Positions 1-64,000 of a stretch of DNA of 64,000 nt are shown one piece after another. The DNA comes from Escherichia coli. Lineage in GTDB: Bacteria; Pseudomonadota; Gammaproteobacteria; Enterobacterales; Enterobacteriaceae. The stretch lies in assembly GCA_902500125.1 (NCBI GenBank), contig GCA_902500125.1_4132.1. The stretch is one strand, 5' to 3'. The position numbers and the translations under genes are program-made. Numbering within the stretch: the stretch's first letter is position 1; every line of letters starts with the position of its first letter. Below the pieces are notes generated by a model. It had not been told where the DNA came from. It made no database searches and saw nothing but the letters and a program-made list of their open reading frames with translations.

Positions 1-39
1 TCTGAAGAAGAATTCTTTCAAAGAAGTACTATTATCGAT

Positions 40-258
40 ATGAAAGATTTCACATATGAATCATTGGTTGAACTCAATACACGTTTTAACGATATTCAGG
101 AACGATTGCGACCAATTCTTCGTATCGAAGAAGAAGCCTGGATTGAAAGTATTAGGAAGATGCAAGAAATGTTGAAAGAAAATATTAACAATCTGGGTAA
201 AGCTACAATGGAATTTGGTAAAACTTTTAAACTGAACTTTTCAAAGGATCGTAAATGA
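40..258 (+). CDS. hypothetical small protein
   Basis: track ORF; first gene of colinear + strand block; no recognisable motif. Confidence 0.45.
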   Translation: MKDFTYESLVELNTRFNDIQERLRPILRIEEEAWIESIRKMQEMLKENINNLGKATMEFGKTFKLNFSKDRK

Positions 259-710
259 AAATTGATAATTTGATTCATGTTTTAGGATCTTTACATAAAA
301 TATTATCACATCTACATGAGATAAAGAAACTGGGATTTAACATCTCAAATTCAATTGAAACTACATTTAAATATCAATCAATTACTGGTGATGGTTATTA
401 CATAATCGAATATACTTATGAAACCGATCCAGACTTCTATCCTCTTACGTTGAGAATTTATCCAACAAATCCGAGAGGAATTCACGACATATCATCAATT
501 TCACTTGATCCAGATGGTGAAACGAGTATTGAATACAATAATGATTCAAAACCAGAATTTTACATTGATGATATTAAAATGATGTTCAACGATGAATATG
601 TTTTCCAACAAAGTACTGTGCATGATGTTGGAAGTACTAATGGACAATTTTGGAATACATGTTATTATCATATGATTGAAATTTGTAAATTACTAAAAGG
701 CGATGATTAA
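255..710 (+). CDS. hypothetical protein, EExFQxSTV-motif family
   Basis: track ORF; start overlaps previous stop; C-terminal NDEYVFQQSTVHD motif shared with >=15 ORFs in window. Confidence 0.6.
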   Translation: MKIDNLIHVLGSLHKILSHLHEIKKLGFNISNSIETTFKYQSITGDGYYIIEYTYETDPDFYPLTLRIYPTNPRGIHDISSISLDPDGETSIEYNNDSKPEFYIDDIKMMFNDEYVFQQSTVHDVGSTNGQFWNTCYYHMIEICKLLKGDD

Positions 711-1093
711 TGAAATACAGCATTGAAGTACATTACACTACAGGGGACACTGAAAATTGTTATGACGTTCTTAATACAATTGATATTCAATGGTCTTCTA
801 AAGAGGAAGCAGTTGCTGCTTTACAGTGCCTAAAAGAGCATTGGGTGTTTTATATGAAGCAAGATAATTGCTATACTAAAGAACACGAAACTATCGTTGA
901 AAATGCTAAACAAAAAGAGTGGTTTGACCCAATATCACCAGAATATTCATTCTTGGTTAAAGTTGGCGATGTGACAGTTCCATTACGAACACCGTGGAAC
1001 GGCTACTTTGAAACTCTTCATAATGCACGAGTTGTCGCTGTTGATAATCCTGAGCAAATCGATTTCGATTCATTGGACTGGAAAAAACTATGA
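710..1093 (+). CDS. hypothetical protein
   Basis: track ORF; ATGA overlap with upstream gene (translational coupling). Confidence 0.55.
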   Translation: MKYSIEVHYTTGDTENCYDVLNTIDIQWSSKEEAVAALQCLKEHWVFYMKQDNCYTKEHETIVENAKQKEWFDPISPEYSFLVKVGDVTVPLRTPWNGYFETLHNARVVAVDNPEQIDFDSLDWKKL

Positions 1094-1533
1094 CAGTACT
1101 GCACCAATTAAAGAAGGTTAAGCATCCAGTTGTATACGAGGATTGGAAACGACAGAAGTTGATGGGTGATTTTTATTTCCCAAAATCTAAAGTTCTTGCG
1201 AATTCAAGATGTACATATTTCAAACATAATGATAAAGATACAGTATTTGTTGAAATGGGTTTCAATCCATCAAATACAATGTTCAGTACTAACCAAACAT
1301 TTTACAAATTTCATATCCAAAAAGATTCATTTTCTATTATGATTATAAAATTTTTAGTTGAAGATCTGGTATACAGTGAAGAAAGAGTTCCTTTATCATT
1401 AGTGGATATTCCTTATGATAATTTAGAGGAAATGTACTTCCAACAGTTGACAGTACAAGAAAACTTTGGTATGATAGGACTTCAAGAGTTAGAGATGATT
1501 AAGCAAATTCGTGATATCTACTTTAAGGAGTAA
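1090..1533 (+). CDS. hypothetical protein, EExFQxSTV-motif family
   Basis: track ORF; C-terminal LEEMYFQQLTVQE motif. Confidence 0.6.
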   Translation: MTVLHQLKKVKHPVVYEDWKRQKLMGDFYFPKSKVLANSRCTYFKHNDKDTVFVEMGFNPSNTMFSTNQTFYKFHIQKDSFSIMIIKFLVEDLVYSEERVPLSLVDIPYDNLEEMYFQQLTVQENFGMIGLQELEMIKQIRDIYFKE

Positions 1534-1693
1534 CTATGCCAGTACGTAACAGTACTTCACGCTTTACGCTTCAACAGAAAGCAGATCTTTTGAATATGGC
1601 AAACAAAGATTCTAATTTTCACTATCTAGTACTCGGTGGTTCAGTTGAAAAGATTGACCTACGTGAGTGTATGAAATAACAAAAGGGGCTAAA

Positions 1694-1864
1694 ATGAGTC
1701 TACGTGAATCATGGGAACAATTTAAAGAAGAGATTGGTTATCGTGGTGTTAAGATTGAAAAAATCAATCGAACAGAAAGCATCAAAGCCAGTACTAATGG
1801 CACTACCTATGATCGTTATGATGAAAAGTATGGTTTGCATTCTAAACCGAAGGATACTGAATAA
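1694..1864 (+). CDS. hypothetical small protein
   Basis: track ORF 1667..1864 trimmed to internal ATG (MSLRES) preceded by AAAGGGG RBS. Confidence 0.45.
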   Translation: MSLRESWEQFKEEIGYRGVKIEKINRTESIKASTNGTTYDRYDEKYGLHSKPKDTE

Positions 1865-2003
1865 TGGTATACACTAACATTTTTACTGGTATTATGCGTA
1901 AATTTATTAATGGTACTGGATACGTATCTAATGACAACGGTAGTACATGGGTAAAAAATAATACTTCTGAATCTTTAGTAAAAAGTCTTCCGTATTATAA
2001 AGC

Positions 2004-2032
2004 TTGACACATGAAAATGGAGTATATATAAT
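2004..2032 (+). promoter_or_regulatory. sigma70-type promoter (TTGACA-N17-TATAAT)
   Basis: near-consensus -35/-10 hexamers with 17-bp spacer upstream of ORF 2065. Confidence 0.55.
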
Positions 2033-2064
2033 ACTCCTATATTAATTAAACGAGGATATACGAA

Positions 2065-2637
2065 ATGGCTGGTGTTGATAAAATTTGTGAATTCAGTTCA
2101 GATTATGAAGGTTACGAGATGTACAAGTCCAAGCGTAATCACATTCAAGTACTGTCAAAGTACCGTAAAGAATTCCGAGGCCACAAAGCAACATTGTATG
2201 TTTTTGAGAATGGATATTCTGAAGTTTTCACAAGTGGTGGGTACAGTACAGCTAACATGGCACATATCAACCCAAACCCAACTGAAGATGATTGGAATAG
2301 TGGTAACGCTTTTCGTATTTCAATTTTGAATAAAATGAATCGTTACGACCGTTATTGTACATTCTTTGAAAATATTTCAGAATACAAACAAGCATTAAAG
2401 AAATATAATCAACGCTTACTAATGAATTATGATTACATTCTTCATGTGCCAACTGTTCCAGGTCAGGTTAATGGTCTGTATACGAATAGTACACATGATT
2501 TAACTGCGGTGAAGCGTCGCCTCAAACGTATGTTGGGTTGTCGTAATTTAACAATCAAGGTTATGCGTAATGAATCAATGTATAACTTTTTAGATGTACT
2601 ACACTACACACTGAAGGATAATAATGGAAACGATTAA
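2065..2637 (+). CDS. hypothetical protein (190 aa)
   Basis: track ORF; RBS-like GAGGA upstream; no recognisable motif. Confidence 0.6.
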   Translation: MAGVDKICEFSSDYEGYEMYKSKRNHIQVLSKYRKEFRGHKATLYVFENGYSEVFTSGGYSTANMAHINPNPTEDDWNSGNAFRISILNKMNRYDRYCTFFENISEYKQALKKYNQRLLMNYDYILHVPTVPGQVNGLYTNSTHDLTAVKRRLKRMLGCRNLTIKVMRNESMYNFLDVLHYTLKDNNGND

Positions 2638-2821
2638 GTTTATGTTTGAGGTGTTTGTTGCATTCATCTTATGTGCTGTGTCTCTTACTATTGCTTTAAT
2701 CCCAGTAATCGTTTACCAAGTTAATGGTGGGACAGATCCAACAATTGATATTTTACTTCGTTGTTTCGGCTTTTTTATATGGTTGGCGATGTTTATGTAC
2801 TACATGCATCTTGAGGATTGA
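2624..2821 (+). CDS. small membrane protein (2 predicted TM helices)
   Basis: track ORF; hydrophobic stretches in translation. Confidence 0.5.
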   Translation: METIKFMFEVFVAFILCAVSLTIALIPVIVYQVNGGTDPTIDILLRCFGFFIWLAMFMYYMHLED

Positions 2822-3654
2822 TTATGTCATTAGAAAAAATAATCATTTCTGAATTCCGAAAGTATATCATGGATTGTGATAGAGATGTGCAGCGTAAGTT
2901 CAATGAGTACCTTGACAAATATCCGTATTTGATGTTTAATCCGTTTGAAACTGATGATGATTTATATCTTGGTTTTTACATAGGATTTACTCAACGAATT
3001 CTTCATAAAGATGAAATGAAACAATCTGAGATTTGGGTAGAAACTGACTCATCAGAGTCTAATGTTTTTTATCTTTATACATATTATGCCGAAATTGTTA
3101 GAGATACGACACCTGATGGTTGTCTATTTATACAATCGTCTGATATTGAAAGAATATATATCGAACCTGTATCTTTAGATATGGTTGCCCAGCTTCCAAC
3201 TATCCAACAGTTAGGTGCAGACGAATTAACTTATTCTGTATTTGAATATCTAGGTAGAGATGATTTGACTCAAGAAATTGATAAAATGGTTTCTAAATAT
3301 ACTTCATCACTTATTTCAAATGGTAAACTTAAATTAGAATTAATTTTTGAAGATACTAGTATTAATCCAGTAAGAGGGGTAACAATTGGAAAAGTTACCA
3401 TACGTGTTGTTTACGATAATGAAGTATTAGGATATATTTCAAAACGTGGACATGATTTATGTATAATTAGTACATTCGTTGTTTCTCGTAAAAAATGGAA
3501 TGATTTAATGCAAAAAATCGTGGACGGTAGTAAAATTCGTGATATAATATGTAATGACATGGTAATTATTAATCCTGATGTTGACTGTGATGTATATTTT
3601 CCAGTTCCTGGATTTACACGAGAAAACTTTAGTAAATTGAAGGATAAGAAATGA
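2818..3654 (+). CDS. hypothetical protein (278 aa)
   Basis: track ORF; ATGA overlap with upstream gene. Confidence 0.6.
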   Translation: MIMSLEKIIISEFRKYIMDCDRDVQRKFNEYLDKYPYLMFNPFETDDDLYLGFYIGFTQRILHKDEMKQSEIWVETDSSESNVFYLYTYYAEIVRDTTPDGCLFIQSSDIERIYIEPVSLDMVAQLPTIQQLGADELTYSVFEYLGRDDLTQEIDKMVSKYTSSLISNGKLKLELIFEDTSINPVRGVTIGKVTIRVVYDNEVLGYISKRGHDLCIISTFVVSRKKWNDLMQKIVDGSKIRDIICNDMVIINPDVDCDVYFPVPGFTRENFSKLKDKK

Positions 3655-3941
3655 AAATTTTAGAAGTCTTGCTAGAAAAAGATGCATCTGGTACTCTTTA
3701 TGTTGGTAATGAGTTCAGTCCAGATCCAATTGATATGTTACAGAGAATCCAAACACTGACTCAAAACATCTCGGTTAAAAAACCGTTTCAGAAAGAATTG
3801 GAAATCTTTTGTGATAAAGATATTGAACAGCATGATAATGTGATTTCAGATATTAAAAGTCTATTGACAAAAAATGGTTATGTAGAGTATAATCCTCCTA
3901 TCGTAATCGTTATTCCAGACTTCATGAAAGGAACAATTTAA
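3651..3941 (+). CDS. hypothetical protein
   Basis: track ORF; overlaps upstream stop. Confidence 0.5.
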   Translation: MKILEVLLEKDASGTLYVGNEFSPDPIDMLQRIQTLTQNISVKKPFQKELEIFCDKDIEQHDNVISDIKSLLTKNGYVEYNPPIVIVIPDFMKGTI

Positions 3942-4210
3942 TGACTAAAGAAGAAATGAAATCTCGCTTAAGCGAACTGAAGAAAGAACGTAAACTAGTA
4001 CGTTTAGACTGGGATATCCTTAACAGGAAAGATGAGCAATCATATGCTAACTGGAGTTCTGATAAAGTACGAAATGACCGTTCTAAAGAAGATGCAAAGC
4101 AATTCATGGCATTATCGAAGCGACTATCATCTTTGAACAGTGAAATTACTGGCCTTCAGAAAGAGATTATTTCCATTCTTAAAGCGGAGATTGAATCACT
4201 CTATGAATAA
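3941..4210 (+). CDS. hypothetical charged coiled-coil-like protein
   Basis: track ORF; K/E-rich heptad-like translation. Confidence 0.5.
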   Translation: MTKEEMKSRLSELKKERKLVRLDWDILNRKDEQSYANWSSDKVRNDRSKEDAKQFMALSKRLSSLNSEITGLQKEIISILKAEIESLYE

Positions 4211-4499
4211 ACATGAAGTAATTCATTTTGATGATAAGATCTATATTCCAAATATTGATAGTACTGAAACATATTACCTAATCAATAAGATTATGGCTGA
4301 AACAAATACGTGTTGTCGTCAACAGCCAGGAAAATATGAGTTCAGTCAGACTATTGGTTATTACCGATATGATATGTTAGAATCATTTACAATTGATAAG
4401 TCTAAAGTTATTGACATTCTTGTACAGAATGGATATAATGAACAACGTGTAAATAATACAGATTTACCAGTTTCAAAAATTGTTCTTTCTAATAATTAA
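4203..4499 (+). CDS. hypothetical protein
   Basis: track ORF 4140..4499 trimmed to ATG (MNKHEV) overlapping upstream stop. Confidence 0.5.
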   Translation: MNKHEVIHFDDKIYIPNIDSTETYYLINKIMAETNTCCRQQPGKYEFSQTIGYYRYDMLESFTIDKSKVIDILVQNGYNEQRVNNTDLPVSKIVLSNN

Positions 4500-4502
4500 A
4501 AA

Positions 4503-4531
4503 TTGGACAAGAACAGATATTGTGATATAAT
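4503..4531 (+). promoter_or_regulatory. sigma70-type promoter with TG-extended -10 (TTGGAC-N17-TGnTATAAT)
   Basis: hexamers and spacing read directly; followed by hairpin plus T-run at ~4567-4586. Confidence 0.5.
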
Positions 4532-4614
4532 GTTTGTTATCGGCAGATATTAAAATGCAAACCATTCCTCAATGATGAGGGTTTTTCATAAAAAAGAAAT
4601 AAAAGGGTATTAAA

Positions 4615-4824
4615 ATGGCTAAAGAAACTAACGCACAAGTACTAGATATCACCGACTTCGACCGCACTGTGAACTATATTCAATTCCAGATTCATCAAGC
4701 AGAAGAAGCTCTAGCAGTATTCCACGGTACTGGTGCAAGGCCAATCCGTTTTGCTCACTTGATTGCATGGAAGAAAAGTCTTCAAGAAGAACTATCTGAA
4801 CTGCGTAAAGCAAATCGTAAGTAA
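4615..4824 (+). CDS. hypothetical small protein
   Basis: track ORF; RBS AAAGGG upstream; flanked by hairpins. Confidence 0.5.
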   Translation: MAKETNAQVLDITDFDRTVNYIQFQIHQAEEALAVFHGTGARPIRFAHLIAWKKSLQEELSELRKANRK

Positions 4825-4889
4825 TTTATCTTACCGCCTCATCATTTTTGATGGGGCATTTTAATCATATAAAGTAAGAGGATTTATAA

Positions 4890-5396
4890 ATGAGTGTTGA
4901 ATATTGGTTTTTGTTTGTGTGTATTGGTACACTTGCATTAATCACCATTGGATTGATTTTCAATACCATGATTAGTGGAAGTAAGTACTTTAAGACATTC
5001 CAACTTTTAATGTCTGCTATGCCATATAGTGCTGATGCCGAAAAAACAATTTCTCTAATTTTAGATAAGTTCGATGCAAATCTTTTGGTGGCTAAAATTT
5101 CAGCATGTGATACAAATATTTCATTTTACACTGTAGAGACAGAACAGAATGGGATTGATACACAATACTCAAATCCAGTAGTTGCTGAAATTTTCATTGG
5201 TTCAAAATATTATGCCTATGGATATGTAAGAAAATATTATTCAGAAGCAAAAGCTGAGTTGACGAAGAAGCGACCATCAATAAAAACTTTAAAACGCATC
5301 ATTGCGTTGGAAAAATCACTTCGTGGTCAAACAAGCGTTAATGAGCCACCATCAGTGATTAAATCCAAAAAAAGTAATGTTGTGGAGTTGGAGTAA
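4890..5396 (+). CDS. membrane-anchored hypothetical protein
   Basis: track ORF; N-terminal hydrophobic helix; RBS AAGAGGA. Confidence 0.55.
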   Translation: MSVEYWFLFVCIGTLALITIGLIFNTMISGSKYFKTFQLLMSAMPYSADAEKTISLILDKFDANLLVAKISACDTNISFYTVETEQNGIDTQYSNPVVAEIFIGSKYYAYGYVRKYYSEAKAELTKKRPSIKTLKRIIALEKSLRGQTSVNEPPSVIKSKKSNVVELE

Positions 5397-5686
5397 TGGA
5401 ACCAGAAAAATCAAGAAAAATTCTTATTGATGTCCAAACTAAATTATTAGATATTATGGAAATCATCAATGAGTTACCACAGGGTTATCAGTACAAAGTT
5501 CGTGAAATGTTATCTTGTGCCGAAACCGTTGTTTCTATGTACGATGATATTCAACATGGTATTATCCCTGATATTCTCAAAGATGACGTAAATATTAACA
5601 CTGAGGTAAAAGAAACTAAATTAGAATCAGAAACAGTATCTAATAAAAAAGTTCTAGACCTTAGTGGTATAAAAATTAATATCTAA
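5396..5686 (+). CDS. hypothetical protein
   Basis: track ORF; start overlaps upstream stop. Confidence 0.5.
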   Translation: MEPEKSRKILIDVQTKLLDIMEIINELPQGYQYKVREMLSCAETVVSMYDDIQHGIIPDILKDDVNINTEVKETKLESETVSNKKVLDLSGIKINI

Positions 5687-5874
5687 AAAACATCCAATAG
5701 GAGAAGTAATGAGTAATCAAAAAATCGACTTAGTAGTAAAACTTCAAGAGATTCAAGCACTAGCTAAAGACCTTGATAACACACGTGCATCAGTAGTTGA
5801 TTCACTATGTGCAACAATCCTGACTGTTTTTACAGATTACGAAAATAAATCTGATTAAACGTTACTTTGTAAAT

Positions 5875-5902
5875 ACCCAGTCAAGTACTGGGTATTTTTT
5901 TA
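5875..5902 (+). terminator. rho-independent terminator (ACCCAGT..ACTGGGT hairpin plus T-run)
   Basis: inverted repeat followed by T7 run read directly; approximate coordinates. Confidence 0.6.
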
Positions 5903-5912
5903 AGGAAATAAA

Positions 5913-6305
5913 ATGACTGAATCAGAACTACACGAAATGATAGATTTCATTTATGAAATGGTACAAGATAAAAATAACATCAATACAATTGCATCAGGCC
6001 CAAGACAAATTGGTAACCAAATAACATATTCTTTGTCCTTATGGTTACACCCGTGCATTAAGGTTGATTGTTTGTATTTCCGTCCTGATATTGATGCTTA
6101 TTATTTTGTCAATCATGATGCATTAATGAAACCACATAATCGTCCAGTTGATGATACCTTTGTGATACACCCATTTTACCTGGCTGATTCCGAAGAAGAT
6201 GAGTTTCAAAAGAACACAACGTTAAGCCCAGGTGAAATTTGCATCCCTTACGTACTTAAAGATAAAATGAATCACATCACAGAAGTTATGAAAACATGCT
6301 GGTAG
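5913..6305 (+). CDS. hypothetical protein, EExFQxSTV-motif family
   Basis: track ORF; SEEDEFQKNTTLS motif near C-terminus. Confidence 0.55.
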   Translation: MTESELHEMIDFIYEMVQDKNNINTIASGPRQIGNQITYSLSLWLHPCIKVDCLYFRPDIDAYYFVNHDALMKPHNRPVDDTFVIHPFYLADSEEDEFQKNTTLSPGEICIPYVLKDKMNHITEVMKTCW

Positions 6306-6353
6306 ATGCAATGAAACTCTGATATAATACAAATAATGATAATAGGAGGATAT

Positions 6354-6572
6354 ATGAAATTTATTGATTTTGATATTTCTAAGGCCAAAGAATTATTTGT
6401 AAGAAATGAAGTTTATGATATCATGTTACATAACGGCACTGTACAAGAAGATGTTGTGTTGTTTTCGTTTGATGGTGAAAATCTCGAAACTATATATAAA
6501 TTCAGCAACTTAGATGGTGACTTTTGGGAAACCAGTGCTGTTAAAATGTATAGAATTAAAAAGGAGCATTAA
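6354..6572 (+). CDS. hypothetical small protein
   Basis: track ORF 6336..6572 trimmed to ATG after AGGAGG RBS. Confidence 0.5.
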   Translation: MKFIDFDISKAKELFVRNEVYDIMLHNGTVQEDVVLFSFDGENLETIYKFSNLDGDFWETSAVKMYRIKKEH

Positions 6573-6573
6573 C

Positions 6574-7062
6574 ATGCCAATTCGTGGTGTACCAGAACCA
6601 TTAATGGAAGTTATTAAGCATGTTCGCATTGGAGATCGAGAAGTTAATCTTCGCCGTAATAACATTTATTACTTTAAAACTTCAGAAATGAGTTCTGTAC
6701 AGATTGTCATTGGTACATCTATTAAGATTACTCGTGTACTTGATGGTAGTACTGATTTCGTTGAATATAATGTACTTACTAACAAAGTAATACACACATA
6801 TAAATGGAGTGGGTATAAAACTATTAAGTATGAGTTTGATGTTGCTAGAACTGAAGAAGAACGATTTATGTTAAGTACTATCAATCCAGCAAACTACCCT
6901 GAACTTGATACATTTTTGCTAATTTTAAAACTGTATAATGAAGCAAATGGGAAAGCTAAGGAGTATGATAGAATTATGTATGAACGCAAAAAAGAACGTG
7001 CTCAGAAAAGTTATGATCTTTATGATAACCCATATGTAAAATATAATAAGGGGAGAAAATGA
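6574..7062 (+). CDS. hypothetical protein, EExFQxSTV-motif family
   Basis: track ORF 6514..7062 trimmed to ATG after AAGGAG RBS; TEEERFMLSTINP motif. Confidence 0.55.
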   Translation: MPIRGVPEPLMEVIKHVRIGDREVNLRRNNIYYFKTSEMSSVQIVIGTSIKITRVLDGSTDFVEYNVLTNKVIHTYKWSGYKTIKYEFDVARTEEERFMLSTINPANYPELDTFLLILKLYNEANGKAKEYDRIMYERKKERAQKSYDLYDNPYVKYNKGRK

Positions 7063-7463
7063 ATAACGAAGTTCAAATTATCATAACTCCACCTATACAA
7101 AGTCTTGATGTATCTATTAGTGATTTTTTAGAAAAATATTATGAATGGTTTAATAATGATAATACCATTTATAATCATTCATTACCAGATGGTTTCGTGG
7201 AGCTTATCGAATTAAATTCAAAATCACTATACTTCTGTGTTGAATACAATGATTATATGACAGATGAAGCTTATCGCTTTCGTTGTACATTGTATCCGAA
7301 TTATTTTTCAATAGGTTATAAAGATTACCAGTACTGTACCACTAACTATAGTGTTGAGGAAGAATTTCAGTACAATTTACTTTATCCTGATTTAGATTAT
7401 ACGATTGCAGTACTGTTGACTAAAATCATGGATTTTTATAAAGATAAATATAATGCAGCCTAA
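7059..7463 (+). CDS. hypothetical protein, EExFQxSTV-motif family
   Basis: track ORF; VEEEFQYNLLYP motif; ATGA overlap upstream. Confidence 0.55.
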   Translation: MNNEVQIIITPPIQSLDVSISDFLEKYYEWFNNDNTIYNHSLPDGFVELIELNSKSLYFCVEYNDYMTDEAYRFRCTLYPNYFSIGYKDYQYCTTNYSVEEEFQYNLLYPDLDYTIAVLLTKIMDFYKDKYNAA

Positions 7464-7638
7464 GACATTTGATGAGTGGTTTAATCTACACTATAATATA
7501 AATGCAGCAGATATATACTATTTTAAGCTTGAATTGTATATATCATTGCGTAACCCAATTGAGTACTATAACAACATTATCAATTGTGATGATTTTGGTA
7601 CATATTTTAGTATAGCCGTTATGGATATTAAGAGATGA
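7453..7638 (+). CDS. hypothetical small protein
   Basis: track ORF; overlaps neighbours. Confidence 0.4.
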   Translation: MQPKTFDEWFNLHYNINAADIYYFKLELYISLRNPIEYYNNIINCDDFGTYFSIAVMDIKR

Positions 7639-7814
7639 CACATGAAGAATGGATGGCAATGATGAAAAAACGTTATGACCAGTTTGGAAATGGATTTATT
7701 GATGGTCATTTCGATATTTTACGAGACAAATATAAGTTCGAATCATATGTACTAGATGAGAATGGAAATCGTTGGTTCATCTATGAGCTTGCGGTTAGAG
7801 ACAAAAAAATATAA
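7635..7814 (+). CDS. MTHEEWM-family mini-protein (59 aa)
   Basis: own translation from ATG overlapping upstream stop; MTHEEWMAMMKKRYDQFGNG..; paralogous to 7893, 8412, 9400, 9561, 9722. Confidence 0.55.
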   Translation: MTHEEWMAMMKKRYDQFGNGFIDGHFDILRDKYKFESYVLDENGNRWFIYELAVRDKKI

Positions 7815-7892
7815 TAACCTTTTCCATTGTCCATTGCAATGCTTTCTTTACAGAAGAATAAATGAAACACTTAATTGAACTGGATACATAAA

Positions 7893-8069
7893 ATGACACA
7901 TGAAGAATGGATAGAGTCACTAAAATATAAACATGATCATTTTGGATTTGGTATACGCCAAGGCCATTATGATGTTTTGAACGATAAAAAAACGTTCGAA
8001 TCATTGGTTTTGGACGAAGATTCCAACCACTGGTTCATCTACGAGCTTGCTATTAGAGATAAAAAATAG
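7893..8069 (+). CDS. MTHEEWM-family mini-protein
   Basis: track ORF 7875..8069 trimmed to conserved MTHEEW start. Confidence 0.55.
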   Translation: MTHEEWIESLKYKHDHFGFGIRQGHYDVLNDKKTFESLVLDEDSNHWFIYELAIRDKK

Positions 8070-8074
8070 TAAGA

Positions 8075-8410
<336 letters not shown>

Positions 8411-8411
8411 A

Positions 8412-8594
8412 ATGACACACGAAGAATGGATGTCCAAACAGCATAAAGAACATGACTGCTTTGGGAATGGCATTCGTCAGGTACATTATGATATATTAAG
8501 AGATGAAAATCTTTTCAGGTCATATGTTTTGGATACCAGAAAACCCTGGTTTATATGCGAACTGGCATTTAGAAAGTCAAATAATCAAAACTAA
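8412..8594 (+). CDS. MTHEEWM-family mini-protein
   Basis: track ORF 8394..8594 trimmed to MTHEEW start; upstream DNA near-identical to that before 7893. Confidence 0.55.
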   Translation: MTHEEWMSKQHKEHDCFGNGIRQVHYDILRDENLFRSYVLDTRKPWFICELAFRKSNNQN

Positions 8595-8610
8595 ACAAGG
8601 AATACAAAAA

Positions 8611-8829
8611 ATGGAAACAACTTTATTTGAAGTTATTCAATCATTAAAACCTGAAGATGAGGTTCAAGTACTACTACATGGTTATCGTGTAAAAGGTACT
8701 GTGGTTTTAGTCAATGATACAACATTGGTTATTACAGAAACAAACCCATATGATAGTAATCAACTTGCCAATATCCATATCGATATCACTGGAATTATTG
8801 GTGTCGGTGTATCTAAAACACTTGCATAA
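8611..8829 (+). CDS. hypothetical small protein
   Basis: track ORF 8503..8829 trimmed to ATG (METTLFEV) downstream of the previous gene. Confidence 0.45.
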   Translation: METTLFEVIQSLKPEDEVQVLLHGYRVKGTVVLVNDTTLVITETNPYDSNQLANIHIDITGIIGVGVSKTLA

Positions 8830-8882
8830 ATCATTAATTCATTATATAATGATTATCACTGGTTCTAGATGAGGATAATATT

Positions 8883-9155
8883 ATGCATTTTGAAAAATTC
8901 AACGTAAATCGTAACACACGCATTGAAGTTCTTTATGAAACTCAAGACACCATTAGTATTCGTACAAGTAGTGGGGATGTATATCATGACTGTACGATTG
9001 GCTGGGAACAGGGAAGAACGCGTAGTGCAGTATTTGATAATTATCGCTTTTATCAAGGAGACACTACGATTTGGCCTGAATACGTAGAAGATATTGCGTT
9101 TGAAGATGAACATAAAGATGAATTTATCAAATTTAATCCTCAAACTGAATCATAA
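8883..9155 (+). CDS. hypothetical protein
   Basis: track ORF; RBS GAGGA upstream. Confidence 0.55.
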   Translation: MHFEKFNVNRNTRIEVLYETQDTISIRTSSGDVYHDCTIGWEQGRTRSAVFDNYRFYQGDTTIWPEYVEDIAFEDEHKDEFIKFNPQTES

Positions 9156-9172
9156 ATAATGGGACATCACAT

Positions 9173-9288
<116 letters not shown>

Positions 9289-9292
9289 AAAT

Positions 9293-9394
<102 letters not shown>

Positions 9395-9399
9395 AAACC

Positions 9400-9560
<161 letters not shown>

Positions 9561-9564
<4 letters not shown>

Positions 9565-9721
9565 CACATGAAGAATGGATGAATGACATTAATTTTAGAT
9601 ATTCGGGTATCGGTAGATGGCTAAAGTATCATTGGGAATTCATTTCAGAGCCACATATGTATGATAAACTTATCAACGATCCAGCATATGAAATGTACTT
9701 AATTGAACTACTGGTACGAAT

Positions 9722-9725
<4 letters not shown>
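9561..9725 (+). CDS. MTHEEWM-family mini-protein (54 aa)
   Basis: own translation; ATGA overlap with previous paralog; near-duplicate of 9400. Confidence 0.5.
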
Positions 9726-9894
<169 letters not shown>

Positions 9895-9897
9895 AAG

Positions 9898-10311
<414 letters not shown>

Positions 10312-10368
10312 CTAAATAATTCAGTACTGAGGATATTAATATGTTTAAAGATGAACGTCCAGATTTGT

Positions 10369-10406
<38 letters not shown>

Positions 10407-10414
10407 GAATTCCA

Positions 10415-10750
10415 CAATCAGACGTATATGGTGTAAGTTACGTCGATGCAATCCAGAACAAGATCTCTGGTACTCTAGGAAGTGGTGAATGTTAACCTAG
10501 ACGGGTTTGATAATTGGACGATAGGCAATTATTACTTGACTAGCAGGTTTAAACTAGAGGTGACAGTCCTTCATCAAACTGGAAAACCGGATGGACTTTT
10601 ATTTAAAAGGGTAAGGCGTGGAAATATGTTTACAGAAGTTGCTTTTAGTAGCCTGTACGCCCCACGTCAAGGTAGCCGAAAGGTAAGTTAAAACGGGTGG
10701 TTATAAAGCTGAATTGACAGCGACGTTTAAAAGCGTCACCATCCATTTTT
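10415..10750 (+). ncRNA. candidate structured ncRNA of unknown class
   Basis: ~330 nt between promoter and T8 run; GC-richer than flanks; GNRA-like CCGAAAGG hairpin; only ORF has no convincing start. Confidence 0.35.
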
Positions 10751-10769
10751 TTTAATTAAAGTTGGTGAT

Positions 10770-11159
<390 letters not shown>

Positions 11160-11184
11160 TTTTCAGTACTGATATAATTAATTT

Positions 11185-11421
<237 letters not shown>

Positions 11422-11428
11422 CTAAATC

Positions 11429-11733
11429 GGGCCATTAGCTCACGGTGGTTAGAGCAAACGACTCATCGACAATGGTGACTTTCATCAGTAATGGTGATTG
11501 AAAAACTGGATGAATTCAGGGAAATCTTAACACGTAATGGTGATGACAATCCTGAGCCAAGCCCAATAAGCGTATTGGGAAGGTGCAGAGACTAGATGGT
11601 ACAGTACGATCTTACTGTGTAATACATCATTAGCGTCCGGCATCCCTATGGGATGATGATATAGTCCGTACTATAGTGAAAACTATAGATTATACGAATC
11701 GTTAGGTACTGTGTTCGACTCACAGATGGCTCA
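11429..11733 (+). tRNA. tRNA with CAT anticodon (Met or Ile2) interrupted by group I intron
   Basis: 5' half GGGCCAT-TA-GCTC..GAGC-A-AACGA-CTCAT; 3' half AA-TCGTT-AGGTA-CTGTG-TTCGACT-CACAG-ATGGCTC-A; all four stems pair only after removing ~230 nt from the anticodon loop. Confidence 0.7.
11467..11696 (+). ncRNA. group I intron in tRNA anticodon loop (no ORF)
   Basis: follows exon U, ends in G; core-like elements AATTCAGGGAAA (P), AATCCTGAGC (Q), CAGAGACTA (R), GATATAGTCC (S) with complementary P4/P7 strands. Confidence 0.65.
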
Positions 11734-11752
11734 CAAACTTTGAAATAAAATA

Positions 11753-12457
11753 ATGAAAATAAAATTAGAATATCCATACAGTAATGATTGGGAGAATGGG
11801 TATATACAGATAAACCCTGAAGGTAGAAGAACTGTAATACTTTATAATTCTCCAACTGATAGAAGCAGTACTCAATATGCCAGATATCTATTAGCAGTAC
11901 AAGAAGGTAGATATTTAACTGAGTCTGAAGAAGCAGACCACATTGATAATGATTTCACAAATGATGATTTGTCAAATTTGCAAATACTTCATGTTGATGA
12001 ACATCGTTATAAAACACATAAGAATGGTGTGCAAGCACGATATGATTCATTTGTATGTGCTTGTTGTAATATGGAATTTACCCGTAGGCATACTAAAGTG
12101 AAATCATATACAAAATATTGTAGTGTTGAGTGTTCACAAAAAATGGTCAAGCCTCCTTCTAATACAAAGGGTGGTGAAACATCTGTTGATTATGAAAAGG
12201 TAAAAGAATATATTAACCAAGGTTTATTAGATACTGAAATTGCTAAAATAATGAATATTAGTTCAGGTTCAGTACTGAATTATAGAACCAAAAATAATAT
12301 ACCATCTAAGAAATTTGCAAACGTAAAACGTTTAGAAGATAACATAGAAGATATCAAACAACGTTTGAATAATGGTGAGAAAAAAGTTAGTATATATGAA
12401 AGTTATGGTGCTTCCAAAAATGTGTTTGCTAGATTTTTGAAAAGACATGGCTTATAA
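11753..12457 (+). CDS. HNH homing endonuclease-like protein
   Basis: track ORF; EADHIDNDFTNDDLSNLQILHVDEHRYKTH HNH-type motif plus Cys-rich KYCSVECS; immediately downstream of intron-containing tRNA. Confidence 0.65.
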   Translation: MKIKLEYPYSNDWENGYIQINPEGRRTVILYNSPTDRSSTQYARYLLAVQEGRYLTESEEADHIDNDFTNDDLSNLQILHVDEHRYKTHKNGVQARYDSFVCACCNMEFTRRHTKVKSYTKYCSVECSQKMVKPPSNTKGGETSVDYEKVKEYINQGLLDTEIAKIMNISSGSVLNYRTKNNIPSKKFANVKRLEDNIEDIKQRLNNGEKKVSIYESYGASKNVFARFLKRHGL

Positions 12458-12465
12458 ATAATTAT

Positions 12466-12538
12466 GACTCTGTAGCACAATAGGTGGTGCGATTAACTGT
12501 TAATTAATTGGTTGGGGATTCGAGTTCCTCCAGAGTCG
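12466..12538 (+). tRNA. tRNA-Asn (anticodon GTT)
   Basis: acceptor GACTCTG/CAGAGTC, D-stem GCAC/GTGC, anticodon stem ATTAA/TTAAT with loop CTGTTAA, T-loop TTCGAGT. Confidence 0.8.
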
Positions 12539-12560
12539 CAAAAAACAACGAGAGGTATAC

Positions 12561-12818
<258 letters not shown>

Positions 12819-12826
12819 GAATTTAA

Positions 12827-13228
12827 ATGAAAAAGAATGACTTGATCAAAATGCTTCAAGAGATTGACGGCAATCCAGAGATTGTTATTTGGAATGGATA
12901 TGTCGATGATTATATGAACATCGAAAAAGGCTTGACTAAAATCACTCTAGTCAAAGAAACTGAACAGTTCCTTCTGGAAGCATTAGTGCACGAATGGTGC
13001 AAACGTAACAATACATTCGACATTCCAGAAGATCAACGAACTAAGATTGCAGAACAAGCTAAAAAACTTCATAAGAAACGTGAATACGATTTCCAGAACC
13101 CACATGTTACTGAAGACGAATTCAATCACTGGTACGGTAAAAAGAAATTGACAAAGTATGTCCTTTCACCTAAACTACGTGGTAAGACTTCACTTGGTGT
13201 ATTCAACGCCGCAGACTTAAACTACTAG
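12827..13228 (+). CDS. hypothetical protein (paralog of 13241..13456)
   Basis: track ORF; N-terminus similar to next ORF (DLIKxLQ..PE..I...DDY). Confidence 0.55.
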   Translation: MKKNDLIKMLQEIDGNPEIVIWNGYVDDYMNIEKGLTKITLVKETEQFLLEALVHEWCKRNNTFDIPEDQRTKIAEQAKKLHKKREYDFQNPHVTEDEFNHWYGKKKLTKYVLSPKLRGKTSLGVFNAADLNY

Positions 13229-13237
13229 CGGGTATTA

Positions 13238-13642
<405 letters not shown>

Positions 13643-13661
13643 AGAGGTACTTCGAGTATGC

Positions 13662-13787
<126 letters not shown>

Positions 13788-13789
13788 TA

Positions 13790-13876
<87 letters not shown>

Positions 13877-13931
13877 GACTGCCAAACAGCTTGAAGTACT
13901 TTGTAGTGCTGCACCTATGCCGACACTTGGC

Positions 13932-14041
<110 letters not shown>

Positions 14042-14045
14042 ATCT

Positions 14046-14116
14046 GGTTGATTAGTTAAATGGTATAACACGGATCTTGTAAGTCTGAGTCATTAGTTCG
14101 ATTCTAATATTGACCA
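14046..14116 (+). tRNA. tRNA-Thr (anticodon TGT)
   Basis: acceptor GGTTGAT/ATTGACC (two G-U), D-stem GTTA/TAAC, anticodon stem CGGAT/GTCTG with loop CTTGTAA, T-arm ATTAG-TTCGATT-CTAAT. Confidence 0.65.
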
Positions 14117-14181
14117 CAAATATATTCTTAGAAATAACATTTTTCTTGAAAATAAATACTCCATACTATATGGAGAACTAT

Positions 14182-14577
14182 ATGAAAGAAAAACGTTATT
14201 GTGCATGTTGTAAAATTGAATTGGTTCGAAAGGGTCAAACAAAATATTGTAGTGTTGCATGTCAACAAGAGCTACAATATCAACAGAAAGTTGATAAATG
14301 GCTTAACGGTGAACATCCAGGATATAAAGGTATTACTATACAGTTATGTCCATTTGTGAGAAGATATCTACATGAAACACGCGGAACTGCATGTGAAGAG
14401 TGTGGATGGGATAAACGTCATCCAACAGATGGTGCAGTACTGACAGAAGTTGAGCACATTGATGGTGATGCTACAAATAATGACCTACCAAATTTAAAAA
14501 TCCTTTGCCCTAATTGTCATTCGATGACACCAACATTCAGAGCAAGGAACAAGAACTCCGCAAGGAATCGTAAATAA
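14182..14577 (+). CDS. HNH endonuclease
   Basis: track ORF 14110..14577 trimmed to ATG after GGAGA RBS; Cys-rich N-terminus and EVEHIDGDATNNDLPNLKILCPNCH HNH motif. Confidence 0.7.
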   Translation: MKEKRYCACCKIELVRKGQTKYCSVACQQELQYQQKVDKWLNGEHPGYKGITIQLCPFVRRYLHETRGTACEECGWDKRHPTDGAVLTEVEHIDGDATNNDLPNLKILCPNCHSMTPTFRARNKNSARNRK

Positions 14578-14593
14578 TTTTTTAAGGTACAAT

Positions 14594-15010
14594 ATGACAT
14601 ACAACATTGTTAAAATGGTGAACTACGTATTAAAAAACAACGCATGGTCACTGCATGATGTACAATTAGAAGATATTGGTGAAGTTAGAGTTTTTTGCTA
14701 TGATGACGATTTGAACGAAACTACTGATTTGAGTAAATGTTTTAATATTTTTCTTGGTTATGAAATCAATAATCATTTTTATTCATTTGATGTGTATTTT
14801 GAACGAGTTAAAATCAGAATTGCTAATGTAAATAGTGATTATTATGACACTAGAATTGAATTGAATTTTGACGATATTGATACTGAAGAAAAATTCTTTC
14901 AGTACTGCCTCGTTAACAACACATTAGGATTAACATTTGATGACATTAGTGCTATCCTTAAAGTTCAAAGATTGATTCCAGAAGAGGTATTAAATCCGTT
15001 AAATGACTAG
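14594..15010 (+). CDS. hypothetical protein, EExFQxSTV-motif family
   Basis: track ORF; TEEKFFQYCLVNNTLGLTFDD motif. Confidence 0.55.
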   Translation: MTYNIVKMVNYVLKNNAWSLHDVQLEDIGEVRVFCYDDDLNETTDLSKCFNIFLGYEINNHFYSFDVYFERVKIRIANVNSDYYDTRIELNFDDIDTEEKFFQYCLVNNTLGLTFDDISAILKVQRLIPEEVLNPLND

Positions 15011-15368
15011 TCTAATAGTACGTATAATGCAAGATGTTTGTAATAACCTTTATACAGGCAATTTTGACGATCCGAACATAAAAATATTATGTTATGATGG
15101 TTTTACAATGGTACATCCAGCCTATTCAAATAATATCTACGTAGCATATACAGGTGAAAATCTATTATATCAATTTGATATATATAGTACAATGACAAAG
15201 ATAATTTTGGATGCATCTAAACCAGCAATCTTTATTGCTTCTCATGATTACCATTACACTGAAGAATCACTATTTCAGTACTCAATGATTAATGACATTG
15301 GTGGGTTGACATTGGATGAGGTTAATGCTATACTAGCTGTCTCACGTTTGGTTAAAACCCACAATTAG
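15003..15368 (+). CDS. hypothetical protein, EExFQxSTV-motif family
   Basis: track ORF; TEESLFQYSMINDIGGLTLDE motif; tandem paralog of 14594. Confidence 0.55.
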   Translation: MTSLIVRIMQDVCNNLYTGNFDDPNIKILCYDGFTMVHPAYSNNIYVAYTGENLLYQFDIYSTMTKIILDASKPAIFIASHDYHYTEESLFQYSMINDIGGLTLDEVNAILAVSRLVKTHN

Positions 15369-15377
15369 GAGATTCAT

Positions 15378-15569
15378 ATGTTCTGGAATTTATTATGCTT
15401 GTTTGGTCGTACATTGGTTCTTGCTATTATTCATACACCTGGTATTCGTAATTATGTTTCTTATGAATTTAAGAAAAATTATCACAACAATACTGAAGTT
15501 CGTACAACTAAGATGTGCAAAGACTTCAAGGTAGATGTTCCACCATTCAAGAAGTACGAGGATGAATAA
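15378..15569 (+). CDS. small membrane protein
   Basis: track ORF; hydrophobic N-terminus; RBS AGGAGA. Confidence 0.5.
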   Translation: MFWNLLCLFGRTLVLAIIHTPGIRNYVSYEFKKNYHNNTEVRTTKMCKDFKVDVPPFKKYEDE

Positions 15570-15853
15570 TGGAATTCATTGTTGCACCTGATGAACTTAA
15601 AACATTCACGTTCAGAGATAATAACAATTATCCTTATACAAATCATTCATTGAATTCATTACATGTTATTGCAATCATTGCATCTGAATACAGGGATAAT
15701 CCATGTATTGATTTTAAAACCACTGATGGCGAATATACATGGGTGATCCCAAAAGATAAATATAGTTATCAAGGGGCAGTAGAAATTCGTGACTCGATTC
15801 TAAAACAAATCGAAGATGGAAATACTCATCCTAAACTAAACACTCAGTACTGA
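15569..15853 (+). CDS. hypothetical protein
   Basis: track ORF; ATGA-type overlap upstream. Confidence 0.5.
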   Translation: MEFIVAPDELKTFTFRDNNNYPYTNHSLNSLHVIAIIASEYRDNPCIDFKTTDGEYTWVIPKDKYSYQGAVEIRDSILKQIEDGNTHPKLNTQY

Positions 15854-15866
15854 AATCGTTTAACCC

Positions 15867-15921
15867 GATAGCTTCTAGTCAGTACTGATTCCTCCTTATG
15901 TATAGAAGCTATCACTTTTTT
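15867..15921 (+). terminator. hairpin (GATAGCTTCTA..TAGAAGCTATC) plus T-run
   Basis: 11-bp inverted repeat with large loop followed by T5-6; approximate coordinates. Confidence 0.45.
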
Positions 15922-16009
15922 ACGTATAATGATATTACCCTCAAATTCATTATATTCGTTACCCTCTAACAGTATCTTTTTATTCCTCTTGGATGCTGTA
16001 ATTTAGAAG

Positions 16010-16069
16010 TTGACTTTTTAACTTCTACTGTGTTATACTTAAGGCTGATTCGATGAATCGGCCTTTTTT
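16010..16069 (+). promoter_or_regulatory. promoter (TTGACT-N17-TGnTATACT) followed by leader hairpin plus T-run
   Basis: hexamers at ~16010-16039; GGCTGATTC/GAATCGGCC hairpin and T6 at ~16043-16069, just upstream of ORF 16079. Confidence 0.45.
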
Positions 16070-16078
16070 CTTATATAG

Positions 16079-16507
16079 GTGAATGCAATGAGTTATTTGT
16101 TTACTTTAATTGATAAGTATGTTGACATTGTATACCGTCAAGTTTGTAGTGATACGTTTGAAACAAAAAACCCAATTAGAGATGGCATTTTTGATGTTGT
16201 CGTTGGATCATTTTTGAATGGATACACAGAGACATTATACAACAGTAATAATATTTTTATTTCAGTTCAATCCAGACATACATCAGACTATGCTGTTAGC
16301 ATTGATATTTGGGAAAATAATATAGAAATAGATATAACGGAACATACTAACATTCATGTTGATGATACATTTAATCAATTAACTGAAGAAATGTACTTGC
16401 AGTTGAATTTTGTACATGATCTTACAAATATCAGTTATGATACATTAAGGAAAATATGTTTTCTTAGTGGGGTGATCCGTAGTAATATGAGTAAGGATGG
16501 GAAGTGA
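16079..16507 (+). CDS. hypothetical protein, EExFQxSTV-motif family (divergent)
   Basis: track ORF; LTEEMYLQLNFVHDL motif. Confidence 0.5.
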   Translation: MNAMSYLFTLIDKYVDIVYRQVCSDTFETKNPIRDGIFDVVVGSFLNGYTETLYNSNNIFISVQSRHTSDYAVSIDIWENNIEIDITEHTNIHVDDTFNQLTEEMYLQLNFVHDLTNISYDTLRKICFLSGVIRSNMSKDGK

Positions 16508-16925
16508 AATGTTAAAAATTCCACCTAAGTCGTTAACACATCTTATTGAATGTGGTGTAATATTTTCCGAAGGTGATACCTCATCATACACATTGGTCGA
16601 TGAACCTTATAATTTTTCATACCAATCTTATAAAAATAATTCTAAAATTTCTTGTAGATATGCTGAAAACATATTAATAGATGTTTCGTTACATAATGTT
16701 CCGAAATTTTACATTGATATCTTTGGTGATTCTTTGACAATTCGAACATATGATTATTTTATTAATAAAGACCTCTTGAGTCTTCCAATTGAACATGATA
16801 CTATAGATTCAGAGATGTTCTTTCAGCTATCAACAGTTTACGATTTACAGGGTTTAACTGTTGAGCAGTTGAATGGAATATTTGAGATTTCACGAAACAT
16901 ACGAAGCAGGAATAAAAATGTCTAA
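16497..16925 (+). CDS. hypothetical protein, EExFQxSTV-motif family
   Basis: track ORF; DSEMFFQLSTVYDLQGLTVEQ motif. Confidence 0.55.
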   Translation: MGSEMLKIPPKSLTHLIECGVIFSEGDTSSYTLVDEPYNFSYQSYKNNSKISCRYAENILIDVSLHNVPKFYIDIFGDSLTIRTYDYFINKDLLSLPIEHDTIDSEMFFQLSTVYDLQGLTVEQLNGIFEISRNIRSRNKNV

Positions 16926-17328
16926 TATTTTAAATGAAAAAACAGTTGATGTTGTTATTGGTGTTCTTAACACCGCAACTTCATTTCAGAAGAAACACAG
17001 TGTTGTATACTTTGGTGAAGATTGTTGGCTGAACTATACTAATAATTCGTTTATAATTCGTGTAGAGGCTGATGATATTGGATTAACCGTTCAGGTAGGA
17101 TGTGCCAAAACTGACAAACAAATCACTGTCATTGTTGATAAACTTACGTCTTCTTTTTATGATAGTATAGATGATTGTGAACACTATAGTTCAACATTTT
17201 ATGATACAGAAGAAGAACATTTTATGGAAAGTACTGTTCAAGAGTTAGCTATTCCATATAAGCTAATGAAAGCCGTGAGTGATTTAATTTTAAAATATAA
17301 AAAAATAGGAGTTACTAATGCAATTTAA
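16918..17328 (+). CDS. hypothetical protein, EExFQxSTV-motif family
   Basis: track ORF 16873..17328 trimmed to ATG (MSNILNEK); TEEEHFMESTVQE motif. Confidence 0.55.
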   Translation: MSNILNEKTVDVVIGVLNTATSFQKKHSVVYFGEDCWLNYTNNSFIIRVEADDIGLTVQVGCAKTDKQITVIVDKLTSSFYDSIDDCEHYSSTFYDTEEEHFMESTVQELAIPYKLMKAVSDLILKYKKIGVTNAI

Positions 17329-17764
17329 TGGTAAAGTTTCCAAAGTAGGTTTGGTTTTTGAAAACTGTGAATTTGTTGATATTGATGTAAAGAATGTTTT
17401 ATGGATGCATATTGCTGATGAGAAGACTCTTTGTAGCCGTTTTTCAAACGGACTGACAATTAGTACTGTTATCGGTGAGTTCGGTATTGCATTACGCAGC
17501 AATACACCATCGGATTTCATGGACAACTCTACACTGTTAGACCGTTTAAAAATGCGTGACGTTACACACGTTTATCTATATGATACTAACGGTGTTGAAC
17601 AGCGTTATGTAGTTGAATGGGCTAATTATAACCTTAGTGATCAATATTCAGTAAACCAGCGTGTTCAAATCACCCCTGGTGGTAATATTGTGTTTGTTAG
17701 TTCAACTGGTAAATTAATCAGTGTAGATGATAAAAATATTGATCTATTCACTGCATATAACTAA
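17318..17764 (+). CDS. hypothetical protein
   Basis: track ORF; overlaps upstream stop. Confidence 0.55.
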   Translation: MQFNGKVSKVGLVFENCEFVDIDVKNVLWMHIADEKTLCSRFSNGLTISTVIGEFGIALRSNTPSDFMDNSTLLDRLKMRDVTHVYLYDTNGVEQRYVVEWANYNLSDQYSVNQRVQITPGGNIVFVSSTGKLISVDDKNIDLFTAYN

Positions 17765-17775
17765 CAAGAGCTTTT

Positions 17776-18195
17776 ATGAAAACAATCAAAGTGCATTTCA
17801 AAGACACATGGACAGAAGTGAGTACTGGTAATATTCAGGATATTTTATATAGTACTGAAACTATTCATGTTTATGATGAAGATACTGCTGCCGAGCAGTT
17901 AAAAGTTTTGCATCGTAGTGTTGGTGAGCACACTGAATATGGCATTAAACATACTCGTGAATTACTTAATACTAATCACATTGAAACCCGTAAAGCAAAC
18001 TTATCAAAAGAAGAAATGTTCGATTTCATCCTGAACCATAAAGTTCATATTGAGCCTGATGGGTCTATATGGGAGAACACTGCTGGACAAAAAGTGCTGA
18101 AAAAATATCATGTTTCAATTGATAATGTAAAAATGTCAGGGTATGATTTGGAAGATGCAATTAATGAATATGTATCTAGGCAGAGGGCAAATTGA
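17776..18195 (+). CDS. hypothetical protein
   Basis: track ORF. Confidence 0.55.
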   Translation: MKTIKVHFKDTWTEVSTGNIQDILYSTETIHVYDEDTAAEQLKVLHRSVGEHTEYGIKHTRELLNTNHIETRKANLSKEEMFDFILNHKVHIEPDGSIWENTAGQKVLKKYHVSIDNVKMSGYDLEDAINEYVSRQRAN

Positions 18196-18566
18196 TGAGC
18201 TTGATAACATTTACAATTATTTGTTGCATTACTATTGTACTTTGTCGCCTGATTCATGTATACTCATATCATAAAGCGTTGCGAATCGAACAAGAGATTT
18301 ACAACGAAAACCGAGAACCAGAACCAGTCAAGAAGCCACCATCACCTTATGGGTTGAAACGTGAGATGCATTCTCAAAGTAAAAAGTGGGGTTATGCAAT
18401 TACTAAAAATGGCTACATCTATACTGCAAGTAATGGTTATTTTCAAATTCACCACGAATTAGAAGTGGCAGTTCAAATTTTGTGGGAGATGGAGGACATT
18501 GGTGGTTATGAGCGTACTAAGTTTGAATTCATATCAAATGATCCAGGAACTTCACGAGAAACATGA
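18192..18566 (+). CDS. membrane-anchored hypothetical protein
   Basis: track ORF; N-terminal hydrophobic helix; ATGA overlap. Confidence 0.5.
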   Translation: MMSLITFTIICCITIVLCRLIHVYSYHKALRIEQEIYNENREPEPVKKPPSPYGLKREMHSQSKKWGYAITKNGYIYTASNGYFQIHHELEVAVQILWEMEDIGGYERTKFEFISNDPGTSRET

Positions 18567-18711
18567 TATAATTGTTGATGTGGAGAAGAAGGAAGTCGTT
18601 ATGAAAAAGCAAGCATATAGAATTTTAGAAGACTTCCATCTAAAAGCATTTATAATGAAGTTCTGTACAGATGAACATCTTACCGGACGAGTAATACGTA
18701 AGGAGTTGTAA

Positions 18712-19053
18712 ATGAACTTAAGTTCAACAATTCAGTACTTGAGCAGTAACTTCGAGAAAATTATTTCTCGCGGTGGGATGATTGTACACCCAGAAACAGA
18801 GGAAATGTACATCATTGGATTTGATAAAAATTCTTATGATCAAGTACTTGTAATTTCCAAGTTAGAAAGTTATAATGAAGTTGTTCAGTTTTGCTGTACC
18901 GAATTTGGTATATATATTAAAGACGCTGAAACTAATACAATTTCGCATTATTTTTACCACACACTGATGGGTACTAAAGACTTCGGCTTGAAGTTCGATG
19001 ATTTAGTACAATGTCACTATATGTTTAAAACCTTCCCAGCTAGTGGGCATTAA
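18712..19053 (+). CDS. hypothetical protein
   Basis: track ORF; RBS AAGGAG upstream. Confidence 0.55.
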   Translation: MNLSSTIQYLSSNFEKIISRGGMIVHPETEEMYIIGFDKNSYDQVLVISKLESYNEVVQFCCTEFGIYIKDAETNTISHYFYHTLMGTKDFGLKFDDLVQCHYMFKTFPASGH

Positions 19054-19066
19054 GGAGTATATCAAT

Positions 19067-19855
19067 ATGAGCAACATTTTCTTCAAAACTATTTCTTTCA
19101 AAAAAGCATCTTACTCCTACGCCTACGTTGATGGTAAAGTGCTTAATATTGTACTGGATGGTGTTGACGTACCAGTTGAATTTAAAACACATGAAGAAGC
19201 AGTTGAAGGTGCTAAAGAATTGAATTCAATTCTTAATGGTGAAGTAAGTCAAAAACAACATGTAAAATCTGATTTAGATGTACTTTTGGAAAAAATCAAA
19301 ACTGGTGAAGTATTAGAAATTTTAGACAACTGTAATGAAAAACTTCGTAATGTAGTTAATAATGTTCGTGACCAGATTCAAGAAAAAGCACTAGAGCAAG
19401 CATTCAAACATGTATCCAAGAATGCTGAATCTCGTATTGACGGTATGGTTAAAAATCTTGATGATGTACTATCTCATCTCTTTACTAAAGAATACGAACA
19501 AGAAGTTGAAGAAGAACCAGTAAAAGAAACTAAAAAAGAAAAACGTAGCTTTGGCTCAGGTGATGATGTGTTTGGTTTTACGAATGTCCGAACAAGTGCA
19601 GATGAACCAAAAGAAATTAGTGAGATGCTCATTGGTGACATGACAACTAAGCAGCTTCGTAATGAAATTGACAAGTTTGTAACTAGTTGTATCAAATCAG
19701 AACGTGCACAAAGTATGTTTAAAAGCATTAGTGAGAACTTTGGTCCAGAAGCAACTGAGCAGGCACTAACTGCATTTAAAGAATTGATTTATAATGTAGC
19801 CATTAGCAATCCAGATAAAACACTTGAAGAAGTTCTACGTGACAATTTCAAATAA
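19067..19855 (+). CDS. hypothetical acidic protein (263 aa)
   Basis: track ORF 19043..19855 trimmed to ATG after AAGGAG RBS. Confidence 0.55.
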   Translation: MSNIFFKTISFKKASYSYAYVDGKVLNIVLDGVDVPVEFKTHEEAVEGAKELNSILNGEVSQKQHVKSDLDVLLEKIKTGEVLEILDNCNEKLRNVVNNVRDQIQEKALEQAFKHVSKNAESRIDGMVKNLDDVLSHLFTKEYEQEVEEEPVKETKKEKRSFGSGDDVFGFTNVRTSADEPKEISEMLIGDMTTKQLRNEIDKFVTSCIKSERAQSMFKSISENFGPEATEQALTAFKELIYNVAISNPDKTLEEVLRDNFK

Positions 19856-19867
19856 TTAGATAAAATT

Positions 19868-19896
19868 AAAGCCACTACAATGTAGTGGCTTTTTTA
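19868..19896. terminator. bidirectional rho-independent terminator (GCCACTACA..TGTAGTGGC)
   Basis: perfect 9-bp stem flanked by A-run and T-run between convergent genes. Confidence 0.7.
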
Positions 19897-21051
19897 TTAT
19901 GCGTTGTAACCAACTATTACGACTGAGCAGTCAAGCGGTTCTACTACTTTAAGAATTACATTATCATCTTCATCCACTTGTATTTCACTATGAACTACAT
20001 GATTGTCTGAAGAATATAATTGAACTTGTGGTAGTGCTTTACCATGTTCAGTTACTGGAACTGAGATAGAGTACATAGAGTCTTCACCGAGAACCCACTC
20101 ACTTAAAGTATATTCTTTATGGAAAGGAGTAGTATGCAGTGTTTTTCCGATTATACTCAAAGAAACAGGTAAATTGTCAGTTTGATACACAGTAATATTA
20201 CCTTCTGCGTCTACAGAAAGATCTACACCAACTTGATATAAGTCACCACTGTATGCTTGAAGTGCTAAGTACTGTCCACGATCATGAACATCAAATGGAA
20301 CAACCGCAGAAAATACACCTTCCGAAACAGGTTCAAATTGGGATAGAAGAACTGATGTAACAAAATCAATATCCTCACCACTTTCAAGAACATCAAATTC
20401 CACCACTTTAGTGTTATAATATGGAGAAGTGAGTGTAGCAGTACCTTTCCCTGATTGTGTGATAACATCAACTGGAATTGTAAATGCATCATTAACAAAT
20501 TGGGTAGTAAAGTATTCTGTCCCGTCTGGTAATACGATTGTTATTACCATACCGTTAGTATCAATTTCTGAACCAGTGTTGAATAATTTACCACTAATTG
20601 AGTCATTACCAACAAATACTGGTGAAATGAGAATATTATCTATATCACGATCTATAATACCACATTCAGGTGTATACATATGATACAAGGTTTGTGAACT
20701 ACCTAAAATTGTTTTATGTAGCATAAATTTATATACAAATCCAGTATCAGTTTCTTGTGGCTCTTCAGAATATCCACGAACAAAGAAACAATTTTTATTA
20801 ATTTCACTTAATAGTTGGTCATTAGTTTTATTGTAATTTAATAGATAACCTTTATTATCTTTAGTTGTTATTTGTACTTTACGATATATTATATTAGTTC
20901 TTGGATCAACTAAATCATATAATCTATGGCTTCTTTGGCGATAGATTCTAATATTTTTTAGTCTAGTTCCATCATTGAGGATTGCACCATCAACAACATA
21001 ACCACATTCACCAAACTTATAGCGTCCAGCCGCAGCAATTGACCTTGACAT
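19897..21051 (-). CDS. hypothetical protein (384 aa), lone minus-strand gene
   Basis: track ORF; RBS GGAGGGATAA on minus strand; upstream TATAAT-like box without clear -35. Confidence 0.65.
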   Translation of the reverse strand: MSRSIAAAGRYKFGECGYVVDGAILNDGTRLKNIRIYRQRSHRLYDLVDPRTNIIYRKVQITTKDNKGYLLNYNKTNDQLLSEINKNCFFVRGYSEEPQETDTGFVYKFMLHKTILGSSQTLYHMYTPECGIIDRDIDNILISPVFVGNDSISGKLFNTGSEIDTNGMVITIVLPDGTEYFTTQFVNDAFTIPVDVITQSGKGTATLTSPYYNTKVVEFDVLESGEDIDFVTSVLLSQFEPVSEGVFSAVVPFDVHDRGQYLALQAYSGDLYQVGVDLSVDAEGNITVYQTDNLPVSLSIIGKTLHTTPFHKEYTLSEWVLGEDSMYSISVPVTEHGKALPQVQLYSSDNHVVHSEIQVDEDDNVILKVVEPLDCSVVIVGYNA

Positions 21052-21167
21052 TTATCCCTCCATTGGTATAATTATTATAACGTATTTATTATGCATATCC
21101 AAAAAATGAGCTTGACTGGTGTATGATTTGGTGTTATCATGTAGTGAATGAATAATGAGGTGTTTTT

Positions 21168-21752
21168 ATGAATGTTATTGATAATAGATTAGTACTGAAA
21201 AATGGAAAAATGACTGTTAAGTTATATAAAGATGAAGCTGATTCCTTTATGGCAAAAGCGATTGAAAAATCAGAAAGATATAAACTTTTGGCTCCAGCAA
21301 GTAAATCGCCATATGGTTTTAATCATGCACATAGTCATTTTGTTGGTATGGTGTGTGAGCACGCATCTTTAGTACTTTTTAATGAAATTGAAAACAATAC
21401 TGGTATTAAACTTAATATCGATCCAGCATTCCAAAATGAAGCACGTGACGGTGAATGTGATATTAAGGTAAACAACCTTCGTATTGAAGTAAAAGGTATC
21501 AAGTATAAATCATGGACTGACTTTGGACCATGTGTTAGTACTCGACAGTTAAAAAATATCCAGAAAAAAGCTGACGTAATACTATGGGTATTGTATAATG
21601 AGAAAAAACAAGAGTTCACGTTTGAGGGATTCAACTATGTAAAAGATATTAGTTCTATCCCAGTTATCCTCACTGGTGTACCAGGGCGACCAATGATTGA
21701 AAATCACCCAGTACTCGGTATTATGAAACCACTACAGGAGTTACCATTGTGA
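21168..21752 (+). CDS. hypothetical protein
   Basis: track ORF; RBS GAGGTG upstream. Confidence 0.55.
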   Translation: MNVIDNRLVLKNGKMTVKLYKDEADSFMAKAIEKSERYKLLAPASKSPYGFNHAHSHFVGMVCEHASLVLFNEIENNTGIKLNIDPAFQNEARDGECDIKVNNLRIEVKGIKYKSWTDFGPCVSTRQLKNIQKKADVILWVLYNEKKQEFTFEGFNYVKDISSIPVILTGVPGRPMIENHPVLGIMKPLQELPL

Positions 21753-21976
21753 TTACTGCAACTGTATATCAAGATATCAATGAAGAATTTCATTCTAAAA
21801 TTGCGTTCTTATCATTTCCTGTACTCCCAGCAGTTGGGTCAACGTTGAATCTTACCATTTGTGGTTTTGAGAAATATTATAAAGTACTAGATATTGAGTA
21901 CTGTGCTGATGTATATTCATGTAATAGTGAAATTGCAATTCCAGTATCAATCGATATTATTGTAAAAGAGGTTTGA
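21749..21976 (+). CDS. hypothetical small protein
   Basis: track ORF; overlaps upstream stop. Confidence 0.45.
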   Translation: MITATVYQDINEEFHSKIAFLSFPVLPAVGSTLNLTICGFEKYYKVLDIEYCADVYSCNSEIAIPVSIDIIVKEV

Positions 21977-22434
21977 TTATGTTTAAGAATTTTATGGTTA
22001 TCGTAGCAGTACTGTTTGGTACATCATGTTTCATTTCCCCAGTACACGCAGAAGAACAACGTCAAACTATTAAAACTATTGGGACTGGTAAAACTCCCCC
22101 TAAACGTACTGCTGAAGAATACATGCCTGAAATGCGTGAACGTTATCGTCAGACATACAGGGAAAAACATGCTAATGATAAACCCATCAAGAAGCATAAA
22201 TGGGAAGTTGTTAAATCTCCTTCATTTTGTGCTGGATATGCTAAAGTAAAGATTGAGCAGCACAAAAAACAGTACTATAAAGATATGTATTCCTTCTATG
22301 ACTCCAGAATTTCTGACACAGATATGATGGCAGGGAAGGTTGATAAAGAAGAATTTCTACAAGGCTATGATATGATGGACGATGACAAAATCATGGAATG
22401 CGTTGAAGTGTATGAAAAATACAGAGGCTTCTGA
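21973..22434 (+). CDS. secreted/periplasmic hypothetical protein
   Basis: track ORF; signal-peptide-like N-terminus ending ..SPVHA-EEQ. Confidence 0.5.
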   Translation: MIMFKNFMVIVAVLFGTSCFISPVHAEEQRQTIKTIGTGKTPPKRTAEEYMPEMRERYRQTYREKHANDKPIKKHKWEVVKSPSFCAGYAKVKIEQHKKQYYKDMYSFYDSRISDTDMMAGKVDKEEFLQGYDMMDDDKIMECVEVYEKYRGF

Positions 22435-22910
22435 TGTTAACAATAGTGTTGTTGGTTAGTCCATTTGTGTATTTTGTGCTGTATAATATTTTTAGTAATG
22501 CTAATCATTTTAAATATGCACAAACAATTGCAAAGCATGAAGGTTTTTGGAATTTTTTCCCAGCATTACTATGCTCATATCTATACCATGAACGCTATTT
22601 CATTTTTCCTGAATATAAAAATTATGGTTATGATTCTAAAGTAAATGGTATAATTGAGTACTGTATAAGAAATTATCTTAATAATAATGATAACGTCCAA
22701 GTAAGAATAGGAAATGGTAATATATCAAGAATAGTTTTCATACCTGATATACAAGACCCAATATACTTATATCCATATGATTATAGTATTAGTGTAGGTT
22801 GTTCGATACATGGTAGTAAATCTATGTACGATTATTTTATCTTACCACCAACACAAATTAGATTAATAGAAAAATATTTGAGGGAAAAGTTTGACAACAA
22901 AGATTCTTAG
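22434..22910 (+). CDS. membrane-anchored hypothetical protein
   Basis: track ORF; hydrophobic N-terminus. Confidence 0.5.
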   Translation: MLTIVLLVSPFVYFVLYNIFSNANHFKYAQTIAKHEGFWNFFPALLCSYLYHERYFIFPEYKNYGYDSKVNGIIEYCIRNYLNNNDNVQVRIGNGNISRIVFIPDIQDPIYLYPYDYSISVGCSIHGSKSMYDYFILPPTQIRLIEKYLREKFDNKDS

Positions 22911-22952
22911 TATTATAATTAACACACCAAGTAACCCAAGGGGGGATGGAAA

Positions 22953-23411
22953 ATGGATGTATTAGCTACAAATTTCAAACGTAACACAGAAGAGCGTGAA
23001 GGTTATTTGAGTATTAGTGAAGTTGTCGATGACAATTTTAAACAATACATTTTTAATAGTGCAATTAAATTAAAATGCACAAAAGATTCACCTGATCGTA
23101 GCTTTACTAAATGGATTGCGTATTGGGAAGATTCACCAGTTGCAATTGAAATGACTGTGATTACAACAGTACTTGAAACTGGTTACATCAAAGCCATTAT
23201 AGTTGATAAGAAAGTCCGTACTCTTGATGAAATTAATCCATATCCAGCCCGAAATTCTAAAGTTTTTGGTGTGTTGGTTGATGGTAAATTTATGATAGAA
23301 AAAGATGCAAAGGAATATGTAATTAATAAACTTCAAACTACATCAGAAAAAAAGGAAGTAGTGGACCAAAACTATGTTGATGCAATCAAAAAAGCATGGG
23401 GACTAAAGTAA
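22953..23411 (+). CDS. hypothetical protein
   Basis: track ORF; RBS GGGGGATGG upstream. Confidence 0.55.
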   Translation: MDVLATNFKRNTEEREGYLSISEVVDDNFKQYIFNSAIKLKCTKDSPDRSFTKWIAYWEDSPVAIEMTVITTVLETGYIKAIIVDKKVRTLDEINPYPARNSKVFGVLVDGKFMIEKDAKEYVINKLQTTSEKKEVVDQNYVDAIKKAWGLK

Positions 23412-23412
23412 T

Positions 23413-23835
23413 ATGTTCACACTAAGTAATGCAAAATATCTTTTTCTTATTAGTATTATTGGTTGGGTTATGGCTCCAGTGCTAAATGCACTGGGGTTTT
23501 CCGATGAACATAAACTTTTAAATGTTTCAGGTTTAATTCAGGGTATTTCATGGTATACATTAATTACATTTTCAGTGTGCATCAATACATTTGCCCGTGA
23601 ACATCGACGTTTGTTATATCTGAAAGTATTTGGAACTACCCGATATAGTTTTGTTTACACTTTCATTTTAGTACCGTGTATGTTATATGCATTTGTATTT
23701 GATTACTATACATATCTATGGGTATGTGGAACTATGTTTGTTATGTTGGAATACATCAGAACTGTTCAAAACTCATATGCCGATGAATTTCATGATCTAG
23801 AAGTTAAACGAAAATTAACGGAGCTAAACAAATGA
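23413..23835 (+). CDS. multi-pass membrane protein
   Basis: track ORF; several hydrophobic segments. Confidence 0.5.
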   Translation: MFTLSNAKYLFLISIIGWVMAPVLNALGFSDEHKLLNVSGLIQGISWYTLITFSVCINTFAREHRRLLYLKVFGTTRYSFVYTFILVPCMLYAFVFDYYTYLWVCGTMFVMLEYIRTVQNSYADEFHDLEVKRKLTELNK

Positions 23836-24257
23836 GAGGTTATAATAAGATTTGTATTTTTGTATTTTTAGTTTGTGCATTCAATTCGTTTGGTTACTAC
23901 TGTACAGAAAATAATATTTCATATGGTTTAAATCCTTTGTGGTTTACAATTTCCAATGTAGCACAAATTGGTATTGCTCTTATGTCTGCACTTATGTTCT
24001 GTCCAATTGTCACTATGGATACTGATCATGAAAGGCTTGGATTTCTCCGTGATACTGGAGACGAACCTTACAGTAGATTGATTGTGTTGTATCCATTTAT
24101 TGTTATTTTAGGTACTAACATCCAACTTGGGTCATTATCTAATAGTGTTACATCAGCAGCTATTGCTATATTTGCATTCACATTTTTTATGGTACACAAA
24201 TCAGTACTTAATTGGTATATCACAAAAATGGCAGAAGAAGGTACTAAAAATACTTGA
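23832..24257 (+). CDS. multi-pass membrane protein
   Basis: track ORF; several hydrophobic segments; ATGA overlap. Confidence 0.5.
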   Translation: MRGYNKICIFVFLVCAFNSFGYYCTENNISYGLNPLWFTISNVAQIGIALMSALMFCPIVTMDTDHERLGFLRDTGDEPYSRLIVLYPFIVILGTNIQLGSLSNSVTSAAIAIFAFTFFMVHKSVLNWYITKMAEEGTKNT

Positions 24258-24316
24258 CATAATTTAGTATGTTATATATAATTATTTTGTTAAAAACAAA
24301 TTAGAGTAAGGAACTT

Positions 24317-24568
24317 ATGAACATCGATAAGGTCAAAGAACTTAGTGCTGCACTAATTAAGAATGAAGAAGTTTGTGAAGAACTTCGCAGTACTATCAAA
24401 GTTGAGTACGCACGACTCCAAGGTATGCTTCAAGAATCAGAATGGGTAGTAACTAAATCTATCGAAGCAATCTATAAGGATATCGAATCCCTTTTCAACA
24501 AGAAAAGTAAGATTGAATCTGATTCATATAACAAACGTAAAGAGTTATCTACTGCACTTGGTATCTAA
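24317..24568 (+). CDS. hypothetical small protein
   Basis: track ORF; RBS AAGGAA; promoter TTGACA..TATATAAT upstream. Confidence 0.55.
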   Translation: MNIDKVKELSAALIKNEEVCEELRSTIKVEYARLQGMLQESEWVVTKSIEAIYKDIESLFNKKSKIESDSYNKRKELSTALGI

Positions 24569-24642
24569 AAGTATTTGACATAACAAATAATATGGAGTAC
24601 AATGTGCTCCTAATTTAATTATCAGCTAGAAAGGAAAACATT

Positions 24643-24903
24643 ATGAAATCTATTCTCGTTGCAGTTAACCTAGTTGCTTCCCCATCTTTCAACTTCAAAC
24701 AAGTGGTTGCTGATAATCTGAAGAAGATCTGTCCAAACGCTGAATTAACTTTCTGTGTGTTTGATTCAGAAAAAGTAACTAAAGTTGATCTAAACTATCT
24801 TTTGAACGAAGTAAAAAGCGTTTCTGGTGAAAGTAACTTAAAAGTTCTTCATGATATTGCTGATGATTATGATGATACACTTGTAATTTCGGAGAAATTC
24901 TAA
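24643..24903 (+). CDS. hypothetical small protein
   Basis: track ORF; RBS AAAGGAAA. Confidence 0.55.
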   Translation: MKSILVAVNLVASPSFNFKQVVADNLKKICPNAELTFCVFDSEKVTKVDLNYLLNEVKSVSGESNLKVLHDIADDYDDTLVISEKF

Positions 24904-24908
24904 ATAAA

Positions 24909-25328
24909 ATGTTTAGATTTCTTCAGTACTTAATCATTAAGTTCTTTGGTTATCATACGATTGAAGGAAAAGCTACACTTGCACATAAAATCTTTGTAGC
25001 ATTATGTACGGGTGATTATGACGTATTGAATAAGTACTGTAAATCGCAAGCATGTATTGATATAATGGCACTTCGTATCTATGAGTGCCAGTTCAATAGA
25101 TATAATTTTTACCAGTACAGATTTGATAAAGAAGAATTTGATAGCATCAAAATGCTAAAGAATTTATGTAACAATAAAAAGAATATGCATATATCAGAAT
25201 TTGTTGCTTTGTATTTTTATTTAAAAAGTTCATTGTATATGAACACGATGCAAAGATTCGATACTAGAATTAATGTATTCACCGATAAAGAATTTTATAT
25301 ATACGATAAATTCTTAGATAAGGTTTAA
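24909..25328 (+). CDS. hypothetical protein
   Basis: track ORF. Confidence 0.5.
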   Translation: MFRFLQYLIIKFFGYHTIEGKATLAHKIFVALCTGDYDVLNKYCKSQACIDIMALRIYECQFNRYNFYQYRFDKEEFDSIKMLKNLCNNKKNMHISEFVALYFYLKSSLYMNTMQRFDTRINVFTDKEFYIYDKFLDKV

Positions 25329-25329
25329 T

Positions 25330-25827
25330 ATGACAACTGTTTATATTGATAAACGATTAAATTTATTGATTACCGATTCTAGAGTTACGTCAACTATACC
25401 ACGAAACTTATTTGGTTTTTTTCCACTAAGACCAAAATATCAATATGGAGTTGTTAATCAAAAAACTTTATATGTACATGACCGTTTATTCAGTGCTAGT
25501 GGGGCAGTAAGTGAAATTGATAAAGTACTGGATTGGTTAATTAATAAAGTACCAGTTATACCTGACAGAAAGTTAAGTTGCCATTGTGTGCTTCTTTCTA
25601 AAGATTATGTTATTCATATGATTTTAACTAAAGGAAAGTTTATTAAAAAACTTGAATATCTACATGAAGACTACACTTTCTTTATGGGCAGTGGTGGAGA
25701 ATACATGGTAGATGCTGCTATTCATGAAGAACATACAACTTTATATGATAAAGTGTTTAGTACTTTCATGGATGTGCATAACCATGATTGCTTCACAGAT
25801 GATAATATTAATGTATATCGATTTTGA
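25330..25827 (+). CDS. hypothetical protein
   Basis: track ORF. Confidence 0.5.
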   Translation: MTTVYIDKRLNLLITDSRVTSTIPRNLFGFFPLRPKYQYGVVNQKTLYVHDRLFSASGAVSEIDKVLDWLINKVPVIPDRKLSCHCVLLSKDYVIHMILTKGKFIKKLEYLHEDYTFFMGSGGEYMVDAAIHEEHTTLYDKVFSTFMDVHNHDCFTDDNINVYRF

Positions 25828-25848
25828 TTTCGTCATTAGGAGATGTAA

Positions 25849-26814
25849 GTGAAAAAGCTTGATTTAAATACAATTGCCGAAGAAGTTCTGGATGAATGTT
25901 TTGCTAATGAAGAAGTCAACACACTAGAAGCCTTAGATTTCGTTGAAGATAAAGATGAAAATGAAGGTAAAGTACAAAGCAGTTTCAAATATAATATTAC
26001 ACTTAAGCGACCACCAAATGTTTCCAATGAAGATCTAATTCGTGATATTCAAGCTGGTATCAATGTAAAGAAAAACACTGAACTGTTAGTTCGTTACAAT
26101 TATGGACTTATTATTGATGTAGCAAGTAAATGTACTTGTTATATCCCATTTGAAGATAAGATTTCATATGGTGTTGAGGGGTTCATGAGAGCACTAAAAA
26201 CCTTTGATCTTAATAAGAATGTTAAGTTCATTACCTATGCTTCTTCTAGTATTTACATGACAGTCTATAACGAAAGTTCTGACGCTAACTATATGGTACA
26301 CTTCCCACGTTATATGAGTGTTCATAAGATCAAAGTAAAAAGATTCTGCCAGGAATATATGCGTAAACATGGTGTTCGCCCAACTCCTGAAATAATCTCA
26401 GAGGGTACTGGGATTGAGATTCAGCATGTTAATAACTGTTTGTTATTTCAAAGCGAATACACTTCTCTGGATGCACCATTAGACGGTGTTACCGATGGTA
26501 CACTAGGTGACATTATTCATTCACCTGCTTCTGATTTTAACCTCAATGTTGATAGTATTCGTGCACCTTTACGTTATGCTATCAATGAACTGACTAACGA
26601 ATTGAGTACTAAAGAACGTGAGATTATCCAGCGTGTTCATGGTCTAGGTGAATATGAACCTGAAACGCTTCGTGAGATTGCTGATAATGGTTTTGTTGAT
26701 GATAATGGAAAATATGTTAAATCCCGTTCATCAATACACCGAAAGTACAGTGAAGCTATGCAAAAGCTTAAGAAGCTAGTACTTGCAAAAGGGTACGAAT
26801 ACGAAGATTTCTAA
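25849..26814 (+). CDS. sigma-70 family RNA polymerase sigma factor (phage-encoded)
   Basis: GTG start after AGGAG RBS; region-2-like YGVEGFMRALKTFDLNKNVKFITYASSSIYMTVY and region-4-like EREIIQRVHGLGEYEPETLREIAD. Confidence 0.6.
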   Translation: MKKLDLNTIAEEVLDECFANEEVNTLEALDFVEDKDENEGKVQSSFKYNITLKRPPNVSNEDLIRDIQAGINVKKNTELLVRYNYGLIIDVASKCTCYIPFEDKISYGVEGFMRALKTFDLNKNVKFITYASSSIYMTVYNESSDANYMVHFPRYMSVHKIKVKRFCQEYMRKHGVRPTPEIISEGTGIEIQHVNNCLLFQSEYTSLDAPLDGVTDGTLGDIIHSPASDFNLNVDSIRAPLRYAINELTNELSTKEREIIQRVHGLGEYEPETLREIADNGFVDDNGKYVKSRSSIHRKYSEAMQKLKKLVLAKGYEYEDF

Positions 26815-26819
26815 AGAAA

Positions 26820-26848
26820 AAAGGTTGGCTTATGCCAACCTTTTTTTA
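26820..26848 (+). terminator. rho-independent terminator (GGTTGGCTTATGCCAACC plus T7)
   Basis: perfect stem and T-run directly after sigma factor stop. Confidence 0.7.
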
Positions 26849-26884
26849 TGGGATGAAGTAAAAGTTTGTGATATAATTATCTTG

Positions 26885-27370
26885 TACAATTCTGTTGGCA
26901 TGATATTCATGTACCTGATCCACTCGAAAACGTAGAGGGCAGTTGAGCAGTCCGACAGTGCGAACAGCAAAAGAAACCCGTTAGATGTGGGCATAGTTTG
27001 AACCCCTCACGGCAATGCGGCTGTATAAAGAACCACGTTAGGATAGCTGGTGGTTCCTTGATAGACATATAAGGATAACACCTTACGAATTATCTAAGGG
27101 AGAGTTATCGAATTTTGTACAGGAAAGTTGCGTCCAAAATTTGAGTACTCACATTAAGTATTTGATTGCATAGATACTTAATGAAGATACACTATGTTTA
27201 AAAGTGTAGACCGTCATATGAAACTGAAGTAGAGAGAAACAGGATGACCCGCTTTCGCACTCGTTATGAGTAATCTTCAATGCAATAGCTCTGATACCAT
27301 CAGCGTCAAATTTCCCTCCGTGCGGGGGGGAAGAAAAATCCCTTCCTCAAATCCCGTCAATATTAAAAGT
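26885..27370 (+). ncRNA. candidate large structured ncRNA of unknown class
   Basis: ~500-650 nt with no ORF >=60 aa on either strand; visibly GC-richer; TGTGATATAAT extended -10 promoter at ~26868-26878 like those before tRNAs; GC hairpin near 27310-27330; next promoter at ~27375. Confidence 0.4.
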
Positions 27371-27465
27371 CCTTGACAGTTATGATTCATTCGCGTAGAA
27401 TACGTAGTATTAGAAGCGAACAGACATCTCGAAGAGATGGATGATTAACCACTAAGGAATATCTA

Positions 27466-27675
27466 ATGAATTCAGTAATCTTTTTAATTATTGCTCTTTC
27501 ACCACAATCTGGTGTACAAATCACCCCAATGAATTCAATGAATCAATGCATTGCAGTACGTGACAGTACGTATGAACAAGTAAACAGCGTTTCACTTAGA
27601 ACAGTTGGTGAAGAATTAATGTGGTGTTACAATAGTAATACTAAAGAAAAACTAATTGTTGGACAAACAGAATGA
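27466..27675 (+). CDS. hypothetical small protein with hydrophobic N-terminus
   Basis: track ORF; RBS AAGGAA. Confidence 0.5.
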   Translation: MNSVIFLIIALSPQSGVQITPMNSMNQCIAVRDSTYEQVNSVSLRTVGEELMWCYNSNTKEKLIVGQTE

Positions 27676-27899
27676 GTTATGGTGTTCGTTTTGAGATTCG
27701 TTCTATTGTTATCAATGACGAGAAACAAGCATCGTTGGATGACGATATACGAGAACTATATCTATCATGTATCCGTGCAAAATCTGAAGCAGATGCATTA
27801 TCACAAATGATTGGTTTTAATTTCTTTCATGGATACTATTTGGTACGAGTTATCGAAGTTAAAAAAGTCACTTTTGAGTGTCTTGCTGGAGAAATATAA
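27672..27899 (+). CDS. hypothetical small protein
   Basis: track ORF; ATGA overlap. Confidence 0.45.
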   Translation: MSYGVRFEIRSIVINDEKQASLDDDIRELYLSCIRAKSEADALSQMIGFNFFHGYYLVRVIEVKKVTFECLAGEI

Positions 27900-27900
27900 A

Positions 27901-28695
27901 ATGAGCACTATAGATGAATTGATTCGCCGGAATTCAAAATACTACGAACCATCAGAAATTGTCGGCAACATTACTAAATCTGAGTTCGGACCAAATACTC
28001 GAAAACTCATTCATGTAATGTCACGTGATGGCTTTAAATGTGATTGTTGTGGTGAATCCAATGTGGTATTCACTTTACATAAGCACAGTACTAAAGACCG
28101 TTATAAATTCAGACCTTATGTACTTAAAGGGAAACGCCTTGTACGCATGACGTTAGACCATAATGTACTGGACTGTCTTCAGGGCGGTAATGATAAAGAG
28201 AACATGACTGCATTGTGTGAGGATTGTAACGCATTACGCCAGCATAAGTTTGCTGAGTACAGTGAGTTTAAGCACTGGTATCATAACGAGGATCGTTCTA
28301 TCGAGCCTGACGTTAACTACTGCTTCATTGAGTATATTAAGAATGCTAAAGATACATACATTCTTAAATCAATGTCACCTATTACAGTGTTCCCTGAGAA
28401 TCTATTCAGTACTATGCAGCGTGATTTTAAACGTGGTATCATTAATGCATTCAAACATTTAGACAAAGGTATCAAGCACTTTGAGGTGCAATGCTTAAAT
28501 GAAGGAATGAATCGTTTAGTACAAATTTACATGAAATCATTTATAGGTGTTGACACCGCACGTCTACCAGTATATAATTACTTTATTGAAAGCGAAGAAG
28601 GTGAATCACTTCGTGATTATGGTGAAAGATTTAATAATAAAGTTTCCACTGCAATCGCAAACGAGATTCATTACTATAAACCATATGTAATTTAA
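27901..28695 (+). CDS. HNH endonuclease
   Basis: track ORF 27811..28695 trimmed to ATG (MSTIDEL); CDCCGES Cys cluster and LDHNVLDCLQGGNDKENMTALCEDCNALRQHK HNH motif. Confidence 0.65.
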   Translation: MSTIDELIRRNSKYYEPSEIVGNITKSEFGPNTRKLIHVMSRDGFKCDCCGESNVVFTLHKHSTKDRYKFRPYVLKGKRLVRMTLDHNVLDCLQGGNDKENMTALCEDCNALRQHKFAEYSEFKHWYHNEDRSIEPDVNYCFIEYIKNAKDTYILKSMSPITVFPENLFSTMQRDFKRGIINAFKHLDKGIKHFEVQCLNEGMNRLVQIYMKSFIGVDTARLPVYNYFIESEEGESLRDYGERFNNKVSTAIANEIHYYKPYVI

Positions 28696-28709
28696 TTAGA
28701 GGATATATC

Positions 28710-28892
28710 ATGCAAATCATCATTCTTATCGTAGGTATCATTCTTGGTGTATATGGTCACTCCTGGATGAACGAGAAGTTCCCTAATACCCGTCCTGAGT
28801 ATTGCAGTACTAATGTATTCCAGAATGGTGAGAAACCAAAGGATAGTATTGGTAAGAAACTGGACAAAGTACTTGATGTGATCAATGAATAA
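28710..28892 (+). CDS. small membrane protein
   Basis: track ORF; hydrophobic N-terminus; RBS GAGGA. Confidence 0.5.
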   Translation: MQIIILIVGIILGVYGHSWMNEKFPNTRPEYCSTNVFQNGEKPKDSIGKKLDKVLDVINE

Positions 28893-29103
28893 GGGCCATA
28901 AAATGTTTAAACCGAATTCCAATGTTGGTAAGAAAGTTCAATTACTTGAAGATGTATCCACCATGAGTGGAATTTTCCCAAGAGGTCACATCATGACTAT
29001 TATTGCCGAAACATCCCGTGGGTGGGATTTGGAAGATGCTGATGGTAATCGCATCCTTGAGGCTGGATTCTATGGTCATCGTGAATATAAAATCGTTGAT
29101 TAA
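28885..29103 (+). CDS. hypothetical small protein
   Basis: track ORF. Confidence 0.5.
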   Translation: MNKGHKMFKPNSNVGKKVQLLEDVSTMSGIFPRGHIMTIIAETSRGWDLEDADGNRILEAGFYGHREYKIVD

Positions 29104-29199
29104 GGATACAACATGACTTTAGAGATTGTCTTTGGTATTGTTAGCTTAGTCGTCTGTGTGGGTTGGTTTGGGTATCTGATGATTTTTAGTGATTAATAC

Positions 29200-29227
29200 T
29201 TGACATAAGATATCAGTACTGTATAAT
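29200..29227 (+). promoter_or_regulatory. sigma70-type promoter TTGACATAAGATATCAGTACTGTATAATG
   Basis: consensus hexamers with CAGTACTG in spacer; near-copy at ~29548-29578. Confidence 0.55.
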
Positions 29228-29272
29228 GTTTATATCAAACGAAATCCACTTTAACAAATGATAGGAAATATT

Positions 29273-29551
29273 ATGTCTTTTTCTAAAGAAGAACGTGACC
29301 TTATTAAAAAAGCAATTTGGTTTTATGCTAATGAAGGGAAGTGCGATGAAGAAAAAGCACGTGAACTGTGTAATATCCTTGAGAAGAAACAAGAACTGAA
29401 AGTGTATCGTATCCGTGATTTGGATGAAGGGGATCGTATTGTCCTAGCTGAAACAAAAGAAGAAGCAGAACAAATCTTCACTGATAAAAACGAAAATCCA
29501 CATTGGATGGAAGAAGTCTGTGAAGTAAAAAAAGGTACTTATATCGATTGA
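29273..29551 (+). CDS. hypothetical protein
   Basis: track ORF 29258..29551 trimmed to ATG (MSFSKEE). Confidence 0.5.
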   Translation: MSFSKEERDLIKKAIWFYANEGKCDEEKARELCNILEKKQELKVYRIRDLDEGDRIVLAETKEEAEQIFTDKNENPHWMEEVCEVKKGTYID

Positions 29552-29669
29552 CTGTACTGAATAATAGCAGTATAATGTTTATATCAAAGGGAATGCAGTG
29601 AAAGGAAAGACAGCATAATCGTACTCGTCACTGCGTTTCCACCCTTTTAAATTAAATGAGGAATTAACT

Positions 29670-29978
29670 ATGTTTCAAACTAACACTCAAGGTTTTGTAA
29701 TCATCGATTTGAACCAAAACAGCGGTTATTGGATGAAACCTACTGACGCATGTATGCAGTTTGATTTTTTAGGTTACAGGATTAGTGTAAGTACTGGTGC
29801 TTCTGTACTGAGGGGTGGTTGTATCGTTGAACATCTGGTAACTGATCCAGAAGGTCGTGAGTATGAAATCGCAGGTTCAGTACAAGATGCCATTATGTTT
29901 GTATGTCAGCGTGAAATGAATAGTTCGAATTCAAATGCACTGACTCATGCTCTTTCTCAAGAAGTGGAGGTTCGTTAA
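29670..29978 (+). CDS. hypothetical protein
   Basis: track ORF; RBS GAGGAA. Confidence 0.55.
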   Translation: MFQTNTQGFVIIDLNQNSGYWMKPTDACMQFDFLGYRISVSTGASVLRGGCIVEHLVTDPEGREYEIAGSVQDAIMFVCQREMNSSNSNALTHALSQEVEVR

Positions 29979-30229
29979 TGAAATATATCGTAGCAGTACT
30001 CGTCGCATTTCTACTCACTGCATGTGATGCTTCTACCAAAGAACGTACAAGTGATTTTGTTCTACCTGCTGAATTAAAAGAAGCAGGGTGTAAGATTTAT
30101 CGTATGCAACAAGATGGTGCTGGTGCGACTTTGTACACTGTGTACTGTCCTAATGCAAACACCAGTACTGGATACACTAGCGGAAAAACACGAATCAACA
30201 CTTCAGTGATTAATGGAGTACAACAATGA
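29978..30229 (+). CDS. putative lipoprotein
   Basis: track ORF; signal peptide with lipobox LLTAC (MKYIVAVLVAFLLTAC|DAS). Confidence 0.6.
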   Translation: MKYIVAVLVAFLLTACDASTKERTSDFVLPAELKEAGCKIYRMQQDGAGATLYTVYCPNANTSTGYTSGKTRINTSVINGVQQ

Positions 30230-30594
30230 GCCTTGATACAACCCGTGCAACAGATTTATTCACTCGTCTGAATGATGAAGAATATCTTGCTGAAATAAAG
30301 TACAAGCTTGAAAAACTGGCTCGAAGTGCTGAAGTAATTGAAGTTAAAGGTCATTTACCAATGGATCAATTCCATACGTTCAAAGAAGATATGGTTTATT
30401 ATCCAAATGAAATTTGGATTGAGTGGGAACATTGGACTAACAAAACTCTACGCATTGAAGGTTATTGTGTGAATTATGAATCTGAACCTGGTGATGTTAC
30501 AAAAACTCTCTCCATTTGGTGTACAAAAACACATGAACTAGTTGAGGTGAATTTGAATTATATGAAAGGTTTCCGTTGGGGTGATATTCAATGA
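30226..30594 (+). CDS. hypothetical protein
   Basis: track ORF; ATGA overlap. Confidence 0.5.
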   Translation: MSLDTTRATDLFTRLNDEEYLAEIKYKLEKLARSAEVIEVKGHLPMDQFHTFKEDMVYYPNEIWIEWEHWTNKTLRIEGYCVNYESEPGDVTKTLSIWCTKTHELVEVNLNYMKGFRWGDIQ

Positions 30595-30866
30595 TTAAAA
30601 AACTATTGACAGTTGTCTTTGTATTCTGTACAATGTTTCTTACAGCATGTAATGATGACGGCAGGTTTAGTGCAAAAGACTTAGTTCGTCAGGATTGTAC
30701 ATTCACAGGTAAGTCTTTTATTAACGAGTATGAGGTATGTACACAATCAGGTCGTATCTGTGGTGGTTGGGAAAAACGACAGGAGCGATTGTATGTATAT
30801 GAATGCCCTGGACATCTCAACAAAGTACTAAGCACACACAAACTGGTTTATGATAAGGTTGAATAA
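30591..30866 (+). CDS. putative Cys-rich lipoprotein
   Basis: track ORF; signal peptide with lipobox FLTAC (MIKKLLTVVFVFCTMFLTAC|NDDG); 6 further Cys. Confidence 0.6.
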   Translation: MIKKLLTVVFVFCTMFLTACNDDGRFSAKDLVRQDCTFTGKSFINEYEVCTQSGRICGGWEKRQERLYVYECPGHLNKVLSTHKLVYDKVE

Positions 30867-31081
30867 TGACTACCAATGAAATGATGCAGGTTATTTGGGA
30901 TAAAGGTTGTGATATTAAAATCACTAGTACTGATGTTCGTGTATTCAAAACTGAATATATGGAGTACTTGGATCTTGATACTTATAATAATATTGTATCA
31001 ATCGAACACAAAGGTGCAGTACTGGAAACAATTGACGTAGTACTGAAGAAAGCTACCGACCTATTAGGAGCGGCAGTGTGA
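30866..31081 (+). CDS. hypothetical small protein
   Basis: track ORF. Confidence 0.5.
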   Translation: MTTNEMMQVIWDKGCDIKITSTDVRVFKTEYMEYLDLDTYNNIVSIEHKGAVLETIDVVLKKATDLLGAAV

Positions 31082-31234
31082 ATAACAAAGAGTGGGAAGA
31101 GTACCGTAAGAAGTGCAGGGAGTTTGATAAAGAACTAACTGGTACAGTGAATGCAGTAATGTGGGTATCTGTAATTATTGCAGTTCTTGCGTTGGGTGCT
31201 ATTATTATTAATAAATTATTCTAAGGCGAATATC

Positions 31235-31435
31235 ATGTTTACTTTATATCTCGCAGTAGTTCTCACCAATGGTGAAATCACTCGTACTATTGGTGAAGGT
31301 GTATATAAAACACCAGACCAGTGCTACTCTGCTACTCATTGGCCTCGCGATAGTGGGGATGAAACTCGCACTGAATTCAAATGCATGAAAGTAAAAGGTG
31401 ATTTTGTTAACCTTAAGGTTATCGAGGCGAAATAA
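31235..31435 (+). CDS. small secreted/membrane protein
   Basis: track ORF 31178..31435 trimmed to ATG after AAGGCGAA RBS; hydrophobic N-terminus. Confidence 0.45.
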   Translation: MFTLYLAVVLTNGEITRTIGEGVYKTPDQCYSATHWPRDSGDETRTEFKCMKVKGDFVNLKVIEAK

Positions 31436-31950
31436 TGGATATTAATGAGTTGTTGATCTTATTGTTTAATCGTGGAAATGATGTAAGACGTTCTGAATAT
31501 CAAGACAAAATTCACATTGAAACTGATAAATGTTATGGTAAAACAACTCATGAGATTTTGAAGCCAAATGGCAAACGATATGCCGATGTATGTTTTCATG
31601 AACGAAGTGATGGTAGTGAAATAATCAGTACTGAAATTGTGTTTTATGATAGATCCTCGGCAGGTTCGTATGAAATAGAACTTATATATTGTCCTGGTTC
31701 AGAAACACACAATAAACGTCAGATATTATATGATGTTTATTCACCTCCAGGTGTAGCTGAATATTTTGTTATTGATTACAGTACTGAAGAAAGTGTGTTT
31801 CAACAGAGCTTGATTCATAACTTCCAGTTGAATGATCCAAATGTACCAAAGTTGTTCAAACTACTCGATACTATCGATGTTGATTTTGAATTTGTTATGT
31901 GCATTAGAACTTCCTTGATCGATGAATTTATGGAACTACTTAATATATGA
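31435..31950 (+). CDS. hypothetical protein, EExFQxSTV-motif family
   Basis: track ORF; TEESVFQQSLIHNFQ motif. Confidence 0.55.
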   Translation: MDINELLILLFNRGNDVRRSEYQDKIHIETDKCYGKTTHEILKPNGKRYADVCFHERSDGSEIISTEIVFYDRSSAGSYEIELIYCPGSETHNKRQILYDVYSPPGVAEYFVIDYSTEESVFQQSLIHNFQLNDPNVPKLFKLLDTIDVDFEFVMCIRTSLIDEFMELLNI

Positions 31951-32168
31951 ATCGTTACTACATTGTGTATGAGCATGTATCTGAGTTTAATAATGTACGT
32001 GGTTATAAGAAAGAAGTACAGAAGATTGATGTATTTGTTCGTGCATTAAGTCCAACACATGCACTATTTAAATTGTTTGATGAAGTAACTAAGTACAACA
32101 CACCAAAAACACAACGCTATATTGAAACAGTACATAGTGTAATACTCACTGAATATGATGGAGAATGA
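31947..32168 (+). CDS. hypothetical small protein
   Basis: track ORF. Confidence 0.5.
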   Translation: MNRYYIVYEHVSEFNNVRGYKKEVQKIDVFVRALSPTHALFKLFDEVTKYNTPKTQRYIETVHSVILTEYDGE

Positions 32169-32171
32169 CAA

Positions 32172-32390
32172 ATGAATTTATATCTAGTTGAAGGGTCAGT
32201 ACAAGTATCCAAGCAAGACGGAGAAGGGTATCGTTTTTCACATGTAGAATATTTTAAGTACGTAGTAAAGGCCGATGGTCAGTACGACGCAGAAATTCAG
32301 GTTGAAGAATCATTCCGTAAGAAGAATGATATTGGTAAATTTGAATACCAAGACTTACAATTCACTGTATGGCCTAGCATTAATGACTAA
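32172..32390 (+). CDS. hypothetical small protein
   Basis: track ORF. Confidence 0.5.
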   Translation: MNLYLVEGSVQVSKQDGEGYRFSHVEYFKYVVKADGQYDAEIQVEESFRKKNDIGKFEYQDLQFTVWPSIND

Positions 32391-32629
32391 GATGTGGTGG
32401 TGTCATGGTGTCTACAATGTCTATGAATATGGTAGATTCAAAATGAGCAGCACCTATGCCAGACGTGTTAATGCGAAAAACCAAGTTGATGCTGCTTGTG
32501 AGATTGTAGAGTGGTATGCAGAGTTCAATGCAATTGATTTTATGTACGAAATAGTTACAATAAATGTTGTACAAATTGACACGTCTTTGATATAATAACT
32601 GTATCAAAACAACCGCAACTGAGGATACT

Positions 32630-33292
32630 ATGTTAGTTAATCTTAATTTCATCACTTCTCCTGATTGGGCATTGCGTGGTGTTTCTTTGAACTTTAAAGA
32701 AACTAATTTCGACTACATTGGTGATTGTACTTTAGTTAATGCTACATTTGATCCTCATCATCCTTTTTGGGCTGAAATTCATGATCCTAATGTAAACAAT
32801 AGTACATCTGTTATGACTATTGTACAGACGAAACATACAGGTATCCTCGCAGGTTACAGACCAGGACATGCGATTGAACACTTCACTGATTATGATGTAG
32901 TAGATGAGTATCCAATGATCCATGAAGATGGAAGTTTATACACGTCAGAAGACTTCCGTGCTATCTTTAATAGTACTGATGACATTCTACCAAGTGGTCG
33001 TCCACGCCCTGAGTCTTATCTTATGCACTCGTCTTATGGTGTAGCAGATACGCTTGAACAGATTTTGACGAAGTACAAGAACCTTATTGAAGGTCCTGAA
33101 GAAATTGTCATGTGCTATCATCCAGTACTGAAGTCTGACCAACCAGAGAGTGGTGGGTGGCGTTGGCATAAGAATGGTGAGTACATCGGTACTAAGCGTA
33201 GTAAAGAACGCTTTGAGTACTTGTATGATGAGCCAGATGTTGAGGTTGTTTTATGTTATAATTTTCTTAAGGTGAAAAAGAAATGTATCTAG
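32630..33292 (+). CDS. hypothetical protein (220 aa)
   Basis: track ORF; RBS GAGGATA. Confidence 0.55.
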   Translation: MLVNLNFITSPDWALRGVSLNFKETNFDYIGDCTLVNATFDPHHPFWAEIHDPNVNNSTSVMTIVQTKHTGILAGYRPGHAIEHFTDYDVVDEYPMIHEDGSLYTSEDFRAIFNSTDDILPSGRPRPESYLMHSSYGVADTLEQILTKYKNLIEGPEEIVMCYHPVLKSDQPESGGWRWHKNGEYIGTKRSKERFEYLYDEPDVEVVLCYNFLKVKKKCI

Positions 33293-33525
33293 TATTGAGT
33301 TTTGTAGTTGCATTATTGTTTATGTTCTACCCTACACTAGTAGCAGTAGCCACTAAACGAAAGCTGGTGGATATCACTACTGTATTCTTGCTAAACGTGG
33401 CACTCGTTCTAGTGTCTATTATCATTCCCGTGAGCTTTACGGTTATTGATATTATTTCGGTATTACTCTTCGTGTTAAGTTATCTTATGCTTATTGAAGA
33501 AACAAATGTTGACAAACGTTCGTAG
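33283..33525 (+). CDS. small membrane protein
   Basis: track ORF; hydrophobic throughout. Confidence 0.5.
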   Translation: MYLVLSFVVALLFMFYPTLVAVATKRKLVDITTVFLLNVALVLVSIIIPVSFTVIDIISVLLFVLSYLMLIEETNVDKRS

Positions 33526-33582
33526 TACTGTATAATGGTTCCTGTAGTCTGAAACTTAACACTTAAACTTGAGGTAAAAAAT

Positions 33583-33909
33583 ATGCTATCAGTACTAATT
33601 TCAATTCCGTCTTTAATTCTGATTTGGCTTCTGGTTTACGAATGCTTTATTACTGATGATAATGATAAAAAAGAGTTCTCTGAGTTGTTTATGCTTGATT
33701 CACCGATTGTGCGTATTTTCTATACAGTCGTTGTGGTTTCAGTAATTGTATGGGTTTTGAGTTTTATCTTCCCACTCGGTGCAGTAGTTAAAACTTTGGA
33801 TTTAGTTGAGAACTTTGTTGCAATTATGTGGCTAATCAAAGCACTATTTGCAGGAAATGTTAAAATTTGGATTGATATTATCAAATTCAAGTTCACGAAT
33901 AAGATGTAA
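33583..33909 (+). CDS. small membrane protein
   Basis: track ORF; RBS GAGGTAAAA; hydrophobic segments. Confidence 0.5.
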   Translation: MLSVLISIPSLILIWLLVYECFITDDNDKKEFSELFMLDSPIVRIFYTVVVVSVIVWVLSFIFPLGAVVKTLDLVENFVAIMWLIKALFAGNVKIWIDIIKFKFTNKM

Positions 33910-33987
33910 CAGTGAAAATATCTCTATAGTATTAAATACTTCTGTACATATATATAGTACAGAAGTATTTCTCGTTAGAGGTTTGTT

Positions 33988-34347
33988 ATGAAGAGTTATA
34001 TAAAATTAATAGCACTTGTGTGTGCATTATTTTCATGTTTTAGTTATGGTGCAGCAGCAGAAACATATTGTCGTAGTACTAAGGGAACGTGGCATGTATT
34101 GACTAACGACCCTAGAAATGGTAAAAATATAGTTGTTGATGGTGTGATTTATCGTTTTAAAGTAGCAAGTATTATCGGTAATAAAAAAATCTCGACTTAT
34201 AGAGATGATTCTGGTACATTAGCAAACGTAATATTAATTGTAGACCCAAGAACTGGTAATGGTGATATCTATATAGTAATTTACTTGGACTCATCGGTAC
34301 GCCGTGACCTAGATATAGATAAATTGAACTTACACTGTGAAATATAG
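33988..34347 (+). CDS. secreted hypothetical protein
   Basis: track ORF; signal-peptide-like N-terminus ..CFSYGAAA-ETY. Confidence 0.5.
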   Translation: MKSYIKLIALVCALFSCFSYGAAAETYCRSTKGTWHVLTNDPRNGKNIVVDGVIYRFKVASIIGNKKISTYRDDSGTLANVILIVDPRTGNGDIYIVIYLDSSVRRDLDIDKLNLHCEI

Positions 34348-34358
34348 GACTTAAAAAA

Positions 34359-34736
34359 ATGGTAAACACTATTTTACTTTTGTTGTTGAATATTCCAATT
34401 ATTCTGTCTTTTTTAATTTCTATTTTTATGGCAGGATATTGTTTAGTTGCAGTAATTCATTTCATTTTAACAAACAAATATGTCCTAATTTCTAAGCTTG
34501 ATTCTATTTTTGCTTGCGATTCGATTGCTTATAACTTGTGGTTAATTTGTTCTTGCATTATGGGAGTAACTTTCCTTCTGTATGTATTTGATGTCCTTGA
34601 CCAAAAGTTCGTATATATCAGTACTGGATTGGCTCTTTATCCTGCTACGTGGTACTTGATTTACGTTGGTGATATATGGTATAGTACTTATAAAGAATAT
34701 CAGTACAAGAAATCACTTAACGTTGGAGGAAAATAA
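34359..34736 (+). CDS. multi-pass membrane protein
   Basis: track ORF. Confidence 0.5.
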   Translation: MVNTILLLLLNIPIILSFLISIFMAGYCLVAVIHFILTNKYVLISKLDSIFACDSIAYNLWLICSCIMGVTFLLYVFDVLDQKFVYISTGLALYPATWYLIYVGDIWYSTYKEYQYKKSLNVGGK

Positions 34737-34738
34737 TC

Positions 34739-35089
34739 ATGAAAATTATTTTATTTTTTGTATGTATGTTAATGTGTGGATTGTCATATGCTGAACCATT
34801 GGAAGGTTTAGTTTGTACAGATGGTAATATTAAACATATCTATCAAGGTGATAGTGACGATCGAGATATTGTATATATTGATGGACAATCATATACGTTT
34901 GTTAAAGAGCATACAGTAGGCGACATTAGCTTCACTGAGTTTTCTAACGACACAGACCCTAACTTCTTAGCGTTTATTGAAGTAGATGTATATGAAGATA
35001 GTAATGGTACACAATATGCTAAATTAGTTATGATGCGTCGTGGTGCTAAAGAAACTAGTTTTGGTGGCTTGTGTAAATATAAGGATTGA
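34739..35089 (+). CDS. secreted hypothetical protein
   Basis: track ORF; signal-peptide-like N-terminus ..GLSYA-EPL. Confidence 0.5.
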   Translation: MKIILFFVCMLMCGLSYAEPLEGLVCTDGNIKHIYQGDSDDRDIVYIDGQSYTFVKEHTVGDISFTEFSNDTDPNFLAFIEVDVYEDSNGTQYAKLVMMRRGAKETSFGGLCKYKD

Positions 35090-35093
35090 TATT

Positions 35094-35285
35094 ATGTTGA
35101 TTTATCAAAGTGATAATATTCGTGTTATGCAGCATCCCTACTTACAAATCTTTGATGTGCAGCAGTATATGGAAGGTGATGACCCAAGAACCTATGGTCG
35201 TAAGTATGATTACTTCACTGTAAAGCAGTGTAATAATATTAACGAAGTACGACAATTAGTTCAAGAACTTCAAAACAAAGGTTGA
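35094..35285 (+). CDS. hypothetical small protein
   Basis: track ORF 35040..35285 trimmed to ATG after AAGGA RBS. Confidence 0.45.
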   Translation: MLIYQSDNIRVMQHPYLQIFDVQQYMEGDDPRTYGRKYDYFTVKQCNNINEVRQLVQELQNKG

Positions 35286-35310
35286 CTTCGGTCAGCCTTT
35301 TTTGTTATAA
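35280..35310 (+). terminator. terminator hairpin GGTTGACTTCGGTCAGCC plus T6, overlapping a promoter (TTGACT in stem, TATAAT 18 bp downstream)
   Basis: hairpin, T-run and hexamers read directly; module recurs 5 times in window. Confidence 0.6.
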
Positions 35311-35339
35311 TTCTCTTAATAAATTAGAGGATTTTAATT

Positions 35340-35780
35340 ATGTATGTATATCGTTTTGAACTTAAATTTAGTTACATTGAACCTAACTTAGATCCTGCAC
35401 GAACTGTAGGTCCGTTTGCACGGTATTCAACCAGATACAGTACTAAAAATGGATTTGACCGTTTGCTTATGACTACACCTTCTCAATTCCAACCTGAACC
35501 AACTGAGGATGGGATCTATTCAATCAAAAGTGGATGGGTATTTGGCTGTCAAAGTTTGAAAGATTTGTTCAGATTCTTCACTATGGACTTAGGTAAATTG
35601 CATCGTGCTGGGTTTGCTATATCTGTATATGAAGTTCCAGACCACCATGTAGACATTGGTCGTAATCAGGTTCAGTACTATTGCGGTAGTGCTAAATTAG
35701 TTCGTATCATGTCAGTTAAGGAAGCAAAGGATGAGTTCCGACAAAGTAAAAGAGAAACACATGAGGTAATATATGGATAA
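35340..35780 (+). CDS. hypothetical protein
   Basis: track ORF; RBS GAGGA. Confidence 0.55.
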   Translation: MYVYRFELKFSYIEPNLDPARTVGPFARYSTRYSTKNGFDRLLMTTPSQFQPEPTEDGIYSIKSGWVFGCQSLKDLFRFFTMDLGKLHRAGFAISVYEVPDHHVDIGRNQVQYYCGSAKLVRIMSVKEAKDEFRQSKRETHEVIYG

Positions 35781-36117
35781 AACTCAAATAGAATTAAAGA
35801 AATTTGTTTCATTCTATCTTCCTGATGACCCACGTAATTCACAAAAAGATATTGAATATTATAATATCCTATCTAAACAGTTAATGAGAAAGTTTCAACA
35901 GTGTTTAACTATATTCAATACAGATGGAAGACGTAGATACCGAATCGTTTCAATGAATGATGAAAACGCAAATTTCTTTGATTACGATGTAGTTTTTAGA
36001 GCATATAATGATGATCGTATAAAATTAAATTATGATCAAATTATACTTGACCTGAATGTTATATGTGTTATAATCACTCACGTAGCCGAACTTAATGGTT
36101 TTAAAGAATGGTATTGA
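35773..36117 (+). CDS. hypothetical protein
   Basis: track ORF. Confidence 0.5.
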   Translation: MDKTQIELKKFVSFYLPDDPRNSQKDIEYYNILSKQLMRKFQQCLTIFNTDGRRRYRIVSMNDENANFFDYDVVFRAYNDDRIKLNYDQIILDLNVICVIITHVAELNGFKEWY

Positions 36118-36131
36118 ATAGAGGATAACAT

Positions 36132-36398
36132 ATGAAGCTTAAATTACAATATAATGGATTTACTTTACGTAATGATACTGAATTTATTAATCGTTCTCCT
36201 GGTGCTGAACTGTTTTTACGAGAGATGAACATTCCTTTCATCATTACTACAGTGGGCGACCGTGAAGTTCTACAATATGCAGAGCATCCGATTATTGATG
36301 TTCCTTGGTACTCTGAGCATATGTACATGGATATGGCACGTCGCTACAACTGTAAGTTCGTAGTTGAAGGTGATAAAATTACAGTCGAATTTAAATAA
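36132..36398 (+). CDS. hypothetical protein
   Basis: track ORF; RBS GAGGATAA. Confidence 0.55.
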   Translation: MKLKLQYNGFTLRNDTEFINRSPGAELFLREMNIPFIITTVGDREVLQYAEHPIIDVPWYSEHMYMDMARRYNCKFVVEGDKITVEFK

Positions 36399-36409
36399 GG
36401 TAAATTAAA

Positions 36410-36703
36410 ATGATCAGTACTTCAGTTAATGAAAGCATCGTCGCTGACGTAGAAATGGTTAAAGAATGTGCAGATGAAACTCTTCGTGATATGTACATTA
36501 ATGATTTAATTACTGAATACGGTAGTCGTGGTGTACACGAATTTATTCGTTTAAGTGGAGAGTTGATGAAAAATCGAATTCGTATGAAGCTTAACGTACA
36601 TCCAAAAGCATGGGCATTTACATTAAAATACGCAGAAGATATTGTGAATTTGCGTCGAACTGAAGTATATGAACGTTTACACAATGGTATGTTAGATAAA
36701 TGA
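36410..36703 (+). CDS. hypothetical protein
   Basis: track ORF. Confidence 0.5.
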   Translation: MISTSVNESIVADVEMVKECADETLRDMYINDLITEYGSRGVHEFIRLSGELMKNRIRMKLNVHPKAWAFTLKYAEDIVNLRRTEVYERLHNGMLDK

Positions 36704-36755
36704 TTGTAAAATAGGAATTCTTAAATGAATTCCTTTTTGTTTATAAGGTATAGTA

Positions 36756-36977
36756 ATGAAATATATAGTACTTGTACTGATATTATTCAGTACTGTTGTA
36801 AGTGCTAAACAAAAAGAATATATTAAATGTATAAATTATGAAGAGAAATATGTTGAAACATATAAAAAAAGTATAATTAAAAACGTTTCGATTACTAACA
36901 GAGCAACAATCATTGTACTTAAAAATGGGTTAATTATGCTATATAAACCACACGTTAAATGTGAAATTATTAATTGA
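36756..36977 (+). CDS. small secreted protein
   Basis: track ORF; signal-peptide-like N-terminus ..TVVSA-KQK. Confidence 0.5.
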   Translation: MKYIVLVLILFSTVVSAKQKEYIKCINYEEKYVETYKKSIIKNVSITNRATIIVLKNGLIMLYKPHVKCEIIN

Positions 36978-36984
36978 GGAAATT

Positions 36985-37557
36985 ATGAATCGTAAAGGTC
37001 GTTTTAAAGTATCAAAAAAGAACAAAAGTTCTAGGTTTAAACCTATTGTTTTAACAGTTAAATCTAACAAAGATTTAACTGCACTTAGTAAAAAGATAAT
37101 TTCATCTAAGATTGAAGTATCATACGTAAATTCATTAAAATATATGAATGTCAAACCACTGGACCAACTCATTTCACTTATATTTGAACGTAATGATTTT
37201 GAGATATCAGTAGATGATTATAGAGCCTATAATGCTGGTTTCATTAATGTTACTTGTAATAAAAAACTAACTGAGTTGGAAAATTTGTCATGTATAATAA
37301 ATCTAGATAAAGGTGTTGTGAAGTACCATTTTGTACATTTCACTAATATCAATAATGGAATGGGTGTACAATCCAGACCTATAGTGCCTACGTGTGATGT
37401 TACTAAATTAGCAAAGCTCAATGATGAAGAATATTTTCAAGAAAGCATTGTAACTGAGCATTTAGATGATATAATAGCTACTTACAAAGAATGCATATGG
37501 GTGTTGAATGCTATAAAACCTAAATTGTGTTTAATGAATATTGTTCGTGATTTATGA
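36985..37557 (+). CDS. hypothetical protein, EExFQxSTV-motif family
   Basis: track ORF 36961..37557 trimmed to ATG after GAGGAAA; NDEEYFQESIVTEH motif. Confidence 0.55.
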   Translation: MNRKGRFKVSKKNKSSRFKPIVLTVKSNKDLTALSKKIISSKIEVSYVNSLKYMNVKPLDQLISLIFERNDFEISVDDYRAYNAGFINVTCNKKLTELENLSCIINLDKGVVKYHFVHFTNINNGMGVQSRPIVPTCDVTKLAKLNDEEYFQESIVTEHLDDIIATYKECIWVLNAIKPKLCLMNIVRDL

Positions 37558-37570
37558 ATGGGGAATCGTA

Positions 37571-38014
37571 ATGAGTTGGGTAAATGTTAATAGTATTGAA
37601 CTTAACGAACAAGATATTTTTGCATTTGTAAATTTAACTAATAACACAGTACTAAAAGGGCGTTTGTTCAGTGCGAGTGATGGATATAAATGGATCTCTT
37701 TGATGGATGATAGTGGTGTGATTTATAATGTAATGCAATTACCCCAATGGGTATATAGTAACACTGCCGACGATGTTCTTGCCGCAGTTATGCGTGAGTT
37801 TGAAAAACTCCCAGGTGGTGATATCAAAAACAAAGTTTTTAATGCAGAACGGAAAAATTATACAGCACAGCAGTTGGAATCCCTTGCCATTGCTGCTTAT
37901 CAAGCTGCTATTAAGAAGCCAGAGTGCGTTATTCTTAAGTATGTACCAGACTTAAAACTTACGTTGGAAGACATGGATGCATTCATTTTTACATCTGAAC
38001 TTGATCAGTACTAA
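37571..38014 (+). CDS. hypothetical protein
   Basis: track ORF 37541..38014 trimmed to ATG (MSWVNVN). Confidence 0.5.
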   Translation: MSWVNVNSIELNEQDIFAFVNLTNNTVLKGRLFSASDGYKWISLMDDSGVIYNVMQLPQWVYSNTADDVLAAVMREFEKLPGGDIKNKVFNAERKNYTAQQLESLAIAAYQAAIKKPECVILKYVPDLKLTLEDMDAFIFTSELDQY

Positions 38015-38129
38015 TTTAACTTTGGGACAACCATTCTTATTATGATATAATGTTTTATGTCATTCGATATAAATGACAACGGAACTATAAATATTATAGT
38101 AAAATTTATCTCTTATAGGAGTTATAAAA

Positions 38130-38513
38130 ATGGTTGGTAAATGGAATAAGAAAGATCCATCACATGATGTTGATATTTCTGGTCTAGACAATGCACATAA
38201 GCACAAGTATCTAGATTCACTAGGTCTTCTAAAACCAGACCAAAGTCTTGCACATGATCGTCCATCCCGTGAAAAAGCATTTAGCCTAGAATCACTAGGC
38301 CATGAGCTTAATCGTGTGTTTGAGGATCACCCAATCTATGTACGTGATATTATCGAGAAACTTAAAGTAACTCCTAAAGAGCACTTTAAAGCAACTGTAC
38401 ACTCTGCATTCCGTGCATTACATGAATCTCTAAAGAAAACTCACAATCTTCGTAAAATTCATGATGAAATCGTGAATGCAATCGAAAGTGAAAAACATAA
38501 GTTCAAGAAGTAA
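38130..38513 (+). CDS. hypothetical protein (paralogous to N-terminal region of 39859..41118)
   Basis: track ORF; shared YLDSLGLL / IIEKLKVTPKE motifs with 39859 ORF. Confidence 0.55.
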   Translation: MVGKWNKKDPSHDVDISGLDNAHKHKYLDSLGLLKPDQSLAHDRPSREKAFSLESLGHELNRVFEDHPIYVRDIIEKLKVTPKEHFKATVHSAFRALHESLKKTHNLRKIHDEIVNAIESEKHKFKK

Positions 38514-38520
38514 TAAAAAT

Positions 38521-38553
38521 GGTTGACTAAGGTCAGCCCTTTGTTGTATCATA
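38521..38553 (+). terminator. terminator/promoter module (GGTTGACTAAGGTCAGCC variant)
   Basis: hairpin plus T-rich tail; -10-like TATCAT 18 bp after TTGACT. Confidence 0.5.
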
Positions 38554-38703
38554 ACTTCTCAATATAACTGAGGTATCATATATGCAAGGTTTGAAATTTG
38601 TAGTTGCTGCCCTAATCGCTGCTGTTGTAGTGGGTACAGTATGTTATTCAATTGACACCTATATCAATACACCTAGTGTTGAACAAACCAAATAAGGGAT
38701 ATC

Positions 38704-38967
38704 ATGGCTGAAACATTATCACTATATGCGTTAGTACTGTTATTTGTCGGATTTCTTCCCGCACTCATTACAGCCATTCGTGTTGTTAAACATGAAGCTG
38801 CATTGATTGTATGTAGTATTGGGTCGAACATTCTATTGTATTTCTTTTTGACAAATACTATTGTACTGTTTGCTTTCTTTATCATGATTCTGTGGGTACT
38901 TGTAATTCTCGGATTCTTCATTTGGTCATTGGTTGATCCTAAGAAAAAATCAGGAGAAGTGAAATGA
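38704..38967 (+). CDS. multi-pass small membrane protein
   Basis: track ORF. Confidence 0.5.
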   Translation: MAETLSLYALVLLFVGFLPALITAIRVVKHEAALIVCSIGSNILLYFFLTNTIVLFAFFIMILWVLVILGFFIWSLVDPKKKSGEVK

Positions 38968-39260
38968 AATTAATTATAGCAATGATAATGTGTTTGGCTT
39001 TCCCTGTACTGGCTACTCCTAATCTGGACTGCACACTGTTGCGTTCAGATGGTGACACACTTGAAATCAACACATATGAACTCTTTGGTCCAAGTGTAGT
39101 GGAGAATGAAACCACCTACAATTTCAAAGCTATTGACTTTGAAGGTAATGTTCCAGTACTAACTACAATGACTATTGACAAAACTACTTTACTCGGACGA
39201 ATCACCACACAACGCGGAGAAAGTAAAACATTCACAGCGAAAGCTGACTGTAACTACTAA
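38964..39260 (+). CDS. small secreted protein
   Basis: track ORF; signal-peptide-like N-terminus ..FPVLA-TPN. Confidence 0.5.
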   Translation: MKLIIAMIMCLAFPVLATPNLDCTLLRSDGDTLEINTYELFGPSVVENETTYNFKAIDFEGNVPVLTTMTIDKTTLLGRITTQRGESKTFTAKADCNY

Positions 39261-39282
39261 TGGTATAGTACAGTGAAAATAG

Positions 39283-39312
39283 GGTTGACTTCGGTCAACC
39301 TTTATATATAAT
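39283..39312 (+). terminator. terminator/promoter module (GGTTGACTTCGGTCAACC)
   Basis: hairpin with TTGACT in stem; TATAAT 16 bp downstream. Confidence 0.55.
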
Positions 39313-39883
39313 GGAAGAAATAAACATGGAACGTTGGAAATTAATTCCTGATTATGACTATTCAATTTCTGATCATGGAAGAGTAAGAAACGAACAAACT
39401 GGATATATAAGTTGTGGATTTAAAAATAAAGATGGGTATGTGAAGGTCGATTTGTATCGCAATTCTGTGAAAAATAGAAAGGCGATTCATCGACTAGTAG
39501 CTGAAGCATTTTTACCACCACCCACACAGAAACAGTTACAGTGGGCGAGTAGAACAAAGAAAAAAGTTGTTCACATAAACCATAAAGATTGTAATAGAAG
39601 TAACAATCACTATTTGAATTTGGAATGGAACACAGCATCTGAAAACGTACTATATTCTTATTCACATGGTAACGCAACAACTAATCGTGGTGCTGCTGTG
39701 TTGACATGGGAAATTGTAAGAGAAATAAGAAAAGATTATAATGATAATTATAATGATGTGATAGAATATGCACGAGAAAATTGTAATAAATACCGTGTAT
39801 GTAAAAAAAACAATACGTCGTATTTTATACAATCAAACATGGATAGAGGATTAAAAATATGCCACAAGATAATGGGGATATGA
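39311..39883 (+). CDS. HNH homing endonuclease-like protein
   Basis: track ORF; N-terminal W..IPDYDYSISDHGRVRN and AIHRLVAEAF motifs typical of phage HNH/NUMOD-type endonucleases (recall-based). Confidence 0.55.
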   Translation: MEEINMERWKLIPDYDYSISDHGRVRNEQTGYISCGFKNKDGYVKVDLYRNSVKNRKAIHRLVAEAFLPPPTQKQLQWASRTKKKVVHINHKDCNRSNNHYLNLEWNTASENVLYSYSHGNATTNRGAAVLTWEIVREIRKDYNDNYNDVIEYARENCNKYRVCKKNNTSYFIQSNMDRGLKICHKIMGI

Positions 39884-41118
39884 AACATCGTAATGGTGGA
39901 CTAGTACAACACTCGGATAAATGGGCCGACCGAAATCGTCGCAAAAATAGTTATCAAGCAGGACAAGGTTCACGTGGTTCCAGAAACCAAGGAACGGGAC
40001 TTGCTGGTAAGGCAAACGCAGAAGCAGGTGAAGTTAAGAGTACTGAGAACATGACTGAGCTAGAAAAGCTACGTTATGTTAATTCATTGGGACTTCTTAA
40101 TGCTACACAAAAACAACGTCTAGCTGATATGGAACGTGAAGAAAAAGAAAAGTCTGCTCCTGCGAAAGAAGAACCAAAACAAGAAGCACCAAAGGCGGTT
40201 AACCCTGTCAAAGAACTGTCTGATAAGTTAGGTAAGATTTTTGCTAATAAACCACAACTTATCCAAGGTATTGTGAAAGAATTGCAATCTGTACCTAAAG
40301 AAGAATTAAAAGTCAAAGCACAAGCTGTACTTGATGCAATGAGTGGAAATACCAGTACTGAACCAACTGAAGTATTCAGTACTATAATGCGTGCACTTGA
40401 AGGTACGCAACAAGGTGATGTGCCTGCACAAGAGGAAGTAAGTCTTGAAAGCGTACTTAAAACATTTGATAGTATTGGTAAAGAAGACCGTGCTAATGCT
40501 CAACAAGTTAAGAATGTACTAGCTAAGTTAGAAAACCGTCTGGAAGGTAAAGACGATAAGATTAAATTAGTATCTGATGCAGTTAACGATGCACTTAAAT
40601 CTTATGTACAAGGTGAAAAGAGTCGTTTTGTAACTGCAATGGATGCTGCATTCAATACTATGAAAAAGTATGAAGCTGATCATGGTGAGAAGGTTACACG
40701 AGATGGTTATCTGATGCGTGATGATGAAGAAGGTGCAGTAGAACAGAATGATGTTCATTCAGACGAAGAAATTGATGACATGGAAGCTGAACTGTCACAA
40801 GACCGCCAAATGACTGAAAAATCCCATAACGAACTACAGAAATTAATGCAATGGGTTGCAGATGTTGGTGAAAAAGCTGGTGCTGATAAGAAGAGTATAA
40901 ACCGAAATCTTAGTTGGATTAAAGATAAAGTTGGTAACAACGCTCGTAAACTACAAAAAGCGTGGACTGATGTAGTGAATGGTGCTGTTGACATTGATGT
41001 TGAATCCGGTGAGGCATATGATTATGCATTGACTACACTTGATGACTCTTTCCGTGATTACGAAAATGGAAATGTAACTCCTTGGGAAAAGGATATCATG
41101 AGCAAATACGGTAAATGA
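39859..41118 (+). CDS. hypothetical charged protein (419 aa)
   Basis: track ORF; Gly/Ser/Arg-rich N-terminus then K/E-rich region; paralogous segment to 38130 ORF. Confidence 0.6.
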   Translation: MPQDNGDMKHRNGGLVQHSDKWADRNRRKNSYQAGQGSRGSRNQGTGLAGKANAEAGEVKSTENMTELEKLRYVNSLGLLNATQKQRLADMEREEKEKSAPAKEEPKQEAPKAVNPVKELSDKLGKIFANKPQLIQGIVKELQSVPKEELKVKAQAVLDAMSGNTSTEPTEVFSTIMRALEGTQQGDVPAQEEVSLESVLKTFDSIGKEDRANAQQVKNVLAKLENRLEGKDDKIKLVSDAVNDALKSYVQGEKSRFVTAMDAAFNTMKKYEADHGEKVTRDGYLMRDDEEGAVEQNDVHSDEEIDDMEAELSQDRQMTEKSHNELQKLMQWVADVGEKAGADKKSINRNLSWIKDKVGNNARKLQKAWTDVVNGAVDIDVESGEAYDYALTTLDDSFRDYENGNVTPWEKDIMSKYGK

Positions 41119-41127
41119 TAAAACAAA

Positions 41128-41158
41128 AGGTTGACTTCGGTCAGCCTTTTTTGTTATG
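41128..41158 (+). terminator. terminator/promoter module (GGTTGACTTCGGTCAGCC plus T6)
   Basis: identical hairpin to 35280 copy; TATGAT 18 bp after TTGACT. Confidence 0.6.
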
Positions 41159-41188
41159 ATGTTGGTATTAACTACAGAGGATAAAGTA

Positions 41189-41830
41189 ATGACTAAGCAA
41201 GACATATTCAAAACTTTAATTGACATTTTGCGTCCATCAAAAACTCGTTGTGCGATGGAGTTTGATATTCCTTATGCTGAACGCGTAATCTTTCCACAAG
41301 TTAAAGCTGCTGGACTTACTTTGCTTGGAATGGGGATGTACTCTGTAGTAGTTGAACATAAAAACTATCCTGGACGTGCATTTAAAGTAACCACTTCACG
41401 CTGGGATGGTTTTCGTGCTTATGCAAAGTACTGCATTGAAAACGCAGGAACCAAGTTTCTTCCAGTGATCTACAGTGCCAACGAACAAGGAAACTTTGGA
41501 TGGTATGAGATGGACAAGTACTATCCTATAATTAAACAAAAAAATAATTATGATGACTTTGTTAGTACTAAAATTGGAGATTTATATTCTTATGCACATG
41601 CTGGTCAGTACGCTACTTCAGTGAATGATATGCGTGGAAATTCTGAAGAGATTGCTATTGCAACGGTCGCTGCTAACATCATGAAAGAGTTTCACGGGCG
41701 TTTTGTACCAGACATTCATTCAAGTAATGTGATGATGGATAAAGATGGCAATGTATTCATTACTGATCCTCTTTCGTGTGATGTACGTAGAGAAATACCA
41801 GTTACTGAAGAAGATCCAGTTTTTTATTGA
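41189..41830 (+). CDS. protein-kinase-like protein (atypical)
   Basis: track ORF 41156..41830 trimmed to ATG after AGAGGATAA; Gly-rich loop LGMGMYSVV, AFKV lysine, catalytic-loop-like DIHSSNVMMDKDGNVFITDP. Confidence 0.45.
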   Translation: MTKQDIFKTLIDILRPSKTRCAMEFDIPYAERVIFPQVKAAGLTLLGMGMYSVVVEHKNYPGRAFKVTTSRWDGFRAYAKYCIENAGTKFLPVIYSANEQGNFGWYEMDKYYPIIKQKNNYDDFVSTKIGDLYSYAHAGQYATSVNDMRGNSEEIAIATVAANIMKEFHGRFVPDIHSSNVMMDKDGNVFITDPLSCDVRREIPVTEEDPVFY

Positions 41831-41891
41831 CAGAACTGATGTTCTGGTGTATTCTTAATAAACCATAAAAATTGCGGTAAAGGATAAAATC

Positions 41892-42173
41892 ATGCGTTCA
41901 TTTGAAAACTTAATAGGTAAGCATCTTTTATCTGAAATTGATGCAGACGTTAAAGAATTATCCAAATCAAAAAGTTACATTCATTTGGATGAACTGTTTA
42001 TTAAGTACGGTGAGATTGGTTTTAAGTCATTATTTGTTTTTACTATGAAAGTACATAGTTTAAAGTACTTCGATTTGAGTTCTAAAGATGGTGAACCGAA
42101 TCTATATTACATGTATTACCTTAAGAACAAAGATGAAGCTAATACATTACTCTCTGAATATATATTGGGGTAA
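41892..42173 (+). CDS. hypothetical protein
   Basis: track ORF; RBS AAAGGATAA. Confidence 0.55.
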   Translation: MRSFENLIGKHLLSEIDADVKELSKSKSYIHLDELFIKYGEIGFKSLFVFTMKVHSLKYFDLSSKDGEPNLYYMYYLKNKDEANTLLSEYILG

Positions 42174-42175
42174 AA

Positions 42176-42514
42176 ATGGAACAATATTTTGAATTAATAA
42201 ACAAAGTATCATTTTATGTAGTATCTTTGGTTTGGGTGTATTATATGTTTTGCTATATTATTGCATTCTTCCGATATACTACTTTATATGAACGTATCTA
42301 CTATGATGCCCCAATTTCATTCTTGATGTTTTGTGCATGTACGTGGGGAATATTAGAAGTACTGATATGTGGGTATAGTACTGATGAATTAAATCTGGTA
42401 TCGGTGTTGACTGGGTTTTCATTTGTTGTTATGATAGCTGCCGTTCCAGTATGGTTGTTCTTTGGACTAGTTCATCGCATTGATATATGGCGTTCTAATA
42501 TCCCTGAAAAGTAA
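42176..42514 (+). CDS. 3-TM small membrane protein, paralog family A
   Basis: track ORF; 3 hydrophobic helices; C-terminal basic tail ..RSNIPEK. Confidence 0.55.
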   Translation: MEQYFELINKVSFYVVSLVWVYYMFCYIIAFFRYTTLYERIYYDAPISFLMFCACTWGILEVLICGYSTDELNLVSVLTGFSFVVMIAAVPVWLFFGLVHRIDIWRSNIPEK

Positions 42515-42517
42515 GGA

Positions 42518-42865
42518 TTGGAAATGATTTATTACACTAACATGTTTGCCTATGCTGTTGCTTGCATTTACATTGTTTACTTCTTATTCGGTGGAGTACT
42601 GTGCTTCTTTAAGTACAAAACGTTGTTCAACCGAATGTACCCAAATCATCCAATTGTAGTTGTACTTTTGATTCTTTCAGTTTCTCAAATAATCGTTGAA
42701 ACTACAATGGGTATCAGTAGTGTACATTATAGTTTTGGCACTATAGTAATTATTACTATGCTTATTGCATACATTTTAGTACTTGGATATGGTATCTTTG
42801 GTAATATTGGTATGAAAATGTATCATCGAATTAAAACATTACGTGATAATCTACCGGAGCGTTGA
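42518..42865 (+). CDS. 3-TM small membrane protein, paralog family A
   Basis: track ORF; C-terminal ..LRDNLPER. Confidence 0.55.
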   Translation: MEMIYYTNMFAYAVACIYIVYFLFGGVLCFFKYKTLFNRMYPNHPIVVVLLILSVSQIIVETTMGISSVHYSFGTIVIITMLIAYILVLGYGIFGNIGMKMYHRIKTLRDNLPER

Positions 42866-42866
42866 T

Positions 42867-43211
42867 ATGTATAATTTGAACCTAATCTCATATATTATAA
42901 CAACACTGTTTACATTCTATGCCTTTGTTGGTATAATCCTACTGTACTTTAAATTTTATAAAGTGTTTAACCGTTTCTATCCTTCAATGGAGAATGAGTT
43001 TTTCTTTGTGTTGTACGTAGGTTACACATTAATGGCTACATGTTTCACTGTAGCCGATGGTGTCATCGGCATTAAAACTGATTCCCCAAATGGTAGTACG
43101 CTGGTTGCATTTATTCTTACTGGATTCCTTGCAACTTATATTGCCTTCATTACAACATGGTCAGTGGTTGAATTTCTCTTGCGACTACGAAAGAATATGC
43201 CGAATCGATAG
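42867..43211 (+). CDS. 3-TM small membrane protein, paralog family A
   Basis: track ORF 42843..43211 trimmed to ATG (MYNLNL); C-terminal ..LRKNMPNR. Confidence 0.55.
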   Translation: MYNLNLISYIITTLFTFYAFVGIILLYFKFYKVFNRFYPSMENEFFFVLYVGYTLMATCFTVADGVIGIKTDSPNGSTLVAFILTGFLATYIAFITTWSVVEFLLRLRKNMPNR

Positions 43212-43220
43212 GAGACATAT

Positions 43221-43475
43221 ATGTTTGCGTTGCGTAATAAAAACACTAAAGAATTATTATGTATTGATACCGTATGGGATTGTGCGGGATCAACTACAGT
43301 TCTTGAAGAAGGAACTGGATATTGCGTGTTTGTTGTTCATGATAGGAATGAACTCGAATTATTACTTGCTGAGTTCAATGCTGGTGGTAATCCTAACAGT
43401 ACTGAATACCCTGAGATTATCAATCCAGCACCACCAGGCTCTTATGAAATTCTACAACTGTGGGAGTTGAAGTAA
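43221..43475 (+). CDS. hypothetical small protein
   Basis: track ORF; RBS AGGAGA. Confidence 0.55.
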   Translation: MFALRNKNTKELLCIDTVWDCAGSTTVLEEGTGYCVFVVHDRNELELLLAEFNAGGNPNSTEYPEIINPAPPGSYEILQLWELK

Positions 43476-43855
43476 TGCGTCAAATGCACAAAGTAACCGA
43501 GCTAAACAAGCGTCTGGTTAAACAATCAATGTTCGAGGATAAAGAGTCTTATTATAACTTTAAACGTGCTGTAGAGGCTGCTATCCACATTCAGAAGCTT
43601 AAAGAACGTGGTTGTATTATTCTGGAAAATGGGTCGGAAGTTGTAACGGATGACTTTAGTGTAGCGTTTGATGTTTCACCTGACGGGACGCTATCAATGC
43701 CCCGCTTAGGAACTGGAAACATGACTGTTTGGGTTGGCTTCACTATGGGGAATGTACCTGGTACTGTGTACGTAGATGATGCGGAATTGAAAGACAGTTT
43801 CAAAAACTTATCTTATCTTGAACCACAATACGCACATGAAATGAATTTATTTTGA
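43475..43855 (+). CDS. hypothetical protein
   Basis: track ORF 43460..43855 trimmed to ATG (MRQMHK). Confidence 0.5.
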   Translation: MRQMHKVTELNKRLVKQSMFEDKESYYNFKRAVEAAIHIQKLKERGCIILENGSEVVTDDFSVAFDVSPDGTLSMPRLGTGNMTVWVGFTMGNVPGTVYVDDAELKDSFKNLSYLEPQYAHEMNLF

Positions 43856-43857
43856 GT

Positions 43858-43885
43858 TGACAAACACATTCAGTACTGTATAATG
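43858..43885 (+). promoter_or_regulatory. sigma70-type promoter TTGACAAACACATTCAGTACTGTATAATG
   Basis: consensus hexamers, TG-extended -10, CAGTACTG in spacer. Confidence 0.6.
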
Positions 43886-43931
43886 CTTATCAAGGGGATG
43901 AACTTCTCATCCCTACAATCGAGGAACTACC

Positions 43932-44486
43932 ATGATTACTTTTAAGAAAACTGCTAACCACATCCATGAAATCTACATTAACGGTCACAAAGCTGGCCTT
44001 CTTCGTTTACTCGCCCATCATCCTGATGTTACCGTATCTGATAATGAACCTAAAGATTGGCGTGTATTTTTCTTTGGAAAGTACAGTGATTTTCAAGTAT
44101 CAAACCTGAAGAACATTCGTTCAGTATGCACGTTAACTGAAATTAAAGAAAAGTTAGAAAAAGCATTGAAAACTAATCCAGATGGTGTTCTTCCACCTGA
44201 TAACTTTGTAGAGAAAGGTTATGCATTAGCTCATTTCAAAGATGGTACTATTCAATCTATCAGTACTGAATATGAATATCAATGGACTGAGTACTTCACT
44301 TATGGATCGCGTAATACATTGATGGCTTCACGTAGTAAATTGGAAGAAGTACTGACTCGTATGAATGAACGCGAACGTCAATTTTATGACAAACCAGAAA
44401 TGTGGAGTTCAACTTACATTGACCGTATTGACTATGTTATTATGACTCCAATCTTTGACACTGCTTACTATGATTCTTTGAAATAA
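43932..44486 (+). CDS. hypothetical protein
   Basis: track ORF; RBS GAGGAA. Confidence 0.55.
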   Translation: MITFKKTANHIHEIYINGHKAGLLRLLAHHPDVTVSDNEPKDWRVFFFGKYSDFQVSNLKNIRSVCTLTEIKEKLEKALKTNPDGVLPPDNFVEKGYALAHFKDGTIQSISTEYEYQWTEYFTYGSRNTLMASRSKLEEVLTRMNERERQFYDKPEMWSSTYIDRIDYVIMTPIFDTAYYDSLK

Positions 44487-44702
44487 GGATAACTTATATG
44501 AAACTACGTACTCGTAATCGACTGATGGATGCACTGTACCATGAACAGCTTTCACTGAATGAAGTGAAGCGACAGTTAATGTACACATATCTGTTACCCG
44601 ATCGCATTGCAAAACAACGTGCTAAAGAATTGCTGAAAGAAGCAATCGAGTACTGGGAATCTGATTCGTACTAATTGTCACGTTAATTAAGTGAGGCGAT
44701 AA

Positions 44703-44954
44703 ATGAAAATTTTATTAGTTCTAATACTACTAATTGTTTTACCATTTACGTTAGTATCCCCTGAACTTGCATGGAATGTGTTTGTGTACTTAGTATGTAC
44801 TATTGTAGTAAATGGTATCTTGTTCTTAGTTCTATTCATAAATGGAATAGGACACGGTGGAGGATGGACCAGTACTGCTGATATTGTACATAAAACCACT
44901 ATGTCTTTATTTGTAATGTGGAATTTATTCTGGACTTGGTTTGTGTTCTTCTAA
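44703..44954 (+). CDS. small membrane protein
   Basis: track ORF; hydrophobic throughout. Confidence 0.5.
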   Translation: MKILLVLILLIVLPFTLVSPELAWNVFVYLVCTIVVNGILFLVLFINGIGHGGGWTSTADIVHKTTMSLFVMWNLFWTWFVFF

Positions 44955-44962
44955 TTAAAAAT

Positions 44963-45334
44963 ATGAATATAGATTTGAAAGGTGCAACCCGAACTGTCAT
45001 ACTCATTGGGGAATATGCTATCAAGATTCCAACCTTTAAAAGTTGGAAGCTATTCTTAACAGGGATGATAGCTAACCTCAATGAACGTTCGTGGATGCAG
45101 TACTCCAATCGTAGTGATAGTAGTATCTGTCCTACGTTGTGGTCATCATGTACTGGACTAGTAACTGTACAGAAACGTTGTAAGCCAGTGCAACATAGGG
45201 GTTTATTTTGGGTGGAGTTGTGTGCTTTAGCATTGAATTCAGAGTTAAGTACTGACTTCTTCTATTCAGATGCGAAGCCAGAAAACTTTGGGTATCTGTG
45301 TGGTAAGTTGGTTAAACTTGATTATGGAGATTAA
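44963..45334 (+). CDS. mini protein-kinase-like protein (atypical)
   Basis: track ORF 44918..45334 trimmed to ATG (MNIDLKG); GATRTVILIGEYAIKIP, SDAKPENFGY and KLDYGD resemble kinase G-loop/VAIK, catalytic loop and DFG. Confidence 0.4.
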   Translation: MNIDLKGATRTVILIGEYAIKIPTFKSWKLFLTGMIANLNERSWMQYSNRSDSSICPTLWSSCTGLVTVQKRCKPVQHRGLFWVELCALALNSELSTDFFYSDAKPENFGYLCGKLVKLDYGD

Positions 45335-45335
45335 T

Positions 45336-45605
45336 ATGTACGCATTGTATAATAAAGAAAAGAAACGATTTGCTAAGGTTGAAATTTCGATTGATACATT
45401 TGACATGTTGGAGTACTGTATTGTAACGGACTTATATGCTAACTTGTATTACGTTCTTGATGACGTATCAGTACTGCAACGATTGCTTGAGAATTCCAAA
45501 AGTCAATGCCAGGACATCCATGATGGTTCATCTTATGAAACACCTGAGTGTCCCCACGGGCAACTCGATGGGTATGAGATTGTTAAGTTGGGAATTGTTG
45601 AGTAA
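45336..45605 (+). CDS. hypothetical protein
   Basis: track ORF 45270..45605 trimmed to ATG after GGAGA RBS. Confidence 0.5.
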   Translation: MYALYNKEKKRFAKVEISIDTFDMLEYCIVTDLYANLYYVLDDVSVLQRLLENSKSQCQDIHDGSSYETPECPHGQLDGYEIVKLGIVE

Positions 45606-45670
45606 AAGGTATTGACACCGTACTCATTTAACTGTATTATGTATGTACACCAACTAATGAGGAATCGGAA

Positions 45671-46030
45671 ATGGCATCTTTATCTGAAATCACTGAACTG
45701 AATCCACTGGTAATTAGTACTGTTCAACGCACCAAGACGTTTTACTTCCGTCCTGCTGATGGATGGAAACGTGGAATGAATGGTGACTATCGAGTACTGG
45801 AAGATTCGCTCATCGAGCGTATCAACTCTGAACTACAGAAGTATGAAGGTGTTAAAGTTGTCCGTTCAACTTCTCGTTATTTTGAGTACTACATTGAGTC
45901 TTCAACTGTAAATGAAAACTCATCATTCTCGGTGGATAACACTGATATTCTTCGCAATGCAGTTGGTTTGCTATGCAACATTGCAGAAGAAATGGGATTA
46001 ACTATCACCACAATGAGTGAGTTAGAATAG
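45671..46030 (+). CDS. hypothetical protein
   Basis: track ORF; RBS GAGGAA. Confidence 0.55.
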   Translation: MASLSEITELNPLVISTVQRTKTFYFRPADGWKRGMNGDYRVLEDSLIERINSELQKYEGVKVVRSTSRYFEYYIESSTVNENSSFSVDNTDILRNAVGLLCNIAEEMGLTITTMSELE

Positions 46031-46041
46031 AATAAAAAAAG

Positions 46042-46072
46042 GGTTGACTTAGGTCGGCCCTTTTGCTATTAT
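46042..46072 (+). terminator. terminator/promoter module (GGTTGACTTAGGTCGGCC variant)
   Basis: hairpin plus T-rich tail; TATTAT 17 bp after TTGACT. Confidence 0.5.
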
Positions 46073-46100
46073 ATCTATATCGAAACGAAGGAGACAAACC

Positions 46101-46874
46101 ATGACCCGTCAAGAGAAAGCAATCCAAATCGAAAAAAACTTCAATAGCATGATGGCTGCACTGGAATGCCTTCTTGATACACAAGCTAACTCTATCAACT
46201 CTCTGATCGTATCAGGTAAAGGTGGTGTTGGTAAAACTTATAACGTTGACCAACGGTTGCAGAAAGCTGATGATAACTTTGAAATCGACTACAAGAAAAT
46301 CAGTGGTAAAGTAACTACTTTGGGTCTGTACGAAGCACTGTATCGTTCACGTCATGCCGCATCAGTACTGTTACTTGATGACGTTGATATCTTCTCTGAC
46401 GAGACTAATATTGATTTGCTTAAAGCTGTGTTGGATACGTCAGAGAAGCGTGTAGTTTCTTACGCGACTTCTGCTAAGTACCTGGAACAGCAGGGTATCC
46501 CTAAGCAGTTTGAATTCCGTGGTAAAGTAATCTTTCTGACTAACAAAAACCTGTCACAGATTGCTAAAGGTAAAAGCAGCTTAGCACCACACATCGATGC
46601 ACTGATCACTCGTAGTATCTTTGTTGACCTGCAACTGTTCACCAACGAAGAAGTGATGATTCACATTGAGAACATCATGAACAAAACTAACATCCTTGAA
46701 AACAATGGTGTTAACAAAAATGGTTGTAAAGCAATCCTGAATTGGATGCTGAACAACGAAGAACGTTTGCGTAGTCCATCACTGCGTATGCCAGTACTGA
46801 TCGCTGGTTTGTATAATAAATTCCCATACGATTGGGAATCAATGGCAGAGAATATGTTCCTTGAGAAAATTTAA
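46101..46874 (+). CDS. P-loop NTPase
   Basis: track ORF; Walker A SGKGGVGKT and Walker-B-like VLLLDDVD; RBS AAGGAGA. Confidence 0.6.
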   Translation: MTRQEKAIQIEKNFNSMMAALECLLDTQANSINSLIVSGKGGVGKTYNVDQRLQKADDNFEIDYKKISGKVTTLGLYEALYRSRHAASVLLLDDVDIFSDETNIDLLKAVLDTSEKRVVSYATSAKYLEQQGIPKQFEFRGKVIFLTNKNLSQIAKGKSSLAPHIDALITRSIFVDLQLFTNEEVMIHIENIMNKTNILENNGVNKNGCKAILNWMLNNEERLRSPSLRMPVLIAGLYNKFPYDWESMAENMFLEKI

Positions 46875-46941
46875 TTACATGTATTGACAGTACTACACTA
46901 TGGTAGTACTATAACTTAATATTCACCACCGGAGATACGAT

Positions 46942-47280
46942 ATGCTTGAGTTTTTTAATTCAGATACAATGATTAGTATTACTTTGATTTATCTGTTTGG
47001 TTTTTTCTTTTATCATGCACTGGTTGTAGTACTGTGGTATTTTAAAAAGAAAATTGTTTTTAAACTGTATCCAGTAAGGAATTCATCACTAGTTCTTTAC
47101 ACACTAGTTCAAGGTTTGTTTGCAATTGTTGGTCTTATGGCACACTTAATTTATTGTGCCAATCCTCACTTGAACTCAATCTCACAATATATTGTATTCT
47201 TTGGGTTGTTCATTTGGTTAGTTGTATACTTAATCCATCTCATTATTCATGGTAGAGATAAAATTCGCGGAGACTTCTAA
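46942..47280 (+). CDS. 3-TM small membrane protein, paralog family B
   Basis: track ORF; first of 7 tandem overlapping paralogs with hydrophobic core and basic C-tail. Confidence 0.55.
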   Translation: MLEFFNSDTMISITLIYLFGFFFYHALVVVLWYFKKKIVFKLYPVRNSSLVLYTLVQGLFAIVGLMAHLIYCANPHLNSISQYIVFFGLFIWLVVYLIHLIIHGRDKIRGDF

Positions 47281-47627
47281 TGTTTGAAGCTTATCTTGAG
47301 TTTTTAAGGAGTAGTTCAGTTGCACATTCACTTGCAGGGATTATTCTAACAACTTATGTATCATTTTGGGTAGTTATGTTTCTAGGATGGTATTTTAAAC
47401 GACAATTCTATAAACGTAATGGTGAAGATTTTATGAATTCTGCCATTAATCAATCGTTGTTTGCATCAACATTGATTGCATGTATTGTAGCAACACTCAC
47501 AGGAAAGGTACTACCAGCTTTTTCCGCAGTTTACGGCACACTTGGGATGATATGTTTAACTTTTATATTGACCATTAAAATTTGTTGTGTTATGATTGAA
47601 CTTCGAAATAAGATACCGGAGGAATGA
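47280..47627 (+). CDS. 3-TM small membrane protein, paralog family B
   Basis: track ORF; C-terminal ..LRNKIPEE resembles family A tails. Confidence 0.55.
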   Translation: MFEAYLEFLRSSSVAHSLAGIILTTYVSFWVVMFLGWYFKRQFYKRNGEDFMNSAINQSLFASTLIACIVATLTGKVLPAFSAVYGTLGMICLTFILTIKICCVMIELRNKIPEE

Positions 47628-47962
47628 TGGAGTACTTTATTGATTTACTGCCGTGGTATATGAAAGTTAGTACCATGTACTATATTATTAGTGCTGGATT
47701 CTACTTTCTGATGTGGTTCTTTAAACGACCAATTTCAGTATTCATCGCTGATAACATGCTGCAATTAAAATTACACGCATGGTTTGGTATGGCGATGATT
47801 ATGCCTATTATTCACTACTCAATGATTAGTAGAGGTTTCCGTTCTAATGGTGAACCAATTGTATTAGTATTCTATTGGGGTTCAACTATTGCATATGTAA
47901 GTTTGTTGTTGTTCCCAGTCGTTCATAAGTTACGTGCTAAAGTTCCTGATGCGAGGTACTAA
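47624..47962 (+). CDS. 3-TM small membrane protein, paralog family B
   Basis: track ORF; C-terminal ..LRAKVPDARY. Confidence 0.55.
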   Translation: MMEYFIDLLPWYMKVSTMYYIISAGFYFLMWFFKRPISVFIADNMLQLKLHAWFGMAMIMPIIHYSMISRGFRSNGEPIVLVFYWGSTIAYVSLLLFPVVHKLRAKVPDARY

Positions 47963-48276
47963 TGGATATAGTAACATTGATTTACACGTTGTATTCATTC
48001 TATTTCATTATGTGTTGGGTTGGATTTTTATTTGTACTCAAGATGTTTGATTATGTTGAAAAACAGATAAAAGAATTTTGTATTCCTTTTATCGGTTCAA
48101 CCATTATTAGTGTTTCTTGTGTGTATTTTTTGGTTTTTGATCCACCAGATAACACTGCAATGATTGACTTGATGTTACTACCAACAACTGTTACTTTTTT
48201 ATGTAGTCTGATGCCGCCGATTAGCCGTGGACTAACAGAATTTAGACGCAATCAAAAGCGTAAACGAGGGATGTAA
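47962..48276 (+). CDS. 3-TM small membrane protein, paralog family B
   Basis: track ORF; C-terminal ..RRNQKRKRGM. Confidence 0.55.
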   Translation: MDIVTLIYTLYSFYFIMCWVGFLFVLKMFDYVEKQIKEFCIPFIGSTIISVSCVYFLVFDPPDNTAMIDLMLLPTTVTFLCSLMPPISRGLTEFRRNQKRKRGM

Positions 48277-48644
48277 TGGAAATTGCTCTTATTATCTTAA
48301 CTGCTATGCTGTTTATTAGTACTGTGGTTATAATTGGTAAATTCTTTTGTGTATCATTTTTAGAAACGGTATACGATGAAATTGCTGATGATTATGAATT
48401 ACAAGCCGGATTTTTCATTACGTATTGGCTTAGTTTATTTTGTCTAGTCATTGCTTGGATTTTACATATCTTTAAATGGGGTATGGTAGACGGTGATCCT
48501 ATTATGGCAATTATTGTTCTAGTGTTTGGTATCCTTGGTGGTGCAGTGCATAATCTAATGGTTATCTGGCAAACTGTTCAATATGTTTTGGTTCCCTATT
48601 TCGAAAAGATGCACAGTACAATTAAAAAACGTAAACGAGGTTAG
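48276..48644 (+). CDS. 3-TM small membrane protein, paralog family B
   Basis: track ORF; C-terminal ..IKKRKRG. Confidence 0.55.
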   Translation: MEIALIILTAMLFISTVVIIGKFFCVSFLETVYDEIADDYELQAGFFITYWLSLFCLVIAWILHIFKWGMVDGDPIMAIIVLVFGILGGAVHNLMVIWQTVQYVLVPYFEKMHSTIKKRKRG

Positions 48645-48645
48645 T

Positions 48646-49008
48646 ATGAACGGGATAGAATTATCTTTCGTTGGTCAATTACTAGTAATGGCGTATACAT
48701 TTATCTTCTCACTGAATGCATTCGTGTGCATTGGGAAGTACTTCCATAAGCGACCATTATCAAATATATATGATGTAATCCAAAAGAGATATAGTCCAGC
48801 ATATACTGTGTTGGGTACAGTATTCAATTTTGGTTTTATTGTATTAATAATTGGACTGTTCACATCCTCTTTGAATACAATAACCTTCGGTCTTATGATA
48901 TGTTCATTGGTATTAGCCGTAATTATATGTTGTTTAGTACTGCACCTTGTGGTACTATTGTATATAAAGATCTCTGAAATCCACCAACGTTTGGGTATGA
49001 GGAAATAA
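48646..49008 (+). CDS. 3-TM small membrane protein, paralog family B
   Basis: track ORF 48583..49008 trimmed to ATG (MNGIELSF). Confidence 0.5.
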   Translation: MNGIELSFVGQLLVMAYTFIFSLNAFVCIGKYFHKRPLSNIYDVIQKRYSPAYTVLGTVFNFGFIVLIIGLFTSSLNTITFGLMICSLVLAVIICCLVLHLVVLLYIKISEIHQRLGMRK

Positions 49009-49009
49009 T

Positions 49010-49381
49010 ATGAGTTACCGTGAGATATTTTCCATTATTTCAATTATTATGTTCAGTACTGGAACACTGGTATGGTTATTATACTTCTTCTGTATTAATC
49101 CAGTGTATAATATGTTATGTAATATTAAATCAAGTGCCGGATATATCACTTTTATGGTCTTTATGGGATATTATTGTCTAAGCATTTTAGGTGTTGTTTT
49201 GGTTGTTATATTTGATGTGGGACCAAATAGTGATGGTATGGAAATACATGAATTAATAACCATGTTTGGATGTATGATACCAACAGCACTACTGTTTGTA
49301 GCTACTGGTAGTGGATTGATAAAATTATATAATTATTTAAAATCCATTCATAATTCCATTCATAATAAGCGTATGTCATAA
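49010..49381 (+). CDS. 3-TM small membrane protein, paralog family B
   Basis: track ORF; C-terminal ..HNKRMS. Confidence 0.55.
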   Translation: MSYREIFSIISIIMFSTGTLVWLLYFFCINPVYNMLCNIKSSAGYITFMVFMGYYCLSILGVVLVVIFDVGPNSDGMEIHELITMFGCMIPTALLFVATGSGLIKLYNYLKSIHNSIHNKRMS

Positions 49382-49423
49382 TAAAAAATCCAGTACTATT
49401 AAGTACTGGATGTATAAGGAGTT

Positions 49424-50086
49424 ATGATGAAATCAAAATTAGGTTTGTTTTATAAAAACTATTTTGTTAAACAACGTAAATTTATAAAAAAATATTTCTC
49501 TGGCGAGAAGTCTAGTCCTATAATCTTTAAAAGACCAAGTTATAATACTTACTTAGCTGGTGCTAAACAGTCTAAGAAATTTATTACTCTTTTACATAAA
49601 AACAAAATTAAAGCTTCTTATGTTGAAACGAGAAGAAACTCATCAATAACTCCTGGTGATTTTATTGAGTACGGATGTTTCAATATTAAGTACAATGATA
49701 ATACATACTTTATGGATATTGATTGTAATACATCCAATCTTTTTAACATTGTAGTAAATCCATTAAAACAATATAATGTTTATGGTGATTCTATTATCAA
49801 ATTAATCAAAAACAAAGATAGCTTTGATTTTGAAATAAATGTTTTAGATGATAATTTTGACGAAGTACCAGTAAACCCTGAAATCTGTGATATTTTAAAC
49901 AGTTTAAAAGGTAGTACCTACACTATATCATCTGATTTAATGTTTCAGTACTCATTAATCCATAAAGATATTGAAAAGTATATTGAATGCTCCAAAATTT
50001 TGAATTATCTTTACGATGAATTTAAAAAGAGTTCTAAAATAACCGCATACACTTTGTACAATATTCCTAAAATGGTGAATCTTTGA
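49424..50086 (+). CDS. hypothetical protein, EExFQxSTV-motif family (divergent)
   Basis: track ORF; SSDLMFQYSLIHKD motif. Confidence 0.55.
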   Translation: MMKSKLGLFYKNYFVKQRKFIKKYFSGEKSSPIIFKRPSYNTYLAGAKQSKKFITLLHKNKIKASYVETRRNSSITPGDFIEYGCFNIKYNDNTYFMDIDCNTSNLFNIVVNPLKQYNVYGDSIIKLIKNKDSFDFEINVLDDNFDEVPVNPEICDILNSLKGSTYTISSDLMFQYSLIHKDIEKYIECSKILNYLYDEFKKSSKITAYTLYNIPKMVNL

Positions 50087-50490
50087 CAAATACAGTACTG
50101 GCAACTCCACCGTCTGTAACATATTGTCCAGTACTGTAAATTTGTATACCATCGGTTAAGTAAGTTCTGTATAAAGTTGCTGTAACATATACGTTATTCA
50201 TATTCATCTCTATTGGTAGTACACATTTGGTATAGGCTGAGACATCTGTTTGTGTACCTATACCTAATTGACCTGCGTTATCGCCTGTGTTATAACCAGT
50301 TGCGTAAACACCTAATGAAGTTATAATATGATTAGAAAAATATGAATAACCCAAACTCTTGAGATTCTCTACTGTACAACGTACCATCTGACATAAGGGC
50401 AAAAACTGTTGTATCAGATGAAGCTATTTTTGTTACAGAAGGTTGTATGTTCTGTTTTGATGATGTGATAATTCTTCGAAAGGGTAGCAT
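50067..50490 (-). pseudogene. degenerate remnant of MLPF/RCC1-like paralog
   Basis: ATG at ~50490 encodes MLPFRRI..FALMSDGTLY then stop after ~52 codons; C-terminal ORF 50067..50402 (other frame, TTG start) matches C-terminus of 58650..59816; own cassette upstream. Confidence 0.5.
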
Positions 50491-50561
50491 TGTATCCTCC
50501 AAATGTAAATCGTTATTATATTTAGGACAAAAAAATGCCAGTACAAAATACTGGCTTTATT
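50491..50561 (-). promoter_or_regulatory. terminator/-10-only promoter/RBS cassette (variant)
   Basis: hairpin GCCAGTATTTTGTACTGGC, T-run, TAAATATAAT box and GGAGG before ATG. Confidence 0.45.
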
Positions 50562-51767
50562 TTATATACCACGACTGGGTATTTTATATAATTGAAATTT
50601 AGTGTAATAATCAGAAACTGTTGTACCTGTCGCTTGTGGGATATAGCCACTCAAATACACATCCCCTTGATTATCCATATACACATTTGTACATTCACTT
50701 GGACAGAATAACTCGATGCTGCCAACTTTAGGTGCATCAACTGGAACTACAAATGTAGTACTTGATGTTGTATTACCGCGACCGAGCCTACCATATGTGT
50801 TTATACCACACATATAAAGTGAATTGTTAGTTTTAACCGTAAGACCACCATATGTTAATGAATTTGATTTCATTATCATATCATCTGATATTGGTAGAGT
50901 GGAGATTGTAGATAATACTGTCCCTGATGAAGCGGCTGAACCATTACCCAAGTTACCTTCCGATTGAATCCCACTTGCACGAACTGTATATGTATTATTC
51001 GTGTTGTGTTTAGATACAACCCATGATGCACTCCCACCAAGTTCATAATGTATAACAGTATTGTTGGCTAATGCACCCATTTGTGTCCATACTCTAATGT
51101 TAGTTTCACCATTACTTATACCAAGTGAACCCCATGTGTTTTGACCAGTTACCCAAAGTGTTTTATCAATTTTCTGCACAATCACTGCACTTGAACCTGT
51201 TTTTACACTATCCACATTCGTATTAATTGAAGTAAATGTTGATAATCTTGTGGTTGTGTTATTACCAAAATATCCCTGTGTATTTGCCCCCATTCCATAT
51301 AGCGTACCATTTTGAAGTAAAACAAAAATACCCTCCCCTACAATTTGAATGTCCTTAATTTGCGACAATTGTGTTGCATTGAATACTGATGTAAAATATG
51401 AAGTACAATCAGTATAAGTACTGACAGTACTTAATCCTGCACCAATAGCTCTACCTACGCCACTGTAATAAAATTTATTATCTTCGGTTTGGATTAAATT
51501 AAAAGAACCTTGGGCTGTTCTAAAACGTTTTACATTTTGGTATATTAAAGTCCACTCTTTTACTTTCGCATTAGGTACACCATTTCCGAATCCATAGTTT
51601 TGTGAACTAGTTCCACCTATACCCATTAAGTCTCCATTTTTATATAATAGTAAGAGTGCTGTTGCTGGAATAACTGACGCACTATAACCATTGTAAATAA
51701 AGATTTCTTTCACTTCAGGAACTTTCATTTTATTTGCGTATTTTATCATCCTTGGAAAAGGTAACAT
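50562..51767 (-). CDS. RCC1-like beta-propeller repeat protein with MLPF N-terminal peptide
   Basis: track ORF; N-terminus MLPFPRMIKYANK; recurring G.N..G.LG blade-like motifs every ~50 aa (motif recall). Confidence 0.7.
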   Translation of the reverse strand: MLPFPRMIKYANKMKVPEVKEIFIYNGYSASVIPATALLLLYKNGDLMGIGGTSSQNYGFGNGVPNAKVKEWTLIYQNVKRFRTAQGSFNLIQTEDNKFYYSGVGRAIGAGLSTVSTYTDCTSYFTSVFNATQLSQIKDIQIVGEGIFVLLQNGTLYGMGANTQGYFGNNTTTRLSTFTSINTNVDSVKTGSSAVIVQKIDKTLWVTGQNTWGSLGISNGETNIRVWTQMGALANNTVIHYELGGSASWVVSKHNTNNTYTVRASGIQSEGNLGNGSAASSGTVLSTISTLPISDDMIMKSNSLTYGGLTVKTNNSLYMCGINTYGRLGRGNTTSSTTFVVPVDAPKVGSIELFCPSECTNVYMDNQGDVYLSGYIPQATGTTVSDYYTKFQLYKIPSRGI

Positions 51768-51838
51768 AAAATCCTCCTTTATTCATTATACTATATTTAA
51801 TCAAAAAGAAAAGCCAGTGTTAAGTACTGGCATAAAAT
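51768..51838 (-). promoter_or_regulatory. terminator/-10-only promoter/RBS cassette
   Basis: minus strand reads GCCAGTAC..ACTGGC hairpin, T-run, GATTAAATATAGTATAATGAATAAAGGAGG, ATG. Confidence 0.55.

Positions 51839-64000: not shown

What the first reader, a model, noticed from the sequence alone, without database searches (positions are those of the whole stretch)
29978..39260. Lipobox lipoproteins and several signal-peptide proteins: candidate superinfection-exclusion factors
29978..30229 and 30591..30866 have classical lipoprotein signal peptides ending L-T-A-C followed by Cys-rich mature parts. ORFs at 21973, 33988, 34739, 36756 and 38964 have cleavable-looking signal peptides. Phage-encoded lipoproteins are known to mask receptors for superinfection exclusion (T5 Llp is the classic case); that role here is inference only.
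Basis: partly seen in the sequence, partly recalled or inferred. Interest (0 to 1): 0.45.

Follow-up and report, generated by a model that had tools for sequence, protein, structure and literature searches.

The report
Early exported proteins of a jumbo phage
A giant E. coli phage encodes two real lipoproteins and several small secreted proteins among its early genes; none is related to the known receptor-blocking lipoproteins Llp or Cor, and the two lipoproteins probably sit on the inner membrane, so any protection against a second infection would need a different mechanism.

Summary
29978-30229 and 30591-30866 encode lipoproteins with L-T-A-C lipoboxes. ORFs at 21973/21979, 33988, 34739, 36756 and 38964 have canonical cleavable signal peptides.

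The window is an Asteriusvirus jumbo phage (about 95% identical to PBECO4/121Q). These genes lie in a + strand array with 27 near-consensus sigma-70 promoters (about 2.8 expected, none on the - strand), so early expression is likely.

Lipoprotein 1 belongs to a large, phage-only, uncharacterised family (phrog_902; 276 clusters at 50% identity; 577 phage records). The family has two invariant cysteines and a predicted fold with no known match. Lipoprotein 2 is restricted to the jumbo-phage clade.

Neither is a Cor/Llp homologue. Family models that recognise authentic Cor and Llp reject both, and the weak "Cor" hit behind some GenBank labels is a signal-peptide artefact. Neither is the spanin, and the annotated secreted proteins were not found in a related phage's virions.

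Lipoprotein 1 has Asp at +2 and lipoprotein 2 has Asn-Asp, which points to inner-membrane retention. No outer-membrane protein receptor is known for this group. Llp-style receptor jamming is therefore disfavoured.

Superinfection exclusion at a periplasmic or inner-membrane step remains plausible but untested. The secreted and membrane-protein genes are the most divergent genes in the region, and PeSL-like terminator/promoter modules lie in and around it, one at the right edge of a cassette that is present in only some relatives.

The parts
29548..29576 (+). Near-consensus sigma-70 promoter (TTGACT-17-TATAAT) upstream of the operon 29670 -> lipoprotein 1 -> 30226 -> lipoprotein 2
   Evidence: one of 27 sites with at least 11/12 matches on the + strand (0 on the - strand; about 2.8 expected)
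29670..29978 (+). 102-aa ORF without a signal peptide; its stop overlaps the lipoprotein 1 start (TAATG), so it is probably co-transcribed
29978..30229 (+). Lipoprotein 1 (83 aa): lipobox LTAC, +2 Asp, two invariant Cys (C38, C57); member of phage family phrog_902
30226..30594 (+). 122-aa cytoplasmic ORF (phrog_22236, function unknown); its start and stop overlap both lipoprotein genes (ATGA)
30591..30866 (+). Lipoprotein 2 (91 aa): lipobox LTAC, +2/+3 Asn-Asp, 4 further Cys (2 invariant); family restricted to the jumbo-phage clade (phrog_31263)
21979..22434 (+). Secreted protein (cleavage VHA|EE); charged mature part with 2 Cys; phrog_36332, function unknown.
33283..33909 (+). Two small multi-pass membrane proteins (33283-33525, 33583-33909) at the head of the variable envelope block
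33988..34347 (+). Secreted protein with 2 Cys (mature positions 4 and 93 of 95); 61% identical to its vB_Ec-M-J counterpart
34359..34736 (+). Small membrane protein between the two secreted proteins; the most divergent gene of the region (42% identity)
34739..35089 (+). Secreted protein with 2 Cys (mature positions 8 and 94 of 98); cleavage SYA|EP; not detected in phAPEC6 virions
35280..35311 (+). PeSL-like composite terminator hairpin and early promoter
36756..36977 (+). Secreted protein (73 aa) with 2 Cys (mature positions 8 and 52 of 56); cleavage VSA|KQ; 46% identical to its vB_Ec-M-J counterpart
38521..38552 (+). PeSL-like terminator/promoter module upstream of the 38582-39260 cassette
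38582..38695 (+). 37-aa single-pass membrane protein (phrog_35037)
38704..38967 (+). 87-aa 3-TM protein. It is labelled 'immunity to superinfection' in vB_Ec-M-J, but the label is unsupported (PHROG 1039 E=4.9; no Pfam Imm_superinfect hit)
38964..39260 (+). Secreted protein with 2 Cys (mature positions 6 and 79 of 81); cleavage VLA|TP. Together with 38704 it forms a cassette absent from PBECO4, phAPEC6 and CRJP21
39283..39312 (+). PeSL-like module at the right border of the variable cassette

Best explanation
This stretch is part of the early accessory gene array of an Asteriusvirus jumbo phage, probably transcribed by host RNA polymerase, and it encodes a set of small envelope-directed proteins.

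Shown: lipoproteins 1 and 2 are real, conserved lipobox proteins. Lipoprotein 1 belongs to a large phage-only family with a pair of invariant cysteines that the model places at the base of a beta-hairpin. Neither lipoprotein is related to Llp/Cor or to the phage's spanins. At least four further ORFs encode small secreted proteins, each with one Cys near each end of the mature chain. The genes for these secreted proteins and their membrane-protein neighbours are the most divergent in the region, and one membrane/secreted pair is present in only some relatives.

Inferred: after Sec export and lipidation, the Asp (lipoprotein 1) and Asn-Asp (lipoprotein 2) that follow the lipid Cys keep both proteins on the periplasmic face of the inner membrane. 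From there, early in infection, they would bind a conserved envelope component and protect the infected cell from a second attack, for example by blocking genome passage across the periplasm or inner membrane, or by blocking tail-associated cell-wall hydrolases. That would be exclusion after adsorption, functionally like T4 Imm/Sp or plasmid entry-exclusion lipoproteins, and not Llp-style jamming of an outer-membrane receptor. The secreted 2-Cys proteins and their membrane partners would be faster-evolving members of the same envelope-directed repertoire.
For: Lipobox and signal peptides. Source phage. Likely early expression: 27 vs 0 near-consensus sigma-70 promoters on the + vs - strand against about 2.8 expected, one directly upstream of the operon; the lipoprotein genes overlap their neighbours' start and stop codons. 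Family size and conservation: 276 clusters at 50% identity, invariant C38 and C57, lipobox Cys in more than 90%; 577 phage records across Felixounavirus, Vequintavirinae, T4-like, T5-like and jumbo phages. Purifying selection. Conservation across phages of different host genera argues for a conserved target rather than a phage-specific receptor. Asp at +2 in Asteriusvirus, EJP2, the A7_1/UPEC06 group and CR9, and acidic or Asn +2 in every lipoprotein 2 relative; the +2 Asp rule for Enterobacteriaceae is from PMC6469965. Not virion proteins. Not spanins. The five most divergent of 30 syntenic genes are all envelope-directed, and cassette 38704-39260 is present or absent among relatives, as expected for competition-related accessory genes.
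Against: There is no functional evidence and no homology to any characterised exclusion protein. The +2 residue varies across the lipoprotein 1 family (D 24%, S 22%, E 15%, T 12%), and Felixounavirus Mushroom has Asn, so inner-membrane anchoring is not universal. Asp-Ala and Asn-Asp are not the strongest Lol-avoidance combinations. Early expression is inferred from promoter consensus alone. The lipoprotein 1 model is of moderate confidence (pLDDT 76) and the lipoprotein 2 model is unusable (pLDDT 40). Lipoproteins 1 and 2 themselves are not fast-evolving (93% and 99% identity to vB_Ec-M-J).
Confidence: 0.3

Rival explanations
1. [quoted passage not shown]
For: They are small phage lipoproteins, probably expressed early, with disulfide-forming cysteines, like Llp. 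Two GenBank records label the homologues 'Cor superinfection exclusion protein' or 'lytic conversion lipoprotein'. There is a weak phrog_1119 hit at E=0.008. Sequence methods also fail to link Cor with Llp in a direct profile comparison, so distant relatedness cannot be fully excluded.
Against: The phrog_1119 hit disappears when the signal peptide is removed, while authentic Cor and Llp score 2e-37 and 1e-19. NCBIfam's Cor model rejects both lipoproteins. hhalign to Cor aligns only the signal peptide. No fold match to Llp or anything else. The Cys pair is internal, not joining the N- and C-terminal regions as in Llp and Cor. The +2 residue is Asp or Asn, versus Ser in Llp and Ala in Cor. The gene is not beside an RBP gene, even in T5-like Vibrio phages. 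Reported or suggested receptors in this group are LPS and flagella (PMC10213699, PMC11895373).
Confidence: 0.1
2. Envelope takeover unrelated to exclusion: the exported proteins inhibit or redirect host periplasmic or membrane functions for the phage's own cycle. Examples are inhibition of periplasmic nucleases, proteases or cell-wall enzymes, damping of envelope-stress signalling, control of lysis timing, or neutralising a membrane-associated host defence.
For: About 30% of ORFs in the early array are membrane or exported proteins, more than exclusion alone would seem to need. The lipoprotein 1 family is conserved across phages with different receptors and hosts, which fits a conserved host target. 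In other phages it sits inside DNA-metabolism early blocks. It matches no known exclusion protein.
Against: This is a collection of sub-hypotheses, none with specific support. There is no similarity to known lysozyme inhibitors, antiholins or other periplasmic inhibitors in Pfam, NCBIfam, PDB or fold searches.
Confidence: 0.35
3. Lysis proteins: one or both lipoproteins are o-spanins (Rz1-like) that fuse the membranes at lysis.
For: Most small phage lipoproteins in Gram-negative hosts are o-spanins. Two lipoprotein 1 family members gave weak Pfam LysC (Rz1-like) hits at E about 0.04.
Against: The spanin census places the 121Q i- and o-spanins at 245,337-246,017 (genes 511/512), about 150 kb from the lipoprotein 1 and 2 homologues at 93.4-94.3 kb, and the o-spanin sequence is unrelated. 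The neighbouring genes lack the TM domain of an i-spanin. Neither lipoprotein has the C-terminal TM of a unimolecular spanin. Asp at +2 does not fit an outer-membrane protein. The genes lie in a probable early region.
Confidence: 0.02
4. Virion components: the signal-peptide proteins are structural, as some records annotate.
For: CRJP21 labels the 34739 and 35340 homologues 'structural protein'.
Against: phAPEC6 virion mass spectrometry detected only gp035c and gp037c from this stretch, not gp040c or gp047c, the 36756 and 34739 homologues. Sec-exported proteins would be separated from cytoplasmic virion assembly. Caveat: lipoprotein 1, lipoprotein 2 and 33988 are not annotated in phAPEC6, so they may not have been searchable in the MS data.
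Confidence: 0.03

Closest known systems
T5 Llp and prophage/T1 Cor exclusion lipoproteins (phrog_1119; NCBIfam NF047972 for Cor)
   Same: Small phage-encoded lipoproteins (about 60-70 aa mature) with a classical lipobox, beta-rich, disulfide-containing and probably expressed early; encoded by a virulent phage, like Llp.
   Different: No sequence or fold relationship in the mature domain. The Cys pair is internal, whereas Llp's C11-C58 disulfide joins the two ends of the chain. The +2 residue is Asp or Asn, predicting the inner membrane, versus Ser or Ala for the outer membrane. The genes are not adjacent to a receptor-binding protein gene. No TonB-dependent transporter receptor is known for this phage group.
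T4 Imm and Sp (spackle): post-adsorption exclusion in a virulent myovirus
   Same: Early, envelope-located small proteins of a large virulent myovirus that act after adsorption (Imm blocks DNA entry, Sp blocks peptidoglycan digestion, as summarised in 10.64898/2026.03.26.714494). This is the functional model I favour.
   Different: This is an analogy only. There is no homology: no Pfam Imm_superinfect hit for any window protein. Imm is an integral membrane protein and Sp a soluble periplasmic protein (my own knowledge), not lipoproteins.
Plasmid entry-exclusion lipoproteins (TrbK of RP4, EexN)
   Same: Small lipoproteins that block incoming DNA. To my knowledge TrbK acts at the cytoplasmic membrane, which matches the predicted location here.
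   Different: The only similarity is a sub-threshold NCBIfam TrbK hit (E=0.019, 14.9 bits against a cutoff of 23), mostly over the signal peptide. It is not evidence of homology.
o-spanins (Rz1 family)
   Same: Small phage lipoproteins containing Cys.
   Different: The phage has a separate spanin pair about 150 kb away. There is no adjacent i-spanin, the region is probably early, and the +2 residue is Asp.
PeSLs (promoter-early stem-loops) of T4-like phages (PMC2839356, PMC4122927)
   Same: A composite terminator hairpin plus early sigma-70 promoter, repeated five times in the window, with one copy at the right border of a present/absent gene cassette.
   Different: Found here in an Asteriusvirus jumbo phage rather than a T4-like phage. 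I did not look for an earlier description in this group. Recombination at these sites is inferred from a single cassette boundary.

Membership tests
Llp/Cor exclusion lipoproteins | Lipoprotein signal peptide with lipobox | tested here: met
   L-T-A-C lipobox in both proteins, conserved in relatives.
Llp/Cor exclusion lipoproteins | Match of the mature domain to the family model | tested here: not met
   phrog_1119 scores HK022 Cor 2.4e-37 and T5 Llp 1.1e-19, but mature lipoproteins 1 and 2 give no hit at E<=0.1. NF047972 hits Cor at 4e-41 and neither window protein. hhalign aligns only the signal peptide; mature-only probabilities are 0.1-2.5%.
Llp/Cor exclusion lipoproteins | Disulfide joining the N-terminal region to the extreme C-terminus (Llp C11-C58; Cor PVC...TTC at the C-terminus) | tested here: not met
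   Lipoprotein 1 has Cys at mature positions 23 and 42 of 68. Lipoprotein 2's invariant Cys are at 17 and 53 of 72. Llp data.
Llp/Cor exclusion lipoproteins | Outer-membrane sorting (non-Asp +2 residue) | tested here: not met
   Lipoprotein 1 is C-D-A and lipoprotein 2 is C-N-D (relatives C-D-D, C-D-E, C-E-P), versus Llp C-S-T and Cor C-A-G. Prediction only; rule from PMC6469965.
Llp/Cor exclusion lipoproteins | Llp-like fold (PDB 7QJF) | tested here: inconclusive
Llp/Cor exclusion lipoproteins | Gene beside the receptor-binding or tail-fibre genes | tested here: not met
   In the window both genes are flanked by small ORFs with no assigned function; homologues in Mushroom and in a T5-like Vibrio phage lie in DNA-metabolism blocks.
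Llp/Cor exclusion lipoproteins | Expression confers resistance to the cognate phage by inactivating its receptor | not testable with these tools
   Needs plating and adsorption assays.
phrog_902 phage lipoprotein family (function unknown) | HMM match plus the conserved core (LP-x-EL...C-x-x-Y...V-x-CPN-x-x-T...GK) | tested here: met
   1.4e-13 for the full protein and 5.3e-7 for the mature part. 276 HMMER cluster hits. Invariant C38 and C57; P30, P58 and K70 in at least 90%.
o-spanin (Rz1-like) | Paired with an adjacent, overlapping or embedded i-spanin gene in the lysis cassette | tested here: not met
   Neighbouring genes lack a TM domain. The 121Q spanin pair is at 245.3-246.0 kb and its sequence is unrelated.
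T4 Imm (Pfam PF14373 Imm_superinfect), for 38704-38967 | Match to the family model | tested here: not met
   No PF14373 hit at E<=10; PHROG 1039 E=4.9. A different vB_Ec-M-J gene that is absent from the window scores only E=0.014, below the cutoff.
PeSL composite terminator/promoter modules | GC-rich stem-loop plus T-run fused to an early sigma-70 promoter, repeated, at borders of variable cassettes | tested here: met
   5 copies on the + strand against 0.03 expected. The aligned module is hairpin, T-run, TATAAT, SD, ATG. The right border of the 38704-39260 indel lies at a copy.

The most novel reading that the evidence does not exclude
The lipoprotein 1 family (phrog_902) is a previously unrecognised, widespread class of periplasmic exclusion or entry-blocking lipoproteins of virulent phages of Gammaproteobacteria. 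It would be anchored to the inner membrane in enterobacteria, have a fold with no known match, and act on a conserved envelope component needed for genome delivery by many unrelated phages. It would then confer broad, receptor-independent protection of the infected cell. The four secreted proteins with one Cys near each end would be unlipidated relatives of the Llp architecture.
Probability: 0.15. Interest if true: 0.65.

Novelty: new variant of a known kind. Interest (0 to 1): 0.35.

Why it matters
Post-adsorption superinfection exclusion is understood in only a few model phages. A conserved family of small lipoproteins, probably early-expressed, is shared by Felix O1-like, rV5-like, T4-like, T5-like and jumbo phages, and it cannot work the way Llp does. 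That makes it a tractable lead to a shared envelope vulnerability or a shared host-takeover step. There is also a practical result: the 'Cor', 'lytic conversion lipoprotein' and 'immunity to superinfection' labels now in GenBank for these genes rest on signal-peptide or weak hydrophobic matches and should not be propagated. If the genes do exclude other phages, that would matter when designing therapeutic cocktails that include Asteriusviruses.

Tried and rejected
1. Cor/Llp homology. Rejected using positive controls and profile-profile alignments with and without signal peptides. The direct Cor-vs-Llp control also failed in hhalign, so I relied on phrog_1119, which does unite them.

2. Spanin role. 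Rejected from the spanin census supplement and the gene context.

3. Virion role. Not supported by the phAPEC6 proteome.

4. Paralogy of lipoproteins 1 and 2. hhalign gave 69% with signal peptides but only 5% on mature sequences, limited to a 12-column 'LYxVxCP' patch. Unresolved, so not claimed.

5. Paralogy among the four secreted 2-Cys proteins. Only marginal (z 2.6-3.3). A 38964-vs-Llp score of z=3.2 is not significant after 28 comparisons.

6. Pfam, NCBIfam and PDB sequence searches for every candidate returned nothing above threshold. The precomputed Pfam tag PF16225 on lipoprotein 1 relatives was not reproduced by my own scan.

7. Lipoprotein 2 structure. 

8. The fEgEco12 genome paper says nothing about its 'lytic conversion lipoprotein' labels.

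9. Literature searches for this lipoprotein family or for inner-membrane phage lipoproteins found nothing relevant.

Full report
**Source and setting.** The window is about 95% identical over this stretch to Escherichia phages PBECO4 and 121Q and to other Asteriusvirus jumbo phages of about 350 kb. It has 30-38% G+C. From about 1 to 50 kb it is packed with small ORFs on the + strand.

That strand carries 27 sigma-70 promoter matches with at least 11 of 12 consensus positions. The - strand carries none, and a first-order Markov model predicts about 2.8 per strand. I take this as good, though indirect, evidence that the array is transcribed early by host RNA polymerase. One such promoter (29548-29576) lies directly upstream of a run of four genes whose start and stop codons overlap: 29670-29978, lipoprotein 1, 30226-30594 and lipoprotein 2.

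**Checking the observation.** They read MKYIVAVLVAFLLTAC|DAST... and MIKKLLTVVFVFCTMFLTAC|NDDG....

- The lipobox Cys is conserved in more than 90% of 92 diverse relatives of lipoprotein 1 and in all nine relatives of lipoprotein 2.
- Both genes are under purifying selection, with dN/dS of 0.07-0.08 and 0.06-0.24.
- The five further ORFs have textbook Sec signal peptides with -3/-1 cleavage sites.
- 21973 more likely starts at the ATG at 21979.
- The list is incomplete: roughly 38 of 122 + strand ORFs in 1-50.5 kb have an N-terminal hydrophobic or transmembrane segment, including a run of 3-TM proteins at 42-49 kb.

**What lipoprotein 1 is.** An exhaustive HMMER search finds 276 clusters (at 50% identity) of relatives. 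tblastn finds the gene in 577 phage records: Felixounavirus, Vequintavirinae, Erwinia and Yersinia jumbo phages, Acinetobacter phages and many T5-like Vibrio phages. Structure hits add T4-like Aeromonas phage Aeh1.

Every named member is a phage 'hypothetical protein' or 'Lipoprotein' on a phage-sized contig. The family corresponds to phrog_902, function unknown. It has no Pfam or NCBIfam model.

**What lipoprotein 2 is.** It is confined to Asteriusvirus and neighbouring jumbo phages (Munch, 7t3, fENko-Kae01, EJP2, JNE01). It has its own conserved pattern: AK.L...C..TG..F...YVY.C. A relationship to lipoprotein 1 is hinted at (69% hhalign probability) but drops to 5% once signal peptides are removed, so I do not claim it. 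In EJP2 the two genes lie about 29 genes apart, so they are not an obligate pair.

**Are they Llp or Cor?** Two GenBank records say so: 'Cor superinfection exclusion protein' in vB_Ec-M-J and 'lytic conversion lipoprotein' in fEgEco12. I tested this with positive controls.

- phrog_1119 recognises HK022 Cor (2.4e-37) and T5 Llp (1.1e-19) over their full length. Full-length lipoprotein 1 scores only E=0.008 over residues 1-48, and its mature part gives no hit at all while still hitting phrog_902 at 5e-7.
- NCBIfam's Cor model behaves the same way.
- Profile-profile alignments of both families to a 26-sequence Cor profile cover only the 17-19 signal-peptide columns.
- Llp and Cor have a disulfide tying the N-terminal region to the extreme C-terminus, and Ser or Ala at +2. 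Lipoproteins 1 and 2 have internal Cys pairs and Asp or Asn at +2.
- The homologues are not next to receptor-binding protein genes, even in T5-like Vibrio phages, where the gene sits among ligase, primase and nucleotide-metabolism genes.

Membership is therefore rejected, and the database labels look like signal-peptide artefacts. In the same way, the 'immunity to superinfection' label on the 38704-38967 homologue rests on a PHROG match of E=4.9.

**Other known roles.** The spanin census places the 121Q i- and o-spanins about 150 kb from these genes, with an unrelated sequence. Neither lipoprotein has an i-spanin neighbour or a C-terminal TM domain. The phAPEC6 virion proteome contains only the homologues of 38130-38513 and 39859-41118 from this stretch.

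**Where the lipoproteins probably sit.** In Enterobacteriaceae, Asp at +2 is the inner-membrane retention signal (PMC6469965). Lipoprotein 1 has C-D-A. Its homologues in EJP2, the A7_1/UPEC06 group and CR9 have C-D-R, C-D-Q and C-D-N, and only Felixounavirus Mushroom has C-N-P. Every lipoprotein 2 relative has Asn, Asp or Glu at +2. Across the whole lipoprotein 1 family the position varies: D 24%, S 22%, E 15%, T 12%. The prediction therefore applies to the enterobacterial phages and needs testing.

**Mechanism.** An inner-membrane-anchored domain of about 67 residues cannot reach the outer membrane. EJP2 uses the LPS outer core (PMC10213699), and the close relative SHEFM2K is suggested to use flagella (PMC11895373). 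The family is also conserved at 30-55% identity across phages with different receptors and host genera, which implies a conserved target.

[quoted passage not shown] My best guess for its purpose (confidence 0.3) is post-adsorption protection of the infected cell: blocking incoming genomes or tail-associated muralytic activity, functionally like T4 Imm/Sp. A group of non-exclusion envelope-takeover roles is collectively about as likely (0.35). Llp-type receptor jamming is unlikely (0.1).

**The secreted proteins.** 33988, 34739, 36756 and 38964 each have exactly two cysteines, one 4-8 residues from the mature N-terminus and one 2-5 residues from the C-terminus. That is the same end-to-end arrangement as Llp's disulfide, though sequence similarity among them and to Llp is marginal. 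They alternate with small membrane proteins.

In a gene-by-gene comparison with vB_Ec-M-J, the five most divergent of 30 syntenic genes are all envelope-directed: 34359 (42%), 36756 (46%), 33583 (58%), 33988 (61%) and 34739 (78%). Most cytoplasmic neighbours are 87-100% identical (one-sided Mann-Whitney p=0.037). The terminal cysteines are kept in every variant.

The 38704-39260 pair (a 3-TM protein plus a secreted protein) is present in this phage and the vB_Ec-M-J group but absent from PBECO4, phAPEC6 and CRJP21. Fast divergence and presence/absence of this kind are typical of genes involved in competition or host interaction, but they do not identify the function.

**Seen in passing.** Five copies of a conserved module occur on the + strand, against 0.03 expected: an A-rich tract, the hairpin GGTTGAC-NNNN-GTCARCC, a T-run, TATAAT, SD and ATG. 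They match the composite terminator/promoter 'PeSLs' that mediate cassette shuffling in T4-like phages (PMC2839356, PMC4122927). One copy forms the right border of the variable cassette. An ORF present only in this window (39311-39883) is inserted immediately after it.

**Verdict.** It is not supported in its specific Llp analogy. The most useful outputs are the definition of a large uncharacterised phage lipoprotein family with a probable inner-membrane location, and the correction of misleading database labels. Interest is moderate (0.35).

Noticed in passing
window 1-46000, + strand: 27 sigma-70 promoter matches with at least 11 of 12 consensus positions on the + strand and none on the - strand (about 2.8 expected per strand), 26 of them within 1-46 kb. 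The small-ORF array looks like a host-RNAP early region.
   Followed up: partly
window 35280-35311, 38521-38552, 39283-39312, 41129-41160, 46042-46073: Five copies of a PeSL-like composite terminator/promoter module: hairpin GGTTGAC-NNNN-GTCARCC whose 5' arm is the -35 box, then a T-run, TATAAT, SD and ATG. 0.03 copies are expected by chance. The same elements occur in relatives.
   Followed up: partly
window 38704-39260 and 39311-39883: The pair of a 3-TM protein and a secreted protein is present only in a subset of Asteriusviruses (vB_Ec-M-J group) and absent from PBECO4, phAPEC6 and CRJP21. The 190-aa ORF at 39311-39883 has no counterpart in the three relatives compared and sits directly after a PeSL; it may be a homing-endonuclease-type insertion, but I did not test that.
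   Followed up: partly
window 33583-35089 and 36756-36977: Hypervariable block: these membrane and secreted-protein genes are 42-78% identical to their vB_Ec-M-J counterparts, while several neighbouring genes are 92-100% identical.
   Followed up: yes
window 42176-49381: A run of similar-sized (about 104-141 aa) predicted 3-TM proteins (42176, 42518, 46942, 47280, 47962, 48583, 49010), possibly a paralogous membrane-protein family.
   Followed up: no
L012 (phAPEC6 MK817115) 880-1126, 1496-1766, 4814-5261: The phAPEC6 annotation has gaps exactly where the lipoprotein 1, lipoprotein 2 and 33988 homologues lie. These genes are unannotated there, so they may not have been searchable in its virion mass-spectrometry data.
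   Followed up: no
window 31235-31435: A 66-aa ORF with a hydrophobic N-terminus and two Cys gives a sub-threshold Pfam DUF1482 hit (E=0.0018).
   Followed up: no
window about 50000: GC skew changes sign near 50 kb, and the ORF-dense + strand array of 1-50 kb ends there.
   Followed up: no
L001 (vB_Ec-M-J OQ718158) 8457-8693: vB_Ec-M-J carries an extra 78-aa membrane protein that is absent from the window. It has weak Imm_superinfect similarity (Pfam E=0.014, below the cutoff; PHROG 1039 E=0.02) and is inserted next to the 36756 homologue.
   Followed up: partly

Follow-up and report, generated by a model that had tools for sequence, protein, structure and literature searches.

The stretch of DNA analysed here (64,000 nucleotides, called the window below) belongs to an Asteriusvirus, a RaK2-like jumbo coliphage with 98.5% identity to phAPEC6, and it carries five copies of a module of about 35 bases that unites a hairpin for transcription stop with a start signal of host type; judged from their sequence, these copies are probably composite early-gene control elements, each of them an intrinsic terminator with a built-in host sigma70 promoter. 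The good support for such a dual function is comparative, not experimental; no transcript end mapping, TSS, Term-seq or reporter results were found in the literature for the modules or for any Asteriusvirus.

Allowing 0-2 mismatches, the 18-mer GGTTGACTTCGGTCAGCC has five matches in the 64-kb window, all on the + strand (0.01 expected by chance; 0 of 100 shuffles reached five copies), with 0, 2, 1, 0 and 2 mismatches at 35280, 38521, 39283, 41129 and 46042, respectively; at up to 3 mismatches no further match exists within the 64 kb. The five copies listed by the earlier note are thus recovered, four of them at the positions that it gave, the remaining one starting at 41129 and not at 41128. 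All copies fall within 11 kb of the window, the other 53 kb containing none, and every copy is intergenic, with a stop codon on one side and the next gene on the other. The order of the parts is shared: an A-run, a stem of 7-12 bp, a 4-nt loop (mostly UUCG), a T-run, often a TGn, and a -10 hexamer; the 5' arm of the stem contains TTGAC in all five copies, TTGACT representing the -35 hexamer. In all five, as the note had stated, TTGACT lies in the stem and a TATAAT-like hexamer 16-18 bp downstream; an extended -10 TG is present in three. The individual features are the following:

35277..35303, + strand: terminator part of module 1; stem AAAGGTTGAC/GTCAGCCTTT, UUCG loop, T6; -14.1 kcal/mol, z -4.8; the upstream ORF (35094/35040-35285) has its TGA stop codon within TTGAC.
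35282..35311, + strand: predicted sigma70-type promoter of module 1; TTGACT 35282-87, spacer 18, TGT, TATAAT 35306-11 (11/12 matches); 28 nt after the -10, with GAGG at 35327, the ATG at 35340 (146-aa ORF).
38521..38546, + strand: terminator part of module 2; stem GGTTGAC/GTCAGCC, loop UAAG, tail CTTTGTTG; -12.7 kcal/mol, z -3.4; upstream ORF ending at 38513.
38523..38552, + strand: predicted promoter of module 2; TTGACT, spacer 18, TATCAT; 29 nt after the -10, with GAGG at 38570, the ATG at 38582 (37-aa ORF).
39281..39306, + strand: terminator part of module 3; stem AGGGTTGAC/GTCAACCTT, UUCG loop; -12.1 kcal/mol, z -2.8.
39285..39312, + strand: predicted promoter of module 3; TTGACT, spacer 16, TATAAT.
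41125..41152, + strand: terminator part of module 4; stem AAAAGGTTGAC/GTCAGCCTTTT, UUCG loop, T6; -15.2 kcal/mol, z -5.0; upstream ORF ending at 41118.
41131..41160, + strand: predicted promoter of module 4; TTGACT, spacer 18, TGT, TATGAT; 28 nt after the -10, with GAGG at 41177, the ATG at 41189.
46037..46064, + strand: terminator part of module 5; stem AAAAGGGTTGAC/GTCGGCCCTTTT with two G·U, loop UUAG, tail TTTTG; -17.5 kcal/mol, z -5.0; upstream ORF ending at 46030.
46044..46072, + strand: predicted promoter of module 5; TTGACT, spacer 17, TGC, TATTAT; 28 nt after the -10, with AAGGAG at 46088, the ATG at 46101 (257-aa ORF).

The description of the hairpin and T-run as following a stop codon is borne out: with the exception of the 35280 copy, whose TGA is part of the stem, the upstream ORF ends 7-22 nt before the core. 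On the other side, the -10 and the ATG are 28, 29, 28 and 28 nt apart in modules 1, 2, 4 and 5, respectively, with a Shine-Dalgarno of GAGG type in between. In module 3, whose core is a perfect palindrome, an ORF for an HNH/NUMOD4 homing endonuclease (39326-39883) is inserted immediately 3' of the hairpin; since only 13 nt separate the -10 from its ATG at 39326, the predicted transcript would be nearly leaderless and devoid of a Shine-Dalgarno. For the gene starting at 41189, the annotations of phAPEC6, G17 and 121Q call the homologue a T7 gp0.7-like protein kinase; among nine neighbouring ORFs tested, six are without a Pfam match and one more has only a sub-threshold match.

The promoter half is best appreciated in a wider set of copies. 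Among 52 distinct phage copies from IMG/VR, TANNNT is found at a spacer of 16-18 in 46, other offsets scoring 0-3 each, and 40 of these 46 also have TG at -15/-14; a hairpin with T-run is accompanied by a correctly spaced -10 in 45/48 cases in phages vs 2/20 in bacterial genomes (Fisher p = 1.8e-11), the bacterial controls (18-mer plus T-run, n=20) having no TG; the phage copies in these counts are phylogenetically non-independent, and because gene conversion may homogenise the copies within a genome, their apparent conservation may be inflated. A stretch of 4-6 A among the 6 nt before the stem occurs in 44/52 copies, and TTGAC is kept in every RaK2 copy though the loops vary, in a search that was itself seeded on TTGAC. 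Plain consensus sigma70 promoters are also dense in the region (e.g., 12/12 matches at 33509 and 43857), and in relatives plain promoters and hairpin modules alike are followed by a conserved downstream motif, whose distance from the -10 is equal in both cases.

According to one alternative, the element would be a terminator and nothing else, its TTGAC and TATAAT-like hexamer having been passively carried along when a repeat was duplicated in AT-rich DNA, with no initiation taking place. This agrees with the public annotations examined: GenBank records and one paper on the clade list the hairpins as terminators only, with labels of this kind in G17, GAP32, UE-S1 and the CBB terminator table (predicted with ARNold for G17, GAP32 and CBB; the terminator features of Munch and UE-S1 come with no stated method). 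Moreover, sigma70-like matches show no overall enrichment in the region (103 vs 96.7 expected), and in relatives a few members of the family combine the hairpin with a T-run but lack the -10 (e.g., phAPEC6 L002:13049 and TH47 147270), so the dual function is not universal. Yet the -10 occupies the exact spacing in nearly all phage copies, against about one per other offset, and mostly carries its TG; the copies of the hairpin that serve as bacterial terminators are mostly without it; TTGAC is constant across several phage families despite variable loops, outer stems and flanks; and the distance to the ATG is fixed. We therefore regard a terminator devoid of promoter activity as unlikely.

As for the terminator half, the sequence features of an intrinsic terminator are present, i.e. 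a GC-rich stem of at least 5 bp, a loop within 3-8 nt and a U-tract, placed after a stop codon. Modules 1 (35280) and 4 (41129) have a strong T-run (TTTTTT), those at 46042 (CTTTTG) and 38521 (CTTTGTTG) a moderate one, and the T-run of 39283 (TTTATATAT) is weak; because the U-tracts at 38521 and 39283 are weak ones, termination may be partial at these two sites. The five hairpins fold as + strand RNA with -12.1 to -17.5 kcal/mol (z -2.8 to -5.0 vs shuffles), and more weakly when read from the - strand (-5.6 to -10.8 kcal/mol). The poor U-tracts of two copies would also suit a stabiliser or processing site at the RNA 3' end, giving protection from exonucleases or an RNase III cut in read-through transcripts in place of polymerase release, and pairing between A-run and U-run, which lengthens the stems, can compete with the role of the U-tract in termination; however, mostly 4-6 T directly follow the GC-rich stem (at least 4 T within 6 nt in 48/52 phage copies), which is the canonical geometry of intrinsic terminators, and ARNold predicted terminators in several independent annotations, so that this explanation appears quite unlikely.

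The strand on which the stem is conserved can be read from its base pairs. Over the 9 inner pairs of 113 distinct variants (1,017 pair cells), 866 are Watson-Crick, 144 G·U, 1 A·C and 6 other, and at the pairs left free by the search pattern G·U outnumbers A·C by 30 to 1; from the 144 G·U vs 1 A·C it follows that selection acts on the hairpin in the sense-strand RNA. The 3' arm reads GTCAG in 100/120 variants and GTCAA in 12/120, the loop is UUCG in 79 variants, with other UNCG and GNRA tetraloops also represented, and the outer stem displays compensatory changes (e.g., GTGG/CCAT, GGGA/TCCC, GTAC/GTAC). These observations bear on the idea that the inverted repeat acts as a DNA palindrome, which a regulator of early promoters would use as operator or cruciform, with no termination. 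Overlap with the -35 is a typical operator position, and the window has 24 copies, vs 0.84 expected, of a different palindrome, CCAGTACTGG, which is also found in promoter spacers of relatives, so that DNA-level palindromic sites seem to exist in the clade; but in the modules the symmetry is broken in 90% of copies (GTCAG, not GTCAA) while RNA pairing is retained through G·U, the pair counts are asymmetric, the UNCG and GNRA loops are of the kind that stabilises RNA, a T-run follows the stem, the element stands directly 3' of stop codons, and the identical hairpin is a plain terminator in bacteria. A purely DNA-level role is thus very unlikely. With a stem conserved as RNA and a -10 in 46/52 copies, the proposal of the earlier note that one element may both end and start transcripts receives comparative support for each of its halves.

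The modules mark the breakpoints of cassette gain and loss between sister phages. Module 4 (41129) is the crossover point of a cassette polymorphism of ~1.04-1.09 kb: its left flank corresponds to that of the phAPEC6 module at L002:13049, its right flank to that at L002:14134, and the split point falls inside the module in 33/35 genomes; the 46042 module behaves in the same way as junction of a ~2.2 kb cassette polymorphism. Altogether, the window differs from its relatives by four structural changes, and for three of these a junction lies in or at a module. The complete genome of TH47 contains ~12 copies, on a single strand and all in 90-147 kb of 352 kb. The distribution of the core is wide, comprising RaK2-like jumbo phages, T4-like Straboviridae, Vequintavirinae and the Gram-positive Brochothrix phage A9, as well as the T4-like Aeromonas phage 65 and Vibrio phages of ~250 kb; the identical 18-mer also occurs in genomes of Acinetobacter, Exiguobacterium, Vibrio and Bacteroidetes, where it resembles an ordinary terminator. 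That cassette exchange is the selected function (through mini-circles formed by recombination between repeats as in PeSLs, see below, possibly protein-aided), with the transcription signals being secondary, would fit these junctions, a core common to unrelated phage families and a role proposed in the PeSL papers (PMC2839356, PMC4122927), but is highly improbable, given that any direct repeat of at least 25 bp recombines passively in phages with active recombination systems, that recombination requires neither strand-specific RNA constraints nor an exact promoter geometry, and that no association with a recombinase was seen.

The reading of the modules as terminators with a built-in promoter can be compared with known systems. 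Canonical Rho-independent terminators share the GC-rich stem, the tetraloop and the U-run directly after a stop codon, whereas the phage modules add TGn and a -10 at fixed spacing and a leader of fixed length. Extended -10 sigma70 promoters with a proximal UP-like A-tract are found in E. coli and among T4 early promoters; the modules resemble them in TTGACN, a spacer of 16-18, an A-run near -40 to -45 and, in the copies that have the TG (three of the five in the window), TGnTAtaaT, and differ in that their -35 and spacer must be self-complementary in the RNA of the upstream gene. The closest counterparts are the promoter-early stem-loops (PeSLs) of T4-type phages, described in RB49/phi1, PST/T4 and nt-1/KVP40 (Arbiol et al. 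2010, PMC2839356; Comeau et al. 2014, PMC4122927), for which promoter and terminator activities were obtained with lacZ fusions in RB49/phi1 and five subclasses were distinguished, one of them with the stem-loop over the -35 (PMC2839356). Like PeSLs, the modules are intergenic composites that join a stem-loop of terminator type to a sigma70 early promoter close to consensus, with an AT-rich stretch upstream and a Shine-Dalgarno and ATG downstream; they cluster among small ORFans and coincide with indel or replacement breakpoints between sister phages, and they match the subclass in which the stem-loop overlaps the -35. The differences concern the carrier, which is a RaK2-like jumbo phage (Asteriusvirus) and not a member of the Straboviridae (that PeSLs were originally described in this family is taken here to reflect taxonomic scope and not mechanism), and the architecture: in the window the overlap is a complete one of stereotyped form, the -35 always being in the 5' arm and the U-run in the spacer, while in RB49/phi1 the stem-loop most often either lies in the interval from -35 to -10 or covers the -10, and in PST and nt-1 it is described just upstream of the promoter; besides, the stem has GGTTGAC/GTCAGCC and a fixed G·U in place of polyG/polyC. 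As a compact form of PeSL, the modules are therefore not a new kind of element, although the earlier note had presented the idea as if it were; its suggestion that they may insulate adjacent cassettes agrees, by analogy, with the published PeSL concept (PMC2839356). A genome-wide coupling of promoters and terminators, with initiation and termination sites of adjacent units close together or coupled, has been described in bacteria (bioRxiv 10.64898/2026.08.19.745784); compared with that system, as far as the accessible part of the preprint presents it, the window element is a repeated, sequence-stereotyped phage module.

The analysis shows the sequence anatomy of the modules, the conservation of the stem on one strand, the association with a -10 in phages specifically, and the coincidence with breakpoints; actual termination and initiation, the efficiencies of both and an early timing are inferred from these features, according to the following scheme. 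A polymerase coming from the upstream gene would transcribe the A-run, GG(G)TTGAC, UUCG, GTCAGCC(C) and the U-run; the RNA hairpin would form and the upstream transcript would be released in the U-run. In the duplex DNA the same bases would be used differently, the A-run lying at the position of the proximal UP subsite, TTGACT acting as -35 hexamer, the 3' arm and T-run as the 16-18 bp spacer, and TGn with TAT(A/T)AT as extended -10, so that a new transcript would start ~7 nt past the -10, with a leader of ~21 nt containing GAGG before the ATG. Because the termination point is inside the spacer, the upstream polymerase would stop short of the -10, so that every small gene cassette would be insulated and driven on its own; as a side effect, the modules would provide direct repeats of 25-70 bp as substrate for homologous recombination, by which cassettes may be added or removed between related phages.

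More speculatively, a polymerase released in the spacer might re-initiate locally at the embedded promoter, in a hand-off from terminator to promoter. It is also rather doubtful, though conceivable, that the core is more than a convergent design; in this view it would be a portable junction, travelling together with the gene behind it from one phage lineage to another, unrelated one, and early-gene cassettes would dock there as in an integron, but with no integrase.

The 18-nt core GGTTGACTTCGGTCAGCC, whose TTGAC belongs both to the 5' arm of a stem and to a sigma70-type -35, occurs five times in the window at up to two mismatches, always on the + strand, and a search of the window at up to three mismatches returned nothing beyond these copies:

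35280 (+), core of the first module
38521 (+), core of the second module
39283 (+), core of the third module
41129 (+), core of the fourth module
46042 (+), core of the fifth module

Four of these positions are those of the earlier note, while the fourth was off by one (41129, not 41128). Chance origin of the repeats is ruled out, five copies being present against 0.01 expected from dinucleotide-preserving shuffles. Read from the sequence, all five share the order A-run, stem, loop, T-rich tail and TANNNT, with TTGAC in the 5' arm of the stem and loops of four nucleotides (UUCG in three copies, UAAG and UUAG in the other two). The proposal that hairpin and T-run follow a stop codon holds, the upstream ORF ending 7-22 nt 5' of the core; at 35280 the TGA of the ORF ending at 35285 lies within TTGAC, and stop codon, -35 and terminator arm fall on the same bases (window 35283-35285). 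The TATAAT-like hexamer placed 16-18 bp past TTGACT is likewise found, as TANNNT at spacers of 18, 18, 16, 18 and 17 bp in the five copies; GAGG or AAGGAG is present inside the 28-29 nt between the -10 and the ATG in four of the five.

Folded as + strand RNA, the modules reach -12.1 to -17.5 kcal/mol (z -2.8 to -5.0), compared with -5.6 to -10.8 kcal/mol at best for the - strand; at gathering thresholds Rfam gave zero matches to the modules in the window and in a segment of TH47, a complete relative genome. Stem variation was analysed in 113 distinct variants of the pattern TTGAC-N4-GTCRR (120 before filtering), collected from the window, four Asteriusvirus loci, the whole TH47 genome, RaK2, GAP32 and 39 IMG/VR loci; this pattern was used instead of a looser search for any hairpin with TTGA, which gave mostly noise across TH47. 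The nine innermost stem pairs comprise 866 Watson-Crick, 144 G·U, one A·C and six other combinations, two of the nine pairs being confined to A or G at the 3' side by the search pattern; in the four pattern-free pairs alone, 30 G·U stand against one A·C, an A·C on the sense strand being a G·U on the opposite one. The 3' arm reads GTCAG in 100 of the 120 unfiltered variants and the perfectly symmetric GTCAA in 12; loops are mainly UUCG (79), with other UNCG and GNRA sequences, and the outer stem shows compensatory changes (GTGG/CCAT, GGGA/TCCC, GTAC/GTAC, GCGG/CCGC). At least four T occur in the 6 nt past the stem in 48 of 52 exact-core copies. Because of the sense-biased G·U pairs, the tetraloops, the compensatory changes and the T-tract in the variant set, the hairpin is a predicted intrinsic terminator, selected as sense-strand RNA; from a protein-binding DNA palindrome such a sense-strand-biased pairing signature is not expected. 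Independent annotations made with ARNold list the same elements as terminators in G17, GAP32 and CBB, and one such element is likewise annotated as a terminator in the UE-S1 record.

The promoter half of the module has three lines of support. Of the 52 distinct copies of the exact 18-mer in IMG/VR, 46 have TANNNT at a spacer of 16-18, compared with 0-4 copies at each of the other offsets from 11 to 69 (at most three within 46 nt of the -35), and 40 of the 46 copies having a -10 also carry TG at -15/-14. Across 596 Gb of bacterial genomes the identical 18-mer was recovered 50 times; about 30 occurrences lie in GC-rich coding sequence, and 20 are followed by a T-run and resemble ordinary terminators. 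A correctly spaced -10 is found in two of these 20 bacterial T-run copies versus 45 of 48 phage copies (Fisher p = 1.8e-11), and TG is absent from all 20; since the bacterial T-run copies mostly lack a -10, the phage -10 is no by-product of AT-rich DNA 3' of terminators. In RaK2, which belongs to a different genus, TTGAC is present in all module copies found by a search seeded on TTGAC, the loops vary (ttcg, gaaa, ataa, ttat, tttg), and TGnTATTAT or TATAAT is constant at spacer 17. In relatives, a motif CCCAYNGGGTGC...GTATCTAT lies about 33 nt past the -10 of plain TTGACA-N17-TATAAT promoters and of hairpin modules alike, which argues for the same relative transcript start point in both kinds of element; CCCAYNGGGTGC was not found in the window. 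A hairpin promoter of the N4-like type, read by a virion RNA polymerase, was rejected in view of the full sigma70 -35/-10 geometry and of the reliance on the host polymerase described in the papers on the relatives CBB and PA5oct. The central proposal of the earlier note, that one element may both end and start transcripts, is thus supported by comparative sequence evidence.

The motif just mentioned belongs to a longer element of the relatives, ...GGCAGATAAGCCG..(A/G)CCCAYNGGGTGC....GTATCTAT followed by AGTACT, seen about 33 nt past the -10 of many early promoters in more than 40 distinct copies, some convergent pairs of which form long inverted repeats. It is found at related-phage loci L004 (RaK2), L013 (GAP32), L027 (121Q), L018, L034, L041 and L054 and at 100-105 kb of TH47; it has no Rfam match and no copy in the window, and is a candidate short non-coding RNA or promoter-proximal regulatory element.

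In the proposed mechanism, the upstream transcript would end in the U-run, itself within the promoter spacer, and the next would begin about 7 nt beyond the -10. The 5' arm would double as the -35, the 3' arm and T-run would make up the spacer, the TG would be part of an extended -10, and the A-run would occupy the position of the proximal UP subsite. Because termination would come before the -10, upstream polymerases would not occlude the promoter. The near-universal G·U would keep the RNA hairpin while removing a second, antisense TTGAC and making the DNA palindrome imperfect, which suggests a putative role in avoiding antisense initiation and cruciform formation.

The module region matches Asteriusvirus jumbo coliphages, including phAPEC6, 121Q, PBECO4 and G17, at 96-98.5% identity, and the genes flanking the modules are all on the + strand and for the most part small ORFs. 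Pfam families exceeded the cut-off in one of nine neighbouring ORFs tested (HNH/NUMOD4 homing endonuclease, 39326-39883), and the homologue of the gene 3' of module 41129 is annotated in relatives as a T7 gp0.7-like protein kinase. Sigma70 promoter matches without a hairpin, several of them perfect, also occur in intergenic gaps of the same 14 kb:

33509, hairpin-less sigma70 match, 12/12 matches
43857, hairpin-less sigma70 match, 12/12 matches
45612, hairpin-less sigma70 match

Therefore, the five modules form a subclass among many closely spaced putative early promoters. Two further elements look like PeSL-type arrangements (promoter-early stem-loops) with different stems:

41827-41855 (+), TTGACA-17-TATTCT with a small hairpin (41831-41846) within the spacer
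36713-36769 (+), hairpin AGGAATTC...GAATTCCT and T-run (a terminator in the G17 annotation), then a weak promoter match

A palindrome CCAGTACTGG, at up to one mismatch, is present 24 times in the window against 0.84 expected (for example 30162-30171, 48935-48957 (+) and 49411-49388 (-)); here it gives terminator-like hairpins, in relatives it lies within spacers of plain TTGACA...TATAAT promoters, and it could represent either an operator or a second family of hairpins. Rfam matches in the window are confined to tRNAs and a group I intron, all outside the modules; with the ARAGORN calls, the tRNA region reads:

9199-14117 (+), tRNA cluster with Ser(tga), Ser(gct), Asn(gtt) and Thr(tgt) (ARAGORN)
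9293-9371, borderline Rfam tRNA match
11185-11274, tRNA-Ser(gct) gene
11374-11688 (+), full-length Rfam match to RF00028, the group I catalytic intron (99 bits), within the tRNA cluster and closely 3' of tRNA-Ser(gct)

The modules coincide with cassette boundaries. Compared with phAPEC6, G17 and CRJP21, module 41129 joins the left flank of one module of the relative to the right flank of the following one, and the window lacks a three-ORF cassette of about 1.04-1.09 kb that those phages carry; when all phage records were searched, the alignment was split within this module in 33 of 35 genomes, the other two (UE-S1 and ph0011) having the arrangement of the window. Another cassette difference, of about 2.2 kb, has its junction at module 46042. 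A 1.3 kb stretch absent from phAPEC6, G17 and CRJP21 is common to eight phages as far as the hairpin of module 39283, and past it, from the T-run onward and including the HNH gene, to EC.P1 only. This free-standing HNH/NUMOD4 gene (39326-39883, +) lies between that hairpin and an SMC-like gene (39859-41118), the first ~50 nt of which have diverged from relatives, as expected near a homing site. In the fourth difference, a module-plus-denV cassette missing from the window, the junctions lie outside modules and the missing segment contains one. Of the four structural differences seen here between the window phage and its closest relatives, three are explained by modules; since these are the sole direct repeats of such length noticed around the junctions, passive homologous recombination suffices for the junction pattern.

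TH47, a complete genome of 352 kb, has about 12 copies, which are on a single strand and all inside 90-147 kb. A 61-nt module query matched 106 phage records spanning the whole RaK2-like clade (Asteriusvirus, Alcyoneusvirus, GAP32, CBB, Erwinia and Yersinia Eneladusvirus, Salmonella Munch and 7t3). The exact core with a -10 was also found in the T4-like Aeromonas phage 65, in ~250 kb Vibrio phages, in Vequintavirinae and in Brochothrix phage A9. The identical 18-mer with a TGnTATTAT-type -10 is seen in Brochothrix phage A9 (127 kb; L040/L046), Aeromonas phage 65 (L015) and Pectobacterium phage POP15 (L016), that is in unrelated families, one with a Gram-positive host. No base of the core is functionally free, each belonging to the -35, the complement of the -35, the cUUCGg tetraloop or the GC clamp, and convergent design is plausible for this reason; horizontal spread of a cassette could also be behind the core in unrelated phages.

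Among known elements, the PeSLs of T4-type phages (RB49/phi1, PST/T4, nt-1/KVP40) come closest; they combine sigma70 early promoters with stem-loops, have an AT-rich stretch 5' and a Shine-Dalgarno sequence and ATG 3', cluster in hyperplastic regions and are located at indel breakpoints. Both their promoter and terminator activities have been shown by lacZ assays, and in one subclass the stem-loop lies over the -35 (PMC2839356). The window modules display every sequence-level PeSL feature tested; their carrier phage, however, is not T4-type. No description of the dual nature of the hairpins in RaK2-like phages was found in the literature: the CBB paper has the hairpins in its terminator table only and names different sequences as RpoD-like promoters, promoters and terminators are handled separately in the PA5oct and CBB papers and in the GAP32 annotation, and the RaK2, phAPEC6 and fEgEco12 papers mention neither. 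The literature on Asteriusvirus, RaK2 and phAPEC6 yielded no RNA end mapping for the clade, and the Kayvirus transcriptome paper no overlapping element of the module type. Taken as sequence elements, the modules are supported as stereotyped, fully overlapped PeSL-type elements in jumbo phages, with a predicted dual function.

Current annotation of RaK2-like jumbo phages treats these hairpins as terminators only. If they are dual-function, the early regions would be arrays of insulated, separately driven transcription units of single or few genes, altering the reading of early expression and cassette turnover in 350 kb genomes. The modules also take PeSL-type modular shuffling beyond T4-like phages. 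The layout of ~35 bp, in which each terminator part would also be a promoter part and the G·U would confine the hairpin to one strand, would offer synthetic biology a ready-made compact insulator.

Follow-up and report, generated by a model that had tools for sequence, protein, structure and literature searches.

A useful point of reference for the kinases analysed here is gp0.7 of phage T7 (T7K). Purified T7K 1-242 is highly active without any motif preference, and its DFG-like motif is DPV at positions 213-215 (PMC13645617). Since this active fragment stops 27 residues past the DFG-like motif, it is plausible that a kinase can do without a C-lobe. A jumbophage clade of T7K homologues, in which G17 is named, has lost the shut-off (SO) domain, and these homologues carry Leu instead of Val as the third residue of the DP- motif (PMC13645617). 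Another point of reference is SteC, which folds well without αF and αG, and whose minimal in-vitro-active domain has been mapped and includes part of the minimal C-lobe (10.1101/2025.03.01.640964).

The stretch of DNA analysed here, referred to as the window, is 64,000 nucleotides long. It shows 96-97% DNA identity to CRJP21, phAPEC6, G17 and 121Q, and its source is an Asteriusvirus, a 121Q/G17-like jumbo coliphage. Three genes of the window were studied, ORF A, ORF B and ORF C, all located on the + strand at the coordinates given by an earlier note on this DNA. We read them as three unrelated accessory genes encoding a T7K-type kinase, a minimal kinase core and an AAA+ ATPase, with a probability of about 0.7. 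The three genes do not form one system, because ORF A and ORF C have sigma-70-type promoters of their own, the spacing among the three genes differs from relative to relative and no neighbour is conserved. They are functionally unlinked, independent genes. The earlier note had stressed that two kinase-like genes occur in one phage. Both are present in the window, but the relatives have three instead of two, the third being Sharanji gp063, which is located outside the window. A role in host takeover or anti-defence, also proposed there, would follow by analogy with T7K.

Directly 5' of ORF A, a terminator-like hairpin and a promoter form a cassette at 41125..41160 (+ strand). The -35 element TTGACT is embedded in the hairpin and is followed by an extended -10 element, TGtTATGAT; the promoter is located at 41131-41160. 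This cassette is one of seven AAAGGnTTGACTTnGGTC matches in the window, while 0.46 are expected. A second hairpin-promoter cassette is found directly 5' of ORF C on the same strand (46037..46072), with TTGACT as -35 within the stem-loop and TATTAT as -10 (promoter 46044-46072), and the Shine-Dalgarno sequence AAGGAGA of ORF C is located at 46088-46094. A third promoter at 43857..43884 (+ strand) is a perfect sigma-70 consensus (TTGACA, 16 nt spacer, TATAAT; 12/12 matches) and would probably serve the block of genes at 43932..45605, ORF B among them. The genes of this block are tightly packed and would be co-transcribed. Only weak matches (9-10/12), all within coding sequence, are observed between this promoter and ORF B, and the best weak match, at 45325, falls within the last codons of ORF B. 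The description of these genes as early has indirect backing: near-consensus sigma-70-type promoters are found in the intergenic gaps. The promoter total is not above the shuffled expectation. By the promoter consensus, the three genes may be early.

ORF A (41189..41830) encodes a T7K-type protein kinase domain of 213 aa. The longest open reading frame starts at 41156 and comprises 224 aa, and residue numbers of ORF A refer to this longer frame. The start at 41189 is the correct one, because 14 homologues start at the MTK equivalent to 41189, the ATG at 41156 is part of the promoter's -10 hexamer, and a GAGGA Shine-Dalgarno sequence serves 41189. The kinase motifs noticed earlier are all present and do not vary among homologues, namely the G-loop LGMGMY (G58/G60), FKV (K77), D186-I-H-S-S-N191 and ITD204-P205. 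Across 15 sequences, no variation occurs at G60, K77, D186, H188, N191, D204 and P205. Remote homology analysis identifies ORF A as a homologue of T7 gp0.7: its profile (A3) aligns by hhalign with a probability of 98.5% and an E-value of 1.9e-15 over 162 columns, and LGMGMY is paired with LGNGHF (including G76 of T7K), FKV with IKV, DIHSSN with DMHSGN and ITDPL with ITDPV. ORF A also matches PHROG 15752 (E 4.4e-91) and PHROG 2828 (E 7.8e-17). The C-terminal SO/DNA-binding domain is absent and the protein ends 20 residues past D204. ORF A is not new. In 121Q its equivalent, gp205, carries the annotation 'protein kinase', and the group has been discussed before (PMC13645617, PMC11895373). By homology, ORF A would most likely phosphorylate host proteins early in infection, like T7K.

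ORF C (46101..46874) encodes a compact AAA+ ATPase of 257 aa. The Walker A (VSGKGGVGKT) and Walker B (VLLLDDVD) motifs reported for it are present, as G39-K-G-G-V-G-K45-T and V-L-L-L-D93-D94, and G42, G44, K45, D93 and D94 are invariant among 31 homologues. The protein has the AAA+ α/β core and a C-terminal helical lid (182-253), with an insertion (residues 111-141) ahead of sensor 1. Invariant residues are found at the expected places, and from their positions N148 at the end of β4 would be sensor 1, R171 (in ALxTR) the arginine finger and R229 in the lid sensor 2. No curated family model matches above threshold; the best family match is AAA_16 with 21 bits (cut-off 32.6 bits), Hda and Orc1/Cdc6 of NCBIfam reach about 14 bits, and a profile search of the PDB gives E-values of 0.019 or higher. 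Over about 200 residues, the protein can be superposed with CbbQ and NorQ. From the insertion, which would fit the pre-sensor-1 hairpin superclade, one may take ORF C for a MoxR/CbbQ-type chaperone-like remodeller of a protein complex instead of a DNA-associated loader or initiator. We consider this rather unlikely. The flanking ORFs of 119 aa and 112-122 aa are too short for an adjacent VWA-type partner, the weak sequence matches are to Orc1, Cdc6, DnaI, Hda and TnsC/TniB, and distant homologues are located within replication modules, between SSB and PolA or beside DnaB and UvsX. ORF C would be a small oligomerising AAA+ ATPase that probably acts on DNA or on a DNA-bound complex, and its role is possibly DNA-associated.

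ORF B (44963..45334) encodes a minimal protein-kinase-like core of only 123 aa, which covers Hanks subdomains I-VII. Its motifs (MNIDLKGATR, AIK, DAKPEN and DYGD) agree fully with the description in the earlier note. The parts comprise a G-loop with G7-x-T-R10, K21 in β3, E41 in αC, a catalytic loop of the non-RD type (S-D103-A-K105-P-E-N108) and D120-Y-G122. The spacings K21-E41, D103-N108 and D103-D120 are 20, 5 and 17 residues, and the equivalent values in PKA are 19, 5 and 18. Translation stops a single residue past DYG. Subdomains VIII-XI, with the activation segment and APE, the αF Asp, αG-αI and the Arg of subdomain XI, are absent. The GxGxxG pattern is not found either, and the loop K-G7-A-T-R10-T-V contains only one Gly, while its Arg is invariant. 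The AF2 model (pLDDT 89.5) shows a bilobal kinase fold, with a five-stranded N-lobe including αC and a C-lobe core formed by the catalytic loop and β7-β8. It was called an unusually small kinase fold, and indeed ORF B is shorter than every solved kinase-fold chain among the top 60 structural matches. OspG is one of the structural matches. Neither of the outcomes named beforehand as fatal for the kinase reading was found: structure prediction did not give non-kinase folds, and the proposed catalytic residues are kept in homologues of ORF A and ORF B.

ORF B has no match in Pfam, NCBIfam or PADLOC and stays under all Pfam kinase thresholds. When 145 family members were compared with Pfam, weak matches appeared in only three of them (two to PIP49_C and one to ABC1), and a 194-aa paralogue reaches 17.8 bits for Pkinase at a cut-off of 31.7 bits. 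A profile (A4) of ORF B matches 22 TTK sequences of the PDB in the exact catalytic register, but marginally, with E-values of 0.009-0.025; at E 0.009 the segments D103-A-K-P-E-N108 and D120-Y-G align with HSDLKPAN and DFG of TTK. Several observations speak against a kinase reading of ORF B, namely the single Gly of the nucleotide loop, the lack of a Pfam kinase match, the marginal PDB match (E about 0.01), and the replacement of the catalytic Asp and Asn by Glu and Ser in one third of the family.

ORF B is a member of a large family of uncharacterised phage proteins. In 14 close homologues of 118-127 aa, the residues G7, K21, E41, D103, K105, N108, D120 and G122 are invariant. Family counts were made on 158 representatives of 50%-identity clusters. 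K21 and E41 are kept in all of them, and G7, R10 and D120 in 156 each. In the catalytic loop, position 103 is Asp in 101 and Glu in 55, K105 is found in 135, and position 108 is Asn in 106 and Ser in 47. The two positions co-vary, with D..N in 100 representatives and E..S in 45, next to eight mixed states (six E..N, one D..S and one K..S) and five other rare states. As judged from these alignments, the conservation of the motifs is far beyond chance. The eight commonest residues preceding the catalytic Asp are S, V, A, Y, D, I, L and C; Arg is not among these, which fits the missing activation loop of ORF B. The median length is 123 aa, and 133 of the 158 representatives end at most three residues past DYG.

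The family is distributed over jumbo, T4-like, Felix-like and siphoviral phages, and in lambdoid Salmonella prophages the gene occupies the moron site between Rz and Nu1. No neighbour of ORF B is conserved over the scorable loci (21 of 34 related loci). On one contig, a Tad2-like gene precedes it by about 1.5 kb, and in some Salmonella relatives the gene is split or truncated. The missing conserved neighbour, the varied phage types, the moron site, the nearby Tad2-like gene and the broken copies together indicate that ORF B is an accessory gene.

ORF B is thus a stand-alone minimal core, built from an N-lobe (β1-β5 and αC) and a single αE-like helix, followed by the catalytic loop and the DYG that binds Mg. 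It keeps all residues for binding of ATP and Mg and for transfer of the γ-phosphate, and it lacks all parts that position and select a protein substrate, i.e., the activation segment, the P+1 loop and αF-αI. We infer that ORF B is probably an active, constitutively on phosphotransferase. Its action on substrates could be promiscuous, as in the T7K kinase domain with its similar truncation, or else a host partner would have to present the substrate, as for OspG. Phages would carry the gene as a portable means of host modification or counter-defence.

An alternative is that ORF B is not autonomous, being a nucleotide-binding pseudo-enzyme or decoy, or a half kinase completed by a host protein or a second copy. 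In canonical kinases αF anchors both hydrophobic spines, and ORF B has no αF. The minimal active domain of SteC includes part of a minimal C-lobe, so ORF B, which ends at DFG, may be inactive alone, and its structural match OspG requires E2~ubiquitin as a partner. We regard this as unlikely. The catalytic Asp/Glu, the Lys, the Asn/Ser and the DYG Asp are near-invariant over at least 158 divergent clusters, which argues for chemistry and not for binding only, and T7K 1-242 is active with as few residues past its DFG equivalent as described above; dependence on a partner is in any case compatible with the phosphotransferase reading and not opposed to it.

Somewhat less probable again is that ORF B, lacking a protein-substrate lobe, phosphorylates a hydroxyl of RNA, DNA or a metabolite, as an RNA/tRNA kinase of the Ark1/ArkI kind or as a 5'-OH polynucleotide kinase in RNA/DNA repair. 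Some neighbourhoods are suggestive: a relative in phage JS10 abuts the RNA ligase gene rnlB, another in G10400 is about 1 kb from a tRNA cluster, and a DNA ligase gene is found within about 2 kb in PaMx11 as well as in a Felix-like phage. None of these neighbours is conserved, however, genes for nucleic-acid enzymes are in any case frequent in the early regions of phages, and the lambdoid prophage copy is located between lysis and terminase genes. Moreover, the loop D-x-K-P-E-N has the Ser/Thr protein-kinase form, and the Lys at its +2 position is not known from kinases of the APH, Rio and Bud32 types.

The view of ORF B as a truncated or frameshifted remnant, with the rest carried by the overlapping ORF 45270..45605 in a different frame or by a downstream gene, could appeal to the PHROG 4301 profile of 225 positions, of which ORF B spans only 40-167, and to the overlap at its 3' end, but it is refuted by the family architecture and has a negligible chance: most representatives end where ORF B does and the close homologues are of similar length, the downstream gene starts at 45336 behind a Shine-Dalgarno sequence of its own, belongs to a separate family (PHROG 8563) and is not a conserved neighbour, and the profile owes its length to members of about 190 aa, among them Sharanji gp063, whose ends also lie about 20 residues past DYG.

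With compact AAA+ proteins (MoxR-type CbbQ/NorQ, MCM, Cdc6/Orc1/DnaA and MuB/TnsC), ORF C shares the α/β core, the lid and the Walker motifs and, as judged by position, a putative sensor 1 and arginine finger. Its Walker B is DD and not DE, no VWA partner is adjacent and its short form has no DNA-binding domain. ORF A and T7K have in common the G-loop, the β3 Lys, the D-x-H-x-x-N loop and a D-P motif that replaces DFG, and both ORF A and the T7K 1-242 fragment end shortly past the DFG-like motif; ORF A differs by the loss of the C-terminal domain and by DPL instead of DPV. ORF B resembles T7K in its architecture without a C-lobe after DFG. No sequence relationship is detectable between ORF B and T7K (hhalign E 0.57) or between ORF B and ORF A, and unlike these two, ORF B has the canonical D-x-K-x-x-N and DYG and is about 90 residues shorter. 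Compared with Hanks-type kinases (TTK/Mps1, PknB), ORF B lacks subdomains VIII-XI, has G-x-T-R for GxGxxG and is non-RD. Rio1/Rio2, Bud32 and the archaeal RNA kinases Ark1/ArkI show no detected sequence similarity to ORF B; their loops have no Ser/Thr-kinase Lys, and with 173-270 residues they retain helices past the metal-binding Asp, unlike ORF B. OspG/NleH and SteC work inside eukaryotic cells as type III secretion effectors, OspG needing E2~Ub, and they have at least 169 residues and keep C-lobe helices past DFG, whereas ORF B is encoded by a phage and ends, with its 123 aa, at DFG+1.

The protein encoded by ORF B (44963..45334, plus strand; 123 aa) is a Hanks-type kinase core that comprises subdomains I–VII only. 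A single-sequence search gave no match in Pfam, NCBIfam or PADLOC, and PDB sequence searches with the protein alone and with a 14-sequence profile returned nothing relevant. Only a 145-sequence profile reached TTK in the PDB. The protein belongs to PHROG 4301 (E 5e-43). All 14 close homologues are 118–127 aa long, and G7, K21, E41, D103, K105, N108, D120 and G122 are invariant among them. When 1.84 billion cluster representatives were searched with a profile, 1,204 clusters passed E <= 1e-3 and 638 passed E <= 1e-10; almost all of these proteins have 110–130 aa. The PHROG 4301 family amounts to at least 1,204 clusters with clustering at 50% identity. Column counts were taken from an alignment of 158 of these cluster representatives. 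Here K21 and E41 are invariant, and G7, R10 and D120 are each present in 156 sequences. The catalytic-loop Asp position holds Asp in 101 and Glu in 55, the catalytic-loop Lys is retained in 135, and the Asn position holds Asn in 106 and Ser in 47. The Asp and Asn positions co-vary, with D..N in 100 sequences, E..S in 45, a mixed pairing of D/E with N/S in 8 and other rare states in 5. This coupling could reflect either two clades or an active-site variant that has been compensated. The E..S state goes together with Ala, not Lys, two residues before the Asp of DYG, the DFG-equivalent motif.

The spacings in ORF B (Lys–Glu 20, Asp–Asn 5, Asp–Asp 17) match those of PKA (19, 5 and 18). The eight commonest residues before the catalytic Asp in the family are Ser, Val, Ala, Tyr, Asp, Ile, Leu and Cys, with no Arg among them. 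Thus ORF B is a non-RD kinase, which fits its lack of an activation loop. The great majority of the aligned family members (133/158) end within three residues of DYG, and the extensions of the longer members contain no Pfam domain that could be a fusion partner. Architecturally, ORF B is a novel form of the protein kinase fold, and its family is very large. No described phage mini-kinase family was found in the literature searched, the coverage of which was incomplete, so that absence is not proven.

The family is present in 114 phage records. Its carriers include the jumbo Asteriusviruses, large phages of Aeromonas, Erwinia, Klebsiella and Ralstonia, T4-like phages, a Felix-like phage, and Pseudomonas and Xanthomonas siphophages; in two Erwinia records the protein already bears the label 'kinase'. 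The neighbours of these genes vary between phages. In SPJ41 the gene sits between DNA ligase and polymerase, and in one contig a Tad2-like gene lies about 1.5 kb upstream of it. In Salmonella lambdoid prophages (loci L040 and L041, 6001-6372) a 123-aa member stands alone between an Rz-like lysis cassette and the terminase small subunit gene Nu1, a typical moron position, which shows that temperate phages also carry the family. We clustered three flanking genes per side at the 21 scorable of 34 related loci and found no conserved partner; flanking families are common to near-identical genomes alone. Some Salmonella relatives have a truncated copy of the gene, or one broken up into pieces of 102, 84 and 38 aa (homologues P0006 from SD-1_S14 and H33 from SD-2_S15; BFVD A0A2Z5HG44 and A0A2Z5HGC2), and the gene is thus dispensable in those phages. 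ORF B behaves as a mobile accessory gene.

ORF B and its two companions, ORF A (41189..41830, plus strand) and ORF C (46101..46874, plus strand), are real ORFs at the coordinates given in the earlier note, and their reading there as kinase and P-loop folds is correct. A 6-kb query around them matches the Asteriusvirus jumbo coliphages CRJP21, phAPEC6, G17, Sharanji and 121Q at 95–97% identity. The 121Q counterparts are gp205 ('protein kinase') for ORF A and the hypothetical proteins gp215 and gp223 for ORF B and ORF C, respectively. The note had also counted two kinase-like genes in one phage. Both are indeed in the window, but ORF A, ORF B and a gp063-type gene together mean that Asteriusviruses encode three kinase-like proteins. 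The third, Sharanji gp063 (194 aa; locus L046 2027-2611, minus strand), lies outside the window and is a second PHROG 4301 member in these phages (E 1e-41). It has a weak Pfam Pkinase match restricted to profile positions 26-152, and its C-terminus is about 20 residues past DYG. RaK2 and CBB also encode similar proteins of about 190 aa (BFVD matches). 'Another protein kinase' is the Sharanji paper's name for gp063; the ORF B orthologue goes unmentioned there (PMC11895373). Family HMMs detected no second copy of ORF B or ORF C among the 587 six-frame ORFs of the window.

ORF A encodes a kinase of the type of T7 gp0.7 (T7K). Its matches are PHROG 15752 ('protein kinase; inhibitor of host transcription') at E 4e-91 and, for the family of the T7 kinase, PHROG 2828 at E 8e-17; a 15-homologue profile hits T7 gp0.7 with a probability of 98.5% (E 1.9e-15). 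The alignment pairs the G-loop (G76 of T7K), the beta3 Lys, the D-x-H-x-x-N segment and the D-P that replaces DFG, and these residues of ORF A are invariant in its homologues. The protein ends 20 residues past the DFG-equivalent Asp and lacks the C-terminal shut-off (SO) domain. The very jumbophage T7K clade to which ORF A belongs, with G17 named, has been described as having lost this domain (PMC13645617), and the Sharanji orthologue has been pointed out (PMC11895373). Taken together, the observation on ORF A is correct but already known, and it adds little new. An annotated version of 224 aa begins at 41156. Three points show this start to be wrong and 41189 to be right: homologues start with the MTK of 41189, the ATG at 41156 is part of the upstream promoter's -10 hexamer, and a GAGGA Shine-Dalgarno sequence precedes 41189. 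Profile–profile comparison revealed no relationship between ORF A and ORF B, which excludes a recent paralogous origin; the ORF B family likewise shows none to T7 gp0.7 (E 0.57). Upstream of ORF A lie a 190-aa ORF (39311-39883), by the look of its sequence a candidate homing endonuclease, and a 419-aa acidic, low-complexity ORF (39859-41118). Here 121Q and CRJP21 diverge from the window, matching the query from position 105 only; in several other relatives the match begins at position 1.

ORF C is an ordinary AAA+ ATPase of 257 aa and also adds little new. Weak sequence hints point to Orc1, Cdc6, DnaI, Hda and TnsC/TniB, distant N-terminally extended homologues are positioned in replication modules, and no VWA-type neighbour adjoins the gene. 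On these grounds a DNA-associated role is slightly more likely than that of a MoxR-type chaperone, at low confidence. The locus occurs as two alleles: among genomes sharing about 96% identity overall, the gene is 98% identical to that of CRJP21 but only 59% to 121Q gp223 and about 60% to its G17 counterpart. The label 'thioredoxin' on the EJP2 copy is a misannotation. Tandem arrays of small multi-pass membrane-protein genes (104–141 aa) flank the region at 42176-43211 and 46942-49008. Of these genes, the first three are paralogous by blastp (E 1e-11 to 1e-6), and the six after ORF C show weak similarity only; the CRJP21 counterparts of the latter are annotated, implausibly, 'regulator of chromosome condensation'. 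The products of 43221..43475 and 45336..45605 have similar N-termini, but blastp does not support them as paralogues. Elsewhere in the window, five tRNA genes (Gly-tcc, Ser-tga, Ser-gct, Asn-gtt and Thr-tgt) lie at 8097-14117 on the plus strand, and near 50 kb the coding strand switches and the GC skew changes sign.

A functional link between the three genes can be rejected. ORF A and ORF C each stand behind a cassette, AAAGGnTTGACTTnGGTC, in which a G+C-rich hairpin with the -35 element TTGACT inside its stem-loop is followed by a T run and a downstream -10 element. It has 7 matches in the window, where shuffling predicts 0.46, with plus-strand copies at 12926, 35276, 38517, 39279, 41125 and 46038. 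The cassette appears to unite a terminator with an early promoter and to bound single genes or small blocks, and it resembles the promoter-stem-loop cassettes of T4-type phages. The ORF B block is headed by a perfect-consensus promoter at 43857. Judged by their sequences, the host-type promoters of ORF A, the ORF B block and ORF C would fit early expression. In addition, 121Q and CRJP21 carry between their ORF B and ORF C homologues a denV and homing-endonuclease block, in which two small ORFs accompany denV (endonuclease V) and an endonuclease gene of 1.5 kb (loci L001 6079-9452 and L002 6079-9248; window counterpart 45606-46100). It is absent from the window and is an indel polymorphism among near-identical genomes. 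The ORF B family is furthermore widespread without ORF A or ORF C.

Is so short a kinase active? ORF B could be a non-autonomous half kinase. SteC constructs without alphaF/alphaG fold well, but the minimal domain active in vitro was mapped to include part of the minimal C-lobe (10.1101/2025.03.01.640964); OspG requires a partner for activity. Against this, the purified T7K fragment 1-242 is hyperactive with no motif preference, though its DFG-equivalent DPV is at 213-215 (PMC13645617), and ORF A shares this architecture, ending shortly past its DFG equivalent. Weighing SteC and OspG against T7K 1-242, we favour an active phosphotransferase. By this analogy ORF B is most likely constitutively 'on' and either poorly selective or partner-directed, with a probability of roughly 0.55–0.6. 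A nucleic-acid or small-molecule kinase is another alternative. In the T4-like phage JS10 the family gene (locus L003 2477-2845) is directly upstream of the RNA ligase gene rnlB, and in the likewise T4-like G10400 (locus L037 2501-2881) it is about 1 kb from a tRNA gene cluster; either could hint at an RNA-related substrate or be coincidence. A truncation or frameshift product is ruled out by the family architecture, and the downstream gene 45336..45605 is rejected as a missing C-lobe or conserved operon partner, as no flanking family is shared beyond near-identical genomes at the 21 scored loci.

If ORF B is an active phosphotransferase, the family, at about 120 residues, might, more tentatively, be smaller than any other catalytically competent protein kinase known. 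Having no substrate-binding lobe, it would be constitutively active and of low specificity or partner-directed, and many unrelated phages would carry it as a portable module for host takeover or counter-defence. An active family would show how little sequence suffices for kinase chemistry. Such a natural and widespread enzyme would lower the size limit of the fold and would mean that a biological function can do without the half of the kinase domain that handles regulation and substrate binding; so small a domain would also be attractive to protein engineering. T7K disarms several defence systems via indiscriminate phosphorylation (PMC13645617). A second family of phage kinases lacking a C-lobe, unrelated to T7K and far more widespread, would point to blanket or partner-directed phosphorylation as a strategy that phages use generally.

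Follow-up and report, generated by a model that had tools for sequence, protein, structure and literature searches.

A previously undescribed family of small, predicted three-TM membrane proteins encoded in tandem by RaK2-like jumbo phages

The window, meaning the whole 64-kb stretch of DNA that was analysed, comes from an Asteriusvirus, a jumbo coliphage of the 121Q/PBECO4 type. The initial annotation had placed ten small genes there in two clusters, and all ten ORFs are present at those positions as conserved genes encoding proteins of 104-123 aa. The gene starts used here are the best supported ones and agree with the 121Q RefSeq annotation. Cluster A consists of three genes on the plus strand. 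A1 (42176-42514) encodes a protein of 112 aa with three transmembrane (TM) segments and the signatures FFR ... WRSNIPEK, and it matches the family HMM with E=2e-24. A2 (42524-42865; 113 aa; FFK ... LRDNLPER) aligns to A1 in hhalign with 96% probability. It most probably starts at an ATG with a TAAGGA Shine-Dalgarno (SD) sequence rather than at a TTG at 42518. A3 (42867-43211) encodes 114 aa (YFK ... LRKNMPNR). A gene for a soluble protein of 93 aa (41892-42173, plus strand; phrog_37917) ends 2 nt before A1 and opens the predicted transcription unit of cluster A. A T7-type protein kinase gene also adjoins cluster A.

Cluster B consists of seven genes, also on the plus strand. It lies downstream of a gene (46101-46874, plus strand; phrog_1250) for a homologue of T4 NrdC.10, a P-loop protein whose Pfam AAA_16 match is weak. 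The first gene of the cluster, B1 (46942-47280), encodes 112 aa (YFK ... GRDKIRGDF). It is followed by B2 (47280-47627; 115 aa; YFK ... LRNKIPEE) and by B3 (47624-47962; 112 aa; FFK ... LRAKVPDARY), which has the lowest hydrophobicity of all members. B4 (47962-48276; 104 aa; GFLF / KMFDY ... FRRNQKRKRGM) is the most diverged member. The last three genes are B5 (48276-48644; 122 aa; GKFFC ... MHSTIKKRKRG), B6 (48646-49008; 120 aa; GKYFH ... IHQRLGMRK), and B7 (49010-49381; 123 aa; YFFC ... IHNSIHNKRMS), the last of which is the B member nearest to A1. In the related phages 121Q, CRJP21, UE-S1, and SP27, an extra paralogue (B0) that the window lacks is located just upstream of B1. Several GenBank records carry no annotated B6, and some of them give an antisense ORF instead. 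The phAPEC6 record lacks an annotated A1 as well as B6.

The initial annotation described the genes as overlapping by 1-4 nt and hence as translationally coupled. Such overlaps occur at four of the eight internal junctions, as TAATG in three cases and ATGA in one. The other four junctions are gaps, three of 1 nt and one of 9 nt. The close packing of the genes nevertheless suits coupled translation. Each downstream SD (GGAG or GAGG) is encoded by the final codons of the gene before it, except that of A2, which comes directly after them.

Clusters A and B are located within a block of small genes that is rich in promoter-like sequences. Between 38.7 and 50.1 kb, seven of the eight intergenic gaps contain a sigma70-like match of at least 10/12, including the gaps directly upstream of both clusters. 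A predicted promoter found by consensus scan (TTGACA-17-TATTCT, 10/12; 41827-41855, plus strand) lies in the 61-nt intergenic gap upstream of the 93-aa gene and A1-A3, and its spacer contains a small hairpin. A second predicted promoter (TTGACA-17-TACTAT; 46884-46912, plus strand) lies 30 nt upstream of B1, and its spacer contains the inverted repeat GTACTAC..GTAGTAC. The matches in seven of eight gaps and the adjacent T7-type kinase gene suggest that the clusters may be expressed early, a timing that is read from consensus promoter matches only. Just after B7 there is a palindromic hairpin with a 10-bp stem (49388-49411). Its T-run is found only on the minus strand, making it unconvincing as a plus-strand terminator.

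The ten genes are strongly diverged paralogues of one family of proteins of ~110 aa each, and this 3-TM family was previously undescribed. Their divergence is such that pairwise phmmer and shallow hhalign comparisons gave clear links only among A1, A2, and A3 and between B0 and B1. The remaining pairs were marginal (in the twilight zone), yet they scored above reversed-sequence controls. The homology asserted in the initial annotation was borne out by profile methods. In leave-one-out tests against 416 ORFs, real and reversed, family HMMs put the left-out protein in first place in nine of ten cases (E=3.7e-10 for B2). B4 failed this test, but a widened profile built without any B4 sequence matched B4 with E=2.7e-4, the best decoy scoring 0.035. 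A B7 HMM matches A1 with E=1.3e-4. An exhaustive profile search of 1.84 billion proteins returned 35 matches only, all full-length and 89-127 aa long. The members are real genes under purifying selection, with dN/dS values of 0.03-0.47, similar to those of neighbouring genes.

In PHROGs, the same proteins and their orthologues are labelled as unknown function or 'membrane protein', and they are split into at least seven families. A1-A3 fall in phrog_19285, B1 in 19454, B2 in 19046, B3 in 27396, B4 in 33258, B5 in 26405, and B7 in 27618. There is also a weak match of B2 to phrog_16874 ('membrane protein'), and B6 matches no PHROGs family. Instead of this division, the present analysis finds one family with two motifs and a conserved array position. 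The PHROGs division and the mostly non-significant pairwise E-values are what would be expected if there were no meaningful family, that is, if the members were unrelated hydrophobic ORFs made alike by TM composition, or decaying duplicates without function. This explanation is very hard to sustain. It is contradicted by the leave-one-out recovery against reversed-sequence decoys, the uniform and full length of the matches in the exhaustive search, a dN/dS below 0.5 for every member, and the near-invariant motif columns and cross-genus gene order described below.

The proteins share one predicted layout. Kyte-Doolittle analysis finds three hydrophobic segments in each of the ten proteins, with B3 the weakest case, and the C-terminal tails quoted in the initial annotation are likewise confirmed. 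In every member, K+R residues number 5-10 in loop 1 and the C-tail versus 0-3 in the N-terminus and loop 2. This distribution predicts an N-out/C-in orientation, and the positive-inside pattern holds in 11 of 11 proteins (the ten window members and B0). An AF2 model of A1 has helices at 2-31, 35-41, 45-65, and 74-107, consistent with the hydropathy segments.

Two motifs characterize the family, and both are predicted to lie on the cytoplasmic face. Motif 1, [W/K][F/Y]F[K/C/H], is at the end of TM1, and motif 2, [L/I/F][R/H]x[K/N][I/L]P, is at the C-terminus. Their key columns are near-invariant in an alignment of 71 sequences, the F being present in 69 and the R/H in 70. Both residues are found in all ten window members, in a degenerate context in B4. 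The PE and RG codons of the C-terminal motif also serve as the SD of the next gene, so a constraint at the RNA level may apply, and motif 2 may in part be conserved as RNA instead of protein. In orthologue comparisons, TM2, loop 2, and TM3 diverge at 2-3x the rate seen in the N-terminus, TM1, and loop 1.

The family is confined to RaK2-like jumbo phages of Enterobacteriaceae, whose hosts are E. coli, Salmonella, and Klebsiella. In 121Q, its members occur at the two loci only. In Klebsiella phage RaK2 and in uncultured relatives, an nrdC.10 homologue is followed directly by an array of 6-12 family genes. All lineages examined, namely the window, 121Q, RaK2, and the uncultured L005, L006-8, and L025/26, have the nrdC.10 gene upstream of the array. 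The array is ancient and tandem, and the order of its paralogues has been kept: Asteriusvirus, RaK2, and L005 have the order B3-B4-B5-(B6)-B7 in common. The orthologue of B3 is RaK2 ORF312 (E=2.5e-19) and that of B7 is RaK2 ORF315 (E=4.9e-25), and orthologues of B4 are found inside the arrays of RaK2, L005, L007, and L026. Related phages also vary in copy number, as the initial annotation had proposed to check. In addition to the presence or absence of B0 and the range of 6-12 genes per array, B2 is deleted or frameshifted in Salmonella SD phages and B4 is split in 121Q.

Does this arrangement reflect one machine or many independent proteins? The conserved order across genera and the tight coupling would also fit a multi-subunit complex. 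In such a complex, the members would be subunits of one hetero-oligomeric inner-membrane channel or platform, possibly together with the NrdC.10 P-loop protein. Junctions that overlap by 1-4 nt or lie 1 nt apart, with the SD inside the upstream gene, are consistent with this model. The arrays of L005, L006, and L026 begin only 1-2 nt past the nrdC.10 stop codon, and the conserved motifs are all predicted to be cytoplasmic, as expected for a common docking surface. However, members are singly lost, split, or duplicated, with copy numbers from 6 to 12. Cluster A, the smaller second locus, is apart from nrdC.10, and in RaK2 a soluble ORF separates nrdC.10 from the array. Furthermore, tblastn found nrdC.10 in 1310 phage records (~41% identical in T4/T6), and the family is absent from T6, PA5oct, and XaC1, the three phages examined outside the clade. 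A shared complex is considered unlikely, and it is more doubtful still that the FFK and RxKIP motifs dock NrdC.10 onto an inner-membrane machine of diversified subunits.

A role in lysis is also unlikely because the lysis genes are distant, sigma70-like promoters are abundant, and there is no curated holin-family match. Under such a role, the members would be lysis timers of the holin, antiholin, or pinholin type that build up in the membrane and trigger or modulate the release of a SAR (signal-anchor-release) endolysin. Class I holins have the same architecture as that predicted here (N-out/C-in with 3 TM, ~110 aa, and a charged C-tail), 121Q has no annotated holin, and an N-terminal TM/SAR-like domain is present in the RaK2-like endolysin (PMC5259590). 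Nevertheless, the 121Q genes for an Rz-like spanin (gp511, 245.3 kb) and a lysozyme (gp532, 254.2 kb) are ~130-150 kb away from the family at 105.8-116.4 kb. A Pfam scan of 34 members gave no consistent curated holin-family match, the single weak match being to Phage_holin_2 in one of the 34 (E=5.9e-4). Lambda S was not similar (hhalign probability 0.4%). The early-type promoters, the presence of at least ten conserved paralogues, and the dispensability of single members argue in the same direction, and altogether the chance that these proteins time lysis appears slim.

The reading that we tentatively prefer is that the members are early accessory inner-membrane effectors of an exclusion or anti-defence type, not lysis proteins. 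Host sigma70 RNA polymerase would transcribe both clusters early, as tightly packed operons with coupled translation, and the proteins would insert into the host inner membrane. There, they would modify the envelope of the infected cell as accessory effectors, none of which is indispensable on its own. The variable TM2-loop2-TM3 modules may give each paralogue a target of its own. The effectors would most likely serve to protect the lengthy infection cycle of a jumbo phage against entry by a second phage or against host defences that act at the membrane. The effectors are proposed not to act in lysis or in the virion because the spanin and lysozyme genes are distant and because no member is in the published virion proteome of phAPEC6 (MS list). 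They are proposed to be accessory and independent because of the variable presence of B0, the deletion or frameshifting of B2, the split B4, and the range of 6-12 copies. T4 Imm, P22 SieA, and HK97 gp15, compared below, provide a precedent. Some observations speak against exclusion or anti-defence. The residues conserved across the family are predicted to face the cytoplasm, an unexpected site for a block to injection. To our knowledge, known exclusion proteins are single-copy and never form 10-membered arrays, and by that analogy an exclusion role would be less expected here. Scans of Pfam, NCBIfam, PHROGs, and PADLOC gave no homology to known exclusion, immunity, or anti-defence proteins.

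Much of the same evidence is consistent with a role in host takeover without exclusion. SPO1 gp56 and Kil-type proteins are small phage membrane proteins that inhibit host targets. By this account, each paralogue would bind and inhibit a different host inner-membrane protein, such as a component of the divisome, a transporter, the respiratory chain, or a protease, and would thereby reprogramme the cell. The early-type promoters, the adjacent T7-like kinase, the predicted membrane topology, the variable TM2-TM3 module, and the purifying selection on each paralogue all suit such inhibitors. On the other hand, individual members are lost in isolates at no obvious cost, and the searches gave no homologue among known inhibitors. 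Takeover inhibition is a possible but somewhat unlikely function.

Few gene classes are as poorly understood as the small membrane proteins of phages, and the handful that have been studied (holins, Imm/Sie, and inhibitors of division or transport) govern key steps of infection. The present analysis brings together seven or more PHROG families labelled 'unknown' as a single family with diagnostic motifs, a predicted topology, and a fixed address downstream of nrdC.10. It also defines the host range of the family, whose jumbo phages of E. coli, Salmonella, and Klebsiella are therapy candidates, and it corrects the annotation of B6 in several GenBank records and of A1 in phAPEC6. The conservation of 6-12 paralogues side by side implies that each copy has an action of its own. 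If the members are exclusion or anti-defence effectors, they would be relevant to phage-cocktail compatibility and host range. A complex would amount to a phage membrane machine of a new type, and docking of NrdC.10 would provide a first function for a widespread T4-type gene.

How does the family compare with known systems? Other tandem families are present in RaK2-like genomes, namely 13 RCC1-like genes and, in 121Q, gp249-265 and gp319-341. These likewise lie as expanded arrays in the genome's accessory half, but their proteins are unrelated to the 3-TM family, and the RCC1-like proteins are virion-associated in phAPEC6 whereas the 3-TM family is undetected in virions. Class I holins such as lambda S105 are alike in size, in having 3 TM segments with a predicted N-out/C-in orientation, and in their short charged cytoplasmic C-tail. 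The family differs from them in lacking a sequence relationship, linkage to endolysin or spanin genes, and a dual-start motif, and in having early-type promoters and at least ten copies per genome here. T4 Imm, P22 SieA, and HK97 gp15 are small multi-TM exclusion proteins of the inner membrane, made early or constitutively by lytic or temperate phages, which can do without these accessory proteins in the laboratory. The likeness to these proteins lies in small size, multiple TM segments, and an inner-membrane location (predicted here), with expression that may here, too, precede the late genes. Unlike them, the present family forms an ancient array of 6-12 genes and has conserved motifs that are predicted to be cytoplasmic.

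Two clusters of plus-strand genes, A (A1-A3, 42176-43211) and B (B1-B7, 46942-49381), encode small proteins that have three predicted transmembrane (TM) helices and form an ancient, clade-restricted family. The ten open reading frames (ORFs) proposed in the initial annotation were all present. With the best-supported ATG starts, nine correspond to gp207-209, gp225-227, and gp230-232 in the RefSeq record of Escherichia phage 121Q, and the tenth, B4, is split into gp228 and gp229 in that phage. Each protein is 104-123 aa long and contains three Kyte-Doolittle hydrophobic segments, B3 being the least hydrophobic. Lysine and arginine residues numbered 5-10 in loop 1 plus the C-terminal tail and 0-3 in the N-terminus plus loop 2. 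This was true of 11 out of 11 proteins when B0, an extra paralogue found just upstream of B1 in 121Q and some relatives, was included. By the positive-inside rule, such a uniform charge distribution predicts an N-out/C-in topology. Thus, hydropathy and charge agree with the consistent three-TM layout suggested earlier for all ten proteins, as far as prediction goes. An AlphaFold2 model of A1 contained helices at residues 2-31, 35-41, 45-65, and 74-107 and had a modest pLDDT of 68. It probably represents three TM helices and a short loop-1 helix, and a Foldseek search of the PDB with this model returned no match.

Intact members were present in nearly all of the Asteriusvirus genomes of good quality that were examined, and their dN/dS values against two other lineages were 0.03-0.47, similar to those of neighboring genes. 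Database records treat them unevenly. B6 (48646-49008, plus strand) is not annotated in the CRJP21, SP27, UE-S1, PBECO4, and phAPEC6 records, and the first three list an antisense minus-strand ORF instead (window 48675-48863). A1 (42176-42514) is not annotated in phAPEC6. Product names in this region of CRJP21 appear shifted: A1 is labeled "endonuclease V" and B members are labeled "regulator of chromosome condensation".

The genes are arranged in tandem and tightly packed. The initial annotation described overlaps of 1-4 nt, which holds at four junctions (TAATG at B1/B2, B3/B4, and B4/B5; ATGA at B2/B3) but not at the other four, where there are gaps of 1 nt (B5/B6, B6/B7, and A2/A3) or 9 nt (A1/A2). 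The Shine-Dalgarno sequence of the downstream gene (GGAG or GAGG) is encoded by the final codons of the gene before it, either Pro-Glu (CCGGAG) or Arg-Gly (CGAGG). In other words, part of the basic C-terminal tail is also an RNA signal. The exception is A2, whose Shine-Dalgarno sequence, TAAGGA, extends across the stop codon of A1.

Are the ten proteins members of one family? Pairwise phmmer and shallow orthogroup hhalign comparisons gave firm links only within A1-A2-A3 and between B0 and B1. For another eight pairs the E-values, 7e-4 to 3e-3, were just better than the 4e-3 of the best among 66 reversed-sequence controls. PHROGs likewise spread the ten members over seven families, with B6 in none. 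These comparisons were too weak to unite the family, and leave-one-out tests and an exhaustive profile search took their place. HMMs assembled by merging subgroups step by step were also abandoned; they were unstable and sometimes ranked decoys first. Family inference used only the full leave-one-out design and a widened alignment. In the leave-one-out design, both the tested member and its orthologues were withheld from the family HMM, which was then used to rank 416 real and reversed window ORFs. The omitted member ranked first in nine of ten cases (E=3.7e-10 to 0.013); the test failed for B4. An hmmsearch of 1.84 billion representative proteins with the family profile gave only 35 matches at E<=1e-3. 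All were 89-127 aa long, with alignments over the full length, and about 25 of them added divergent members to the family. The widened profile, which contained no B4-type sequence, matched B4 and its orthologues at E of about 1e-4; the best decoy reached 0.035. A word-indexed homologue search with the widened alignment gave only nine matches and served for obtaining contigs.

Further evidence comes from gene position and conserved residues. B4-type genes occupy equivalent positions within the arrays of Klebsiella phage RaK2 and of three contigs from uncultured RaK2-like relatives (L005, L007, and L026). In an alignment of 71 sequences, a motif at the end of TM1, [I/V][L/G][W/K][F/Y]F[K/C/H], carries its phenylalanine in 69 sequences, and a motif near the C-terminus, [L/I]xx[L/F][R/H]x[K/N][I/L]P, carries its arginine or histidine in 70. 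Both residues are present in all ten window proteins, and the topology prediction places both motifs on the cytoplasmic side. Paralogues share little sequence in TM2, loop 2, and TM3, and between orthologues these parts diverge at 2-3 times the rate of the N-terminal third. Taken together, the leave-one-out test, the exhaustive search, the widened profile, the B4 orthologues, and the motif columns indicate, at the level of sequence, that the ten genes are paralogues of one old family. The paralogy claimed earlier is therefore upheld, nine members by leave-one-out and B4 by the widened profile, and pairwise measures alone would have been insufficient.

How is the family distributed? By megablast, window positions 42000-49500 match 44 phage records, the best being Escherichia phages CRJP21, phAPEC6, 121Q, and PBECO4 (96-98% identity). 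These belong to the genus Asteriusvirus, 350-kb "RaK2-like" jumbo myoviruses. In a whole-genome HMM census of 121Q, three members lay at 105.8-106.9 kb, eight at 113.6-116.4 kb (one of them the frameshifted B4), and none elsewhere, the next best ORF being at decoy level (E=0.024). The census covered 121Q outside 100,001-102,652, whose equivalent lies inside the window and holds no further copies. By tblastn, A2 was found among cultured phages in 33 Asteriusvirus records and B3 in 45 records (Escherichia 32, Salmonella 4, Klebsiella 9). The comparison of copy number among related phages that had been proposed revealed variation. B0 is present in four of nine Asteriusvirus genomes and missing from the window. 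SD-1_S14 has lost B2 and carries an in-frame deletion in A3, and B2 is broken in SD-15_S21. Arrays of uncultured relatives hold six members (L006-8), nine consecutive members with one or two upstream (L005), or twelve (L026). CMSTMSU was left out of the presence/absence comparison because its record is unverified and has many frameshifts. The copies are individually dispensable.

Cluster B is preceded by a homologue of T4 nrdC.10, which encodes a P-loop protein (46101-46874). Homologues of nrdC.10 occur in >1300 phage records, and no function for it was found in the literature. In RaK2, nrdC.10 and one soluble ORF are followed by eight members (ORF309-316), and a single A-type gene, ORF280, lies ~10 kb upstream. 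In three uncultured lineages the array starts 1-2 nt past the nrdC.10 stop codon (L005, 9285-9287; L006, 9999-10001; L026, 3241-3243), a spacing that implies translational coupling, whereas in the window a gap of 67 nt, containing a separate promoter, intervenes. Best-hit mapping showed that paralogue order is kept across genera (RaK2 ORF311, 312, 313, 314, and 315 correspond to B1, B3, B4, B5, and B7, and L005 is similar), indicating that the paralogues are older than these genera and that each was retained. One model based on the conserved order, the coupling, and the cytoplasmic motifs is that the members form a hetero-oligomeric complex with NrdC.10. Copy-number plasticity makes this improbable, as does the absence of family members from the nrdC.10 neighborhoods of XaC1, PA5oct, and T6, the three nrdC.10-bearing phages examined outside the clade. 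In XaC1, nrdC.10 directly abuts RCC1-like genes.

Both clusters lie within a long block of small plus-strand genes without assigned function, which also contains a T7-gp0.7-type protein kinase gene (41156-41830) and is followed by minus-strand RCC1-like genes. The RCC1-like array occupies 50067-64000 in the window; 121Q has 13 such genes directly after cluster B, and RCC1-like proteins are on the phAPEC6 virion protein list. Other large tandem arrays in 121Q lie at 131.3-135.2 kb and 155.7-160.8 kb, gp249-265 being an array of ~17 genes of ~60 aa and gp319-341 one of ~23 genes of ~70 aa. Two soluble proteins of 84 and 89 aa (43221-43475 and 45336-45605, plus strand) are mutual paralogues, both matching phrog_8563. 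Between the second of these and nrdC.10, the window (45605-46101, compared with L001 6685-10058) lacks the denV (endonuclease V) gene and the block of homing endonucleases present there in 121Q, CRJP21, and others; Asteriusvirus genomes have an indel hot spot at this place. Small membrane proteins are generally abundant in the accessory region. Further small multi-TM ORFs on the plus strand (23413-24257, 33283-33909, 34359-34736, 38704-38967, and 44703-44954) are non-members by HMM, and 33583-33909, 33283-33525, 38704-38967, and 44703-44954, among others, were rejected as family members on these tests. Elsewhere in the window, ARAGORN with introns allowed found a plus-strand tRNA-Arg(ACG) gene (11429-11734) whose anticodon loop is split by a 230-nt intron. 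It overlaps a strong Rfam group I intron match (RF00028, 99 bits, 11374-11688, plus strand) and is followed by a 234-aa ORF, possibly a homing endonuclease (11753-12457). The equivalent place in 121Q holds an uninterrupted tRNA-Met; group I introns within phage tRNA genes are uncommon.

When are the clusters expressed? Between 38.7 and 50.1 kb there are eight intergenic gaps of 35 nt or more, and seven of them contain strong sigma70-like promoter matches (at least 10 of 12 positions, -35 TTGAC[A/T]). One (41827-41855) lies upstream of A1-A3 and the preceding gene for a 93-aa soluble protein, and another (46884-46912) upstream of B1. At these two sites and at 38521-38552, 39283-39312, 41125-41160, and 46037-46072, G+C-rich hairpins enclose or interrupt the promoter, for example AAAAGGGTTGACTTAGGTCGGCCCTTTT then TATTAT. 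Such promoters are similar to the promoter-early stem-loop (PeSL) cassettes known from T4-type phages, and dense sigma70-like promoters are typical of early regions in those phages. By this analogy, both clusters are likely transcribed early by the host polymerase; no transcriptome of these genera was found in the literature.

What might the proteins do? Pfam gave no match for the ten members, and Pfam, NCBIfam, PADLOC, and PHROGs offered no informative function label. No Pfam, NCBIfam, or PADLOC model matched consistently, although one of 34 members had a sub-threshold match to Phage_holin_2. A holin or antiholin role fits the architecture but is very unlikely given the location, promoters, and copy number. 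The 121Q Rz-like spanin (gp511, 245 kb) and lysozyme (gp532, 254 kb) genes are far from the clusters, and hhalign found no relation between the family and lambda S. According to the CBB paper (PMC5259590), the endolysin of the RaK2 group has an N-terminal TM, SAR-like domain. The phAPEC6 virion protein list includes none of gp012c-017c or gp028c-029c, which is weak evidence because mass spectrometry easily misses small hydrophobic proteins.

The proteins would be made early, reside in the inner membrane, and act as separate accessory effectors on the envelope of the infected cell. An exclusion or anti-defense role is tentatively preferred because the genes look early and accessory, the differences between them fall chiefly in the membrane and periplasmic parts, and the phages that carry them have long infection cycles. 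Host takeover, with members inhibiting host membrane proteins, is a somewhat doubtful candidate, and sequence alone does not separate it from exclusion or anti-defense.

The family is missing from Pfam, fragmented in PHROGs, and undiscussed in the literature searched, including genome papers on these phages. Its unification, the definition of its motifs, and its link to nrdC.10 are new here. The family lends itself to testing and might uncover either a varied set of envelope-protecting proteins or a membrane complex of a new type. Tandem expansions of small accessory membrane proteins are familiar from phages; the size, age, and conserved order of this array are unusual.
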